Source: Psammoneis japonica (Eukaryota). From it: a stretch of 58,260 nucleotides of DNA. Every line of letters begins with the position of its first letter. The stretch's first letter is position 1. The DNA is taken from the NCBI GenBank assembly GCA_008632985.1, contig QPGO01000314.1:1-58260 (forward strand), in the 5' to 3' direction. The notes beneath the pieces were generated by a model that was not told the DNA's origin, made no database searches, and saw only the letters and a program-made list of their open reading frames with translations. Below are positions 1 to 58,260 of the stretch, in pieces. Both the position numbers and the translations under genes were made by a program.

Positions 1-19
1 ATCATGGCATCATGTGTCC

Positions 20-435
20 ATAGAGAGCAATGAAAAAGAAGTGAAAAACAAGTGCCACTTGACTTACAAAACATGGCATTGCTGCACTGCAATGTTTGGT
101 GTTGTTCAATCCATCACCACTTCTCCAATCAACTTGCCACTGCTCCAAATTCCATTGCTCCAGTTTTTACCCTCATGGTGAAATGGGAAAGGAGCAGGCA
201 TTTGACTAAATGACTCTGACAACACTTGCAAAATCCCCAAAGCCAAGGCAAGAATTTCCACCATGAAAAGCTTGACAAACAGAATGGCATCTTTTGCATC
301 CACCAAAGCACAAGGGGTTCCGGCAATGCCAACACTGACACCCAAGGCAATTTTTGTTAGGCCAACACAGAGTCTGGCCAAAAACATGCCATGGACTGCC
401 TGACAGTGTCCAACACAAACCCAATTTTCTGTCAA
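20..435 (-). pseudogene. Degraded copy of the 3' part and 3' UTR of the V-ATPase c'' (21 kDa proteolipid) gene
   Basis: ORF 106..435 (ENWVCVGHCQAVHGMF...[39 protein letters not shown]) aligns with the intact gene at 34340-34616 ([16 protein letters not shown]...[39 protein letters not shown]). Similarity continues into the 3' UTR. TA and CG sites are mostly replaced by CA/TG. Confidence 0.9.
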
Positions 436-585
436 TCAATGAAAAGCATTGGAGAAAGAAAGGGTTGGCTGTGCTTGCAGCAAGAAAGGCAATGGAGAAA
501 TGGTGGCAGCACAAGAGGACTTTGAACAAACCCAACAAGCAAAAACAGCATCACAAACAAGAAGTGTGCTGACAGAACACTCATC

Positions 586-1702
586 TTGATGCTGCCAGTG
601 CTTCTTGCACACTTGCAGATGAAAAGAATGCCAAAGAAGCTGGCAAAAGGAGGACTCCAAAACCCTCATTGACTGGCGGTTTTGCAGCCACAAATTGATG
701 AGAGATGGTCCACTGTGGTTGCATGTGAGCAAGTGGGGACAATGCCAGCATTGTTGTGCCACCATTTCTGGCATGGGAGTGGTGCAATCTGAGCCTGTGT
801 CTCCTCTGCCAGGACAGTGGCAGATGGATGGCAGTGCAGGAGATGTGTGAAAACAAGTGGCTGTGTTTGGTTGAGAAAATGAGCACCTTTGAAATGAAGC
901 TCTCTGCAAGAGCAAGCTGAGCTTTCTTTTGAAATCATGAGAAAGCAGGGCAGTCATTGATGCTGCCAGTGCTTCTTGCACACTTGCAGATGAAAAGAAT
1001 GCCAAAGAAGCTGGCACAAGGAGGACTCCAAAACCCTCATTGACTGGTGGTTTTGCAGCCACAAATTGATGAGAGATGGTCCACTGTGGTTGCATGTGAG
1101 CAAGTGGGGACAATGCCAGCATTGTTGTGCCACCATTTCTGGCATGGGAGTGGTGCAATCTGAGCCTGTGCCTCCTCTGCCAGGACAGTGGCAGATGGAT
1201 GGCAGTGCAGAAGATGTGTGAAAACAAGTGGCTGTGTTTGGTTGAGAAAATGAGCACCTTTGAAATGAAGCTCTCTGCAAGAGCAAGCTGAGCTTTCTTT
1301 TGAAATCATGAGAAAGCAGGGCAGTCATTGATGCTGCCAGTGCTTCTTGCACACTTGCAGATGAAAAGAATGCCAAAGAAGCTGGCAAAAGGAGGACTCC
1401 AAAACCCTCATTGACTGGTGGTTTTGCAGCCACAAATTGATGAGAGATGGTCCACTGTGGTTGCATGTGAGCAAGTGGGGACAATGCCAGCATTGTTGTG
1501 CCACCATTTCTGGCATGGGAGTGGTGCAATCTGAGCCTGTGCCTCCTCTGCCAGGACAGTGGCAGATGGATGGCAGTGCAGAAGATGTGTGAAAACAAGT
1601 GGCTGTGTTTGGTTGAGAAAATGAGCACCTTTGAAATGAAGCTCTCTGCAAGAGCAAGCTGAGCTTTCTTTTGAAATCATGAGAAAGCAGGGCAGTCATT
1701 GA
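586..1702. repeat. Tandem repeat, 3 x 371 bp, near-identical
   Basis: Units start at 586, 957 and 1328 (TTGATGCTGCCAGTG...), and the ORF track repeats with 371-bp offsets. Copies differ by a handful of substitutions; TTGA microhomology is present at the junctions. Confidence 0.97.
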
Positions 1703-2666
1703 AGGTTCTTTGTCTTTTTGGGAGCTCTGTTGAGAGTCACCATGGCAGCTGCAGGAACTGTGGTGCTTTTCTGCCATGAAAAACAAGCCATCAATGCTTG
1801 CAAGAATTGCCAGTGCACCTTCCCCCCCCCAAGAACATGGTTGCCTGCCACTCTGCCTGTGCGGTGCTGGTCTCCTGCTGCTGCAACTCTGGGGTTGCCA
1901 TCAACTCTCTTTGCAGATGTGTGCAACCAGCAAGCAAGCCTTGTTGCATGGCAAAGCTGCTGCTGATTTGTTTGGCACTTCAGCACCCTTGTCATCAAGA
2001 AGTGGATGCCATCAACTGGAATTTTCAAATGGAGACATTGCTGCAGCAAAAGAAATGCAGTGCTCCAACCCTGGTTCAGTGACCCCCATCAAACAGGAAT
2101 TGCTGGACACAAGCTGCTTGCAACACAAGTCTGTTTTTCATCAAAATGGTGGGGGTGACAGCAGTGGGGAGAAATTGGCCATGCCCAGGTGTTTGAAGTG
2201 TGCCTGCAAATGAAATCATTTGGCTCTCTGACACAGCATCAGGGGAGACATTTTTTGGGTTGTCTGCTTTTTGGAGATGATGCCATGGGTGACAAGCATT
2301 CAAGAGCTGCTCAATTTTTTGATGCTGCCATGAATGTTCACCCTGCATCCAATTTGGCAAGACTTTGGTTGTTGGCCAAGCTGGCTGCAACAAACATTTG
2401 GTGTTTTGGTGTCCCCAAGCAACTGGCAGCTTGGAGCTGCAGCTGCTGCCATCTGGAGCAAGTGGGGGCAACTCCAGTGGAGGCAAAGGCTCCGCATGTT
2501 GCAAGTGTGATTTTTCATCTTTGCAGCGGGGTCCATTGGGTGGCCCAGCCAGTGGAGTTGTCTGCAGAATGCTTTGTTTGGAGTTTCTGCACCAGGACAC
2601 CTCAGCAGCAGCTTGTTGTTCACAGCTGTGTGTGCACACTGTGTGGCAGAACAACAGTGCGAAGAC
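1703..2666. other. Unidentified TpA/CpG-depleted sequence (old repeat or dead gene), interrupted by the Copia insertion and continuing at 9785-11079
   Basis: Composition only. The Copia TSD AAGAG joins the two flanks. No motif recognised. Confidence 0.5.
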
Positions 2667-2671
2667 AAGAG

Positions 2672-2947
2672 TGACAGAAATTGAAGGCAAATGGCAAGAA
2701 TTCAAACAACAACTCCTTGCTGCTGTCTAAATGGCAGATGAGTCTCCGCTCAGAGACCGTTGCAGGAGCCGAAAGACGTGCAAGTCGGTGCAATCGGGCT
2801 GCTGTCATCATTCTTGTGAGCCTTGTGGCTCGAAAGCAAACCACATCGCGCGTGAACGCGCGGAACTAAAGCACACAAAACTGTGCGCGGTAAACTAAAC
2901 AGCGCGCGATGCTTCACGCGCATCCAAATCCTGTTCAAATCCTGTCA
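2672..2947 (-). repeat. 3' LTR of Copia element
   Basis: Direct repeat of 9504-9779 with TG...CA termini; preceded on the minus strand by the purine tract at 2948-2953. Confidence 0.97.
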
Positions 2948-5900
2948 CTCCCCAGTTTGCTTGAGGAGCCACAGAAACAGATTCGACTTCGGATGGAATG
3001 AAGTTCCAGAACATGAGGGGGCGGAGAAGGTCCCAGATTTGGGAGTGACCCCAATGCTTGCTGAGAATGTCAGCAGGGTTGTGGGAGCCTTCGATGAAGT
3101 GGAACTCAAGGCAACCAGAGGCAATTGCCTCACGCACACGGTGAAACGACAGTGCGGTGTGTCGCTTGTGTAACTTGGAGTGCGGGATGGTGGCACTGTC
3201 TACAACCGACTTGTTGTCACCGAACATGTAACTGACATTACGGATTGGGACGCCAAGGCAGCGCAGGGTGATGCGCAGGTCGATGATCTGCTCAACACAG
3301 TTCCTTGCGGCAACAAATTCAGATCCACAGGTTGCAGTCTCCACGGTGGCTTGTTTCTTGGAGAACCAATCAGCCGGGAATTTGTTGAGGAAGTGGAGCA
3401 TTCCCATGACAGAGCGTCCGGTGAGCATGCAATGGCACAAGTTTGCATCGACGCAGTGGGTGGTGGTGACGAACTTGCCAAGGGGCGGTGGAGCGTCCTT
3501 CGGGATCATCTCTTCTGCTTCACCACACACGGAATGCATCCATTCATGGGCCGGAGCAGGGAGATCCGAACAGTCGGGCTCTTCCGTGCGAACGCGGAGA
3601 GCACCGTGTCGCATCTTGGAGAGGTGCCCACAGACGCGTTTGGCACGATCCAAGTGGCCTTGACGGGGCGCAGCTCGGAAGCTAGAGAGTGACATGACAG
3701 CCGTGGCAACGTCAATTCGACCAAGGGACACTGCCCATTGGAGTGAACCAACAAGAGACTGGAACTTGTGAATGCCATCGGGTCCCAGCAGTTCGGAAGT
3801 GTCCAGCTCGGGGTGGTCACCCTTCTCCAGAGGTGACAGGGCGTTGGTGGCAGGTTTCTCCCCAAACAGTCGGGCGCAGCTGTCGACCATGCGCTCGATG
3901 TACTTGCGCGGAGACAGGCACAAGGTTCCGTCGGGGTCCCGGGAAAAGTCGCAACCCAGATGGAACTCAATGGGTCCCGCACCCTTGAGCTTGAACTTGT
4001 GCTTTTCCGTGAGAGTGTCGACGAAAGATTGAGGGTCCTTCATGGCAATGGCGAGGTCATCCACACAAACGAAAAATGTGTTCACAGTGGTCGCCGTTCC
4101 TGCGCATCCAAATGTCGGGTTCGGCGCGGCAGGGGAAGAAGCCTTCAGCTCGCAGGCAGTCGGCGAAGCGCTCGTGCCAGCGGAGACCGGAGCTGCGCAG
4201 TCCATGCAGTGCCTCATGGATGACAAGGATGTGTCCTTCGAGTTTGCCAAATTCGGGTCCAGCTACAATGCAAAGCTTCTCCTTGGTGGTGGCTTCAAGG
4301 TGGGCATTGCCAATGTCTGTGGCCCATGTCTCCAGCTCGTTGAGTTCGGCCAGGAAAATCATCAGCCGAAGGCCACGGAGGGAGACTGCTCCGGAGTAGA
4401 CACTGTCGACAGGTACGTCCGTGAGGTGCCCGTCGGCTACGAGTCGTGCCTTGTGGCGACCGTCGTGTTTCACGTCGCACACCAGGTGCACTCGGATCTT
4501 CTTGTGTCCCGCAGGAGGAGTGGAAGACTTGAAGGGCCCGCAGTCATGGAAGACTTCGTATTCGTCGAGTTGGTCCATCTCGAGATTAGTTGCGTCTCCC
4601 CACTTGCGGTTGCCGTTGCGTTCGTCTAGTGACATGGCGTGTTTGCAGTTCCAGGGAACTTCGCATCCGTGCTTGCAGCGAGGTGCAGTGCGGAAGGAGC
4701 GAAGCTTGGCTTGGTTGGCCATGCGAAATGGCTTCTTTTGGCGCCTCGCGATAGTGCGGAACCGCTTCCAGCCATCCGTGTCGAGGAGTCCGTTCTCTCG
4801 TGCACAGATGGCACAGGTGACGGGGTCGTCCTTGGCGATGATGGCAAGAGGCTCGGACATGATCTCCCCACTTTCCCACCCAAGCATGATGTTGTAGCTT
4901 GAGCCTTTCCAGGTTGGGTCGTGAGGCTTCAGAGGTCCTTCGTGTGACACGATGCGTCGAAATTTCCAAATGGTGGTGTCTTCGTCTTCTTGCTCAATGT
5001 GATTCATGATGTCATTGCAGGCAAGGACTTCCTCGTATTCGTCATTGTTGACAGAGCAGACGAACTTAGTGAGCTCGGGATTGCCGTTCACTTTCCATTC
5101 GTGGTCTTCGACGGCCTTGACGATGCGAGCTCTGTGGCGTTGTCCATCCTCTTGTGGCTGCATGAGGAAGGTGCGTCCAATGATGTCTTGCGGATCGAAA
5201 ACTGGCATCTTGGGTGTCCTGATCTCCCCATCAGGAGAATCGACGGGGTTGTCGTCATGGCAAGATTTGATGATGGGTTCAGGTGGCTCCCCATCAGGAG
5301 GATCAAGACGCAGGTTTCGAACGGCAGGATCGGGGGTGGCAGAGCGAACGTTGGACCGGCAGAGGATCTTCTGAGTCTCGTCAGACAGGATCTTGAAGGT
5401 CATCTGGTGGCCGACGTGCTCAGCAATGCCAACGAAGCGTCCACGCAACTCACGGGATTCGGACGGCCAATCGGAGTCATCGAGGTGGAAGCACACTGGT
5501 TCCCACCAGTGAAAGCGAAGCAATGGGCTGATGTCCGGGGTGGATCCAGTGAGAGTCTCGAGGGGCGTGCGCCAGTGGAGACGTGGGGATGCTGTGTGGT
5601 TGAGCATGAAGCACATGCACATGAGCGCCAGCAGCCATGTGTGGGCGGGCGAACCAAAACGGTCCATGACAGTGTTTGCCATGTGCTTCACGGTCTGGTG
5701 TCGACGCTCGGCAAAGTTTTGGTGTTGCTGGTGAGGCTCACTTTGCCAGCTGGAGATGAAGAGGGCGCGCAGGATCCCGAGCACTTTGTTGCTGATCTCA
5801 ACTTGAGCACGGTCGCCAATGAGTTTGGATGGGGCACCACGTTCACTGATCTGATCCTCGAGTGTGTTGACAAACTCTTTGTCCGTCTCAGTGCCGTAGA

Positions 5901-8564
5901 CGTCAGTGACGGTAGACTCGTGCCAACAACAGTTGGGCGCTGGTGCAACCAGAGTCGACGGCCGGGGTGTCGGCACAAACGGTGTCAGTGGCGACAGGCT
6001 CATTGCGGTGGTGTGCATTAAGGGCGGGGTTGGGTGATTTGCAGGCCTTGCGAAGGTGTGCACCGGCGGGCATGCGGGCGCACTGCGTGGTGCAGTCAAA
6101 AGTGCGACGGACCGCATCAGCAGGTAGGAAGCCAAAGCAAGGCCGAAGAGACTCGAAGGGGGGGTCCTTGGGCTGTACAGTGCGCTCTGGAGGTGGAACG
6201 TCATCGCCCTTGGGGTCAATCGCATGCAGATGACACTCGTAGAACACGTCGTCGTTCGGAATGAGGTGATCATCGAGGGCGGACGCGTGATCGGTAGACA
6301 AGGAAGCGGACAAGATGGTCTCGTTGACAACGACACGGTGACGGCAGTTGCCGCATTCGTCAAATGGGTTGGCAGTGGGATCGTCCTGTGGGTCAGAGAT
6401 CGCGTCGTGCCACTGGTCGTCGTCAGTGACAGAGTGATCGAGGACGGAAGGGTCCCATGTGTCATCACCAGTGAGGATGACATGGGGCAGGGTGTCCCAT
6501 TCGGCGTCAGTGCAAGGTCGCATGGCAACATGAGGCAGGCCAGCCTTGATGTCAATGGGGATGACATAGCCATCAGGAGTGGCAATGCGTTGCAAGCCGT
6601 TGGGCACCTTGACAGAGCGATCGTTGACATCCTGTTTGTGCCATTCGAGCTGGCCGCAGGAATGGATGGTCTTGCCCTTTCCCATGCATGCGCACTGATG
6701 GAGGATGGTGATGACGGGACCACGCTGGGTCTCAATGACGGCACCAGCGGTGACAATGGGGATGTCCACCAATTGATGATCGTCAATGCCCTGAACGTCG
6801 ACTTGGCGAGAGGTGCGTGCGATGACGCGAACGTCGTCGCCAGCAATGCCGCCGTTGGCCCCACGATCGACTAGAGCGCCAGTGCGTGTGGAGCGATGAG
6901 CAGAGGCAGAGCAAATGACATTGTGGTTGTCAACGCGGCGGCAAGTGCGGCCGCCAAGTTCTGTGTCATCTGCAGGAGCAGGCGAGGTAGAGGGAGCGGC
7001 GGATGGGCCCGGTCGACCAGCGTTGGGGGGTTGGTTAGGAGACAACAGGCGTTGCAGATCACCGGGTGGCAGTGGCTTGCGCTTGGTGAGGTGCGCCAGG
7101 ATGGGATTGTCCGAAGTGGCGTCCACATGTGCAGCGGAGTCACCACAGTCAGCAGGAGTCGTGTTGGACAAGTTGACATCACCGTCACTCCCAAGGTGTT
7201 GGTCGTGAAGGTTGGCCGTAACAGACTCATGGCAGTTGCTGGCTCGCGGGTTGCGGGGAGGCGGACGAGAGTGCTCAAGGATGATCGCCTTGGAGGAATC
7301 GGGCAACGAATCCCAGAGCCGTTGGTGGTCGGGAGGGAGACGTCTCCATTGGACACCGGTGAGGCTGGGACCGCGGGTGCAGGCAGCATTGGCTTGAAGG
7401 ACGTCAACGTCGCTGTCAATGTCGTAGAACACATCATCGGACGGTTCCTCGGAGCAGACGTCGTGTGCGCACATGGCGCATCGGGGAGCTCGAGGTGTCG
7501 TCTTGGGTTGAAACGTGCTGTCGTGCTGAGCTGCCGCGGAGAGGAGCAAGCCACAGCATTGATCGCATGTGAGGCTCTTGCCACTCTGCGTGCGATGCTG
7601 ATCAGCTTGGTTCTTGACAGCACGGAGTTCCTCGACAGGGTGCACGGCATTCTCGAGCATGACGCGCTTCTGTCCTTCAGAGAAGTGGTCACTGGCGGGG
7701 ATGAGTGCCTCGCACTTGCGCAACTGATCTTGCCAATGAAGGATGAACCCGTGGGTCGGACCTTTCCAAGTGCCATCACCAAGACGTGCGGTGGTGAGGT
7801 GCGTGAGCAGGGTGGAGGACTCGACAGATGCACGGGTGGAGGCAAGCGCGTGCTCAGACAAGGAGCGGTGGACGGTCTGTGCGTCAGAAGACCCCACATT
7901 TTCGCGAATGAGAGCCTTGCCCTTGTCGGTGAGAAGGATGCGTTCGAAGACGGCGAACATGTGCTTTTGCTGTTCAGCAAAGAGCAGTTTGTCTTCGGGG
8001 CTGGTCGGTTTGTACGACGAGTCTAGAATGCACTCGACGTCTTGGGCACGGGCTTGTGCCACAAGTGAGGTGTGCCAAGTGTGCCACTGCTTGTCGGATT
8101 TGAGAGCCGTGAAAGCGGTGGGATCACGCTTGATGCCTCGCTTGAAGTCTCGCACCGGGTCGCGTGCCTTGGTCGGGTTGGTGACATGTGGGAGGTGCAA
8201 GGGGTGAGCTGCCGATGGACACAGAGGACATGCAGTCCGGGCTGAGACGGCAGGCAAGGAACTCGTCATGCGTGAACAAAGAGGAGTCGTTGGCAACGTC
8301 AAGACCTTTGTGTGCTTTGACAATGTACAGGCCAACTGGTGCTGCTAACATGTTCTTATAACCACGGGGCAAAGGGATTGCATTAGTGCCGTTGTCGCAC
8401 TCAAGCGAGTCGATTTGGGACGGCATGAACGTGAACAGTTCCTGATGCGAGTCCGTGCCGTCTTGGGCCAAAGCCAAACGAAGAGGACTCCCAGCACCTT
8501 GGGCAAGCACGGTTCCAACAACGTGCTCGAAACCATCGGTTTGTTGCTGACGAGTGAGAACCAT
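2948..8564 (-). pseudogene. Copia gag-pol polyprotein, frameshifted and Tyr-depleted
   Basis: Pieced together from ORFs 8124..8594 (ATG at 8564), 5903..8335, 4057..6864 and 2895..4250, with frameshifts near 8200, 5930 and 4075. The catalytic YVDD reads CVDD. Confidence 0.93.
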
Positions 8565-9503
8565 GGTAGACAAAAGTGGTGTCAGGACAATCAATTCTGG
8601 TTGGGAAGCAAAGGCAGACTCGAAACTTGGGTGAGAATGGACTTGACTTGAAATGGACTTGACTTGAAATCTTGAACTGTCTTAAAATCAGAAGTCGCCG
8701 GGCTTTGTCACCCCGTTCGTTGTCAAGTGCTAAACTTCCTGTCCGGTCCGTAGAGTTGTGCCGGCACGTCCGAACCCGCAGCCAGTGGCGCTTTGGGTTG
8801 CTTACGAGCGGAGTAGCGGGTTGTAAACCCCTGCAGGCAAGCTGACTGGAGGTGGACAAGACCCCCGAACCGTTCTCATTTTATGTCGGTTGGATTTCCC
8901 GATCAGGCTGGCCAGTTGACGCAGGCGCCAGGTGCTGTGGACGAACGAACAAACGCGGGAAAGCACCCTCGCCCCAACGCAGGCTGCAATCACGGCTGCT
9001 TGCTCTCACAGTCGTCCTCGTGGACCTGGTGGAACTGTGGAGCACCAGCAGTCCGGGGCAGATCAGGCACAATGGACTCGGTGTGCTTGCAGAGTGGCAG
9101 CAAAACCGCAGTCCGAAGAGTGGGCACAGGTTCTTGGCCGTGAAGACATGTGTGCACATGTGTGTCTTCAGCGAGGGAGATCCTTGAACATGCAGGGTTC
9201 TTGACCGTTGACCGATGAATGGGCACACCAAGGGATGAGGATCAAGGACAGACTTGGATGTGACCGTTGAATGCATGTCTTCAACGATCAAAGGCAGTGT
9301 GATCAATCCAGATGTCCAGCGGCAAGGAGACTTGACGGTGACGTTAACTTCCTGCCGATGCCCTGGTGTTGAATGCGCGCAGACTTGCCGATGCATGCAG
9401 GACACACACGGAGGTCCACGCAGAATTGAAGTGGCATCGTTGGCAAATCAACGACGACGATGGCGGTTGCTCAATGGGTTGACAATGAGCAAGACTGTCA
9501 ATC

Positions 9504-9779
9504 TGACAGAAATTGAAGGCAAATGGCAAGAATTCAAACAACAACTCCTTGCTGCTGTCTAAATGGCAGATGAGTCTCCGCTCAGAGACCGTTGCAGGAG
9601 CCGAAAGACGTGCAAGTCGGCACAATCGGGCTGCTGTTGTTGTTCTTGTGAGCCTTGTGGCTCGAAAGCAAACTGCATCGCGCGTGAACGCGCGGAACTA
9701 AAGCACACAAAACTGTGCGCGGTAAACTGAACAGCGTGCGATGCTTCGCGCGCATCCAAATCCTGTTCAAATCCTGTCA
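9504..9779 (-). repeat. 5' LTR of Copia element
   Basis: Direct repeat of 2672-2947, followed by TSD AAGAG. The internal flank on the minus strand reads GATTGACAGTC..., not a canonical TGG-type PBS. Confidence 0.97.
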
Positions 9780-11079
9780 AAGAGAGTTTTCACTTTTGTT
9801 CAACGTTGACAAGGAGTCAACAAGGTCAAATTTTTTTGATGTGGCAGAGGCAATGTTTGGCTGCTCTGTTTGTTTGAGTGCAGAGAAACACATCTTGTTG
9901 AGCTGTGGGTCAGATTCTGTGGCAAGGGTGGTGGCAATGGAGTGACAGATTGCACCATTTTCCATTTGCCAACGGAAATTCTTTTTTTGAGGAAATGGAT
10001 TCCTTTTCCCAGAGCACACCATTTCTTGCTGTGCATCTTTTGTTTCTTTTGCCTCCAGCTGCAATGGCAAATGGCAGTGCTTGTCAGTCCTTTTGCGGGG
10101 CCCACACAATGTAAAATGCAGAAAAAGAGAAAGACAATTGCTGTGAGTGATGATGATCCTTTGTTTGCCATCAGCAAGCTGACCGCTGAAGGCAAGGACA
10201 GCGTTTTTGTGCAAGGGCAAGAGACGCCAATGCCACAATGAAGCAAAACAGCAAACTGGTGCAAAAAATGCGCGCACTTCTGAGCAGAGGAGCTGTTTGC
10301 CAAGTTGGCTTAAATTGGGTGCCAGTGCAATTGACAACCTGGATCTACAAAAGCAGTTGGCTGTCCCATGTCACACAATTTGCTTTGATGTCATTGGCAT
10401 GATGCGCGTGTGATGTGGCAAATGCAACAGCAAACAGCGCAATCTGTCACTCTGATGCACACCCCCCCCCTTGTTTTGGCATTGCAGCAAGATTCTCCAA
10501 GATTCCCTGGGATCTCACCACCTTTTGATGGGCTCTTCCACTGGAAGTGTGAGCTCCCGGGGAGCCACCGTGGGCGCCACTTTGTCGTGCATGTGCTGCA
10601 GACATGCACACAAATTTGTGCGTTGGCGCTTCCCCTCTCACACCTTTCTGTGCCTGCTGCATGCCAGGACATGCAGAGCCACGTGCACCCCCACGCAAAA
10701 CATTGCTCTGGCGTTGTGTCAACACACAAGCAACAGAGCATCTTTGAAGATGGCCAAGGCAAGTGCAGAAGCTTGCAAGGCCAACAAATGTGGTGGGCAC
10801 AATTGTGCGTGACCATGCACGCAACACAGTGTGGGTTGTTTGTCACTGTTGTGCCTCGTCACAACAAATGCGAGCCACACGAGTCATCTGGAGCAAAGGC
10901 CAAGGCCACAGCAGAGCCCTGTGTGCTCAAAACAAATGTGGCTGACTCGCTGTTGTTGTCCACATTTTCCCTCTCCTGTCACAAGGGGCTGCTTTGTGTC
11001 AGCACATCAGCCGTGGTCATTGCCAGCAGTGAGTGCAGCAAGCTGGCGGTCGTGGGGGGTGGGGAGGGCAAAAGCGCCC

Positions 11080-11471
11080 GACGCGCTCCAGGTCCAGGTG
11101 GGACCTCGTGCTGCTGAACTGTGACATCGACAGTTTTTTGAATCACGTCGTGTGTCGCACACGCAGATTTCTACGTGATTTTTTTGGCATTTTGTGTCAT
11201 TTTATGGTGCACTTGTTGAGCGATCCGTCCAACAACTTTTGACATTTTTTTGTTGCAGTGCGATTCTATGATGTCTTAAGAATCGCGCAGGGCAGGTGCG
11301 TTTGCAAAAACGTCGAGTGGCAAGAGGCACAATTGCACCACAAACTTGGCCGTTTGTTTGATGTTGAAGACAAATGTGTCCATCGATCAAATTCTTGCAC
11401 TGCGGAGCTCGCACGCAGAACTCTGCAGGCCCAATGTCGCACGGAGTCCCGCCTGGGGGCTGGAACGCGTC
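11080..11471. mobile_element. MITE (~390 bp), GAC...GTC TIR family, subtype A
   Basis: Imperfect ~26-bp TIRs (GACGCGCTCCAGGTCCAGGTGGGAC / GTCCCGCCTGGGGGCTGGAACGCGTC) and a 4-bp TSD GCCC. Homologous end-to-end to 48326-48714. Confidence 0.9.
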
Positions 11472-12582
11472 GCCCCCAAAAAGAGCTGCTGCACATCATC
11501 GCAATCAACACATTTTTGTTCTCCTCCCCTGAGCCCCATCAGGTGTTCATCCTCTCAAAAATTACCCTCGTCACCCGGGTTGTCCGCAAAAGGGCAAGGC
11601 AACTCCCCCCTGCCCTCGCCATTTTGGGAAACCCCAAATGGGCAAAACCAAGCTGAGCCCCCGCAACCAGCAGGTCAAGCTGTGGTGTCTCAGTGCTCTG
11701 TTTTGTTGCTGACCAATGGAGGTGTGTTGTTGGATTTGGGGCAAGGTGAGTGTGTGAAAATGGTGACTTTTGGCGATTTCATCAAATGACAGATTGAAGC
11801 AATCGAGATGGTCCGTCATGTCATGTCCGTCACCAGTCGGCCTGGTCAGTCTGCCCGTCATGCGTTGAGAGAAGCAGAACCGTTATTTGCAGTGATGCAC
11901 ACCATGACCGAAAATGCCCAGCCTTTCGTTTTCAGCCACAGGCCACAGGAAAAGGCAGCTCATTATTTCGACAGAACCTCATCAAGAGACACAATGTCCT
12001 GAATGGGTGAAAAACAAAAAGCCTCTGCTGCTGTAAATTGTGAACTTGGGGGCAGTGTTGTGCTTCCGAAAAATTGACTATGTACGACAAGAAAGAGCGA
12101 CTTGTGTCAGTGACCGTGTTCACGTAAATCATGCTTCAAAGCCCCCTGGGAAGTGTGCCATGGCATTCCACTGGTCGAATCTATGCATAAATTGACCTCT
12201 CAAACGGAGCTTCTCGGTGATGACCTTGTGTGTGGAGTGCATACGGTGTCGCGGATCTCTTCCTGCATAGCGAGCTACGGTAGTGTCGACATGCTCGTTT
12301 TGAAAAGTGCTTTTGCACTGGCTCTCTCTCTTCGACTGGATTGTTGTGCTGCAAGACACAAGAGCCAATCGCAAGAACTTTTTTCTCTCTGCGGAGAAAA
12401 CGACGCATTTTCCGTCGTTTGCGAACGCGAGTGTCATCACATGTACTGTACATACCACGTACCGCGTAGTTTCTACGCAGGCATGACTCGGGATCGCGAA
12501 ATAGTAAATGAGTTGTTCTCACTGTTCTCATACTTCTACACTGTACACAACATCAAAACCAGATTGATTGTCAACTGCCGTG

Positions 12583-14454
12583 ATGAATCATCGTAGAAAG
12601 AAATTGAAAAGATTGGAGAAACGTCTTGGTCGCCGTGGCAAGGAACGCCACGATGAAGGAGAAGGAGGCTTGTTGGAAGAACAGGCAACAGCAAGTTACG
12701 GTCTCGGCTCTATTATCAACGATATTCATGTTGACGAAGAGACTATGGAAGAGGAACAAAAGGTTGAAGAAACTGATGAAAGTAGTCCAGCATCTACCTT
12801 GACGGGTGCTCATGCAATGAGTCAACAAGGGGAGGTCCGTCGTGGTAGTGCACAAGCAGGTGGCGACGATGTTAGCCATGCCATTGTGTGTGACGTGGAG
12901 ACGGATCCCATGCCTCCTCCACAGCCAGTGCAGGGCAATGAAGCACTTCTTGTAGAAGCCCATTTAGTTGAACGGGCTGATAATGCAGAAGATGTGCGAG
13001 AACAAATGGCTACACTCGAGCAAGAAAACATGCGACTTCGAAATAAAGTTCCGCTAGTACAAGCCGAGGTCGCTCAAGAAAATACGAGAAGCAAGGGCCC
13101 TCGTCGCAAATGCTTGATTGTTATGGGTGTTACAGCACTTCTGATTACTGTGGCGGTTGTTGCTGGAGTTTCTGTCACTGGAGGCGGTGGCACGTTTCCG
13201 CCGATCCCCCCGCAGTCTCCAACATTGTCGCCCACTGTTCCACCCATGCAGTCTCCCACTAGACCCCCTATTACTGTCATTCCTGCTGATTGGATTCCCG
13301 CTGGTCAAATCTTGCATGGCAAAGCGGTGTGTGATTTTTTTGGCAGTTCTGTATCCTTGTCTCGTGATGGTCGTGTCATGGCTGTTGGCGCAACGCCGCA
13401 ATGTTCCAATCGCGGCTATGTTGGTGTCAATCGATACAATCCTGCCACCCATGAATGGATGCAAATTGGCCAAGAATTGATCGGACAAGCCGGCCTCGAC
13501 AATTTTGGAGAGTCTGTTTCGTTAAATGGCGACGGCACCATTCTTGCGGTTGGAGCTCCATTGAATGACAGTGGCGGAACGACAGCCGGTCAAGTGCGAG
13601 CGTATGAATACAACTCTGTATCGGATCATTGGGTCCAACTCGGTAGCGATATCCTTGGACAAGACTCCGGTGATGAATTTGGCATTTCCGTGTCGCTGTC
13701 GGACGCGGGAGACATTCTTGCCGTGGGAGCACACAGGGATGATACGGAAAAAGGTGTAAAGTCTGGTTCGGTTCGATTGTTTCAATACGACCGCGGCACC
13801 TCATCCTGGAGCCAACTCGGACAAACGCTGATTGGCCAAGCCGCTTATGATCATTTTGGCTTTTCCGTCTCCTTAAATGCGCTGGGAACCATTGTTGGAG
13901 TTGGAACAATTGTATGGGCTTCGAGTGACGCTGGCCAAGTGTCGGTGTATGAATACAATTCTACATTGGCAAGATGGGATCTGTTGGGGGATCCAATCAA
14001 ACGCCAAGATGTTGATGATTGGTTGGGAGACTCCGTTTCTCTTGACGACAGCGGTGTGATCGTGGCCGCAGGTGTGCCTGGAAGCAACCCGAGGGTTTTG
14101 GTTTATTCGTACGACCGCTCGACTTTGACATGGAATCAACGTGGCCAAACTCTCTTTTCACAACACCCTGATGATCTTGTTGGTTTCTCGGTGTCGTTGA
14201 GTGGAAATGGAAATGTCTTGGGGGTCGGAAGTGGAATGCGGGGTCAAGTTCGAATCTTTCAGCATGACAGCAATGCAGATGAATGGAAGCAAGTTGGCGA
14301 TCCTTTAAATGGCGAGGCTGAGCATGATGAAGATTTTGGACATTCCGTGTCCTTGTCGGCCGACGGAAGCGTCGTTGGAGTTGGCGCGCCCATGACTGAT
14401 GTCAATGGCGACAGGTCCGGATCCGTGCATGCATTCACGGCAAATGACAATTAG
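12583..14454 (+). CDS. Single-pass membrane protein with FG-GAP-like beta-propeller repeats (paralog 1)
   Basis: Intact ORF; ATG at 12583 matches the start of paralog 2. Acidic N-terminus, short coiled coil, one TM helix (LIVMGVTALLITVAVVAGVSV), Pro-rich linker, seven FGxSVSLSxDGxxLAVGA-type repeats. Confidence 0.88.
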   Translation: MNHRRKKLKRLEKRLGRRGKERHDEGEGGLLEEQATASYGLGSIINDIHVDEETMEEEQKVEETDESSPASTLTGAHAMSQQGEVRRGSAQAGGDDVSHAIVCDVETDPMPPPQPVQGNEALLVEAHLVERADNAEDVREQMATLEQENMRLRNKVPLVQAEVAQENTRSKGPRRKCLIVMGVTALLITVAVVAGVSVTGGGGTFPPIPPQSPTLSPTVPPMQSPTRPPITVIPADWIPAGQILHGKAVCDFFGSSVSLSRDGRVMAVGATPQCSNRGYVGVNRYNPATHEWMQIGQELIGQAGLDNFGESVSLNGDGTILAVGAPLNDSGGTTAGQVRAYEYNSVSDHWVQLGSDILGQDSGDEFGISVSLSDAGDILAVGAHRDDTEKGVKSGSVRLFQYDRGTSSWSQLGQTLIGQAAYDHFGFSVSLNALGTIVGVGTIVWASSDAGQVSVYEYNSTLARWDLLGDPIKRQDVDDWLGDSVSLDDSGVIVAAGVPGSNPRVLVYSYDRSTLTWNQRGQTLFSQHPDDLVGFSVSLSGNGNVLGVGSGMRGQVRIFQHDSNADEWKQVGDPLNGEAEHDEDFGHSVSLSADGSVVGVGAPMTDVNGDRSGSVHAFTANDN

Positions 14455-15263
14455 AAACAATGCATTTTGCATTTCATCCTTTTGCATGCATCAATCACTC
14501 TGTATTTTTTGTAGTTCATTTAGTTGCAGACTGTGCATCGCGTGCATTGTCAATTGTGTCAGAGCATTTTTCTCGCTTGTCGCTTGTCCAACCTGACGGA
14601 GTCTGTCTGTCTGTGCACTTTTTGAGACCTTCAATTCCAACCACGAACCATCGCAACTCTGTCGCTGAAACATCCAACACAACAAAACACAGCAACAGCA
14701 AATGAAAATGATTCCGGTGGAAAGAGTGTTGGTTGTGTGTGTTGAACCAGCAAGTCAGTGCCGCCAAAAGGGAATCCTGTGAGGCTTCCTGTGCTGCTCG
14801 TCGCACTTGCCTTGGTTTCTTGCAGTGGCTGTGGGTTGCCTGGAAGTTGTTGATGCAAACTTCAAACTTGCAATGTGACAGGTGCCCAGTGTGGCCAAAT
14901 GCAAAAATTGTGTGAACCAAATGATTCACTTCAAAGAGTGAGATGAACTGAAAGGTGAGAGAGATCGACAACGACAAGATGCTGATTGCAAGGAGTCGCG
15001 CCAATTTGATCGTGATGAGTCACCAAATCTGCCACATCAGGATTCACAGCATCTTTTCTTCAACTCATCTGGATTTCTTGTGTTTCCTGTGATCTGAGTG
15101 TTTGAACACACTCCTGCTGCTTGTGTTGATGTTCTGCTGACCAGACAGGTCCGGCTTGTCTTGAGGAGGGGAGATGGTGCTCCCTCTGTCTCACATCATT
15201 GCTGACATCTTTCAAATCGGCAATTCGCAAGCTGGAGCACTGTCCATTGTCAGAGCCATCAAT

Positions 15264-16420
15264 TGTCACAGAGACTCCAATGTGTCACAGGAGTGACCTC
15301 ACAAACTGACACCCCCACACACTGGGAGCATCAAAAGCCTGGCAAAACAGGTTTGAAGATGTTCCAGTGCAAACAGGCAGTGGTGTGAGAGCAATGAAAA
15401 CAGACAGCACAGAGAAAAGAACCATCAAAACACAATGCAGCAAACCTCTGAAACTTCAAAACACTTCCACAATGATGGATCAAAGAGCAAAGCATTGAGA
15501 TGCAAGGCAGGTGTCCGGGGTGGTGGCACAATGTCAAACCAGGAGGCCTGCCAGGATGGCAACAGGAGCGGCAATCAGGGGGGCAACCAGAACTGGCCCA
15601 ACTCAACTGGCAATTGGGAGGCCGGTTGGGACAACTCCAATCCATTAAAACATCTTTGCAGAGGATCTCATCTGGCTCACACAAATCTCACATTGGAGCA
15701 GCACCCCCCTGCAATGGGTGTGGCGTGTGACATTGGCAAAGAGCATGAGCAAGATGCAACAACAGAATCCTGGATCAAGGACTCACTTGCTCTGTCAAAC
15801 TCTTGCAAACCAAGCATGAAAACAAGATGACATTTGACCACAGCACCTCAATGCAAGTGCCACTGACACATGGGGCAATTGTCCGTGGTGTTCACACGTG
15901 TTGAGTCTCATGTGCATAGAAACAGTGTCACACACCACGCGATCTTTGGAAGATGAGGATGAAAAAGGTGCCAGTTGTTGCTGCAATGCATTTGATGCCA
16001 TTGCAGCAACCAAGCACACCAGCTCACATTAGAAACACTCAAGTGTGGCATTGGAAAACACGTGACAGTGGTGGCATTGCAAGACATCTGTCACTGCACA
16101 TGGCAAAGTGATCTGAAAGATGACTTGCCAGCACTGTGTCATCTGCAGGTGGAAACAGCACCACGTCCTGCACAGTCTTTGGTTCATGAAACAAAAACAA
16201 ATGTGCAAGAAGTGTGCAACAATTTTGAGGCCATTGCAATCAACAGAGCACCCAAGTTCACATTGAAAATGCTCAGGGGTGGCATTGAAATGCTTTTGCA
16301 AAAGAGGCTTGGTTGCGTGGGAAGGTTTCAGAGGTGCCATGTGTCAGCAGAGGTCAACGTGGGCTCACAACCTGGATGGTGGAGACTCCAATGCATCACC
16401 GGAGTGACCTCTTGCACAGA
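15264..16420 (-). mobile_element. Probable Copia-type LTR element remnant (LTR end plus PBS)
   Basis: GAGACTCCAAT...GGAGTGACCTC occurs at 15271, at 16382 and split at 44670/50362. On the minus strand at 16361-16374 it is followed by (CA)GGTTGTGAGCCC, resembling the Copia GGTTATG(G/A)GCCC PBS with TA->TG. 16185-16410 is homologous to 44077-44688. Confidence 0.5.
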
Positions 16421-17282
16421 CAAATTGTGTCGCCAAACATGTGTGATGCACCATGCACACATCCCACAGAACAGGCAAAGCAAGGTCTCTCTTTCTTGAC
16501 TTCTTCTTGCTGTCCTGATCTCATCAACCAGGTCCACAATCCAGCCATTGACTCTCTCAGGATTCAAATCAAACAACTCCACGCCATTGTGGAGCCACTT
16601 GTTCAACTGGTCTGCATGGTTGATGGTGTCATGGTGGAAGAATGATGCCAACTTCCTTGCATCACAAGTGATGCCATCTGTGTCCCTCATGAGCCCACAA
16701 TGACTCCCTGCAGTGTCCGGCAGACCGGGGCTTTCAATGAGCTTCACAAGGGGACAACACACCCCATCCTTGTCCATGCCACAGGCAGGAAAACAGATGT
16801 TCAACAACCTGGGTGAGATGTCAACATCACTCTTGTTGAGGGTCAATTGCAAATCATTGCCCATTAATCCAGTGGTGTGCTTTGCCATCATCAAGTTGTT
16901 TTTGAGACAACACAGCTCACCTTGCCTCCAGGCTTGGTGCCTCCCACAACATGACAACATTCCTTGGTCCTGTGTGCTCTGTCAGAACAACATTTGAACT
17001 CAGATGCTCTCCTTGGATCATCATGAATGGAGAAAATTGGTGCAGTGGTGGACACACACTTGAGTGCCTTGGAACTCCACAGTGGCAATTGCTTGAGCAC
17101 TCCATCAACTGGTGCCTGTTCTTCCATGGGTCTTGCCACAAACCCAAGGTTCTTGATCTGATTGGTGACAGAGAAATCAAGGTGCCAAATGATGAGTGCT
17201 CTAGACCACTTGCTGGCACACTCCTGATTGGTTTCCATCAGAGCAGTGCTTTTGTTGTGCTGACAGGGGTTGTTCTTGTTGG

Positions 17283-19990
17283 TTGGATGCCCCTGAACAT
17301 TTAACAGCCAACGACAGCCTTGCAGAGATCATCAGCTGTGTGAACAATGAGAAAGCCTTTGCAAACAAAGGCAGCAGCAAGAAGCAAGACAAGCAAAGGG
17401 AAAGCAATGCTCCTTCACCCCAATCTTCAAGACATTGTCATGGGAGTGGCAGCCAAGTGGATCCAGAGTCCAGGTGTCCGGCACACACCAATCATGACCA
17501 CAAGCGGAAGGGCTGTCAAGGTGGAGGCCAAAGCAATTGTCAAGGCAGAGGTTTGCAAGACCAAGGAGGTTGTGGCAACTTCCGAGGTCAAGGACGTGGT
17601 GTTTGTGGCAACCAAGGCAATTGTGGCAGCCAAGGTTGCGGCAACTGTCAAGGTCCCCAGAATTCTCAAGGTGGAGGATCCTGTTGTCAAAATCAAAATG
17701 GCGCACAAGCCAACCGTGACACCCAAGGCTGTAAAAATCTGGCTGGAGCAGCTCCTCCTGGTGACTGGCAAATGGAGTTGCACCATTTTGATTGAGAAGG
17801 GCCTCATGAGTTGTGAGGTGGAAATGGGTGCAACCAAGGTGGTTGTTTCCCTCCAGCCAGCAAGCATTGCATGTGTTGTTAGATTCAGGAGGCACTGACA
17901 CCCTTGTGCATTCTCATGTTTCACCCAAGGGAGCCAATCCAACTGTGAATGATGAGGGGTGGCTGAGTTTTCAGACAGCAGCTGGGCATTGTGAATCATC
18001 CCAATGTGCCATCATGAAGAATCTGGTGCCACCCGCATTTGACAAGTCCAAACAAGTTGATGGCATTGCTGCTCAAGCTTTTGACTCTCCGTGCAAACAT
18101 GATGTGAGACATTGAGCCAAGAAGGCTGTCTTTCCAAGGCCAGCACAACACTTGATTTTTGGTTTGGAGTCATGAAGTGGTTGGATGATTTGATCCCAAT
18201 GAAGCAACCCAATCATTGGAATCAAGTTCATGGCTGGTTGGATGTGCTGGACAACCACAAAGAGGATGAAGATGATGAGGACCTCCAGGGTCAAGCTTTC
18301 ATCATGCCAGATGTCAAGTGTGAGAGAAGGTGTCAACTGTGAAAGTGACACAATTGCAAACTCATTTGACCCAGGACCAACGTGACAAGCTTCACACCAT
18401 GCTTGAAAAGCACAAAACCCTCTTTGATGGGACGGTTGGCAAACATCTGCATGAAACCAATTTTTGGAAGTTGATCCTGGTGCCATTCCCTTTCACTCTA
18501 AAGCCCACAAAGCACCAAAGAGAGATGAGGCTGTTTTTAAGAAGGAACTGCACAACATCTTTGCAACGTTGGCACACTGGAATCAGCAGGACCAACAGAG
18601 TGGGTGGCCGGAACCTTCCCAACACCCAAAAAGGATGGACAAGTGGGATGTGTGTCCAACTTCCAAGAATTGAACAAGGTGCTCAAGTGGAAGGTGTCCT
18701 CCACACAATTTACACCAACAATTGGGGTGCAAGTTTTTAACCAAACTGGACCTCACCATGTTCTGCTGTCACATCGAGCTTGACAAAGAATCCAAGGATT
18801 TGCATGCTGTTGTTGCTCTGCTTGGAAAGTTCCAACATTGTCAACCAGCCATGGGTCTGAAAACTTCTCCCAACATTGCTCAAACTGTCATTGAGAAAGT
18901 GTCAAACAAACTTGATGTCAAAGCTTGTGTTGATGACATTGCTCAATTTGATGACTTGTTTGACACTCACATGCAGCACCGACTTGACAAGTTGCAGTCC
19001 AGACTGGAAGAGAATGACCTCAAGGTCAATCCACTCAAGTGTGAGTGGTGCGTCCAAGAGACGGATGTTCTGGGTCATTGGCTCACACCTGCAGGAGCTT
19101 GACCATGGAAGAAAAAGGTCAAAGCAGTTCTGCAGATGCAACCTCCTCAGAATGTGATGCAGCTGCAATCTTTCATTGGTGCAGCATCCTGTTGTCACAA
19201 CATGTGGCCTCATTGCTCTCATGCACTTGCTCCACTTACAAAGTCAACCAGCAAGAGCAAGTTGGAATGGACCCCAGAGTGTCAGAAAGCCTTTGAAGAC
19301 ATGAAAACATTGATGTTGGACAACACCCTTTGGGTCCACCCAAACCACAACAACTCCTCCAACTGTCAGATGGGTGCAGCGATCATGCAAGAAGGGAAGC
19401 CGGCAGCACATTGGTCTCAGAAGCTCAGTGCAGTGCAGCAAAATCACTCCACTGTTGAGAAAGAGCTCCTTGCTGTGGCAATGTGTTGCAAAGAATTCCG
19501 CACCATGTTGCTTGGGGCTGATTGTGCTGTTTTCACTGACCACAAAAACCTCACCTTTTGTGTGCTCAACTCTCAACAAATGCTCAGGTTGAGACTCTTT
19601 TTGGAGGACTTTGCTCTGACCTTCAAGCATGTTGACAGCAAGGATGACTCAATGGCAGATTGTTGTTCCCAATTGCCTTGCATTGAACCTCCAATGGAAG
19701 GAAATTGTGCTCCCAATCAGGGCAAATTGATGGATTTCAAGGCAATTGACACTGCCACACCACCTCATGAAGAGAAACTTGACAACCCAGATCACGTGTC
19801 TTGTTTTTCCTTTTGTTGTGAAGAACCATCTCATTTCCACTCCTCCTTTGTTGATGATCCTGATCTGTGTGAATCATTTTTGAACTGTCCCTCACTTGAC
19901 AAAATGCAAAATCCCACAACCATGCAGTCAATTTAAGAGCACCAATTTGTCGACATGGAATTGAGTGACATGCAACACAACAAAACACAA
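17283..19990 (+). mobile_element. Ty3/Gypsy retrotransposon relic (gag end, protease, RT, RNase H; integrase not seen)
   Basis: Protease LLDSG (~17880); RT KFLTKLDL...AMGLKTSPNIAQ...CVDDI...LKVNPLKCEW...LGHWLTP; RNase H QMGAAIMQEGKP...EKELLA...FTDHKNL...MADCCSQLP. Many stops and frameshifts. Confidence 0.9.
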
Positions 19991-20049
19991 AACCCAAATT
20001 CATTTTTTAAGGTGCTGCCACACTTCTGCTCTGCAACTCTGGCAAACAA

Positions 20050-23000
20050 GCTAACCCACACCCCCAGTGCACTTAACTGTGGCAGGGGAATGCAGCAATC
20101 AGCCAAGATCAGCCATCACCATCAGGGGATGCCACGCCAAAGCAACTTGCAACAGTGCAAGTGCCAAGCAAGGCCGGTCATTTTGCCTTGTGAATGCTTG
20201 ATTTAAACACAGGTCCAACAATTGCCAACCAATTGCAAAGATGGTGGGTGGAATGGGAAAGGTGTTCATCAACGGAGTCAAAAAGAGCTGCTCAATCTTT
20301 GGCCAAACGGTCATTTGAACAAGAGTGAGTGGCCTTGACCTCTGCCTCTGTGTCATGACATTGTGCCAATTTGCTGGTTTCTGAATCATGTGCGTGAGTT
20401 GATTCATTGTGTTGATCCCACAATGCCTGCTGTTGAGACCATGTGAAGTTGCCAATGGTTGCTGCTCAGTCAACTCTAGAGATGTCACAGTCCAAACTTT
20501 CAACCTTTTTCAAATGCATGAGGTGCACCCTGTTCCAGCAGGCAGAGAATCAGCCATTGAAAATGAGCCTCCAACCAATCTGTTCCTGTGCATGAAATTT
20601 TTCCAAAATGCTGTGGTGAAGCTTGTCAGCACAGACTGTGTCTTCAAGAAACCAAGCCTCTGATGCAGCAAGCAGAAAGTTGCACATGGGAGGAGAAGTG
20701 TGAATGTCATCACATTTCTTCTGTAAACCTTGAAGGAAGGCACAATGCCATGCTTCATTGTGGGGGCACCACAGGATGTGGTCTCCATCCTCCATTGGAT
20801 GCTGGCAGTGAATGCAACAATCAGGTCTGATGGGATTGCACCAGCGGGCAACAAATCCTGCACCAGTTTGATGGCACTCATTTTTTGAGTGATGTTTTGT
20901 GACACAAGTTTAGAGTGCACCGGCCCATCAATGAGTTGGAATGCTTCATCTGTCCAAGTGCACTTCTCTTTCATGTGTGCAAGAAGAACTGGAAATGAGG
21001 CTTTGCATTGAAGTGCCGGTTTGAACTTGGAGTGCACGGAAGCATTTTGAACAGTGAGGTTGACGGAGCAGTGTGGCACATGAGGAGCAACCGACACAGA
21101 CCCAGGACATTCCCCTTGATGTTGACCTGCAATGCGGTCAGCTCAAACACTCAACTGTGCTGGAAGATGCAAGGATTTGCAGGGAACATTGTCATCTTGA
21201 TGGCACTTGATCCAGTGAATCACAACCTGTGTGCATGATTGCTTGGAGTGGAGAGAGTCAACTGAGTGGAAAATTTCATTCAATGTGTCCCAATCTGCTG
21301 ACACAGTGTCAGCAGCATGAGATTGATGGCAGCAGTCATGTTGCACATTGGAGGGATTGTCTTCTGTGGAGATTGGGATGGAATGGAAGTTGCTCTTGCA
21401 TTGCAAACAACAGCGGAGTTGTTGCAGCATGGGTCCATTCCCTGTGACAATTTTGTCTGACAAAACTCCATCACTCTGAGAACAAACAGAAGAAAGGAGA
21501 GCATCCCATGTGCCTCTGCACAGCAAGATGATGGGCCACAGTCAAATGCTGGACCAGCACAATCGACTGGGATGTTTCTGTCAATCACAAGCATCCATCT
21601 GAAGGTGGCATTGAAGCCAAGAACAGACCTGTCACTTGCTGCTGATGTGTGGTGAAGCCCAAGAATCTCTGCCAGTTTGAAACTGAACATGTTGAGGGAG
21701 ACCTTCACAAACAAAGATGATTCACACAGAGGCAGGGACCATGGCCAGTCTTGAAAATCAGAGGGGACAGAAACCACAGGAGACAGATCAAACAGGGAAC
21801 CGATGCCTCAGATGCGCCATCAACTGTCTTCAATGGTGCCAACCATGACTGGTGATGCCAAGGGGGACAAATCAAGAACAGTCTCAAGAGGATCAATGAC
21901 AGGAGCAATGCCACGGGTTGCTGGGAAGATTTGAAAGCCTGCCAGAGATCTCATGTGTAAACATCCTTTGACTGGTTCATCGTGCACAGGAAATTTCATC
22001 CACATCTCTGCAGACAGGATGGCCAAGAGCCCAATGGGCTGCATGACTCTAGATCCTTTCCTCTGCTGACAACACTGCAAAACCGCTGCCACTGTTTCCA
22101 GGCATGTGAGGACAGAAGAGCTTGTTCCACCAGGTTCAACATGGATGAACTGCTTGAGATGGAGGGCTCACCCAAGAACATTTGACGATCCAAAAACTGG
22201 CCATCTGGCAAGGCCACACCAGAAACGATGAGGATGTTGAGGCAAAGGCAGCAGCAATTCACCCAGCGCATTTGTCAATGGGAGAACATTCCCAAGTCTA
22301 GAACCACGTCCATGATGTGTTGATTGTTGTTTCACTGGAGGGGAAGTGCACCTGAGTCATCCAAATCAAAACATGCATCCACTCTGGACAAAAACAATCA
22401 GAGAGACATGAACCATTTAGACTCAGAGTGAAGCAACTTGGGATGAACATCTTTCAGGAAGCCAACCCCCGTGCTGAGATGGAACTGGATCCATGAAACC
22501 CCAACATGAGGCAACATTGCGGGCTGGCCAATCCCACACCAGTTGGACAGAAGCTGCGCCACTTGACCAATGCCTTGTTCCACATCTGAGGACCAAAATC
22601 CACCACCACTGAGAATGCAACAAGGGCCAAAAAGGACGTCCTAATTGGCACTGCAATCATGCCTGCATTTGGCAAATGTTGTGCACACAGCTTTTTGTTG
22701 AATCTCGAGAAGCTCCTTTGGAGCAAAATGGGAATTTGGGAGAGCACACATCACACATGCTAAATGGCAAGCAAAATGGGGAGCACAAGCTTTGCTGCTG
22801 TCGAGGGAGCAAGATCAGAGAAAGAGAGCAATGTCATCACTCTTTTTCTCAAGGGCTTCACAGAGAGTTTTTTGTGAACCTGCTGGAGACTTGTGGTGCC
22901 CTGGGGTCATGCGGGACATGTGGGCAGATGACTGAACACTGGACCAGGAATGTGGTTGATTGGTGGAGGAAATGTCAATGATGATGGCATCATTGCATGC

Positions 23001-26000
23001 GCTGAGGTGTGGTTCTCCATCTTCCATGAAGTGCCATTCAATGACATTGTCTGAACATTTGGGTGGCTCCACCACAACTGGTTTTTTCCTCCTGCATTTT
23101 GAAAGCCAGGTCTGACACTGAAGGTTGAGGAGAGGTGCAGTGAAATTGTTGGCTTGCTTTGAGGTGTCGTCCACGCAACCCCGGTTGCACATCATCATGG
23201 AAACAGAATGGTTTGGGGACTCAAAGAAAATGCCATGGGCGTGTTGGTCAAATGTCTCTCAAAGAGGCTGTTGCAGATGTGATTCCAACAAAAAGGGAGA
23301 ATTGCCACTGCCCTGACCATTGCCACAAATGGGAGATTCAGCGGAGTGTGAGCATGACGATTGGGACAAACCGACTCCTGTTTTCAACCAGCAGTGTGCC
23401 TGTTGCAGAGTGCAATTTGCTGTCTGAGCAACTTCCTTTAGCATGCCATTGCTGCAACTCTCAAGAGCAGCTGGCACCAGAATGTTGCAATCACAGCAGG
23501 AGGTGCAGCAGTCATCACTGTGAACAGCCATTTTCTGGGAAACCCAACTGATTTCAAGCACAAGTTCTTCTGGGCACACTGGGGCATTCACATTCAAAAA
23601 GGAGTGAGTGCCACATGTCCCAGGGTTGCAGAGCTTCCATTGCTCCATGTTTTGTGCCAATGACTGCCACATGACACTTGAAATCAATTGAAAGTCGGCT
23701 TTGTAGATGTGGATGACATGCAAACGGCAAATCTTGGCATTTTCAGCCTTGTCAAAAATCACAACATTGACGATGTCTTTTCATCTGTTGCATGAGTGCC
23801 CCCAGTGTAGAGTGTAACTCAAAAGGTTCAACCTCATTTGAGTGAGTGTGCATTGAGTGGTGCCAAGGCACTCATGGTCTTCTGCAGGGTTGCCATCAGT
23901 GGTGGTGGCATTGGAGTGGGAGTGAGCAGTGCACATGGCTTTCCAATGGCCAACACAAATGCTTGAGGAGAACTGCAACAGATCTCTGTCCAATCTCTCA
24001 GCCAGTTCATGATTTGGGGCATCAAGTTGTAAAAGTGCATTTGTTCTTGACAGGAGATCTTGGCTTAGAAGCATGGGGGGCAATGGCATCAAGGCAGGTG
24101 GTCACCTGTGGTTCAGAGGATGAGACCATGTTGCGATGACTGGCCTTTGGCAGGTTGATGGTGGGATTGCCAAAAAGTGCCACAGCGTCAAAGTCAACAC
24201 AGTGAGCATGATGATCTGAAGCAATTTGACAGCCAAAAGCCTCACAGCCTCCAAATTGAGCTGCAGCCAAAGCACCTGGAGTTGCAAGCACACAATCTAA
24301 TCTCTTGGAACCTGGTGTGTGCACAGAAAATTCTGTGTCTCCCACAAGCTGGAGAGTGGGACATCTGATGAGTTGAATCTCTGTGCAAGGTTGGCAAGAT
24401 TCTCTGTGTTGACCATGAAGTCAGTGCTCAAGTTGCCAAAGATGACAACTTCTCTGTTCTGATCTGCTGGGAACTCCTGGAGCAAGCAACACAAGTCTAA
24501 ACAGAAAGCTTTGTGCGGGTTGACCGCACTGTTTCCTTGTTGACATAGAAGCACAGCCTGCTGGGTGCTTGCAGTGGTCCTTCTGGGGGCATTTTGTGGC
24601 TGTTGGAGCACACGTGGCAGCACAAAACAAACATTGTGACCTGCAGTCCTTGCTTCCCATCAAAACCTTGGACAGACCAGTGACCCAAGGGGTCCAATTC
24701 CTGGCTGCAATGCTGTGCCGCAACGGAATTCCCCAACAGAAGTGCAGCACTGCCTGGCTTGCAAGGAGTGGCAAAGGCAGTGGAGCTGCAAGAGAAGGTG
24801 CTGCGGCTGTGATTCATGATGTTCTGAACAGCAGAACGGCGTGGTGACAGCATTTCACATTGGGTGGTGTCCAAACAGACCTCCGACATGCCAACCACAT
24901 CAGCTTGACTCTTGTTGGCAACCTGGCAGCTGCATTCAAGAACATCTCCACCTCTCTTGTCAAATTTGCACCCATTTGCATTGAAAGCACATGATCTTGT
25001 GCAGTGTGGAAGCTTCGGATTGAGGGCATCACCAGTTGGTTTGTTCTGTTAGAGGCAAGAGAAGTCAATGCAGTGGTCAGTGGGAAGGCTGCACCTGTTG
25101 CCATCTGGGAGTGACTGCCAAGCTTGTGAGGAAGGATCTTGACAACCTTCTCTGTTCATGGTTGGGCCGTGCTCCTCCCAGAAGAAGACTGAGGCTCACA
25201 TGACACAGGCAGAGATTGCAGCCCTGGCAGTCTTGAAGTTGACACCGTTGACAAGAATGTTGTGACAGCCATTGGCAAAACTAGAGGGAAAAATCTCTTG
25301 AACACTTTCAAAGCCTTGAACTGTTGATCAAAATAAAACATCATGTCCAGAGAGGTGCAAAGGAGTGGCACCACACAAGTGTTGTCATTGCGGTGGGCCT
25401 GGGATTTAACAGCATTGTAGAAGGAAAGGGGAGAAATGTGATGGGTCTTGGCCACAACAACATGGGTCGGAAGCTTGTTGGATGCACAAAGCAGGACTTT
25501 GCCGGCAGTGTGGCAGTCATTTTGTTGCACTTCAATTGCGAAGTTTTGGTGCAAAGAGGAGCGGCAATGTTCTTGTTGTCTGTGCAAACAGAAGTGGGAG
25601 CCAACCAGAACTTTGTTTTCTTGACCTTGAATTTGCCCAAATCACTGAGGAACATTTTGTTGGCTTCATCAATGGGAGTGTGTTTTGTCACTGCAGCAAT
25701 GCAATGAGCCAGGTGCACTGTGTTGAGCTTTCTTCATGGAGTTGCCAATGGCAGGAACATGTGCAGGACAACTCCCTGTTGCCATCATTGGCAACAATGC
25801 CGGGTGGAACTCATCAACGTTGTCCAAGGAAACCAGAGCTGCATCTGGAACATCCTTGGCCGCCATCCCCAAGGATGGAGAAGCGTTTTTGAGGTCTCTG
25901 CCAACAAGAGGAGGGATGACATCATCCTCCAAGAATGAGTCCACAGCACTGGCAGAAGGGCCATTAGAAACCTGATTCACATTGGTGGCTGTGGACAAAT

Positions 26001-27400
26001 CCACAATTTTTGCTGGCAGTGCAAGGTCAAAAAACACCAAATCAAAACCACAGGTTGGTTGCAAACATCAACAAACAAACAATCTAGCTTGTCAAATGAT
26101 GAAAACTTGGAAGACACACCAGTGGGGCCTTTGCCTTCAGCAAAGGAAAGAGCATCAGATTTTTTGACAAAATCAATCAACTCTTTGTGCTTTGCCTCCA
26201 GAAGGCTGTGCAAGTTAGCCACATGAGGCTTTTTGCATTTGGCGTGGGTGCGCAACTGAACCCACAAATCAAGAAGAAGGAACACACATGCTCCTCAGTC
26301 TTTGACTCAGGCAACTTCTTTGCCAAGACAGGAATGGCAGGAGGCTGACAAGGGTTGCTGGAGATGACGAGCATGCCTGGCTTCTTGCAGACTTCAATTT
26401 CATCTGCTGTTGGGTCAGGAGGCAACTCAGGCTTCTCAGCAGGAGATGCAGTTGGAGCAGGAAAATCCGGTGCATGCTCAGATGCCATTGAGGTGGCATC
26501 AGACTTCTCTGTGAGAGCTGGCAAAGTGCGCACTTGCTTCCAAAGGTTCCTGGAGGGCCATTGCCAATGTTGGTCTCCAAGTCTTGAATGGACTGGTTTG
26601 TCAGATGCTTGGAGATGTCAAGATCCCTGATGCTGACATCTTGCAAAGTGCAAACAGCTTCACAACATTGGGGGGTGCCGCCAAGCTGAGCATGTTTGTG
26701 GCAATTTCACAGGTGTTGCCATTGCTTGCAATCTGCTGCTTCCCAATCTCACCAAAAGCAACAGAGTGGCAGTGGGCAAGCTGCTGCCAGATGGTGTTGT
26801 CAAAGTTCTTGACAAGAGCGCTGAATGCAAACCTGAAGTTGCTCAAGGCTGCAATGACGTCTGACGAGTCCTGGACATGACCATGAGCATGCAAGACAGA
26901 TTTCTTGATTGACTCTGTGGTCATGGTTTTGAAGTCAGCACTGCTGCACTCCTGCCCTTCCTCAATGATCTTGGTTTGTTCCAAAGTGTCCATGAGCAGA
27001 GTGAGAAAGTCAAGCATGTTGATCTTGGATAAAAAGGTCATCACAGATGCATTTGGAGGTGCGTCCGCAAACTTGAAGCAGCAAATGCCATCAGCAAATG
27101 CCTTGTTGATGCAAGCAGGGCAAAGAGTGACTGCTTGATTGAAGACATTCATGGTCTTGATGCCATTGAGGGTGGTGGCAGCAATCTCATCAATGAGGCA
27201 AGCCTTCTTGGTCTCACTCAATTCTTGGAGGGCCTCAACAAAGACTTGCTTGAGCTGTCCCAGTGTGACAGCATCAGATCCCACTGCCTTGTGGCAAAAC
27301 ATGAAAGAAAAACAAGCCTGGATGTCAGCAGCTCTCTTCTTGAGGTCCTTGTCCATCTTGGATTGGGTGCCTTGACTTGGACAGTGATGGGAGCTTGTGC
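20050..27400 (-). mobile_element. Non-LTR retrotransposon (LINE; APE-RT-RNase H-Zn knuckle, Ambal-like) relic with putative ORF1 upstream
   Basis: APE motifs (SEVCLDT, CKPGS, DPLGHWS, GSKRLDC, SDHH) at 24100-24900. RT motifs (KICRLHVIHIYKAD, PICGNGQGSGNSP, GCVDDT) at 23100-23760. RNase H (SSCCAEAHG, HWIKCHQDD) at 21180-21650. EDGDHILWC at ~20780. Ends and ORF1 (25150-27400) are approximate. Confidence 0.85.
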
Positions 27401-28620
27401 GGCAGTGCCAGGAGCTTGAGCAGCATTTGTGGGATGGAGCAACGTGAAGCAGGTCAAAATTTTTGACAAACGGAAAGAAATGGAGGGAAAATGAGGCTCT
27501 GTCCTAAGAGATTTGAAATCTCTGAAAGTTGTGGTTGTGATTTTTGCACAAAAAGCATGGGGTGTGCAGATGATCTGCTGGTTGCATCAGGAATCAAACA
27601 TTTGTGGGAACTCCCGGATCCAAGAGATGTGTCTGGAGATGTGCACAAATCAGCATCAGAGTTCATTGTGGATTTTTGGTGGTGGTTTTTGAGAGAATGT
27701 CATCTCTCAAACAATTGAAGATGGAACATCATGTTTGGAACATGACACAGCATGAAGTTTTTTCATGTGAAACTGTTGCAATGGTCAGAGTGTGCTCACA
27801 TGCATGGATGCACAGAGGGCAGACATGAGATCTGAAAACTGCAATGGCAGAGAAAAAAGAGAAAAAGGTCCGGCGCACAGGGATTTGTGGAGCAACCTGA
27901 CAGTTGCAGAACAATGAACCCAGACAGTGTCAGGCCATTTTCATGATGTGCTCACGCTCTGATGTTGAGATCAGACAAAACGAGGTGGATTGCATGCAAT
28001 CTGGATCAACTGGTTTGCGGAGATCATCCGAGTTCAGCATGATCAGAGAGGGCGTTTGCAGTGGCAAGAGCATCCCAGCCTGCCAAAACAAAATGCCAAA
28101 CTGCACTGTTTGCATTCTGACAGAACGAATCAGAAAAATGGCAAGAGCGGCGCAGGCAATCGCCTTGGCTTGCAGAGCACATGTCTGGATCCAAGAACGA
28201 TGGCTGATTCATCATGGTTTTGCAGGCTGATCAGGACAATCAAGCCAATCCATGGGTCAACTGGCGCCATGTGCAGCTTGTGGGCGATTGTGCAAGGCAT
28301 GCCAGCATGCAGAAACAACGCTTTCAGCATTGTCAGGTCGACGCAACTGATCCCATCACCGGTGATCCACCAAACACAATGAGGGGAACTGGGGCGGCCT
28401 CTCATCATTGTCCATCTGTCTGTCTGCCTTTTGCTGCACGCTGCTCTCGCGCAGTGAAAACTCCAAGAGCGCGGCTGCCCACAAGGTGTTTTCTCCTTGT
28501 GGTGAGCCTGCTGTCTTGGCTCCAATGTCCCTGCTCATGCACAGAAACGCGCAGCAAGGTCCTGAGCATTTTCGATGGCACAGAACCTTGCCACGGGTTT
28601 CTGTGCCCATTTGCGACAAA

Positions 28621-29260
28621 GCTGCGTAGATTTGCAATGAAACAAATCTGAGCACTGTGTGTCTGCGGCAGGATCTGCGTGAAAACAAATCGAAACGTGT
28701 CCACCGAGCCGGCAGTCATGTGCCGGCCGTCGTGAAAAGCATTTCATGTCTGAGAAAGAGTTCGTCAGGGCCGGCGAACAACACACCTCTACGATGCGAT
28801 TGGTGCAAAATCTACGTAAATGCACAGAAACCAGCATGTGGCTTCTGTGCAAATTAGAGCTCGTGAAAAACAAGCAGGGACATTCGACCTTCGGGCACGT
28901 GAATCGCGCAATTGTTTTCGCAATTCGTAGACTAGTGCCACATCCCTGCTTGTGCACACGAACCACCTGGTGGTTCGTGTGCACCCTACGCAAAATGCTG
29001 CGTAGATTTGTACCGAATTAAATCTGAGTGCCTACATCTGCAGTAGGATCTACGTGAAAACGCACTCGAAACAGTGTCCACCGAGCCGGCAGTCATGTGC
29101 CGGACGTCGTGAAAAGTATTTTATGTCTGAGAAAGAGTTCGTCAGGGCCGGCGAACAACACCCCTCTACGATGCGACTGGTATAAAATGTACGTAAATGC
29201 ACAGGAACCAGCATGTGGTTCGTGTGCAAATTAGAGCTCGTGAAAAATAAGCAGGGATAT
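28621..29260. repeat. Direct duplication, period ~376 bp (aligned segments 28621-28883 and 28997-29260), upstream of FG-GAP paralog 2
   Basis: Both copies start GCTGCGTAGATTTG and share CCACCGAGCCGGCAGTCATGTGCCGG...GAGAAAGAGTTCGTCAGGGCCGGCGAACAACAC...AAATTAGAGCTCGTGAAAAA. Confidence 0.92.
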
Positions 29261-29380
29261 CTCTACCGGCATCTCATTGCATTGTGGTGAAATCGGGTTC
29301 GCGTATCGCATCTTTATCTCGTTTCTCGTTCGTCGTTCGTGCCGAAAAAAAAAACGTAAGATGACTTTTTATCAATCACC

Positions 29381-31231
29381 ATGATGAATCGTCGCAACAA
29401 GGCCTTCAAAGCACCAGAGAATAGTTTTGGCCGTGGCAGCAAGGGAGGCCACGAAGAAACAGAAGAAGTGCAAGAGGACTTGGAACAAATCCAAGAAGAG
29501 CAAGAACAAGAACAAGCACGATCGAATGTTGCTTTTGCCGCTTACAGCACTTCTCATGTGGTCGAGGAGAATCAAGAAGAAGCTGAAGAAACAACTCCGG
29601 CATCTGCCTTGGCCGGTGCTTTTGCAGTGAGTCAACAAGGGATGGTTCGTCGTGATCGTGGACGAGCAAGCCGCGATAACACTGGCATCAGCGTTTTGTC
29701 TGACTTTGGGACAGTACAATCTGAACCCATGATGCCGCCTCCACCGCCTGCACAAGACGATGACACACTTCTTGTAGAAGCCCATTTAGCTGAGCCGGAT
29801 GACAATGTAGAAGATGTGCGAGAACAAATGGCTACACTAGAACAAGAAAATATGCGTCTTCGAAATGAAGTTCCGCTGGCACAAGCTGAGCCTTCTCAAG
29901 AACGTGCGAGCAACAAGGTCCGTCGTCGCAAATGCTTTGTTGTTCTGGGAGTTGCAGCACTTCTGATCACTGTGGCGGTTGTAGTTGGAGTTGCTGTCAC
30001 TGGAGGTGGTGGCGCTTTTCCGCCGTCAACGCTTGCGCCTGCTAATTGGAATCCAGTTGGTCAAGTCATGCACAATGGAAAAGTTTCAAGTCATAATTTT
30101 GGGAGCTCCATCTCCTTGTCCCGTGATGGCAGTATCATGGCGATCGGAGCAGGTAGCCTTGTCTCTTCCGGCTATGTTATTGTGCAACAATACAGTCCAA
30201 GCACCCAACAATGGATGCAAATTGGCCAAGAATTGATTCTACAAGCCGGCGGTGACAATTTTGGCAATTCCGTTTCATTAAATGGTGATGGAACGATTCT
30301 TGCTGTTGGAGCTCCGTGGAATGACAGTGGCGGAACGACAGCCGGTCAAGTGCGAGTGTATGAATACAACTCTGTATCGGATCATTGGGTCCAACTCGGT
30401 AGCGATATCCTTGGACAAGACTCCGGTGATGAATTTGGTATTTCCGTGTCGCTCTCGGACGCGGGAGACATTCTTGCCGTGGGAGCGTCGGCTGATGAGA
30501 CGGTAAATGGTAAACGGTCTGGTTCGGTTCGATTGTTTCAATACGACCGTGACTCCTCATCCTGGAACCAACTCGGACAAACACTCATTGGACAAGCTAC
30601 TGCTGATTATTTCGGCATTTCCGTTTCCTTGAATGCGCAGGGAACCATTGTCTGTGTTGGAGCGTATTTTAATGATTCAGGTTCAAATGCTGCTGGTCAA
30701 GTGTCGTCATATGAATACAATTCTGCCTGGTCAAGATGGGACATGTTGGGCGGCCCAATCAATGGACAAGTCGTAAATGCCAAGTTTGGATATTCTGTTT
30801 CTCTTGACGACAGCGGTTTGATCGTGGCCGCGGGTGCACCTGAAAATGACGAGAGGGTTTTGGTTTATACGTATGACCGTTTGACTTTGACATGGAATCA
30901 ACGTGGCCAAACTCTTTTGACGCAACAGCCCCACAATGGTTTTGGATGGTCAGTGTCGTTGAGTGGCAATGGAAAAGTGTTGGCTGTCGGTAGTTTGTAT
31001 CACAGCGTCAATGGATCGATCTATGGCCAAGTCCAAATCTTTCAATACAACAGCAACACCGCCATATGGAATCAGTTTGGTGATCCTTTAAATGGTGAGG
31101 CAGAAAATGATTATTTTGGATATTCCGTGTCCTTGTCGGCAGATGGAAGCGTCGTTGGAGTTGGTGCTTATGGAGCTGATGACGATGGCGAATCTTCTGG
31201 AACCGTGTATGTATTTACATCGAACAATTAG
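29381..31231 (+). CDS. Single-pass membrane protein with FG-GAP-like beta-propeller repeats (paralog 2)
   Basis: Intact 616-aa ORF collinear with paralog 1: AGAFAV and LVEAHL motifs, TM helix, seven FGxSVSL repeats, normal Tyr content. Confidence 0.9.
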   Translation: MMNRRNKAFKAPENSFGRGSKGGHEETEEVQEDLEQIQEEQEQEQARSNVAFAAYSTSHVVEENQEEAEETTPASALAGAFAVSQQGMVRRDRGRASRDNTGISVLSDFGTVQSEPMMPPPPPAQDDDTLLVEAHLAEPDDNVEDVREQMATLEQENMRLRNEVPLAQAEPSQERASNKVRRRKCFVVLGVAALLITVAVVVGVAVTGGGGAFPPSTLAPANWNPVGQVMHNGKVSSHNFGSSISLSRDGSIMAIGAGSLVSSGYVIVQQYSPSTQQWMQIGQELILQAGGDNFGNSVSLNGDGTILAVGAPWNDSGGTTAGQVRVYEYNSVSDHWVQLGSDILGQDSGDEFGISVSLSDAGDILAVGASADETVNGKRSGSVRLFQYDRDSSSWNQLGQTLIGQATADYFGISVSLNAQGTIVCVGAYFNDSGSNAAGQVSSYEYNSAWSRWDMLGGPINGQVVNAKFGYSVSLDDSGLIVAAGAPENDERVLVYTYDRLTLTWNQRGQTLLTQQPHNGFGWSVSLSGNGKVLAVGSLYHSVNGSIYGQVQIFQYNSNTAIWNQFGDPLNGEAENDYFGYSVSLSADGSVVGVGAYGADDDGESSGTVYVFTSNN

Positions 31232-31289
31232 ATTTGTATTTGCATTTCATGATTTTGTCTCTTCCGTTGATTATGTTTGTTGAAAAATC

Positions 31290-31646
31290 AAAAGACAGCA
31301 GCAGTGTTATTATGTAGAGAGAAATGCAAAAGAAGTGTATCGCAAAAGGCAATGTCTAACACTTGTCATAAGTATAGTGGTGTTCAATCTATCGCTTCTT
31401 CTCCAACTCGCTACTGCTCCAAATAGAATATACTAAAGTTTTTTTACGCCAGCGGCACAATGGGAAAGGGGCAGGCATTCGACTGAATGATTGCGACAAT
31501 GATTCCAATCCCCAACGCCGAGGTAAAGGTTTCAACAATCAAAATCATGACAACCAAACTGGCATATCCTGCGCATCCGCCAAGGCACACGATGATCCGG
31601 CAATGCCGACATTGACGCCCGATGCAACATTGTAGGCCGACACTAC
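31290..31646 (-). pseudogene. Second truncated copy of V-ATPase c'' 3' end and UTR
   Basis: ...ILIVETFTSALGIGIIVAIIQSNACPFPIVPLA* matches the C-terminus of 33875-34616, with indels; UTR similarity continues. TA and CG are retained. Confidence 0.9.
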
Positions 31647-31727
31647 CTAGCGCCCGATGCATGCAATCACATTGAGAAAATAACAACACTTCCACATATA
31701 CTCTAAAATAACAACTACTACTGTTCT

Positions 31728-33533
31728 TCACCTCTCTTTTAAACGATTCTGCATCATACTCAATCCCAATTCATAAATCGTCGACGACAAGAGTCGTTCT
31801 TCCCGTTTTTGTGCCGCCTTTTCCGACGCACTCTTGCTTTCCAACACTTCGATCTTGTCTTGTTTTTCCTTCAACTTGGCCTTGCATTCTTGGAGTGCCA
31901 CGAGATACTTTTCTTGAAATTTCGCCAAGGTCTTTTTCGTGTAGGCTTCGAGTTTTTCCTTATCGGACGAGAGCTTGGCACGGGCCGATTCCTTTTCGGA
32001 TAATTCCAGTGTTAAGCGTTCGACTTGATCTTGAAGCTTCTTGACCGCCTCGTCGGAATTGGATGCAACTGCAGTACCACCACTTGCCCTTAATTCTTGC
32101 AATTCCTTTTGAAGGTTTTGATTTTCAATTTCAAGTCGCATTGTCTTTTCCTTACTTTGCGCATCATCCACAAGACTCAATCCACCCACCGCAGGCAAAG
32201 CATCATGATGATGATCGTGATGAGAATCCGATTGGAGTTTCAATTGCTCCAGTTCTTCTTGATACATTTTTTTCGCGGATTCCGCCGCCGTCCATTGACG
32301 TTTGGTATCGGCCAATTCGGCAGTCGCCTTGACACTTGCCTCCTTGGCTTGTTCGTTTTCCTTTTTTAATTTTTTGACCGAATCTTTTAATTCTTGTACT
32401 TGCTTTTGCAAGGCCGGCATCTTTTTGACTTGTGATTCCAATTCGACAATCTGTCGTAAATACGACGCCGATTGTTGTTCACTTTCCAACAATTTGGAAT
32501 GAATGTTATCGACGCCCTCCAATTTGTTACGATAGGCCGACACGGTCGTTTCGGCTTTTTGCAATTGCAACGCCTTGGCATTGGCAACATCCAAATCATC
32601 CGCGAGTTGCGCGTGGGATTCTTGTAGTGTACTCAATTCCGTTTGGAGTGATTCGAGTTGCGACGTTTTTTCCGACAACTCTTCTTCACTGGCAATCAAT
32701 TCGTCTTGACGCTTGACCAAACGATCCTGCAAATCTTGAACGAGACCTTGCAATTTTTGGAGCGAGGCTGCATCGTCGGCTTCTCGGATGCTCGCTTGCG
32801 ACTTGAATTGAGCAAATTCGCGACGCAAATCCGTCAGGGATTGTTCGACTACTGAAGAAGAACTAGTAGTGTTTTCAAACAAGTGCTCGGGTTCATCATC
32901 TTGCTCTTCCTTGTCTTGATTAAACACCAGTTCCGCGTCTTCTTCTTCTTCATCCTCATTGCCTTGATAATCACTCGTTTGTTCCAACGAGGCTTGAATA
33001 ATTTGCTTCATTTGCGATTGAGACGTGGCCGACAGCTTCATAATTTTGGCAATATACTGTTGCTTTTGTTGACACGTCACGGCGGCAGCCGCTACAATAT
33101 GCACCAATTTGGAAATCTCTTCCACACTCTCATTCCGAGCAATTTCGGATACCTTGAAGGAAGCAAAAAAATCACACGTCTTTTTCAATTCAACATGAAA
33201 ATAATGTTCCATATTTCGCAATAATTTACGTAAATTGCTACTCTTGAGAGCCCAATTGTCACCCAAATGACGAGCAATTGTGGTGGGATCAAAATAATCG
33301 GGGGCGCTGTAAGAGAGAATACATAACGTGAGTTTGAGTACATGCAGTAGTAAGCAACATACCGTACAACATACGATTCTAAGCATATAGACTTACATTT
33401 CTGCCATGCATTCAAAGAGTGCTACACCATCACTCAATTCCTCGAGACTCGTGGGTGGTGTACCCGAAAGAGTTTCAAAGGTGGATAGAAATTCCACCAT
33501 GGCGGCGGCATTGTTATCTGAAGATGACGACAT
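31728..33533 (-). CDS. HOOK-family coiled-coil protein (microtubule/dynein adaptor-like); 2 exons: 33397-33533 and 31728-33306
   Basis: Hook-type N-terminal domain (LEELSDGVALFECMAEI/APDYF...NWALKSSNLRKL), long coiled coil, C-terminal REERLLSSTIYELG. The GTAAGT...ACAG intron 33307-33396 restores the frame (AT|C = Ile). Confidence 0.88.
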
Positions 33534-33874
33534 GGTATGGTTGATTACAACGGACCGCCGCAAGTCATGGCCGTGTGTTGTGGCATGTTTGTGTTGTTGG
33601 CACGAACCAGTGTATGGGGGAAGGTGTGTAGGATTTGCGTATGTAGAATTAGACAGGCTGTTTGTACTGAGACGACGGGCGTTGTCTTTCATCATTATGA
33701 AAAGCTTTGTATCTGTATAGTTTATTCCATTACGAGAACTATACCCATAGATAAATATAAACTATATATTACATAAGGAAATATATACATTTGAATCCTC
33801 ATCCGTTACCTCCCAATTCGCAGTCATTGCTTTTCCCTGCAGCACTCGCCGTTGAAAACACTTTATCATCCACC
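33534..33874. promoter_or_regulatory. Putative bidirectional promoter between HOOK and V-ATPase c'' genes
   Basis: 341-bp head-to-head intergenic region with an AT/TA-rich core (33715-33790). Confidence 0.55.
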
Positions 33875-34616
33875 ATGTCTTCCGATACGTGTTCGTCTGA
33901 ATTTTGCAATGCCGGTTGGTCCGAAGTCTTGACTCACATGAGTCCCTATGGTTATGCCAATTTTGGCATTGCCTTTGGACTTGGATTGAGTGTTGTGGGT
34001 GCCGCATGGGGTATTTGGTTGACGGGCTCCAGTTTGGTGGGTGCGGCCGTGAAAGCACCGCGTATTCGGAGTAAAAATCTAATTAGGTATGTAGAATGAA
34101 TACTGGAAATGTAGAGTGAACACGAAAATGAAAGAATTTGGGAGAAAAACAAACAACAACACAACAACATGGCATCGCTTCTCTATTTTATCACTAGTCA
34201 CTCTCTTCTCTCTCTCTCTTCTCACACTCACTCACTCTCTCTCTCTCTACAGTGTCATTTTCTGTGAAGCCACCGCGATTTACGGAGTCATTATGGCTAT
34301 TATTCTCGCCAACAAGGTCAAGGCTCCCGACGATGCCGTTTATTATCTAGATGAAAATTGGGATTGGGCCGGATACTACTATGCCGGTTATGGCATGTTT
34401 TCCGCTGGACTTAGTGTCGGCTTGACCAATATTGCCTCGGGCGTGAGTGTCGGCATTGCCGGATCGTCGTGTGCTCTGGCGGATGCACAAGATGCCAGTT
34501 TGTTTGTCAAGATTTTAATTGTGGAAATTTTTGCGTCGGCGCTTGGTATTTTTGGAATTATTGTCGGCATTATTCAATCGAATGCGTGCACCTTTCCCAT
34601 TGCGCCGTTGGCGTAA
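33875..34616 (+). CDS. VMA16: V-type H+-ATPase V0 subunit c'' (21 kDa proteolipid); exons 33875-34086 and 34253-34616, 191 aa
   Basis: [48 protein letters not shown]...[24 protein letters not shown]. The GT-AG intron 34087-34252 joins the exons in frame. Confidence 0.95.
34201..34250. repeat. Imperfect (CT)n microsatellite / polypyrimidine tract in V-ATPase intron
   Basis: CTCTCTTCTCTCTCTCTCTTCTCACACTCACTCACTCTCTCTCTCTCTAC directly before the 3' AG. Confidence 0.9.
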
Positions 34617-35387
34617 GTAGTATTCTATATTTGGAGTAGGAGTAATAGCGAGTTGGAGAAGAAAAGCGATGGATTTGAACGCGACACGAGGCACTGCAAT
34701 GCAGGTATATCATGATTGTAGGACAAGTAGCAAGTAGTAGATACTGGCTTTTGTTTTTCACTTCTCCCGCGTTTCTCTCTACGGAGGGTCCGAAACAGGT
34801 CGCCTTTTTGACTCGCCATTGAAAAACTTTACTCCATTCCACGGAAGCACCAAAAGTTTTGATGTGTGAGCCGCTCTACTCTTCCCCCCGAGAGTGCATC
34901 GCCACAGAATTGGAACCACAATGCCGAATTGCACTCACACCACATGCTCGAATGACAGTTTTGTGTCTCCACAGATGAATGCAAGACGACTTGAAGAATC
35001 GCAACCTATACTCGTACACAAGCGGATTAGGGCTACACTGTATTGAGTATAGCTCTTGAGAAGAGAGTCGATGCCTGGTAGAGAAATGTGGAACCAGACT
35101 CCACTTGTGCCCCAGTGTCTGGCATGCCCGAGTGTAGCACAAGACGGGGCTTTTGAGCATGTAATTTGCATATAACCGTAGTCGGGTCTTTTGTGCCAAT
35201 GACGATTGATTGGCCAAAGGGCTCGAAAAAGGAATTCAATCGAGTGTGGCAACTCGGGAGAACAACAACAGAGTCCCGCCAAAGGGTTTTCCTCTCAAAG
35301 GTGTTACGCACATTGCTGGTTTTGAGCACCTAAAAGTGTATAGTGGTCACCCAATATTTTGCGGCCTGCGTAAAAAGATGCTGTAGT

Positions 35388-35500
35388 TATTTGGAGTAGG
35401 AGTTGGTTATGAAGAAGAGGCGATGGATTGAACAACACTGTGAACTACAATATGCATGCCATGATCGTAAGAAAAGCATTATAGATGCTGGCTTTTGTTG
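35388..35500 (+). repeat. Additional diverged copy of the V-ATPase 3' UTR
   Basis: TATTTGGAGTAGGAGT...GAAGAAGAGGCGATGGATTGAAC...AGATGCTGGCTTTTGTT parallels 34628-34755. Confidence 0.75.
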
Positions 35501-35680
35501 TAGGTATGGTGCTATGTTGCTCTCTTTTGATGTTCTACAAGCATGACAATGATGCGTCGGTCGTCTTGAGTAAGAAGGATCACTTTTTACTCAATCGAAG
35601 TTTTATTCTTCATGACTGCCAAAAACTGCCATTCTACAAACTGAAGGGGCAACATCATGAAACACATATATTACGCATCG

Positions 35681-37578
35681 CTAATTGTTCGTCGATGTAA
35701 ATACATACACGGATCCCATATTTTTGCCATGGACATCAGTCCAAGGCGCACCAACTGCAACAAGACTTCCGTCTGACGACAAGGACACTGAATTTCCAAA
35801 TCCGCAAAACTCAGTCTCGCCATTTAAAGGATCACCAAACTGATTCCATTTAGTCGTGTTGCTGTCGTATTGAAAGATTCGGACTTGGCCCGCCTCGGCT
35901 ATTCCATCAAGGCAATGATAACGACTTCCCACAGCCAAGGCATTTCCATTACTACTCAAAGACACTGATCAACCAAACCAATCATCGGGCTGTTCCGTCA
36001 AGAGAGTTTGGCCACGTTGATTCCATCTAGACGTCGAACGGTCATACAAAAAAACACGGACGCTATCGTTGCCTAGACCTAAAGGTGAACCTACGGCCAT
36101 GGTCAAACCACTATCGTCAAGAGAAACAGAACATCCAAACCCACCACCTTCAACTTGGCCTTTGATTGGATCACCCAGCAGCTCCCATTTTGAAGAAGCA
36201 GAATTGTATTCATACACAGCCACCTTGCCAGTATCATTATTTCCACCCGAATACTCATGATACGCTCCAACGCCAACTATGTAGCCCGAGCGGCTCAAGA
36301 AACGGAAGCACCATATTTATCACCACCACTTTGACCAAAGAGTGTTTGTCCGAGTTGTTTCCAGGATGAACTGCCGTGGTGGTATCGAAACAATCGAATA
36401 GATCCACAATTTGCGCCATGTTCCGGTTCATCCCCAAAGTCTCCTACAGCAAGAATGTCTCCTGCATCCGAGAGCAACACGGAATCACCATATAGATCCA
36501 ATTGGTTTTTCCAGGAATATCGCTGCCGAGTTGGACCCAACTATTCAATGAAGAGTCGTATTCATACACCCGAACTTGACCGACATACCGACCACCACTG
36601 TCAGTCCATGATGGAGCTCCAACGGCAAGAATTGTGCCGTCACCATTTAACGAAACAGACTCGCCGAAACCGTCATGGTCGGTTTGTCCAAATAATTTTT
36701 GGCCAATTTGTGCCCATTTTCGGGTGTCAGGATTGCATCGTTGCACAACAACACTGCCGGGATTTGAATTGTCGAAATACGTAACTGGCGCTCCAATGGC
36801 CATGACACTGCCATCATGAGACAATGACACCGAATTGCCAAAATTATCGCCTATCGCTTTGCCACGCAAAACTTGACCAACGGGATTCCAATCAGCAGGA
36901 ATGACTGTAATCGAATCAGGTGCAATCGAATCGGTTTCACTGTTACGGCCGAACGGAATTCCAAGTGCAATTGCCACAATGATTACAAATTGTACAATTC
37001 CCATGCAAATCAAGCACACACAATAATGGCGCTTTTCCCTTGCACTTCCTAAAGCAGTCCCCGCCAAACCCTCAACCTCCCGTTCTTCCTGAGCAAGTTC
37101 AGCTTGAGCAAGCGGGACGGCCTTTCGAAGAAACACGTTTTCTGCTCGAGTCTACATCTTCCAGAGCTTCTGTTGGTTCAGCCACAAGAGCTTCAACCAA
37201 TAGCGTCCTTGCATCCCGGCCGGGTGGTGGTGGAGGCATGGGATCCGATTGTGCCGTTTCCAAATCAGATGCAATGGTGATGCAAGTGTCGCCGTCGCAT
37301 GCTTGACCGCAACGGACCTCCCCTTGTTGGTTCACCGCAAAAGCACCGGCCGTTGCAGATAGAGGAGCAGCGACTTCATCGACTTCTTCTACCTTTTCTT
37401 CTCCCTCATGCTTTTCATCTACGAGGATGCCGTTGGCAGAACCAAGAGCACACTTTGATGCTTGATCTTGTGCACTTTGTTCCAACAACCCTTCTTCTCC
37501 TTCTTCATGCCCGTCCTGACTTCTACCACCAAGACGTTTCTCTAATGCTTTCATGACCATGTTGCGACGATTCACAAT
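35681..37578 (-). pseudogene. FG-GAP-like membrane protein paralog 3, pseudogene
   Basis: Collinear with paralogs 1 and 2 but split over five ORFs (37099..37596, 36444..37136, 36295..36540, 35969..36298, 35681..35965). It has frameshifts, an in-frame TGA (WFG*SVSLS), and ATT GTG where paralog 2 has ATG ATG. Confidence 0.9.
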
Positions 37579-37719
37579 GGCGATTGATTCAATCAACTTT
37601 GATGTTGCTTTCTGTTTTCTGTATAATAATGATGTGAGAACATGCGAAAGGAGAACTCGTTTCGTTTTCTCGCGACATCCCAGTCAAGTCATGTCTGATG
37701 ATGTCTGCGTAGAATTTTA

Positions 37720-40700
37720 GCTGCGTGGTCTGTTGGTTTTTATTACACAGGCGTTTGCGAATCTGATTCCCGCGACATCACAAGTCATGCCATCATCGTT
37801 GTGTTGTCGAATGAAGGCGCGCGCAAATCTGCGACACAGTGATGGTTTGCATGGAGCGTTGCGTTCATGTGTCACGGATTTGGTGTCACGGATGCGTGGT
37901 CGTTTGCGATGTTGTCCACTGCAAGGTACGTGTCTGACTGTTGGTGATGGCAAGCGGATGCAAGTGATCAAAATGTCCTTTGACCAGTGGAGAGCGCAAA
38001 TGAAGGACGACATTTGGGGTCATTTGTTCCGTGGCGCACTGCCCACTCAGCATCAAAGGGGCAGGAGCAAAAATGAAAACCATGTGATTTTTGGAGCAAA
38101 GTGTTTGGAGCAGAGCGGCTGCGGACTTTTTGTTTGTGGCGCTGCGACTGTTGCAGATTTGTGTTGCAACATCTTGTGGGCAAGTGGTGTCAGCGGCCGT
38201 TGTGCTGGAAATGGCGGCACTGGCATCGAGGCGTTCTTGGAGACGGTTGAGTTGATTGCAAAAAGGTGGAGATGAGCTGCAAGAGGGTTGTTGGTGTGGC
38301 CACACCAAGTTTTCAATTTTGGGGTGTGCATCCAAACACGACTGGCAAACAGTTTTTTCAGCGTGCCCATTTCATCTGCAGCAGCTGCCAGCCCCACATT
38401 GCAGAGTGGAGTGTGACTTGCGTTTTGCTTTTGCTTTGCCATCTGCAGCTGCAGCTGCTTTTTGTCAATGTCTTGGAGGCAGGTTTGGCCAGGGCATTCT
38501 TTGTGACAGCTCGACTGGCCATGCACCAGCACCAGCTTGGGCTGCAGCTCTTGATCTGCTCAAGTGTTGACCCCACAGGCGGGGTGTGCCAGAGCACCAT
38601 CAGCAAGGGGGGGGGGTGTGTTTTCTTGCACATCAAAAAGGAAAGATGCAAATTTGAGAAATGGCTGAATGTGCTGCCAAAAAAGAGCAGAGGTTGGAGT
38701 CAAATAAAAAAATGAAGCCTGGCCACCCACCTGCTGAGCTTGAGATGGTGGTGAAGTGCAAGCCTCGTGAAGTCGACGTTGGAGCGCCAGGTGAAACACG
38801 CAACTTCTCAGCCAGGGGCAGCACAACAAAAAAAATGACAAGCCTTGGAGCAATGGGCACTCTTGTTGTCACACTCAGGATGCAAGGCATTGCCAAGCTC
38901 TTTGGCATGACCCTGGTTGTTGGGTCAACAAAGGGGCTGTGGCTGCCTTTCATCCAAGCAAGGTGCCATTGCAGCCAGGACTTGTGTGGCCTTGGAGCAC
39001 ATTGTTGTGCCGCACACAAAATGAGAGTTGAACTGTCTTGGCTGGGTTTTGCAATTCTGCCTCAGTTTTGCAGCCACACCTTGTGTGTGTTTTTCTGTGC
39101 AAGCTCTTGTGCAGATGTCGCCTTTCTCTGATGGTGTGACGATGGTTCCTGCCTGCCCATTCAGACCATTTGTTGTCAACATGCCCCCAGCATGCTGTGA
39201 TCATTGGCAATCTCATGCAGTGGTGAAAATGATTGGCATCAAGCTCTCTTTTGGTTTGTTTGCTTGGCACTCTTCTGTGGTGTCTTTCCTTCTCATGTGC
39301 AAAGCTTCCCCAAAATTTTCAGTGCAAACCCTGTGTGTTCTGCAAGTTGTTTCAGATTCTCCACGCCTCTCAAGTGGTGCCAACAACCCCCCTTCTCTAC
39401 CTGTCATCAATTCAAGTTCCCCGCTTCACAAGGCAAACAATCTTCTGTTGTTGCTGCTCTCAAAAGCTTGAAATTGAGACCAACTCAGTGTGCACTGGCT
39501 TTTCTTTTGCATGCAAACAGTTGTGCTGCACAAGTTTCAGTGCTTTTCTGCATGTCTCAAATGTCATTTTGGACAACCTTCTGCCCATTGTCTGCTTGAG
39601 TTCTTTGCTCTGTGTGGTGAACAATTCTCCTTTGTTGTTGTGCTCCCACAAGACCAAATTTGAGACTGACTCAGTTGGTGCTGGTCAATTGTGTGCTGCT
39701 CTTTGGCTTCTCATGTTGAATTTTTTCCAGACTGCTCATTTCACCTTGCCACCAGATCTGATCCCAAGAGAAATGTTGCCTGCAGCATTGAATGCTTTGC
39801 TTTTGAAATCTTGTTTTGCTGGCCCTGTTTTTGTTGCTGCCAGTCACTTCCGGTGGGCTCCACAGTCTTGTGACATCAATCTTCACACTTGCCATTGTGC
39901 ACCCCTGCTGCATCACAGTTGCTGCTTGCTCTTGTTTTGCACTTTTTTCTCTGCATGGACAGCTGTGGTGTGATGCCATGTTGCTCTTTTTTAGATTTTC
40001 AAAAAGTGCAATGACAACATGAGTTGGCATTGTCCTGAGCAAGGAGCACTGTTTTGCTGTGCTCAATCAAAGCACCTCAAATTGGAAAAAAGATGTGCCA
40101 AATGAGCACTTTTGCATTGGAAGCCACCATGGCTGAAAGTTCATGCAGAGCCAGCAGCTGACCCAGCAAACCTCTTGGAAATGTCAATCCCACAAGGAAG
40201 CTGAAAATTCAAACACAAAGCAAAAAGGAGCTTGCTTGCAGCAGCCCAAAACTTGCTCAGGCCCAGCCAGCAGCACATTTTTAAATCCTCCATGAAACAG
40301 AAGCCAAACAAGATGAGTGGCCACCCACCCAGAGCCTGGCCCAGACAACATTTTCTGGACAGTCCAAGAACTCTCAACCTTTCCTTTGCTTCTTTTGACA
40401 TTGTCATCATCATCTCCTTTGTGATGTTGCCATTTTGCCAGTCTTGGCCATCATGACAATGTCCACATCGAGGCTGGCACTGCCGCATCCAGGAGGGCAC
40501 ACATTGTGATGCCCACCAAAGTGCACCCCATCTGATTTTGGCTGGAGAGCAATGACTCCCTGTCTGTCATTGAGCTGCCATCCATGGAAAGAACAAAAAC
40601 AACAGCAAGGTTTGCACAAGGCTGCCAACCAGCTGCAGAACACTGCCCAGACTCTTGGGGATTTTTTTTTCAAAGAGGAGCGCAGTTCTTAACCAACACA

Positions 40701-42667
40701 AGATGTGGAACTTCTCTTTGCAACTGCCAAAACATCTGTGGTTGCACCCAAATCATGTTGCTTGCAAAAGAAAAGGTGCAGCTGTCACTGCAGTGTCTCT
40801 TTTCTCTTTTGATCTTTGCTCGCACACACTGTGCATCTTGCACGGGGTGCTCAAAGACAGCCCCGTTGCAGCCACACACAGTGGTGCCAGCCATGGACAC
40901 CAAGCCCAGCCCACCAGGAACCAGATGAAAACTGTGCTGCCATGAGTGACAGCTCAGCAAAAAGCCCCGCACCTTGTGGACAAGGCACCAGGGCGCTGCA
41001 CCACACACACCACACAAACCAAAACAGAGGCAAGAGGAGCTCCGTGTGCCCCTGAGCAGGGTTGCAGCTCCCTGCTTCAATCTCCCAGTCACATCAATGT
41101 GCTCAACAATGGAGGGTGCCACAGCCAAGTGCAATGGCAGCAAAAAATGATGCCCAACACACCGAGGGAAGTCATGACACACTGCAACCTCCCCACAGCC
41201 ACCTGTGCACCAGCAGTGGTGCCTGTGTGGCCCATGATGATGGCACAAAAGAGCAAAAAAAAAAAAGATGATGAGCGAGGTCAAAGCAGTGACAAGCAAC
41301 AAAGCTGCTTTATGTCAGTGGCTTTTGTGGACAAATTGGCATTTGCTGTGCCCAACGCCTGGGCCCTCCCGCCGCATCGCCTGTCGCCGCACGCAGATGA
41401 CGCAGACAGACGTGCCAGATTTGGATTGCTCTTTTGTCACATCACGTTTTTTTTTTATGCAATAAATTGAACGATAAGATGTGTCTGCTTTCACATTTAT
41501 GCTTGTGCCGCGATGAGATGCGGGTGTCATGACCCCAAATGCCTTCAGCCGTGTCAAGGATGGACTCATCGGTGGAGAGAGGTTGTGACGCATCGAGTTT
41601 GCCAGTTTGCAGCACATGTCGTGCATTTGTGTAGCTGTTGCGGTTTTTGCCAAGCACCAGAGGCATGTCATCAAGAGCCAATGGGAATTTCACCACTTTT
41701 CGACGTCAGCTGTACACGCCCTCAGCTTCTACGTAGGTTTCTACGCACCTTCTCGCACTGATGTCGCCCTTCTCAGACGGTGTTGATTTGGCTCCAACAA
41801 GCCCATTCTGCCCACGTTTACCAATGGTACATCCTCACTGCAGCATGATGAGCAAAGTTCATCAGTGGAAAACGACGAGTGTCCCGGCCTTTTGGTTCGT
41901 AAGCTGGTTGTCATTTCTCGTAATTTTCTGTTGTCTCAGAAAATTTTCTACACAGGTTCTGGTGCAAATTCTACGCGGATCTGCAGATGCTGCTGACGAT
42001 CTACATGTCACTTCCCCGGCCTGCTTTTATCCTTGCAAATCGGTTCTCAATGCCACTTCTTTTTCCTTGCCATGCAATCAAGTCCTTCACTCTTTATGGT
42101 GCAAGTGCCACTTCTGTTGCGGCCCTTTTCAGCAAGAATGTTGGTCATCCTTCGGAGTCATTTGATTGTCGTCGATTTGCTGCTCCCATCGGTCTTTCTG
42201 CGCAAGATCTGGCATTGTTTCTACGTGCCACCTCTGACTGTCTACATGTCACTTCTCCAGACTGCTTTTATCCTTGCCAATCGGTCTTCAACCTCTCTGC
42301 TTTTCTCTGCCGTGCAATCAAGTGCTTCGCTCTTTGTGGTGAATGTGCTGCTTCTTTTGCGGCCCTTTTCAGCAAGAACACAAGTTGTCCTGTGGTGCCA
42401 TTTGATGGTCTTCAGTTTGCTGCTCTCAGCAGCTTTTCTGTGCAAGACTCAGCATTGTTTCAACGTGTCAAGAATGTTTTCTCCGATGACCTGCTCGTCT
42501 CACCTTCAAGGCTGCCTTTGTGGACCATTTTAAAAACCTGTCTGAGTGCAGTTGTCCGTTGCAGTTGTGGTGTGCCTTCTGTGGCTGTCATCAACAAGCA
42601 TGCAATGAATCCCTCATGTGAATCATTCCTTTTAAGTTGTCTTGGCGGGGTGTCATCTTCTGGTGAC
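37720..42667. repeat. Unclassified degraded repeat block; related segments start at ~39115 and ~41761, with an internal ~241-bp tandem unit at 42001/42242
   Basis: ATGTCGCC(T/C)TTCTC(T/A)GA(T/C)GGTGT occurs at both positions; CTACATGTCACTTC...TGCTTTTATCCTTGC is repeated. TpA nearly absent at 37900-41300. Confidence 0.6.
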
Positions 42668-42969
42668 NNNNNNNNNNNNNNNNNNNNNNNNNNNNNNNNN
42701 NNNNNNNNNNNNNNNNNNNNNNNNNNNNNNNNNNNNNNNNNNNNNNNNNNNNNNNNNNNNNNNNNNNNNNNNNNNNNNNNNNNNNNNNNNNNNNNNNNNN
42801 NNNNNNNNNNNNNNNNNNNNNNNNNNNNNNNNNNNNNNNNNNNNNNNNNNNNNNNNNNNNNNNNNNNNNNNNNNNNNNNNNNNNNNNNNNNNNNNNNNNN
42901 NNNNNNNNNNNNNNNNNNNNNNNNNNNNNNNNNNNNNNNNNNNNNNNNNNNNNNNNNNNNNNNNNNNNN
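42668..42969. other. Assembly gap (N run)
   Basis: Run of n. Confidence 1.
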
Positions 42970-44076
42970 ATTTGCAAAAAGCACCTCCGCCCCATGATGG
43001 TGTCACGCCCTGCTCACGCTCACCATGGCACTGGCTGCACTGTCGTTTGTTGTGCTGAGCAGGACTTGGTCAGCTTCCATGCAACATGGGTTCATCTCTT
43101 TCGAGAGGAAAGTCAATTGACAGGCGTCATGAAGAAGGCCTCTTTTCATCTTTCTGGGGCACTGTTGCCTCACTCAAGACAACTGTCAAGTGCACAGACA
43201 CTTTGGAAAAATGGCATGTCATGCAAAGACACAATGAATTGTTGATGACCGGGGTTTGTGTGAAAGTGACAGATCACAGGAGCAAAATGTAACCACCAAG
43301 GGAGAGAATCTTTAAGCGTCAAAGCCAAGCTGACTTTGCAGAAGCAGCGGCCATCAAATCAGCTGTGCGCAGATCCCCACCTTTCCTGACAGGCTGCTGC
43401 TCGGAGTGGGTGTGTTTCACCATCCTTGTTGAAACAACAAGATTCTGTGATCATGTGATCATCCCAAGGCTCTGAGAGAATTGTTTTCAAATGGCTGGGA
43501 ATCCAAAATGAAGTGGACAAGACAAACAGGCAGCAATTGAGAATTCTTGAAGAACCAACAAGAATGGATCGCCCAAGTGCCAATCAGATGCTTCTTGGCA
43601 TTGCCCCCAAAAGGCACTTGCTGAAAGCAGACACAATTGGAAATGAAATTTCTCACAAAAATGCCCTCATCTGTCAACAACCAGCTCCACACCGAAAAGG
43701 AAGAAAGGCCATCATGTGCTGTCTTTAAAAAGAAGAACTCAGTGCGGAGCCACCCTGCAGGGAACCATTCAGTTAGTCTGGAATCCCTTGGAATGGGTGC
43801 GCACACTGTCAAACCTTCAAAAGGAGTGAGGCAAAGAATGTGAAGGGGGGTGCCTCATCCATGAATCTAGAATGAGCCCAAGTCTCAGAGCACTCGCGTT
43901 GGCGAGCATCATTCCCAGGCCTTCCATGCACAGAGAGGCAACAAAGAGAAGCCTTGTGTCAACTTGAAAGGCTTCAATTTTGTTTCTCTGTCAAGCGTTG
44001 TTGACAAATCGAAAGACAAGGCAAAACAAGGGGCAAGCACAGATTGTTGTAGACTCTAATGCACCGTGTCTTTGGT

Positions 44077-44688
44077 CGATGAAACCAAAAAAATGCGCAA
44101 GAAGTGTGCAACGATTTTGAGGCCGTTGCGATCGACAGAGCACCCAAGTTCACATTGACAACGCTCAAGGGCGGTGTCGAAATGCTCGTGCAAAAGAGGT
44201 TTGGTTGTGTGGGGAGGTTTCAGAGGCACCACACAATGACGGGTTCCAATCCCAGGTGGGACTCCGTGTGACATTGGGCCCGTAGACTTCTACGTGCGAG
44301 CTCTGTGTTAAAATTATGAATTAATAAAAACACAAATGATCGCCAACAGAAAAAGAGGCAATTTTACGAACGTATCTCCTCCTTCACACTTATAGTACAT
44401 GAATAATAGTTTGCATGGGTATATTCTACAGACATTAAAGAATATACCCAGCGTTTTTTCATTGTCATAAATGTTGAAAATAGAAAGCCTTGGCTTCGCA
44501 AAATAGGAAGTATGAAACAATTTCGTAGAATATCACACGTAGCCATCTACGTGCGCGACATACGGCGCGATCCAAAAAACTATTGATGTCACAGTTCAGC
44601 ACTACGAGGTCCCACCTAGAGCTGGAACACGTCCAATGGCAGAGGTCAACACAGGCTCACAACCTGTTAGAGACTCCAATGTGTCGCG
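44077..44688 (-). mobile_element. Second copy of the Copia-type LTR/PBS remnant; host of a MITE and the Ngaro element; resumes at 50362-50385
   Basis: Homologous to 16185-16410. The minus strand reads ...CTCTAACA|GGTTGTGAGCC at 44653-44671. Confidence 0.6.
44238..44633. mobile_element. MITE (396 bp), GAC...GTC TIR family, subtype B, TpA-rich
   Basis: TIRs GACGGGTTCCAATCCCAGGTGGGAC / GTCCCACCTAGAGCTGGAACACGTC and TSD CAAT (44234-37, 44634-37). The corresponding empty site is visible at ~16340. Confidence 0.93.
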
Positions 44689-45725
44689 CGGCTGTTACCG
44701 CTTTTCTTGTTTGTCCTCGGCAGAGTGATTCAAGCCAGGAGACAAGACACAACAGGACCAAATCTAACAGGCAGGAGTGGAGATGGCTTTGCTGGCACTG
44801 CAGGAAGCCCTGCTCCCAAACCCAAGCTGGACGGCAGGCCAGAGGGTGGGAGAGGCGGGGGCGATTGACTGTCTGGAGCCCGGCTTGCTGTTGTTGGGAG
44901 AAGAGTCATTCTGACTCCCGTGCAACGTGCAGCACTTTCAACGGGAAGGAATTGGGAGTCCCTCTTTGCGGATCTCACGAGGACAGCGGCTGTCACTGTT
45001 TTTCTCGTTTGTCCTCAGCAGAGTGATTCAAGCTGGGAGACAAGACACAATGGGACCAAATCCAACAGGCAGGAGTGGAGATGGCTTCACCAGCACTGCA
45101 GGAAGCCCTGCTCCCAAACCCAAGCTGGACAGCAGGCCACCAGCACCACCCACAATGGCGCGGCAATGCAGTGGAGGACTGTGACTTGGGCGGAGGGTGG
45201 GCTGCATCTGGTGCCGGGGTGGTGACCAGTGGCCGCCGACGCAAGGATCCAATGGAGAACAGCGATCGGGATGGGTTTTACCTGGTCTGGCGGAGGATCC
45301 TCTTTCTTGCAGTGACGGATTTGTCAGGTGAGATTAAAATCCATTTGGCCTTGGGGTGTTTTGTGTGGGTCTGGGGCCCCATTGCAGAAAACATTTGGCC
45401 AACCGACCGCGCGGCATCTTCAGCGGTGCGTGCTCGGACGGGATGGCCACATGGGGCGATTTGGCCAGTTCTGCATCGGTGCATGAAGCCACAAGCGCCA
45501 AGATTTGTTCTGGGGACAAACAGTGTTAAAATGTTGCAAAGAGGCAGCAGTGGTCAGTGATTGAAGGCGGGAGGCATCGTCAGCAGCGGTGTTCAACGGC
45601 CCGGCAGATGATCGTGCAACGTTGGTGATGGGTGGCATGGCATGGGAGCTTGGCTCGGGGCTTGGCAGTGGTGGAAGAGCCTTGTGTTGCCAGTGCATTG
45701 TGCCTGAACTGTCAGTGTGCTGCAG

Positions 45726-46075
45726 GATGGGTTCCAGTCCTGGGTGGGACTCCGTGTGACATTGGGCCCGCAGAATTCTACGTGCAAGCTCCGCAGCAAA
45801 TTTACACTGAAATGAAAACATGTGTGATTGCCAACAGAAAAAGAGGCAATTTTATGAACGCATCTCCTCCTTCATGCTTGGAGCACATCATTGACAGTTT
45901 GCCCGGGTGTGTTCTTCAGACATTGAAGAACATGCCCAGCGCATTTTTGTTCTTGCAAATGTTGAAAATGGCCCGGGTGTGTGTTCTTCAGACATTAAGA
46001 ACACACCCAGCACATTTTCATTCTCATGAATGTTGAAAATAGAAAGCCTTTGGCTTTGCAAACAGGGAGCATGAA
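45726..46075. mobile_element. MITE subtype B, TpA-depleted copy with internal ~70-bp duplication; right end lies in the gap
   Basis: Aligns with 44238-44517; duplication at 45901-45970 / 45971-46040. Inserted between the RT and RNase H regions of the Ngaro element. Confidence 0.88.
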
Positions 46076-46493
46076 NNNNNNNNNNNNNNNNNNNNNNNNN
46101 NNNNNNNNNNNNNNNNNNNNNNNNNNNNNNNNNNNNNNNNNNNNNNNNNNNNNNNNNNNNNNNNNNNNNNNNNNNNNNNNNNNNNNNNNNNNNNNNNNNN
46201 NNNNNNNNNNNNNNNNNNNNNNNNNNNNNNNNNNNNNNNNNNNNNNNNNNNNNNNNNNNNNNNNNNNNNNNNNNNNNNNNNNNNNNNNNNNNNNNNNNNN
46301 NNNNNNNNNNNNNNNNNNNNNNNNNNNNNNNNNNNNNNNNNNNNNNNNNNNNNNNNNNNNNNNNNNNNNNNNNNNNNNNNNNNNNNNNNNNNNNNNNNNN
46401 NNNNNNNNNNNNNNNNNNNNNNNNNNNNNNNNNNNNNNNNNNNNNNNNNNNNNNNNNNNNNNNNNNNNNNNNNNNNNNNNNNNNNNNNNNNNN
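46076..46493. other. Assembly gap (N run)
   Basis: Run of n. Confidence 1.
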
Positions 46494-48325
46494 GCAAGCT
46501 CTTGGATGCGCACAGGACAATCTTTGATGGTTGTGGTGAGATCGCAAAATTCATCCAAGACACTGTGCACGGTGGGAGTCAAGCAGACATGGGAGTTGGG
46601 CAGGGTGTGATGGAGAGCATCTTGCAGCTCAGAGAAAAGGCCTTGGGAGCCAGGAGTGGCAAGCAAGAGTGAACGGAGTTCTCCAAGCAACTTGTGGCAG
46701 TTGGTGGCGGCAGCACATTGATGGGTTCAGGGGAAGTCCTGGGTGAGAGTGTCGCACAGTCAACCTGAACGTCGGGTGGTGAGACGCAGTGTCACAGCTT
46801 TGGTGTCGATGAGCCATCCGAGGACCTCTTTTTGTGTGGACCAGGAGGCGTCACTTTTGCAAAGCTTCTTGACAGAGATCGGTTTGGTGTGGCGAGGTGA
46901 GTCATCTGGGGCCAAGGGACAAAAAATGTCGTCAATTGCAGCCATCAGAGTGTGACGCACATTCAAACAGGCAGCGCGTGAGCCCTGTGGCCCCAATGTA
47001 ATCATCAACATGTGTCTCCACATGAGCAAGGTGATGGTGGTGTCGATGTCCAAGGTGTGGGTCAGGGATGTTGGGAATTGGGACGGTGATGGTGTCGGGC
47101 AGCGGTGGCGGTGTTGGCCGCAACGGCAGGCAGCGACTCATGGCAGCACGCTCCAAACAATGAGGTGGTGCCTGGCAGTTGCAAAGGAGGAGTTGGTTGG
47201 TGATGTCAGCACCAGTTTTGGTGGTGGTGCTAAAGGCAGGTGGCAAACTCTTCCATCCCATTGGCAACTTGGCAGGGATGGCGACAAGTGGTGGCTCGCC
47301 TGGCAGACTGGGGAAGGCAATGGCCAGGACCTGTGCATGGTCCAGTGCCAACGTCATGCAGTGGAATCCGTCGGACATGTCAAAGGCTCTCGGTCCTGAG
47401 TCCCCGAGCTGGGACCATTGCCAATGACCCATTTGGTCGTCCAATGCTCCGTGGCCCAAGTGAAGAGTGCATCTTGCTCTGCTTGACTGTGGCCTCCACG
47501 ATTGGCGCGGGTGTTGCAATTGGAGTTGCGCTGTCCCTTTAGATGGAAAGGGAGGCACCACGGATTCCCACTGGCATCCATCGGCAGGGCAATGTTGGCC
47601 GCAGCACACCTGTCCTTGACTGCATGGGAGCGGACCCCCGGCCTGGCGCGAATCTCATCGAATCGCGTGTCGCAGCGCTCATTGCAAATCAACGTGTTGG
47701 CACCTGGGCTTGCCACTCTTGGGGGAGTGGTAGGTTGCTGTGGTGCAGCAGGCGGTTGGGGTGCTGCCAGTCAAGCTTGGTGCGGCAAGACGGCCGCAGG
47801 CAAGTCGCACCTCCAATGCATGGCACCTTTGGCAGCCAGGCAAACAGCGGGTTGTCCTTCAAAGGGCAGGGGTTGGTCAGTGCGTGCCTGGTCAGTGAAC
47901 CACTGCCCGATCTCTGTCTGGGCCCAACGTTGGAGGTCTGCCGGCAAAGTGGGGTAGCGCACCATTTGTCGGGCCATCTCGTTGGCACACAAACATCCAT
48001 CGCACAGCATTGTTGTCCCAGCCAAGTCATGACCACATGCTGGGTTCCTAAACTGGTGGCGAGGATGACCTGGTGACCGCTGCAGCAGGAGTGTTGGGCT
48101 CCCTGCATTGTGGTGGCGACCCTGGCTTCATCGGGTGCCTCCAGGATCTGAGTGTCCGCTGCACTGGGTGCGTTGTCTCCACCATGGATTTGATGGCAGA
48201 GTGCGTTGCGGTGCACAATTTGCTCTTCTTGCTTGGGCGTCGTGAGACCAAAGATGAAGGGATTGATCCCTTGGGCAAGGTCGTCTTGATTGTGTCCAGC
48301 AAAATTCTTTTGGAGCAACTTGACA

Positions 48326-48714
48326 GACGCGTTCCAGGTCCAGGTGGGACCTTGCACTGCTCAACTGTGACATCGATGGTTTTTTGAATAGCGTCGTATG
48401 TTGCACACGTACATTTCTACGTGATTTTGGCGAAATTTTGCATCATTTTATGGCACAATTGTCAGGCGATCCATTCAACAACTTTTGACATTTTTTTCTT
48501 CTACGCCATTCTCGAGTGTCTTAAGAATGGTGCAGGGCAGGCATGTTGTCCAAAACTTCAAGTACGAACAGAGATGTGTGTGCTGCAAACTTGGCTGTTT
48601 GTTTCATGCTGAAGACAAATGTGTCCATCAACCAGAGTACGAACTGCAGAGCTCGCACGTAGAATTCTGCGGGGCAAATGTCACAAAAAGTCCCACCCAG
48701 GACTGGAACCCGTC
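48326..48714. mobile_element. MITE subtype A inserted in the Ngaro gag region
   Basis: TIRs GACGCGTTCCAGGTCCAGGTGGGAC / GTCCCACCCAGGACTGGAACCCGTC and TSD GACA (48322-25, 48715-18). Confidence 0.93.
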
Positions 48715-51375
48715 GACACCAAATTTGCTGACACGGGCACATTGAAGTGCACCTCAAGGGCCTCACGTTGTTCGTTGACGTTGCCTTGGACAGAGGCCAC
48801 CCATCCGGGCTTGAGCGCAGATGCCAAGTCGGCCCACATCTGCGGCAATTGGGTCTCTTGGCAGATCTGACACAGGCGCATGATGATGAGCGTGGCTTGC
48901 ACACCAAAAGCCTCCCGCGGGGTCTTGCCGCGTGCGCCAGCTTGTGAGCGTGCCTGCGCATCCAACCTCTGCTGACGTTGCTCTGCCGTGAGATTGTCAA
49001 TGGCAGCAATCACAGGCTGAAAATGCTGCAATGTTTGCCCTTGTTGCCCCACACGGTTGGGCAAATCCCGATTGACCTTCCTCTCAAAGTGCTGAGTGAG
49101 GGATTTGTTCAGTGGCTGGGGCAGGTGGGCCAGTCCCTGATCACAGCCGAGGCTGCATGATCCTGCTGGGCAGCTGCACATGCCACCTTAAGGAAATCTA
49201 ACAAGGGGCGGCACTCGTTGACTTGATTTGCCGCAGTCGCCGCACCATGGATTCGTGCGAAGGCCGGTTTGGGCGTCAGTGCAGTCAAGAGTGGAAGATC
49301 AACATGACTGAAAGGCACGAACATGCAATTGCGTGTCCGCACCTCTGCTGCATTGGCAGTCTGATTGGCAACATGGGGGTGAAACCCCTCTGGGTCTGCC
49401 GTGATGGCGGCCAAAATCGCGGCATCATCCAACATGTGTGCACCATGGGGTGCAAGATTCATCATCTCCACCGGGAACTTGGTGCTGGTTGATGCTGGTT
49501 GACCGCCAAATCACCTGCAATGCCGCAGTTGCACCCATCCCAGGGTTGGGCTTGTCCCACCACCGTTGTGGGGTGTGCAGACAGCCTGTGCAAGATCTGG
49601 ACACGTCCGGGCTTGTTGGCTTGGCCTGGTGAACGACAGTGCATGGCAATCATTGGCATGTCGTGCTCTGATGCGGCAGCAATCCTGGCGCACAAAGCTT
49701 GAGGATTGAACCTTGACGGTCCATTGATGCCAGCTGCAAAGTCCATCATGGCTTCTTGGTGCTGCTGTCCCTGGTGCGGGTCACAGTTGGCTGCTCCGCA
49801 GCAGTCGGCGTGCATCAGCATTGCCCACGGTTGCGGCGGCACTGGCGCCACATTGGGTCCCTGTGCAGCCGGTGCCTGACCAGGAGCTTGAGGTGGTGCC
49901 AGTTGCTGTTGCCCAACGGGTGGTTGCTGCACTGGTTGATTCATGGGGGGTTGCTGTCCTTGCAGTGGTGGTGGCTGTGGCTGCTGCAGCCCTGGAGCAG
50001 GCTGCCATGGCTGTTGGCCCACCGGTGGTGCCGGATGTGCGGGTGCGGTGGTGGTGCGCTCTGCTGAGCATTTGCATTTCCCAGGTCCGGTGGAGTGCCA
50101 GGATTCAACATGATGTTTTGAATTGGTTGCACTCCTGCTTGCATGAAGAAAGGATGAGGAAAAGTCAACAACAGCGGCGGAGGTCTCCTGCATCGAACTC
50201 AACAGCGATTGGCTGTCTAGAGCCCGGCTTGCTGTTGTTGTTCTCGAAAGAAGGAAAAACAAACGAAAGCCGGAGAAGAGTCATTCTGACTCCCGTGCAA
50301 CGTACGGCACTTTCAAAGGGAAGGAATTGGGAACCCCTCTTTGCGGATCTCACGAGGACAGGGAGTGACCTCTTCCACTGACACAGATGGCCTGTTCCAG
50401 CTCCAGGTGATCCATGCGGGTTCGATTCCCATCATTTGACAATTTGTGCATTTGGCGCATTGAACTTTTTCAAAATCCGTTTTTTGCCAAATCAAAGGGC
50501 AAGTGCACACTTTGCATGCATTTTTGGGTGTGCAATTGCCTTTCGATTTTCGAAAGAATCAAAATTGAAGGAGTTTGATGCGCTGAACTGTGCAGAAAAT
50601 TGGCCTCTCGTGTGATGAAAAGCGGATCACCTGAGCTGGAACATGCCAGATGTCACAAGATCGAAAGAAGTCAAAGGAACGACCAGTCAAAAAACAAAGG
50701 ATGAGCATGCCATTGGACAATGTGACGACCACAAATGCGCATTGCGAGGTTGACAATTCACCCCACACTCTGTCACACATTGCCCGCGCTCATGTCACAA
50801 CAAGAAAATGCTGCACATTGGAGCACAGACCAAAAAAGAAGGTGAAACAAAAGAAACACAGTTGGAGGACAACAACAAAAATGAACCATTGCACCACTTC
50901 AGTCGATGAAACATTTTGTGACATGTGCGGCACTCGTCAAAACCTCCCCAATGTGTGCACATGATGTGGGCAAATGAGATGAATCTTGTGCACAACTTGC
51001 CCCATGGAAAGACGCGACCATGACGGTGCAAACGACGAAAAAAGGGTCTGTAAGTCGTTCTCCATTTTTGATTTTTGTGCAACTGGCCAGATTTAGCTCA
51101 GCACTGAAAAATGTAACGATCCGTGTGATGATGGAGGTCTTTCTCTTCCTCTTCTTCCCGCACCAATTACAGACCTCCCAAGCTGGGAGTGGATGGGCGG
51201 GCCGGGAGCGATAATGACTGTTTTCTGGCTTTTTGAATCAGTGATCTGATGGAAGGACAGGCCGAGTGCGACCATTGTATTTTTATTTTTTCCCTCGCGG
51301 TCCGCCATGGTGGTGTCATAGCTTTTCCGTTGCCGCTGTCACCGTCGTCCCTGAACAACAAAACGGTATCATACC

Positions 51376-52593
51376 ATGGCAGAGTGCTACTCAATCGAAA
51401 AGGCCGCTGATGGATCTGCAGGTCAAAAGAGGTACAGGAAAAGCACCACATTGACCTTTCAGAACGCCTGCAGCATCAGAAAGCTGCTCTTGCAGAGGCT
51501 GAACGGCGTGTAGAAAAGCTGCGTCATGACATTATCAAGACAGAGGCAGAGCTGAGAAAAGCAACATTACTCTCCCCTTCAGAAGCGCCAGTACAGACGT
51601 GTTGGGGAGTCCGGATATCGTGGTGAATGAGATCTTTGCGTTTCTCTCCATACCTGACCTCGGGCGTTCTGCCGCTGTCTGTCGCGAGTGGACAAGTTAT
51701 GCTCGTAAGGAACATCTCTGGCGAACTCATGCAATGAAAAAGTGGCCGCATACTCCGTCCTCTGCCATATCCAACTTTTACTGCTATTGCGAAGTCAGAT
51801 TACTCAAAAAAAACTTTCGAAGGGGAGCTCATTTATCCACATTACAACAAGCAGGTGAATAGCAAGTATGCCGACGACGAGTACTACATTCTCTATGAGC
51901 TACCGCGTATTATGGAAGATACCGAGGATGGACAACAGAGACCTGTATCTCGATGTGTAAAGTTGGACGAGTCTCTTGAAATCCTTGAACAGAATCATTA
52001 TGAGGAGTCGATCTGTAACTGCCGCAATCGTTGAGCACACAAGTCGGCTTTTTTACGTCTGCCGCTTGAATTGATTTGCAGCTCCTTTCCAGTACGTGAA
52101 CTTCTCCAGAGATTCAGGGAACTCAAGATATCCATTCTTCGGAGATCAGACAGCAAAATGGCGCTGATAATGGACCCTGGCAGCCAACGATATTGCAACG
52201 GATGGGATTGATGACTGGCATCCTGAAGATGTCATCACTCAGGGACACTACCAGTACCTGAGAGATATACCAAACTTTTTAGACACGAGACACAAAACAT
52301 CTATTGGAGACAGGTTGCCACTTGGATTACGAGCCAAAGCTGTTTTGCAGTTTCCCTCTGACCGCGAATTCGTGGGAGGACGTCCCGTCGCCGAGCTTGG
52401 AGTTGATACGACGTATACTTGGCCTCATCGAGATGATCTCTTACAGGTGCGCTTCGAGTCACTGATTCTTGGTTTTGATCTGCATGATCAATCCAGGGAG
52501 GAGAGTTATTTTTATGAGACACACATGACTCCAGCCTATGATAAGGCGTGTCTAAATCAATTCCTCGAAATGGCTGGTGTTGAATGGCATTGA
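51376..52593 (+). pseudogene. F-box protein gene, apparently frameshifted
   Basis: Coiled-coil segment (ERLQHQKAALAEAERRVEKL) and F-box-like PDIVVNEIFAFLSIPDLGRSAAVCREWTSYARKEHLWR lie in different frames, with downstream stops. Boundaries approximate; introns not excluded. Confidence 0.65.
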
Positions 52594-53040
52594 TGGGTTT
52601 TTTTAATTCAAACTTCATCTTGATGCAGTTATTGAACCTAAGCCCGGCAGTGATGAAGACACTTGATTTCCGCAATTCTCTGCATAACACTAGTAGGTTG
52701 AAACCAAGTCCAATATATGCCTTTACATGAGTGCGTTTTAGCAAAGCTACCTACAGTACAATGATTTCCATTTCGATTCCCTGCTAGTCGTGCATTGGTA
52801 GAGCTTTTCCGTCGCCATAACACAATTTTAGTAGAACTTGTGCCAGCCCAAAGGAAAATCTAAGTATAACATTTGTCAGATAAACGTTGATGTCATTCGT
52901 GTCAAATTCCAAGACAGACCACAAGAAACAATTCATCAAAATTCAAGCGTGAAGGGGAGTGGAAGAGTCGTCCTCGCAACACTGCCCAAAGCTGATCTTG
53001 TGGCCAGCTTGCAAAGTTAAATCTAGAAAGCATTTAAAAG

Positions 53041-54790
53041 GATGATGATTGTTGTTGTTGTTCAAAAATGCCAGATGAAGGAGAATGTTGCATGTTTATT
53101 GCCACAGGCTTCCACCCAATCAAAATCAGCCCATCGGCTCTTGGAAAGACCCAAATGCTTCAAAGGAGAGTGGTCAGCCAATGTGCAAAGGCAACGCAAT
53201 GCCAGTCATCTTTTTTGTAGAGTTGCACTCTCCATCCCACCCACAACAATCTTTGATGATGCAACACACTGCATTGCAACCAAACAATCCTCCCAGCTAA
53301 AATGGTCAGAAGGGGGGGGGCGCAGATGGGCTTCACCTGATGCTTGGTGGCCTGCAGCTCAGCTTGTGCCATTTCTTCAAGCACTTCCCCAAAGCCAGTG
53401 AGGAGCTGTGCCACACCCCTGTCTGACATGGTTTGTGTCTTCATTTGTGGTCAATGGCTTTGCAAGACATTCAGTCATGATGTGCCATTGGTGGAAACTG
53501 TCCAAAGTGAGCCCATCTTGGCCATTTGTGAAGAAAGTGATGTGAGGTTGCAGCCAGCAAAGCATGTGTGTGGCACCATTTCCCAGAGCATGGCAAGCAG
53601 CCAAAAACTTTGGAGCTTCAAAAAATGCCAAAGGAGCTTGGGGGCTGCTCCCCTGTCTTGACAATCAAAAGTGTCTTGGGTTTCTGGGTCACAGAAGTCA
53701 AACCTCCTGAGGCAACAAATGCTTGGAGGTGAGAAGGTTTTACATCATTTTTCAAAAGACAGGTCACTTGCTTCATAAATGAGATTGTCCAACATGTCAT
53801 CTGACAATCCTTCTGTGTGACTTTCAACAGCATTGTGGAGTGCATCCAGATTCTTGTTGATCTCATGCAGAGCACATGCTGGAAATGACTCATCAGCTTG
53901 TGGTTCAAAATTTTAAACAAGGAGAAAGCATTGGTGGTGTGCTCACTGAAATCATCAGCACCTGTGGGGTCAACCATCTCAACCAAGATTGGAGCAGCAG
54001 GTTTGGCCGCAACAGTGTCCCTCTCAGCCATTGAAGCAGGAGCAAAGGATGCTGAAATGGCTGCATGGCCAGCAACTCCTCAACTTGCCACATGGGTCTT
54101 GGCAATCCAGCCAATGAGGCAACAGGGTGCAAGTCCAAAAAGTCAAGGTCACTTGGTTCTTCAGCCAGGTCATGGAGCACTTGTGTTCCATCTTCTTGAC
54201 CTTGTCCAACTTCACACACGTGAACCTTGTGGTTGAAGAACTCAGATGCCATCTTGGATGCTCAAGTCAAAACAACAGAGCCTGTGTCAACTGACAGTGC
54301 ATGGCCCATCTGCACAATCTTGACCAGATGCAGAGCTTTTGTCATGAGCTCAGTGCAATTCTTGCAAGGGCAGGACTCAAGCAATGGTGCCTTGAGCTTG
54401 TCCTTGGCAGACTCAACATCAACAAGAGCACTTGCATTGCAAGTGTCCAGAGCGGCCATGAACAATGCTGACCCTTGATGATCCTTGAAGTTCTTCATGT
54501 GGTTGAACTTCACTTGGATCTTCTTGCAGAATGTTTCCTTGATGCGAGACTTGACAAACAGTCAAGAGAGACTGATGTTGTCCATCTCATGCTGATCACA
54601 GCCTTTGTCACCAGAAGCCTTGGTGCAAGTCTTGTGCTCCTTCTCAAGGTCACAGACAGCAGCAATGATGGCATGAAGACAACTGAATGGGGGGGGGCAC
54701 ACAACCTTGCTGTTAGATCGCTTGAAGCAGCAGAAGTTTTGCTGCCTGTTCAATTCCACGAGGTCTCAGATGGCTGCTGCCGCCCCAGAG
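53041..54790 (-). mobile_element. TpA/CpG-depleted retroelement relic, gag-like
   Basis: Abrupt composition change at ~53040. GSALFMAALDTCNAS...LESCPCKN resembles diatom LTR-element gag segments as I recall them; unverified. Confidence 0.45.
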
Positions 54791-55106
54791 GTCAACATTG
54801 ATGACATTGTTTCAACGGACAAACCTTTTGTTGGACCAGGAAGAGAATCTCTTGATGGATCTGTCGAAAGAGAAGCTGTTGAAACACGGAATAATTCTGA
54901 CGGCGGCTCGGCCAGAGTTGGAGACGAGAGTGCCACATCTGGTTCGCTCTCCAGTGGTGAGGAAGACATCGAGAAGGTTGTCTGTGTGCCTGCAGGTGCT
55001 GCACGAGAGGACTCTAGGTATCGCCATTCATGATGTGGAAGCAATAGATCTCGACTGCAGTCGGCAGGGGCCACGAAAACAACTTGCCGCTCTATAAAGT
55101 TTATCA

Positions 55107-57165
55107 CTATTTTTTTCGCATGACATCTCCGGAATGAAGGATGGCACCATCTTGGGCATTTCTGTTTTGGTAGTCAACCGTGTCCATCAGAGTTTTGCCC
55201 TTGTACACAAGTCGCATCCAAAAACTTTGTGTTTGTGCCTGGGTAGCCCCACACATCCCTGAAGACAACCCTTTGAAGGTCAGAAGAAGCGCTGTACGTT
55301 TGCCCTTTGGAAAGAATCTTGCTTGTGCCACTAGCATGTACACGAGAAAAATGCATGCCCTCTTTGTGATAGTTCTTCCGAAGCGAGTTTTGTACGTGCT
55401 GGCGCAAGTATCTCGCCATTGTAGCTTGGATGGTGGACACCTTCCACCAACAAACGCAAAAAATCCGTGCCAGGTATTTACCGTAAGGATATGGTTTATC
55501 TGCGTCCGAAAGTGAGTAAAACTCATCACATGATAAGTTGAAGCTGCCTCCGGTCCTGTAGGTTCCGGTTGACCAAAGTATCGGTCGTAGCGATTTGCCC
55601 GCTCTTGCGTTGTCGTACCGAGGCAGGTTGATCGGTAGAAATAGACATGAAACATGCAGAGACGAAGGCTTACAGACATTGCATCAAGCGTCAAGCAAAC
55701 CCTCTCTTCGGCCTTCTCGGCAGTTTCAGGCCTTCCAAACTCATCCTGCGTGTGCTCCAGTTGAGGGTATTTGGTGCAGCACCACAAAACGCCGCGATCG
55801 AAATTCTCCGTCAAGTACGTTCCCCGAAGGTCATTCCAACCAAAATCCTTTTCGTCCACCACCATGAGCAGTGGAAGAATAGAACCAAGACTTGGACAGG
55901 ACTTCTTTGTGCGGTATTGCTCAGAAGAGACAAATTTGCGAAGTCGTAACAATGCCACGCGTTTGACGTTGGGGAAATGGTGGGCTAGTGCCAAGAACAA
56001 CCGATGAATGTTCAGGAGACCAGTAAAGCTCTTTCGGCTTGCAGAAATCCCTTGGTCCGAAAGTAGTACTGCAAAGGTGTTGACGATTTTTGGCATAACG
56101 TCCAATACCATCTCCTCAAATGTGTCATTTCGATCACCACCCTTCCTAGCTACCGGGTACCACAGCCTGATTATTGTCTTGCGAATAAGAGGCAGAGCAC
56201 GTCGGAAATGATCTTCCGTGAAGTAGAGAGGCAAGAACAGCTCAAACTTGTTGCCAAAGGCATCGGCGCGAATGCGGAATTGTTTGAATGCGGTGATGCT
56301 GAGCAGATCTTGGGACAGGTCAATGTAATCCACGTTCTTAGTTCGCGGATTGACAGTATGGATATAGCTGACGCCTACTCCCAGTACATCTTCGAAAAAG
56401 GTCTTTTGGGTAGAGAAGCATTTCAAGCGATCGACGATCTTTGTCAAAGACATTTGGTAAAGCAACTTCCAGTACTTCATATTCTTCGACGTCAATTCAC
56501 TTTGCGGAAAGCGTTGACGAAACATGGTCTGCCACAGATACCCTTCTTCCGAAATCTTCTTGGAGAACTTGGAACAAGCTCCCAAGGAAGCCATGTCTTA
56601 GACGTCATAAGGTAAATCCAACAGCAGACATTTCGGTTTACACTCTTGCTCCGGTTCTTCCTGACGAGAAACCAATTCTGCTTGAAGAGATACTTGTTCC
56701 TGATCAGCAGCGGCTGCAGCAGCAGCAGCTGCTTCTGCAGCGCGTCTACGAGCATTTCGGCGCTGGTTCTTTAGAGAACTCTTGCTGAGTAGGACTCGGC
56801 TTTGCATGTGGGTTCAAAGATGAATTCTTGGAAGCAGCAAAAACCTGGGTAGGACTTGGTTTCAGATGCTCGCTCTTTTTAGACCCGACGGCTACCCAAT
56901 CACTGCCATCAGTCTCTTGTAGACTCACGGCTGGAACCGGCTTCTCGGGGAGAGAGTCATGGATGCTTGATTTCTTCTTCTTTGACGATGGAGCCTTTGC
57001 AGTAGGCCGCTCTAAAGCAGAGCTTTTCCAACAATCCTCAGACGAGTAGGACATTTCGCAACCAACTTTGGCTCGCCTTTGGTGTGCTCCTGGATTTTCA
57101 TTCCACGTCAAACTTGCAAACAGACGAAACACTTGCGCAGACAGCGAATCCAATTCAATCCACAT
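55107..57165 (-). pseudogene. F-box + conserved eukaryotic domain + TerD-like protein, probably disrupted
   Basis: F-box-like LLDLPYDV*DMASLGACSK...LWQ with an apparent deletion and stop. 495-aa ORF with CFSTQKTFFEDVLG, FLPLYFTEDHF, YLTENFDRGVLW. TerD-like VWGYPG...FLDATC...VDY...GAILHSGDVM is reached through frameshifts. Confidence 0.6.
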
Positions 57166-57312
57166 CTGGATGAATCGAACCGTTCCGGGATCATTTAAAT
57201 GTTCCTGTACAAGGCTCTTGATTTTGTGGTATCTTGGTCAGGCAGTAGCGGCTCTTGCCCTTTTGCGAGTACTAGTTGCTCACGGTTGTGACGGTATTTC
57301 AACGTTTCAGTT

Positions 57313-58260
57313 TCAATTGTTCAATCCGAATCTCTCTCGAAAGGATTCAACTATCATTTGATGACACACCATGTCCTTGTCTCGACACCTTGTTCCCTGA
57401 TTTAAACACTGCCCTTTTGGCTCGCCGTATAGTTCTGAACCCCAAATGGCACTGGTTCGTTCTTGTGGCACTTGTTCAAAATACGGATTCTCGTTGTTGT
57501 GTTGTGAGACATTGTAAAAGTTAACAAAGTAGCTCACGAGCCAATCCGCGTGCATGCAATTGCCAGCCTTCTACCATTTTCTATAGAGTCGATATGGCTG
57601 TTCTACAAGATAGGAATTCATGAGTTCCACAACACTCATGCCTTTGCGATAGAATTGACAATCTCCAATCAAATTTTCCTGTGTTCGATTGCAAATCCAT
57701 CAGAACAATCAATTGGTCGCATCAGATTAAAGAGCGCACCCTTGTTGAACACCATGCCAAATCCGCCCCAAGCAAAGGTAAAGTTCACCTCTTGCACGCT
57801 GTGCCGGACCCGACAGCCGGCATGGAAAATACATTGTTCCGGAAAGTGAGCGACCAAGATGTGCTTCCTGGTGATATATGTTCTCTTGCATGTAGCAAGG
57901 CATTGTGACACAGTCGCCCCATGAACGAACATCTACAATCCTTGATCTATGAGATTGACATTTTCGGAAACGACATTGTTGCTCCTTTGTAGCATTTCGA
58001 ATGACGATTCTTTTTATCTGCACTGGTGGAGTTGAAGATGGCGGTCTCAATAGCACATCGCACCATTCTAATTTCTCTGTCGCAGAATCGTCATGCTTGA
58101 CTGCGCATGTTTACCTGAGCCTCGGCAAATCTTCCTTGTTGAAACAGCACACGCGTCAATCCTCTCCGGTACTTTTGGGTCTCGTGGTGCTGGTTCCCGA
58201 GTTTCTTCACAGCTCCCTCGAGAGCCAAACGAGTGTATGTTTCCGCGTTGTCGAACCTAC
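57313..58260 (-). pseudogene. Disrupted glycosyltransferase-like (Fringe-like) gene fragment; 5' end outside the window
   Basis: AGCRVR...NFTFAWGGFGMVFNKGAL and CMHADWLVSYFVNFYNVS...VCH fragments lie in several frames with stops. Confidence 0.4.

Follow-up and report, generated by a model that had tools for sequence, protein, structure and literature searches.

In Psammoneis japonica, TA dinucleotides are lost from transposon-rich DNA, very probably through a mutator that acts in place on chromosomal DNA, in domains centred on silenced transposon blocks, with an activity that fades outwards. The change is directed and specific to TpA, takes place after insertion, depends on position and not on copy number, and leaves no long strand-coordinated tracts. 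The window, that is, the whole 58,260-nucleotide stretch analysed, is one complete contig (C315; C plus a number denotes a contig) of a 91-Mb genome in 597 contigs. Along it, gene stretches with a TA observed/expected ratio of about 0.4-0.8 alternate with blocks almost free of TA, in which the ratio is mostly below 0.15. At the right edge of one such block lie two copies of a MITE, followed by a host gene for an FG-GAP repeat protein (Table 1).

Table 1. Features at the edges of the TA-poor block (window coordinates)
Feature	Position	Strand	Remarks
Paralogous FG-GAP gene at the block's other edge	12,583..14,454	+	TA loss at block-facing end only
TA-poor block of decayed transposons	13,963..28,790	.	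HMM edges
CG-poor core nested in TA-poor block	14,803..27,955	.	HMM
Reverse transcriptase and RNase H remnants within TA-poor block	18,674-19,933		
End of old repeated element	28,331..28,521	+	stops 3-4 bp left of D copy
5' target-site copy, left MITE	28,525..28,528	+	ATGT (from ATAT)
Left MITE copy, older subfamily D	28,529..28,879	+	14/19 TA and 3/25 CG lost, compared with its own subfamily
3' target-site copy, left MITE	28,880..28,883	+	ACAT
Terminal remnant of second, unrelated MITE family	28,880..28,930	+	insertion target of D copy
5' target-site copy, right MITE	28,940..28,943	+	ACAT (hit)
Right MITE copy, young subfamily A	28,944..29,256	+	without ~40 bp of 5' palindromes
3' target-site copy, right MITE	29,257..29,260	+	ATAT (intact)
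Single-copy DNA upstream of FG-GAP gene	29,261..29,375	+	TA intact
Host FG-GAP repeat gene	29,381..31,231	+	616 aa; right MITE ends 120 bp upstream

The block extends about 0.8 kb beyond its CG-poor core on each side as a margin poor in TA only. The old element that abuts the left MITE copy looks LTR-like, its ~190 bp recurring about 8 kb apart in relatives. The spacer between the two MITE copies is the last 50 bp of the second MITE family, which is about 322 bp long with inverted ends of about 45 bp and has at least 141 candidate places in the genome; at 28,880-28,883, the uninterrupted host element reads ATAT in six of seven relatives, the seventh carrying a small insertion. Elsewhere in the window, a copia-like element at 2,672-9,779 has 276-bp direct repeats that are 96% alike, with TA largely gone and CG intact. 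Three 371-bp tandem copies at 586-1,702 are 99% alike and almost without TA or CG, indicating that they were amplified later than they were eroded. Ordinary host genes at 31,728-33,386 and 34,128-34,616 encode a HOOK protein and a proteolipid of the ATP synthase subunit C family, respectively; among the matches listed, the HOOK homologs carrying an organism name are from diatoms, at about 50% identity. An exact look-up of four proteins in a protein collection returned none of them, and two DNA contig sets of one sample made repeats visible and added nothing further.

A preliminary description of this locus had read the two MITE copies as a duplication with a mutation gradient across it. Its seven motif differences are all present where it placed them, and over the aligned 264 bp the left copy holds 5 TA and 17 CG and the right copy 16 TA and 18 CG. 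The pair was not made at the locus, however: these are two separate insertions of a dispersed MITE, from subfamilies D and A, and the elements span 28,529-28,879 and 28,944-29,256, 5' ends included, which had been missed. Local tandem duplication was rejected on the separate target duplications and because the copies are not nearest relatives, being 87% identical to each other while the right copy is 99-100% and the left copy 89-92% identical to copies elsewhere. Seven to eight of the nine TA losses counted earlier stand. The step from GGTATAAA to GGTGCAAA is one loss and not two, since subfamilies B, D and E have GGTACAAA and the second TA of GGTATAAA is therefore specific to subfamilies A and C; the difference between TTTGTA and TTTGCA is present, but as a loss it is ambiguous in D, several copies having CG there.

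A gradient does not follow from the pair alone. The left copy predates the right one, no slope is seen inside it, both of its ends being hit, and a gradient drawn from separate insertions of different age is invalid. The five TA that it keeps are at sites kept in most D copies, and erosion affects each of the 11 D copies scored, regardless of flank (11-18 of 16-20 TA lost). Moreover, the left copy shows the same strand of loss as the copy at C210:88006 at 10 of 10 internal sites (P ~0.0025 under independence; one of 36 distinct pairs), and the two also share both target-site states and other diagnostic letters. Many of its internal losses may therefore predate its arrival here, with the erosion partly inherited, or the left copy may have been the donor to C210:88006. 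The right copy is the informative one of the pair: it has lost the pair of TA closest to the block (28,941 and 28,951) and retained the remaining 17, so that loss in its interior is limited to the TA of the 5' inverted repeat.

Both copies belong to a family of about 350 bp with more than 50 genomic copies. BLAST of the two against the genome gave at least 44 and at least 47 matches, and a TA-free pattern of the element gave 46 matches, compared with none for a control pattern. A sampling bias from the BLAST match listing was rejected, 43 of the 46 places of this TA-free, CG-tolerant pattern being already in the set. We scored 54 copies in five subfamilies (A, B, C, D and E, named here); three extra pattern matches and 15 loci with a 5'-end match only were compared by BLAST and left unscored. 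The element folds strongly (z -7.1). Its ends carry a 10-bp perfect inverted repeat that continues as a partial one, and outside them lies a TA-centred 4-bp target duplication (ATAT, ATAA, TTAT, GTAT or ATAG, with TTAA on one side of two copies only). Ends beginning with CCC, as those of the MITE do, are a hallmark of piggyBac. The accessible text of a piggyBac report gives these elements a 4-bp target duplication and short inverted ends of 12-19 bp, and names ATAT, ATAA, TTAT and ATAG as rare target sites (PMC5381638). The MITE resembles them in its 4-bp duplication and short inverted ends, and differs in that its target is not TTAA and its perfect inverted repeat is 10 bp (PMC5381638). As the TTAA target and the 12-19-bp repeat are missing and no parent was found, we do not file it under piggyBac. 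In detail, the genome has 16 profile matches to PF13843, two of which adjoin MITE copies outside their ends; no transposase trace was present in 17 loci with a matching 5' end, and these matches and 5'-end loci yielded no autonomous parent with the same ends. One piggyBac-type transposase (L107:3500-5930, contig C70) retains a 692-aa open frame with TA intact, and just upstream of it a subfamily-E-like MITE is inserted between ATAA duplications. Two copies of the MITE lie within about 500 bp of each other at six loci (C315, C533, C71, C210, C122 and C143), arranged in tandem, head-to-head or tail-to-tail, pointing to local hopping or to a clustering at the edges of blocks. The orientation of the MITE relative to the direction of neighbouring genes showed no clear pattern, many flanks being without a long ORF.

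The direction of change given in the preliminary description, from TA to CA or TG, was borne out. Its proposed check was whether CA/TG is ancestral in other genomic copies; these relatives keep TA, and the same TA step reads CA in some copies and TG in others. In addition, the two target-site copies of the left MITE, identical at insertion, now read ATGT and ACAT. TA is the ancestral state; our rule for calling it leans towards TA, and the target-site, empty-site and twin tests are independent of that rule. After 10 doubtful TA sites were removed and one was added by hand, 136 of 703 TA positions in subfamilies A-C, twins removed, differ from the subfamily state, compared with 26 of 838 CG and 81 of 9,630 other positions, which excludes chance; 38 of these 81 are A>G or T>C. 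Loss also varies with the base after the edited A, at 114/268 for C, 74/161 for T, 34/146 for A and 18/129 for G. We found no sign of processive strand-coordinated tracts, with no same-strand excess in five bins from 4 to 400 bp. The excess is confined to sites at most 3 bp apart (19 of 27, against 13.5 expected), indicating that hits are single events on either strand. Upstream of some lost TA, runs of T are also changed (C263:38796, where TTTTA became CCCCA, C41:347792 and C2:622883), which hints at short-range repeated editing beyond TA itself.

Across the family, TA loss follows the neighbourhood of a copy. A flank was called TA-poor when it held at most 6 TA in 300 bp. In a table of 35 A-C copies, which excludes five twins sharing flanks and three copies without a 5' end and includes four hand corrections of mis-gapped or split ends, 1 of 228 TA was lost in 12 copies with two TA-rich flanks, 64 of 358 in 19 copies with one TA-poor flank and 52 of 76 in four copies with two, although p-values from this and the distance analysis overstate certainty because sites within a copy are not independent. 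Other substitutions (non A>G/T>C, non-CpG) are alike in the three classes (10/3071, 21/4892 and 3/1082, respectively). Correspondingly, the more TA in the flanks, the less TA was lost (rho -0.65, p 2e-5, n=36), and background divergence, an age proxy that rests on few substitutions, showed no such correlation (rho 0.06).

The same dependence is visible within single copies, whose two ends offer mirror-identical contexts. Twelve of 40 copies are hit unevenly, and in 11 of them the more-hit end adjoins the TA-poorer flank, the twelfth having an unscorable target site. Outside subfamily D, ends are hit in 20 of 25 cases beside poor flanks and in 2 of 39 beside rich ones. The 5' ends of copies between TA-rich flanks are intact in 15 of 15. 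Measured from the poor flank in 18 copies, with eight resistant contexts left out, loss is 21/37 at 0-59 bp, about 10% beyond 180 bp, and 3/39 and 4/33 beyond 240 bp. Some observations run against this pattern: in 10 of these 11 copies it is the 5' end that is hit, C128 being the only mirror case; C59, C56 and C19 have a TA-poor 3' flank and no loss; and C16 (17/21) and C66:384838 (12/18), each with one rich flank, are hit over their whole length. The TA-poor flanks checked are other transposons, 4 of 4 themselves repeats, and all hit sequences looked at are repeats or paralogs, yet being repeated is not sufficient for TA loss. The preliminary description was mostly right in what it observed and wrong in the label of duplication; its claim that position decides, and not duplication alone, fails as argued from this pair and holds on the evidence of the whole family.

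Twin loci show that the mutation was active after the twins split. C114 and C345 differ at about 20 TA-derived sites within the MITE and towards the block, many of them CA in one twin and TG in the other; on the gene side, 1.5 kb with 72 TA in common is free of such differences. C142/C49 follow the same pattern but for one exception; C143/C195, TA-poor on both sides, differ on both sides, and C168/C78 are nearly identical and hence uninformative. Host genes beside the block tell of the same reach. In the FG-GAP gene at 12,583-14,454, none of 11 conserved TA up to 14,110 is changed to CA/TG, and four of the last six (14,263, 14,428, 14,432 and 14,436) are gone within the final 200 bp; in the gene at 29,381-31,231, none of the 13 TA sites common to both paralogs is changed. 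A third FG-GAP paralog (35,680-37,600, minus strand), broken by stops, has lost conserved TA at 37,184, 36,737, 36,550 and 36,525, on the side nearer the block at 38 kb, and 0 of 7 on the far side. The TA-poor zone is wider than the CG-poor zone, which nests inside it: of the CG-poor bases, 132,375 are poor in TA as well and 853 are not, and the TA edge lies outside the CG edge at 42 of 52 edges by a median of 310 bp, figures that are not a random genome sample because the loci were chosen around MITEs.

Several other accounts of these observations were weighed. Age and inheritance alone, by which older copies lose more anywhere, eroded donors pass their losses on and a gradient merely records insertion order, is true in part for this pair, as the uniformly eroded D copies and the strand and target-site states shared with C210:88006 illustrate. 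As a general account it is contradicted by one-ended loss within single young copies and by twin differences confined to the block side; it also fails on the loss at the end of a host gene, and the divergence proxy is equal across flank classes, making it very unlikely. A homology-triggered process like fungal RIP, in which any repeat is targeted, the mutation leaks outwards and pairing is more efficient for long repeats than for a 350-bp MITE, would fit the repeats found in all four TA-poor flanks checked and the leakage of at least 930 bp that the accessible text on RIP reports (PMC2973834), and a length threshold could spare isolated MITEs. Still, 227 of 228 TA survive in 12 members of a family that has 50 copies at 99% identity, the FG-GAP paralogs, 78-89% alike over 300-bp stretches, are spared except beside the block, and the main target of a comparable process in Bigelowiella natans is, in the accessible part of the preprint, single-copy (10.64898/2026.01.13.699255). 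We consider such a trigger improbable. The suggestion that the MITE's own 5' palindromes nucleate mutation that spreads outwards draws on the strong fold of the element and on two post hoc counts. Of 21 one-sided copies, 16 have the 5' end towards the poor flank (p 0.03), and among A-C copies so oriented 13 of 14 are hit, compared with one of five facing the other way (p 0.006). This suggestion is most improbable, given that all 15 5' ends between TA-rich flanks are intact and that the poor 5' flanks, which extend for kilobases, consist of other transposons that stop 3-210 bp short of the MITE. All three nested-insert copies (C37, C104 and C168) are split in their 5' part, and the 5' end or its palindromes may attract other insertions.

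A different chemistry acting at the same positions has to be taken more seriously, although we regard it as doubtful. Here TA would be lost through error-prone patch repair after 5-methylcytosine damage, or through mispairing of a modified thymine with G, and active genes would be protected; such protection would yield the same map as targeting of the blocks. A TA-poor zone around a CG-poor core is what patch repair would give, the accessible text of a diatom study reports CG methylation of transposons by DNMT5 (PMC9998398), and non-TA A>G/T>C changes number 22 in 11 heavily hit copies compared with 16 in 27 others. On the other hand, those 11 copies lost 120 of 198 TA against the 22 other A>G/T>C changes, TA is lost with CG intact, for example in the copia-like element at 2.7-9.8 kb, and strand coordination does not extend beyond 3 bp, while patch synthesis should give tracts. 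Polymerase eta has only a modest preference for TA over AA, which also counts against patch repair.

Returning to a mutator that acts in place, we propose that it would hit TpA sites of either strand singly, changing them to TpG or CpA. Its activity would fade over about 0.1-0.3 kb inside a young neighbour and, given time, would reach about 0.8 kb beyond the CG-poor core. From the flank and nesting patterns we infer that chromatin determines targeting and that a silent-chromatin mark is the guide: a silent-chromatin domain wider than the methylated core would recruit or admit a TpA-specific modifier. This modifier would most simply be an adenine deaminase, and among the chemistries considered, deamination of A in TpA (A to I, read as G) has a little less than an even chance of being the right one. 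The genome has nine profile matches to PF00383 and four to PF02137, as expected of ordinary housekeeping deaminases, and these are uninformative on a TpA mutator. At this locus, the second MITE would have come first and the D copy would then have inserted into its ATAT, the large element adjoining it on the left; the young A copy would have arrived last, its hits so far limited to the two TA closest to the block.

The closest parallel is the TpA-specific hypermutation of integrated NCLDV and virophage DNA in B. natans, where, in the accessible part of the preprint, de novo TpA changes occur about 1000-fold above background in viral inserts, varying among lines, and transposase and reverse-transcriptase domains are over-represented among TpA-poor coding sequences (Mettrop et al., bioRxiv 10.64898/2026.01.13.699255). 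Both processes change TpA to TpG/CpA on both strands, regionally, and spare the rest of the genome; the one in B. natans does not need a repeated target, and here repetition is insufficient (10.64898/2026.01.13.699255). Different from that rhizarian with its integrated viral DNA, the organism here is a diatom-like stramenopile and the targets studied are transposon blocks. Erosion is near complete in these blocks (TA observed/expected mostly <0.15), compared with a Rho of 0.45 in the B. natans viral region, and the accessible part of the preprint describes no distance gradient, spill into a host gene or nesting around a CG-poor core like those seen here. Like fungal RIP, the process makes directed transitions at one dinucleotide in transposons and leaks over several hundred bases; unlike RIP, which makes TpA from CpA and is triggered by homology, it removes TpA and spares isolated near-identical copies, for which a length threshold may account, as far as the accessible text on RIP allows comparison (PMC2973834). 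Decay of CpG in DNMT5-methylated diatom transposons, as given in the accessible text, has its likeness in the CG-poor core of the same blocks, from which TA loss differs in being faster (136/703 vs 26/838) and in reaching further than CG loss (PMC9998398). In the literature searched, which mostly left subscription papers outside its scope, no report of TpA hypermutation in a diatom was found, and the B. natans preprint alone describes a TpA to TpG/CpA spectrum.

A directed A:T to G:C mutator of chromosomal DNA thus has one report in that literature, a preprint on a rhizarian alga, and TpA mutation across transposon classes in a diatom-like genome would extend the process to a second supergroup, in a lineage with gene editing tools. 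The MITE family provides a ready ruler for it, having mirror-image ends, a duplication that dates hits after insertion and 50 positions in varied settings; by this ruler, neighbourhood and not repetition decides, and the reach is hundreds of bases. The second, ~322-bp MITE family would give a larger ruler for the same positional test. More tentatively, Stramenopiles and Rhizaria might share a chromatin-guided defence that edits DNA adenine. In the present genome, its guiding mark would be wider than CG methylation; it would introduce Tyr to His changes at the ends of host genes nearby and erase the TA-centred target sites and inverted-end TA of cut-and-paste elements, so that old blocks would be closed to these insertions and new MITEs would accumulate at the edges of blocks, to be edited from the block-facing end inwards. 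In genomes with TpA mutation, transposon ages, stop codons and Tyr codons near such blocks are distorted.
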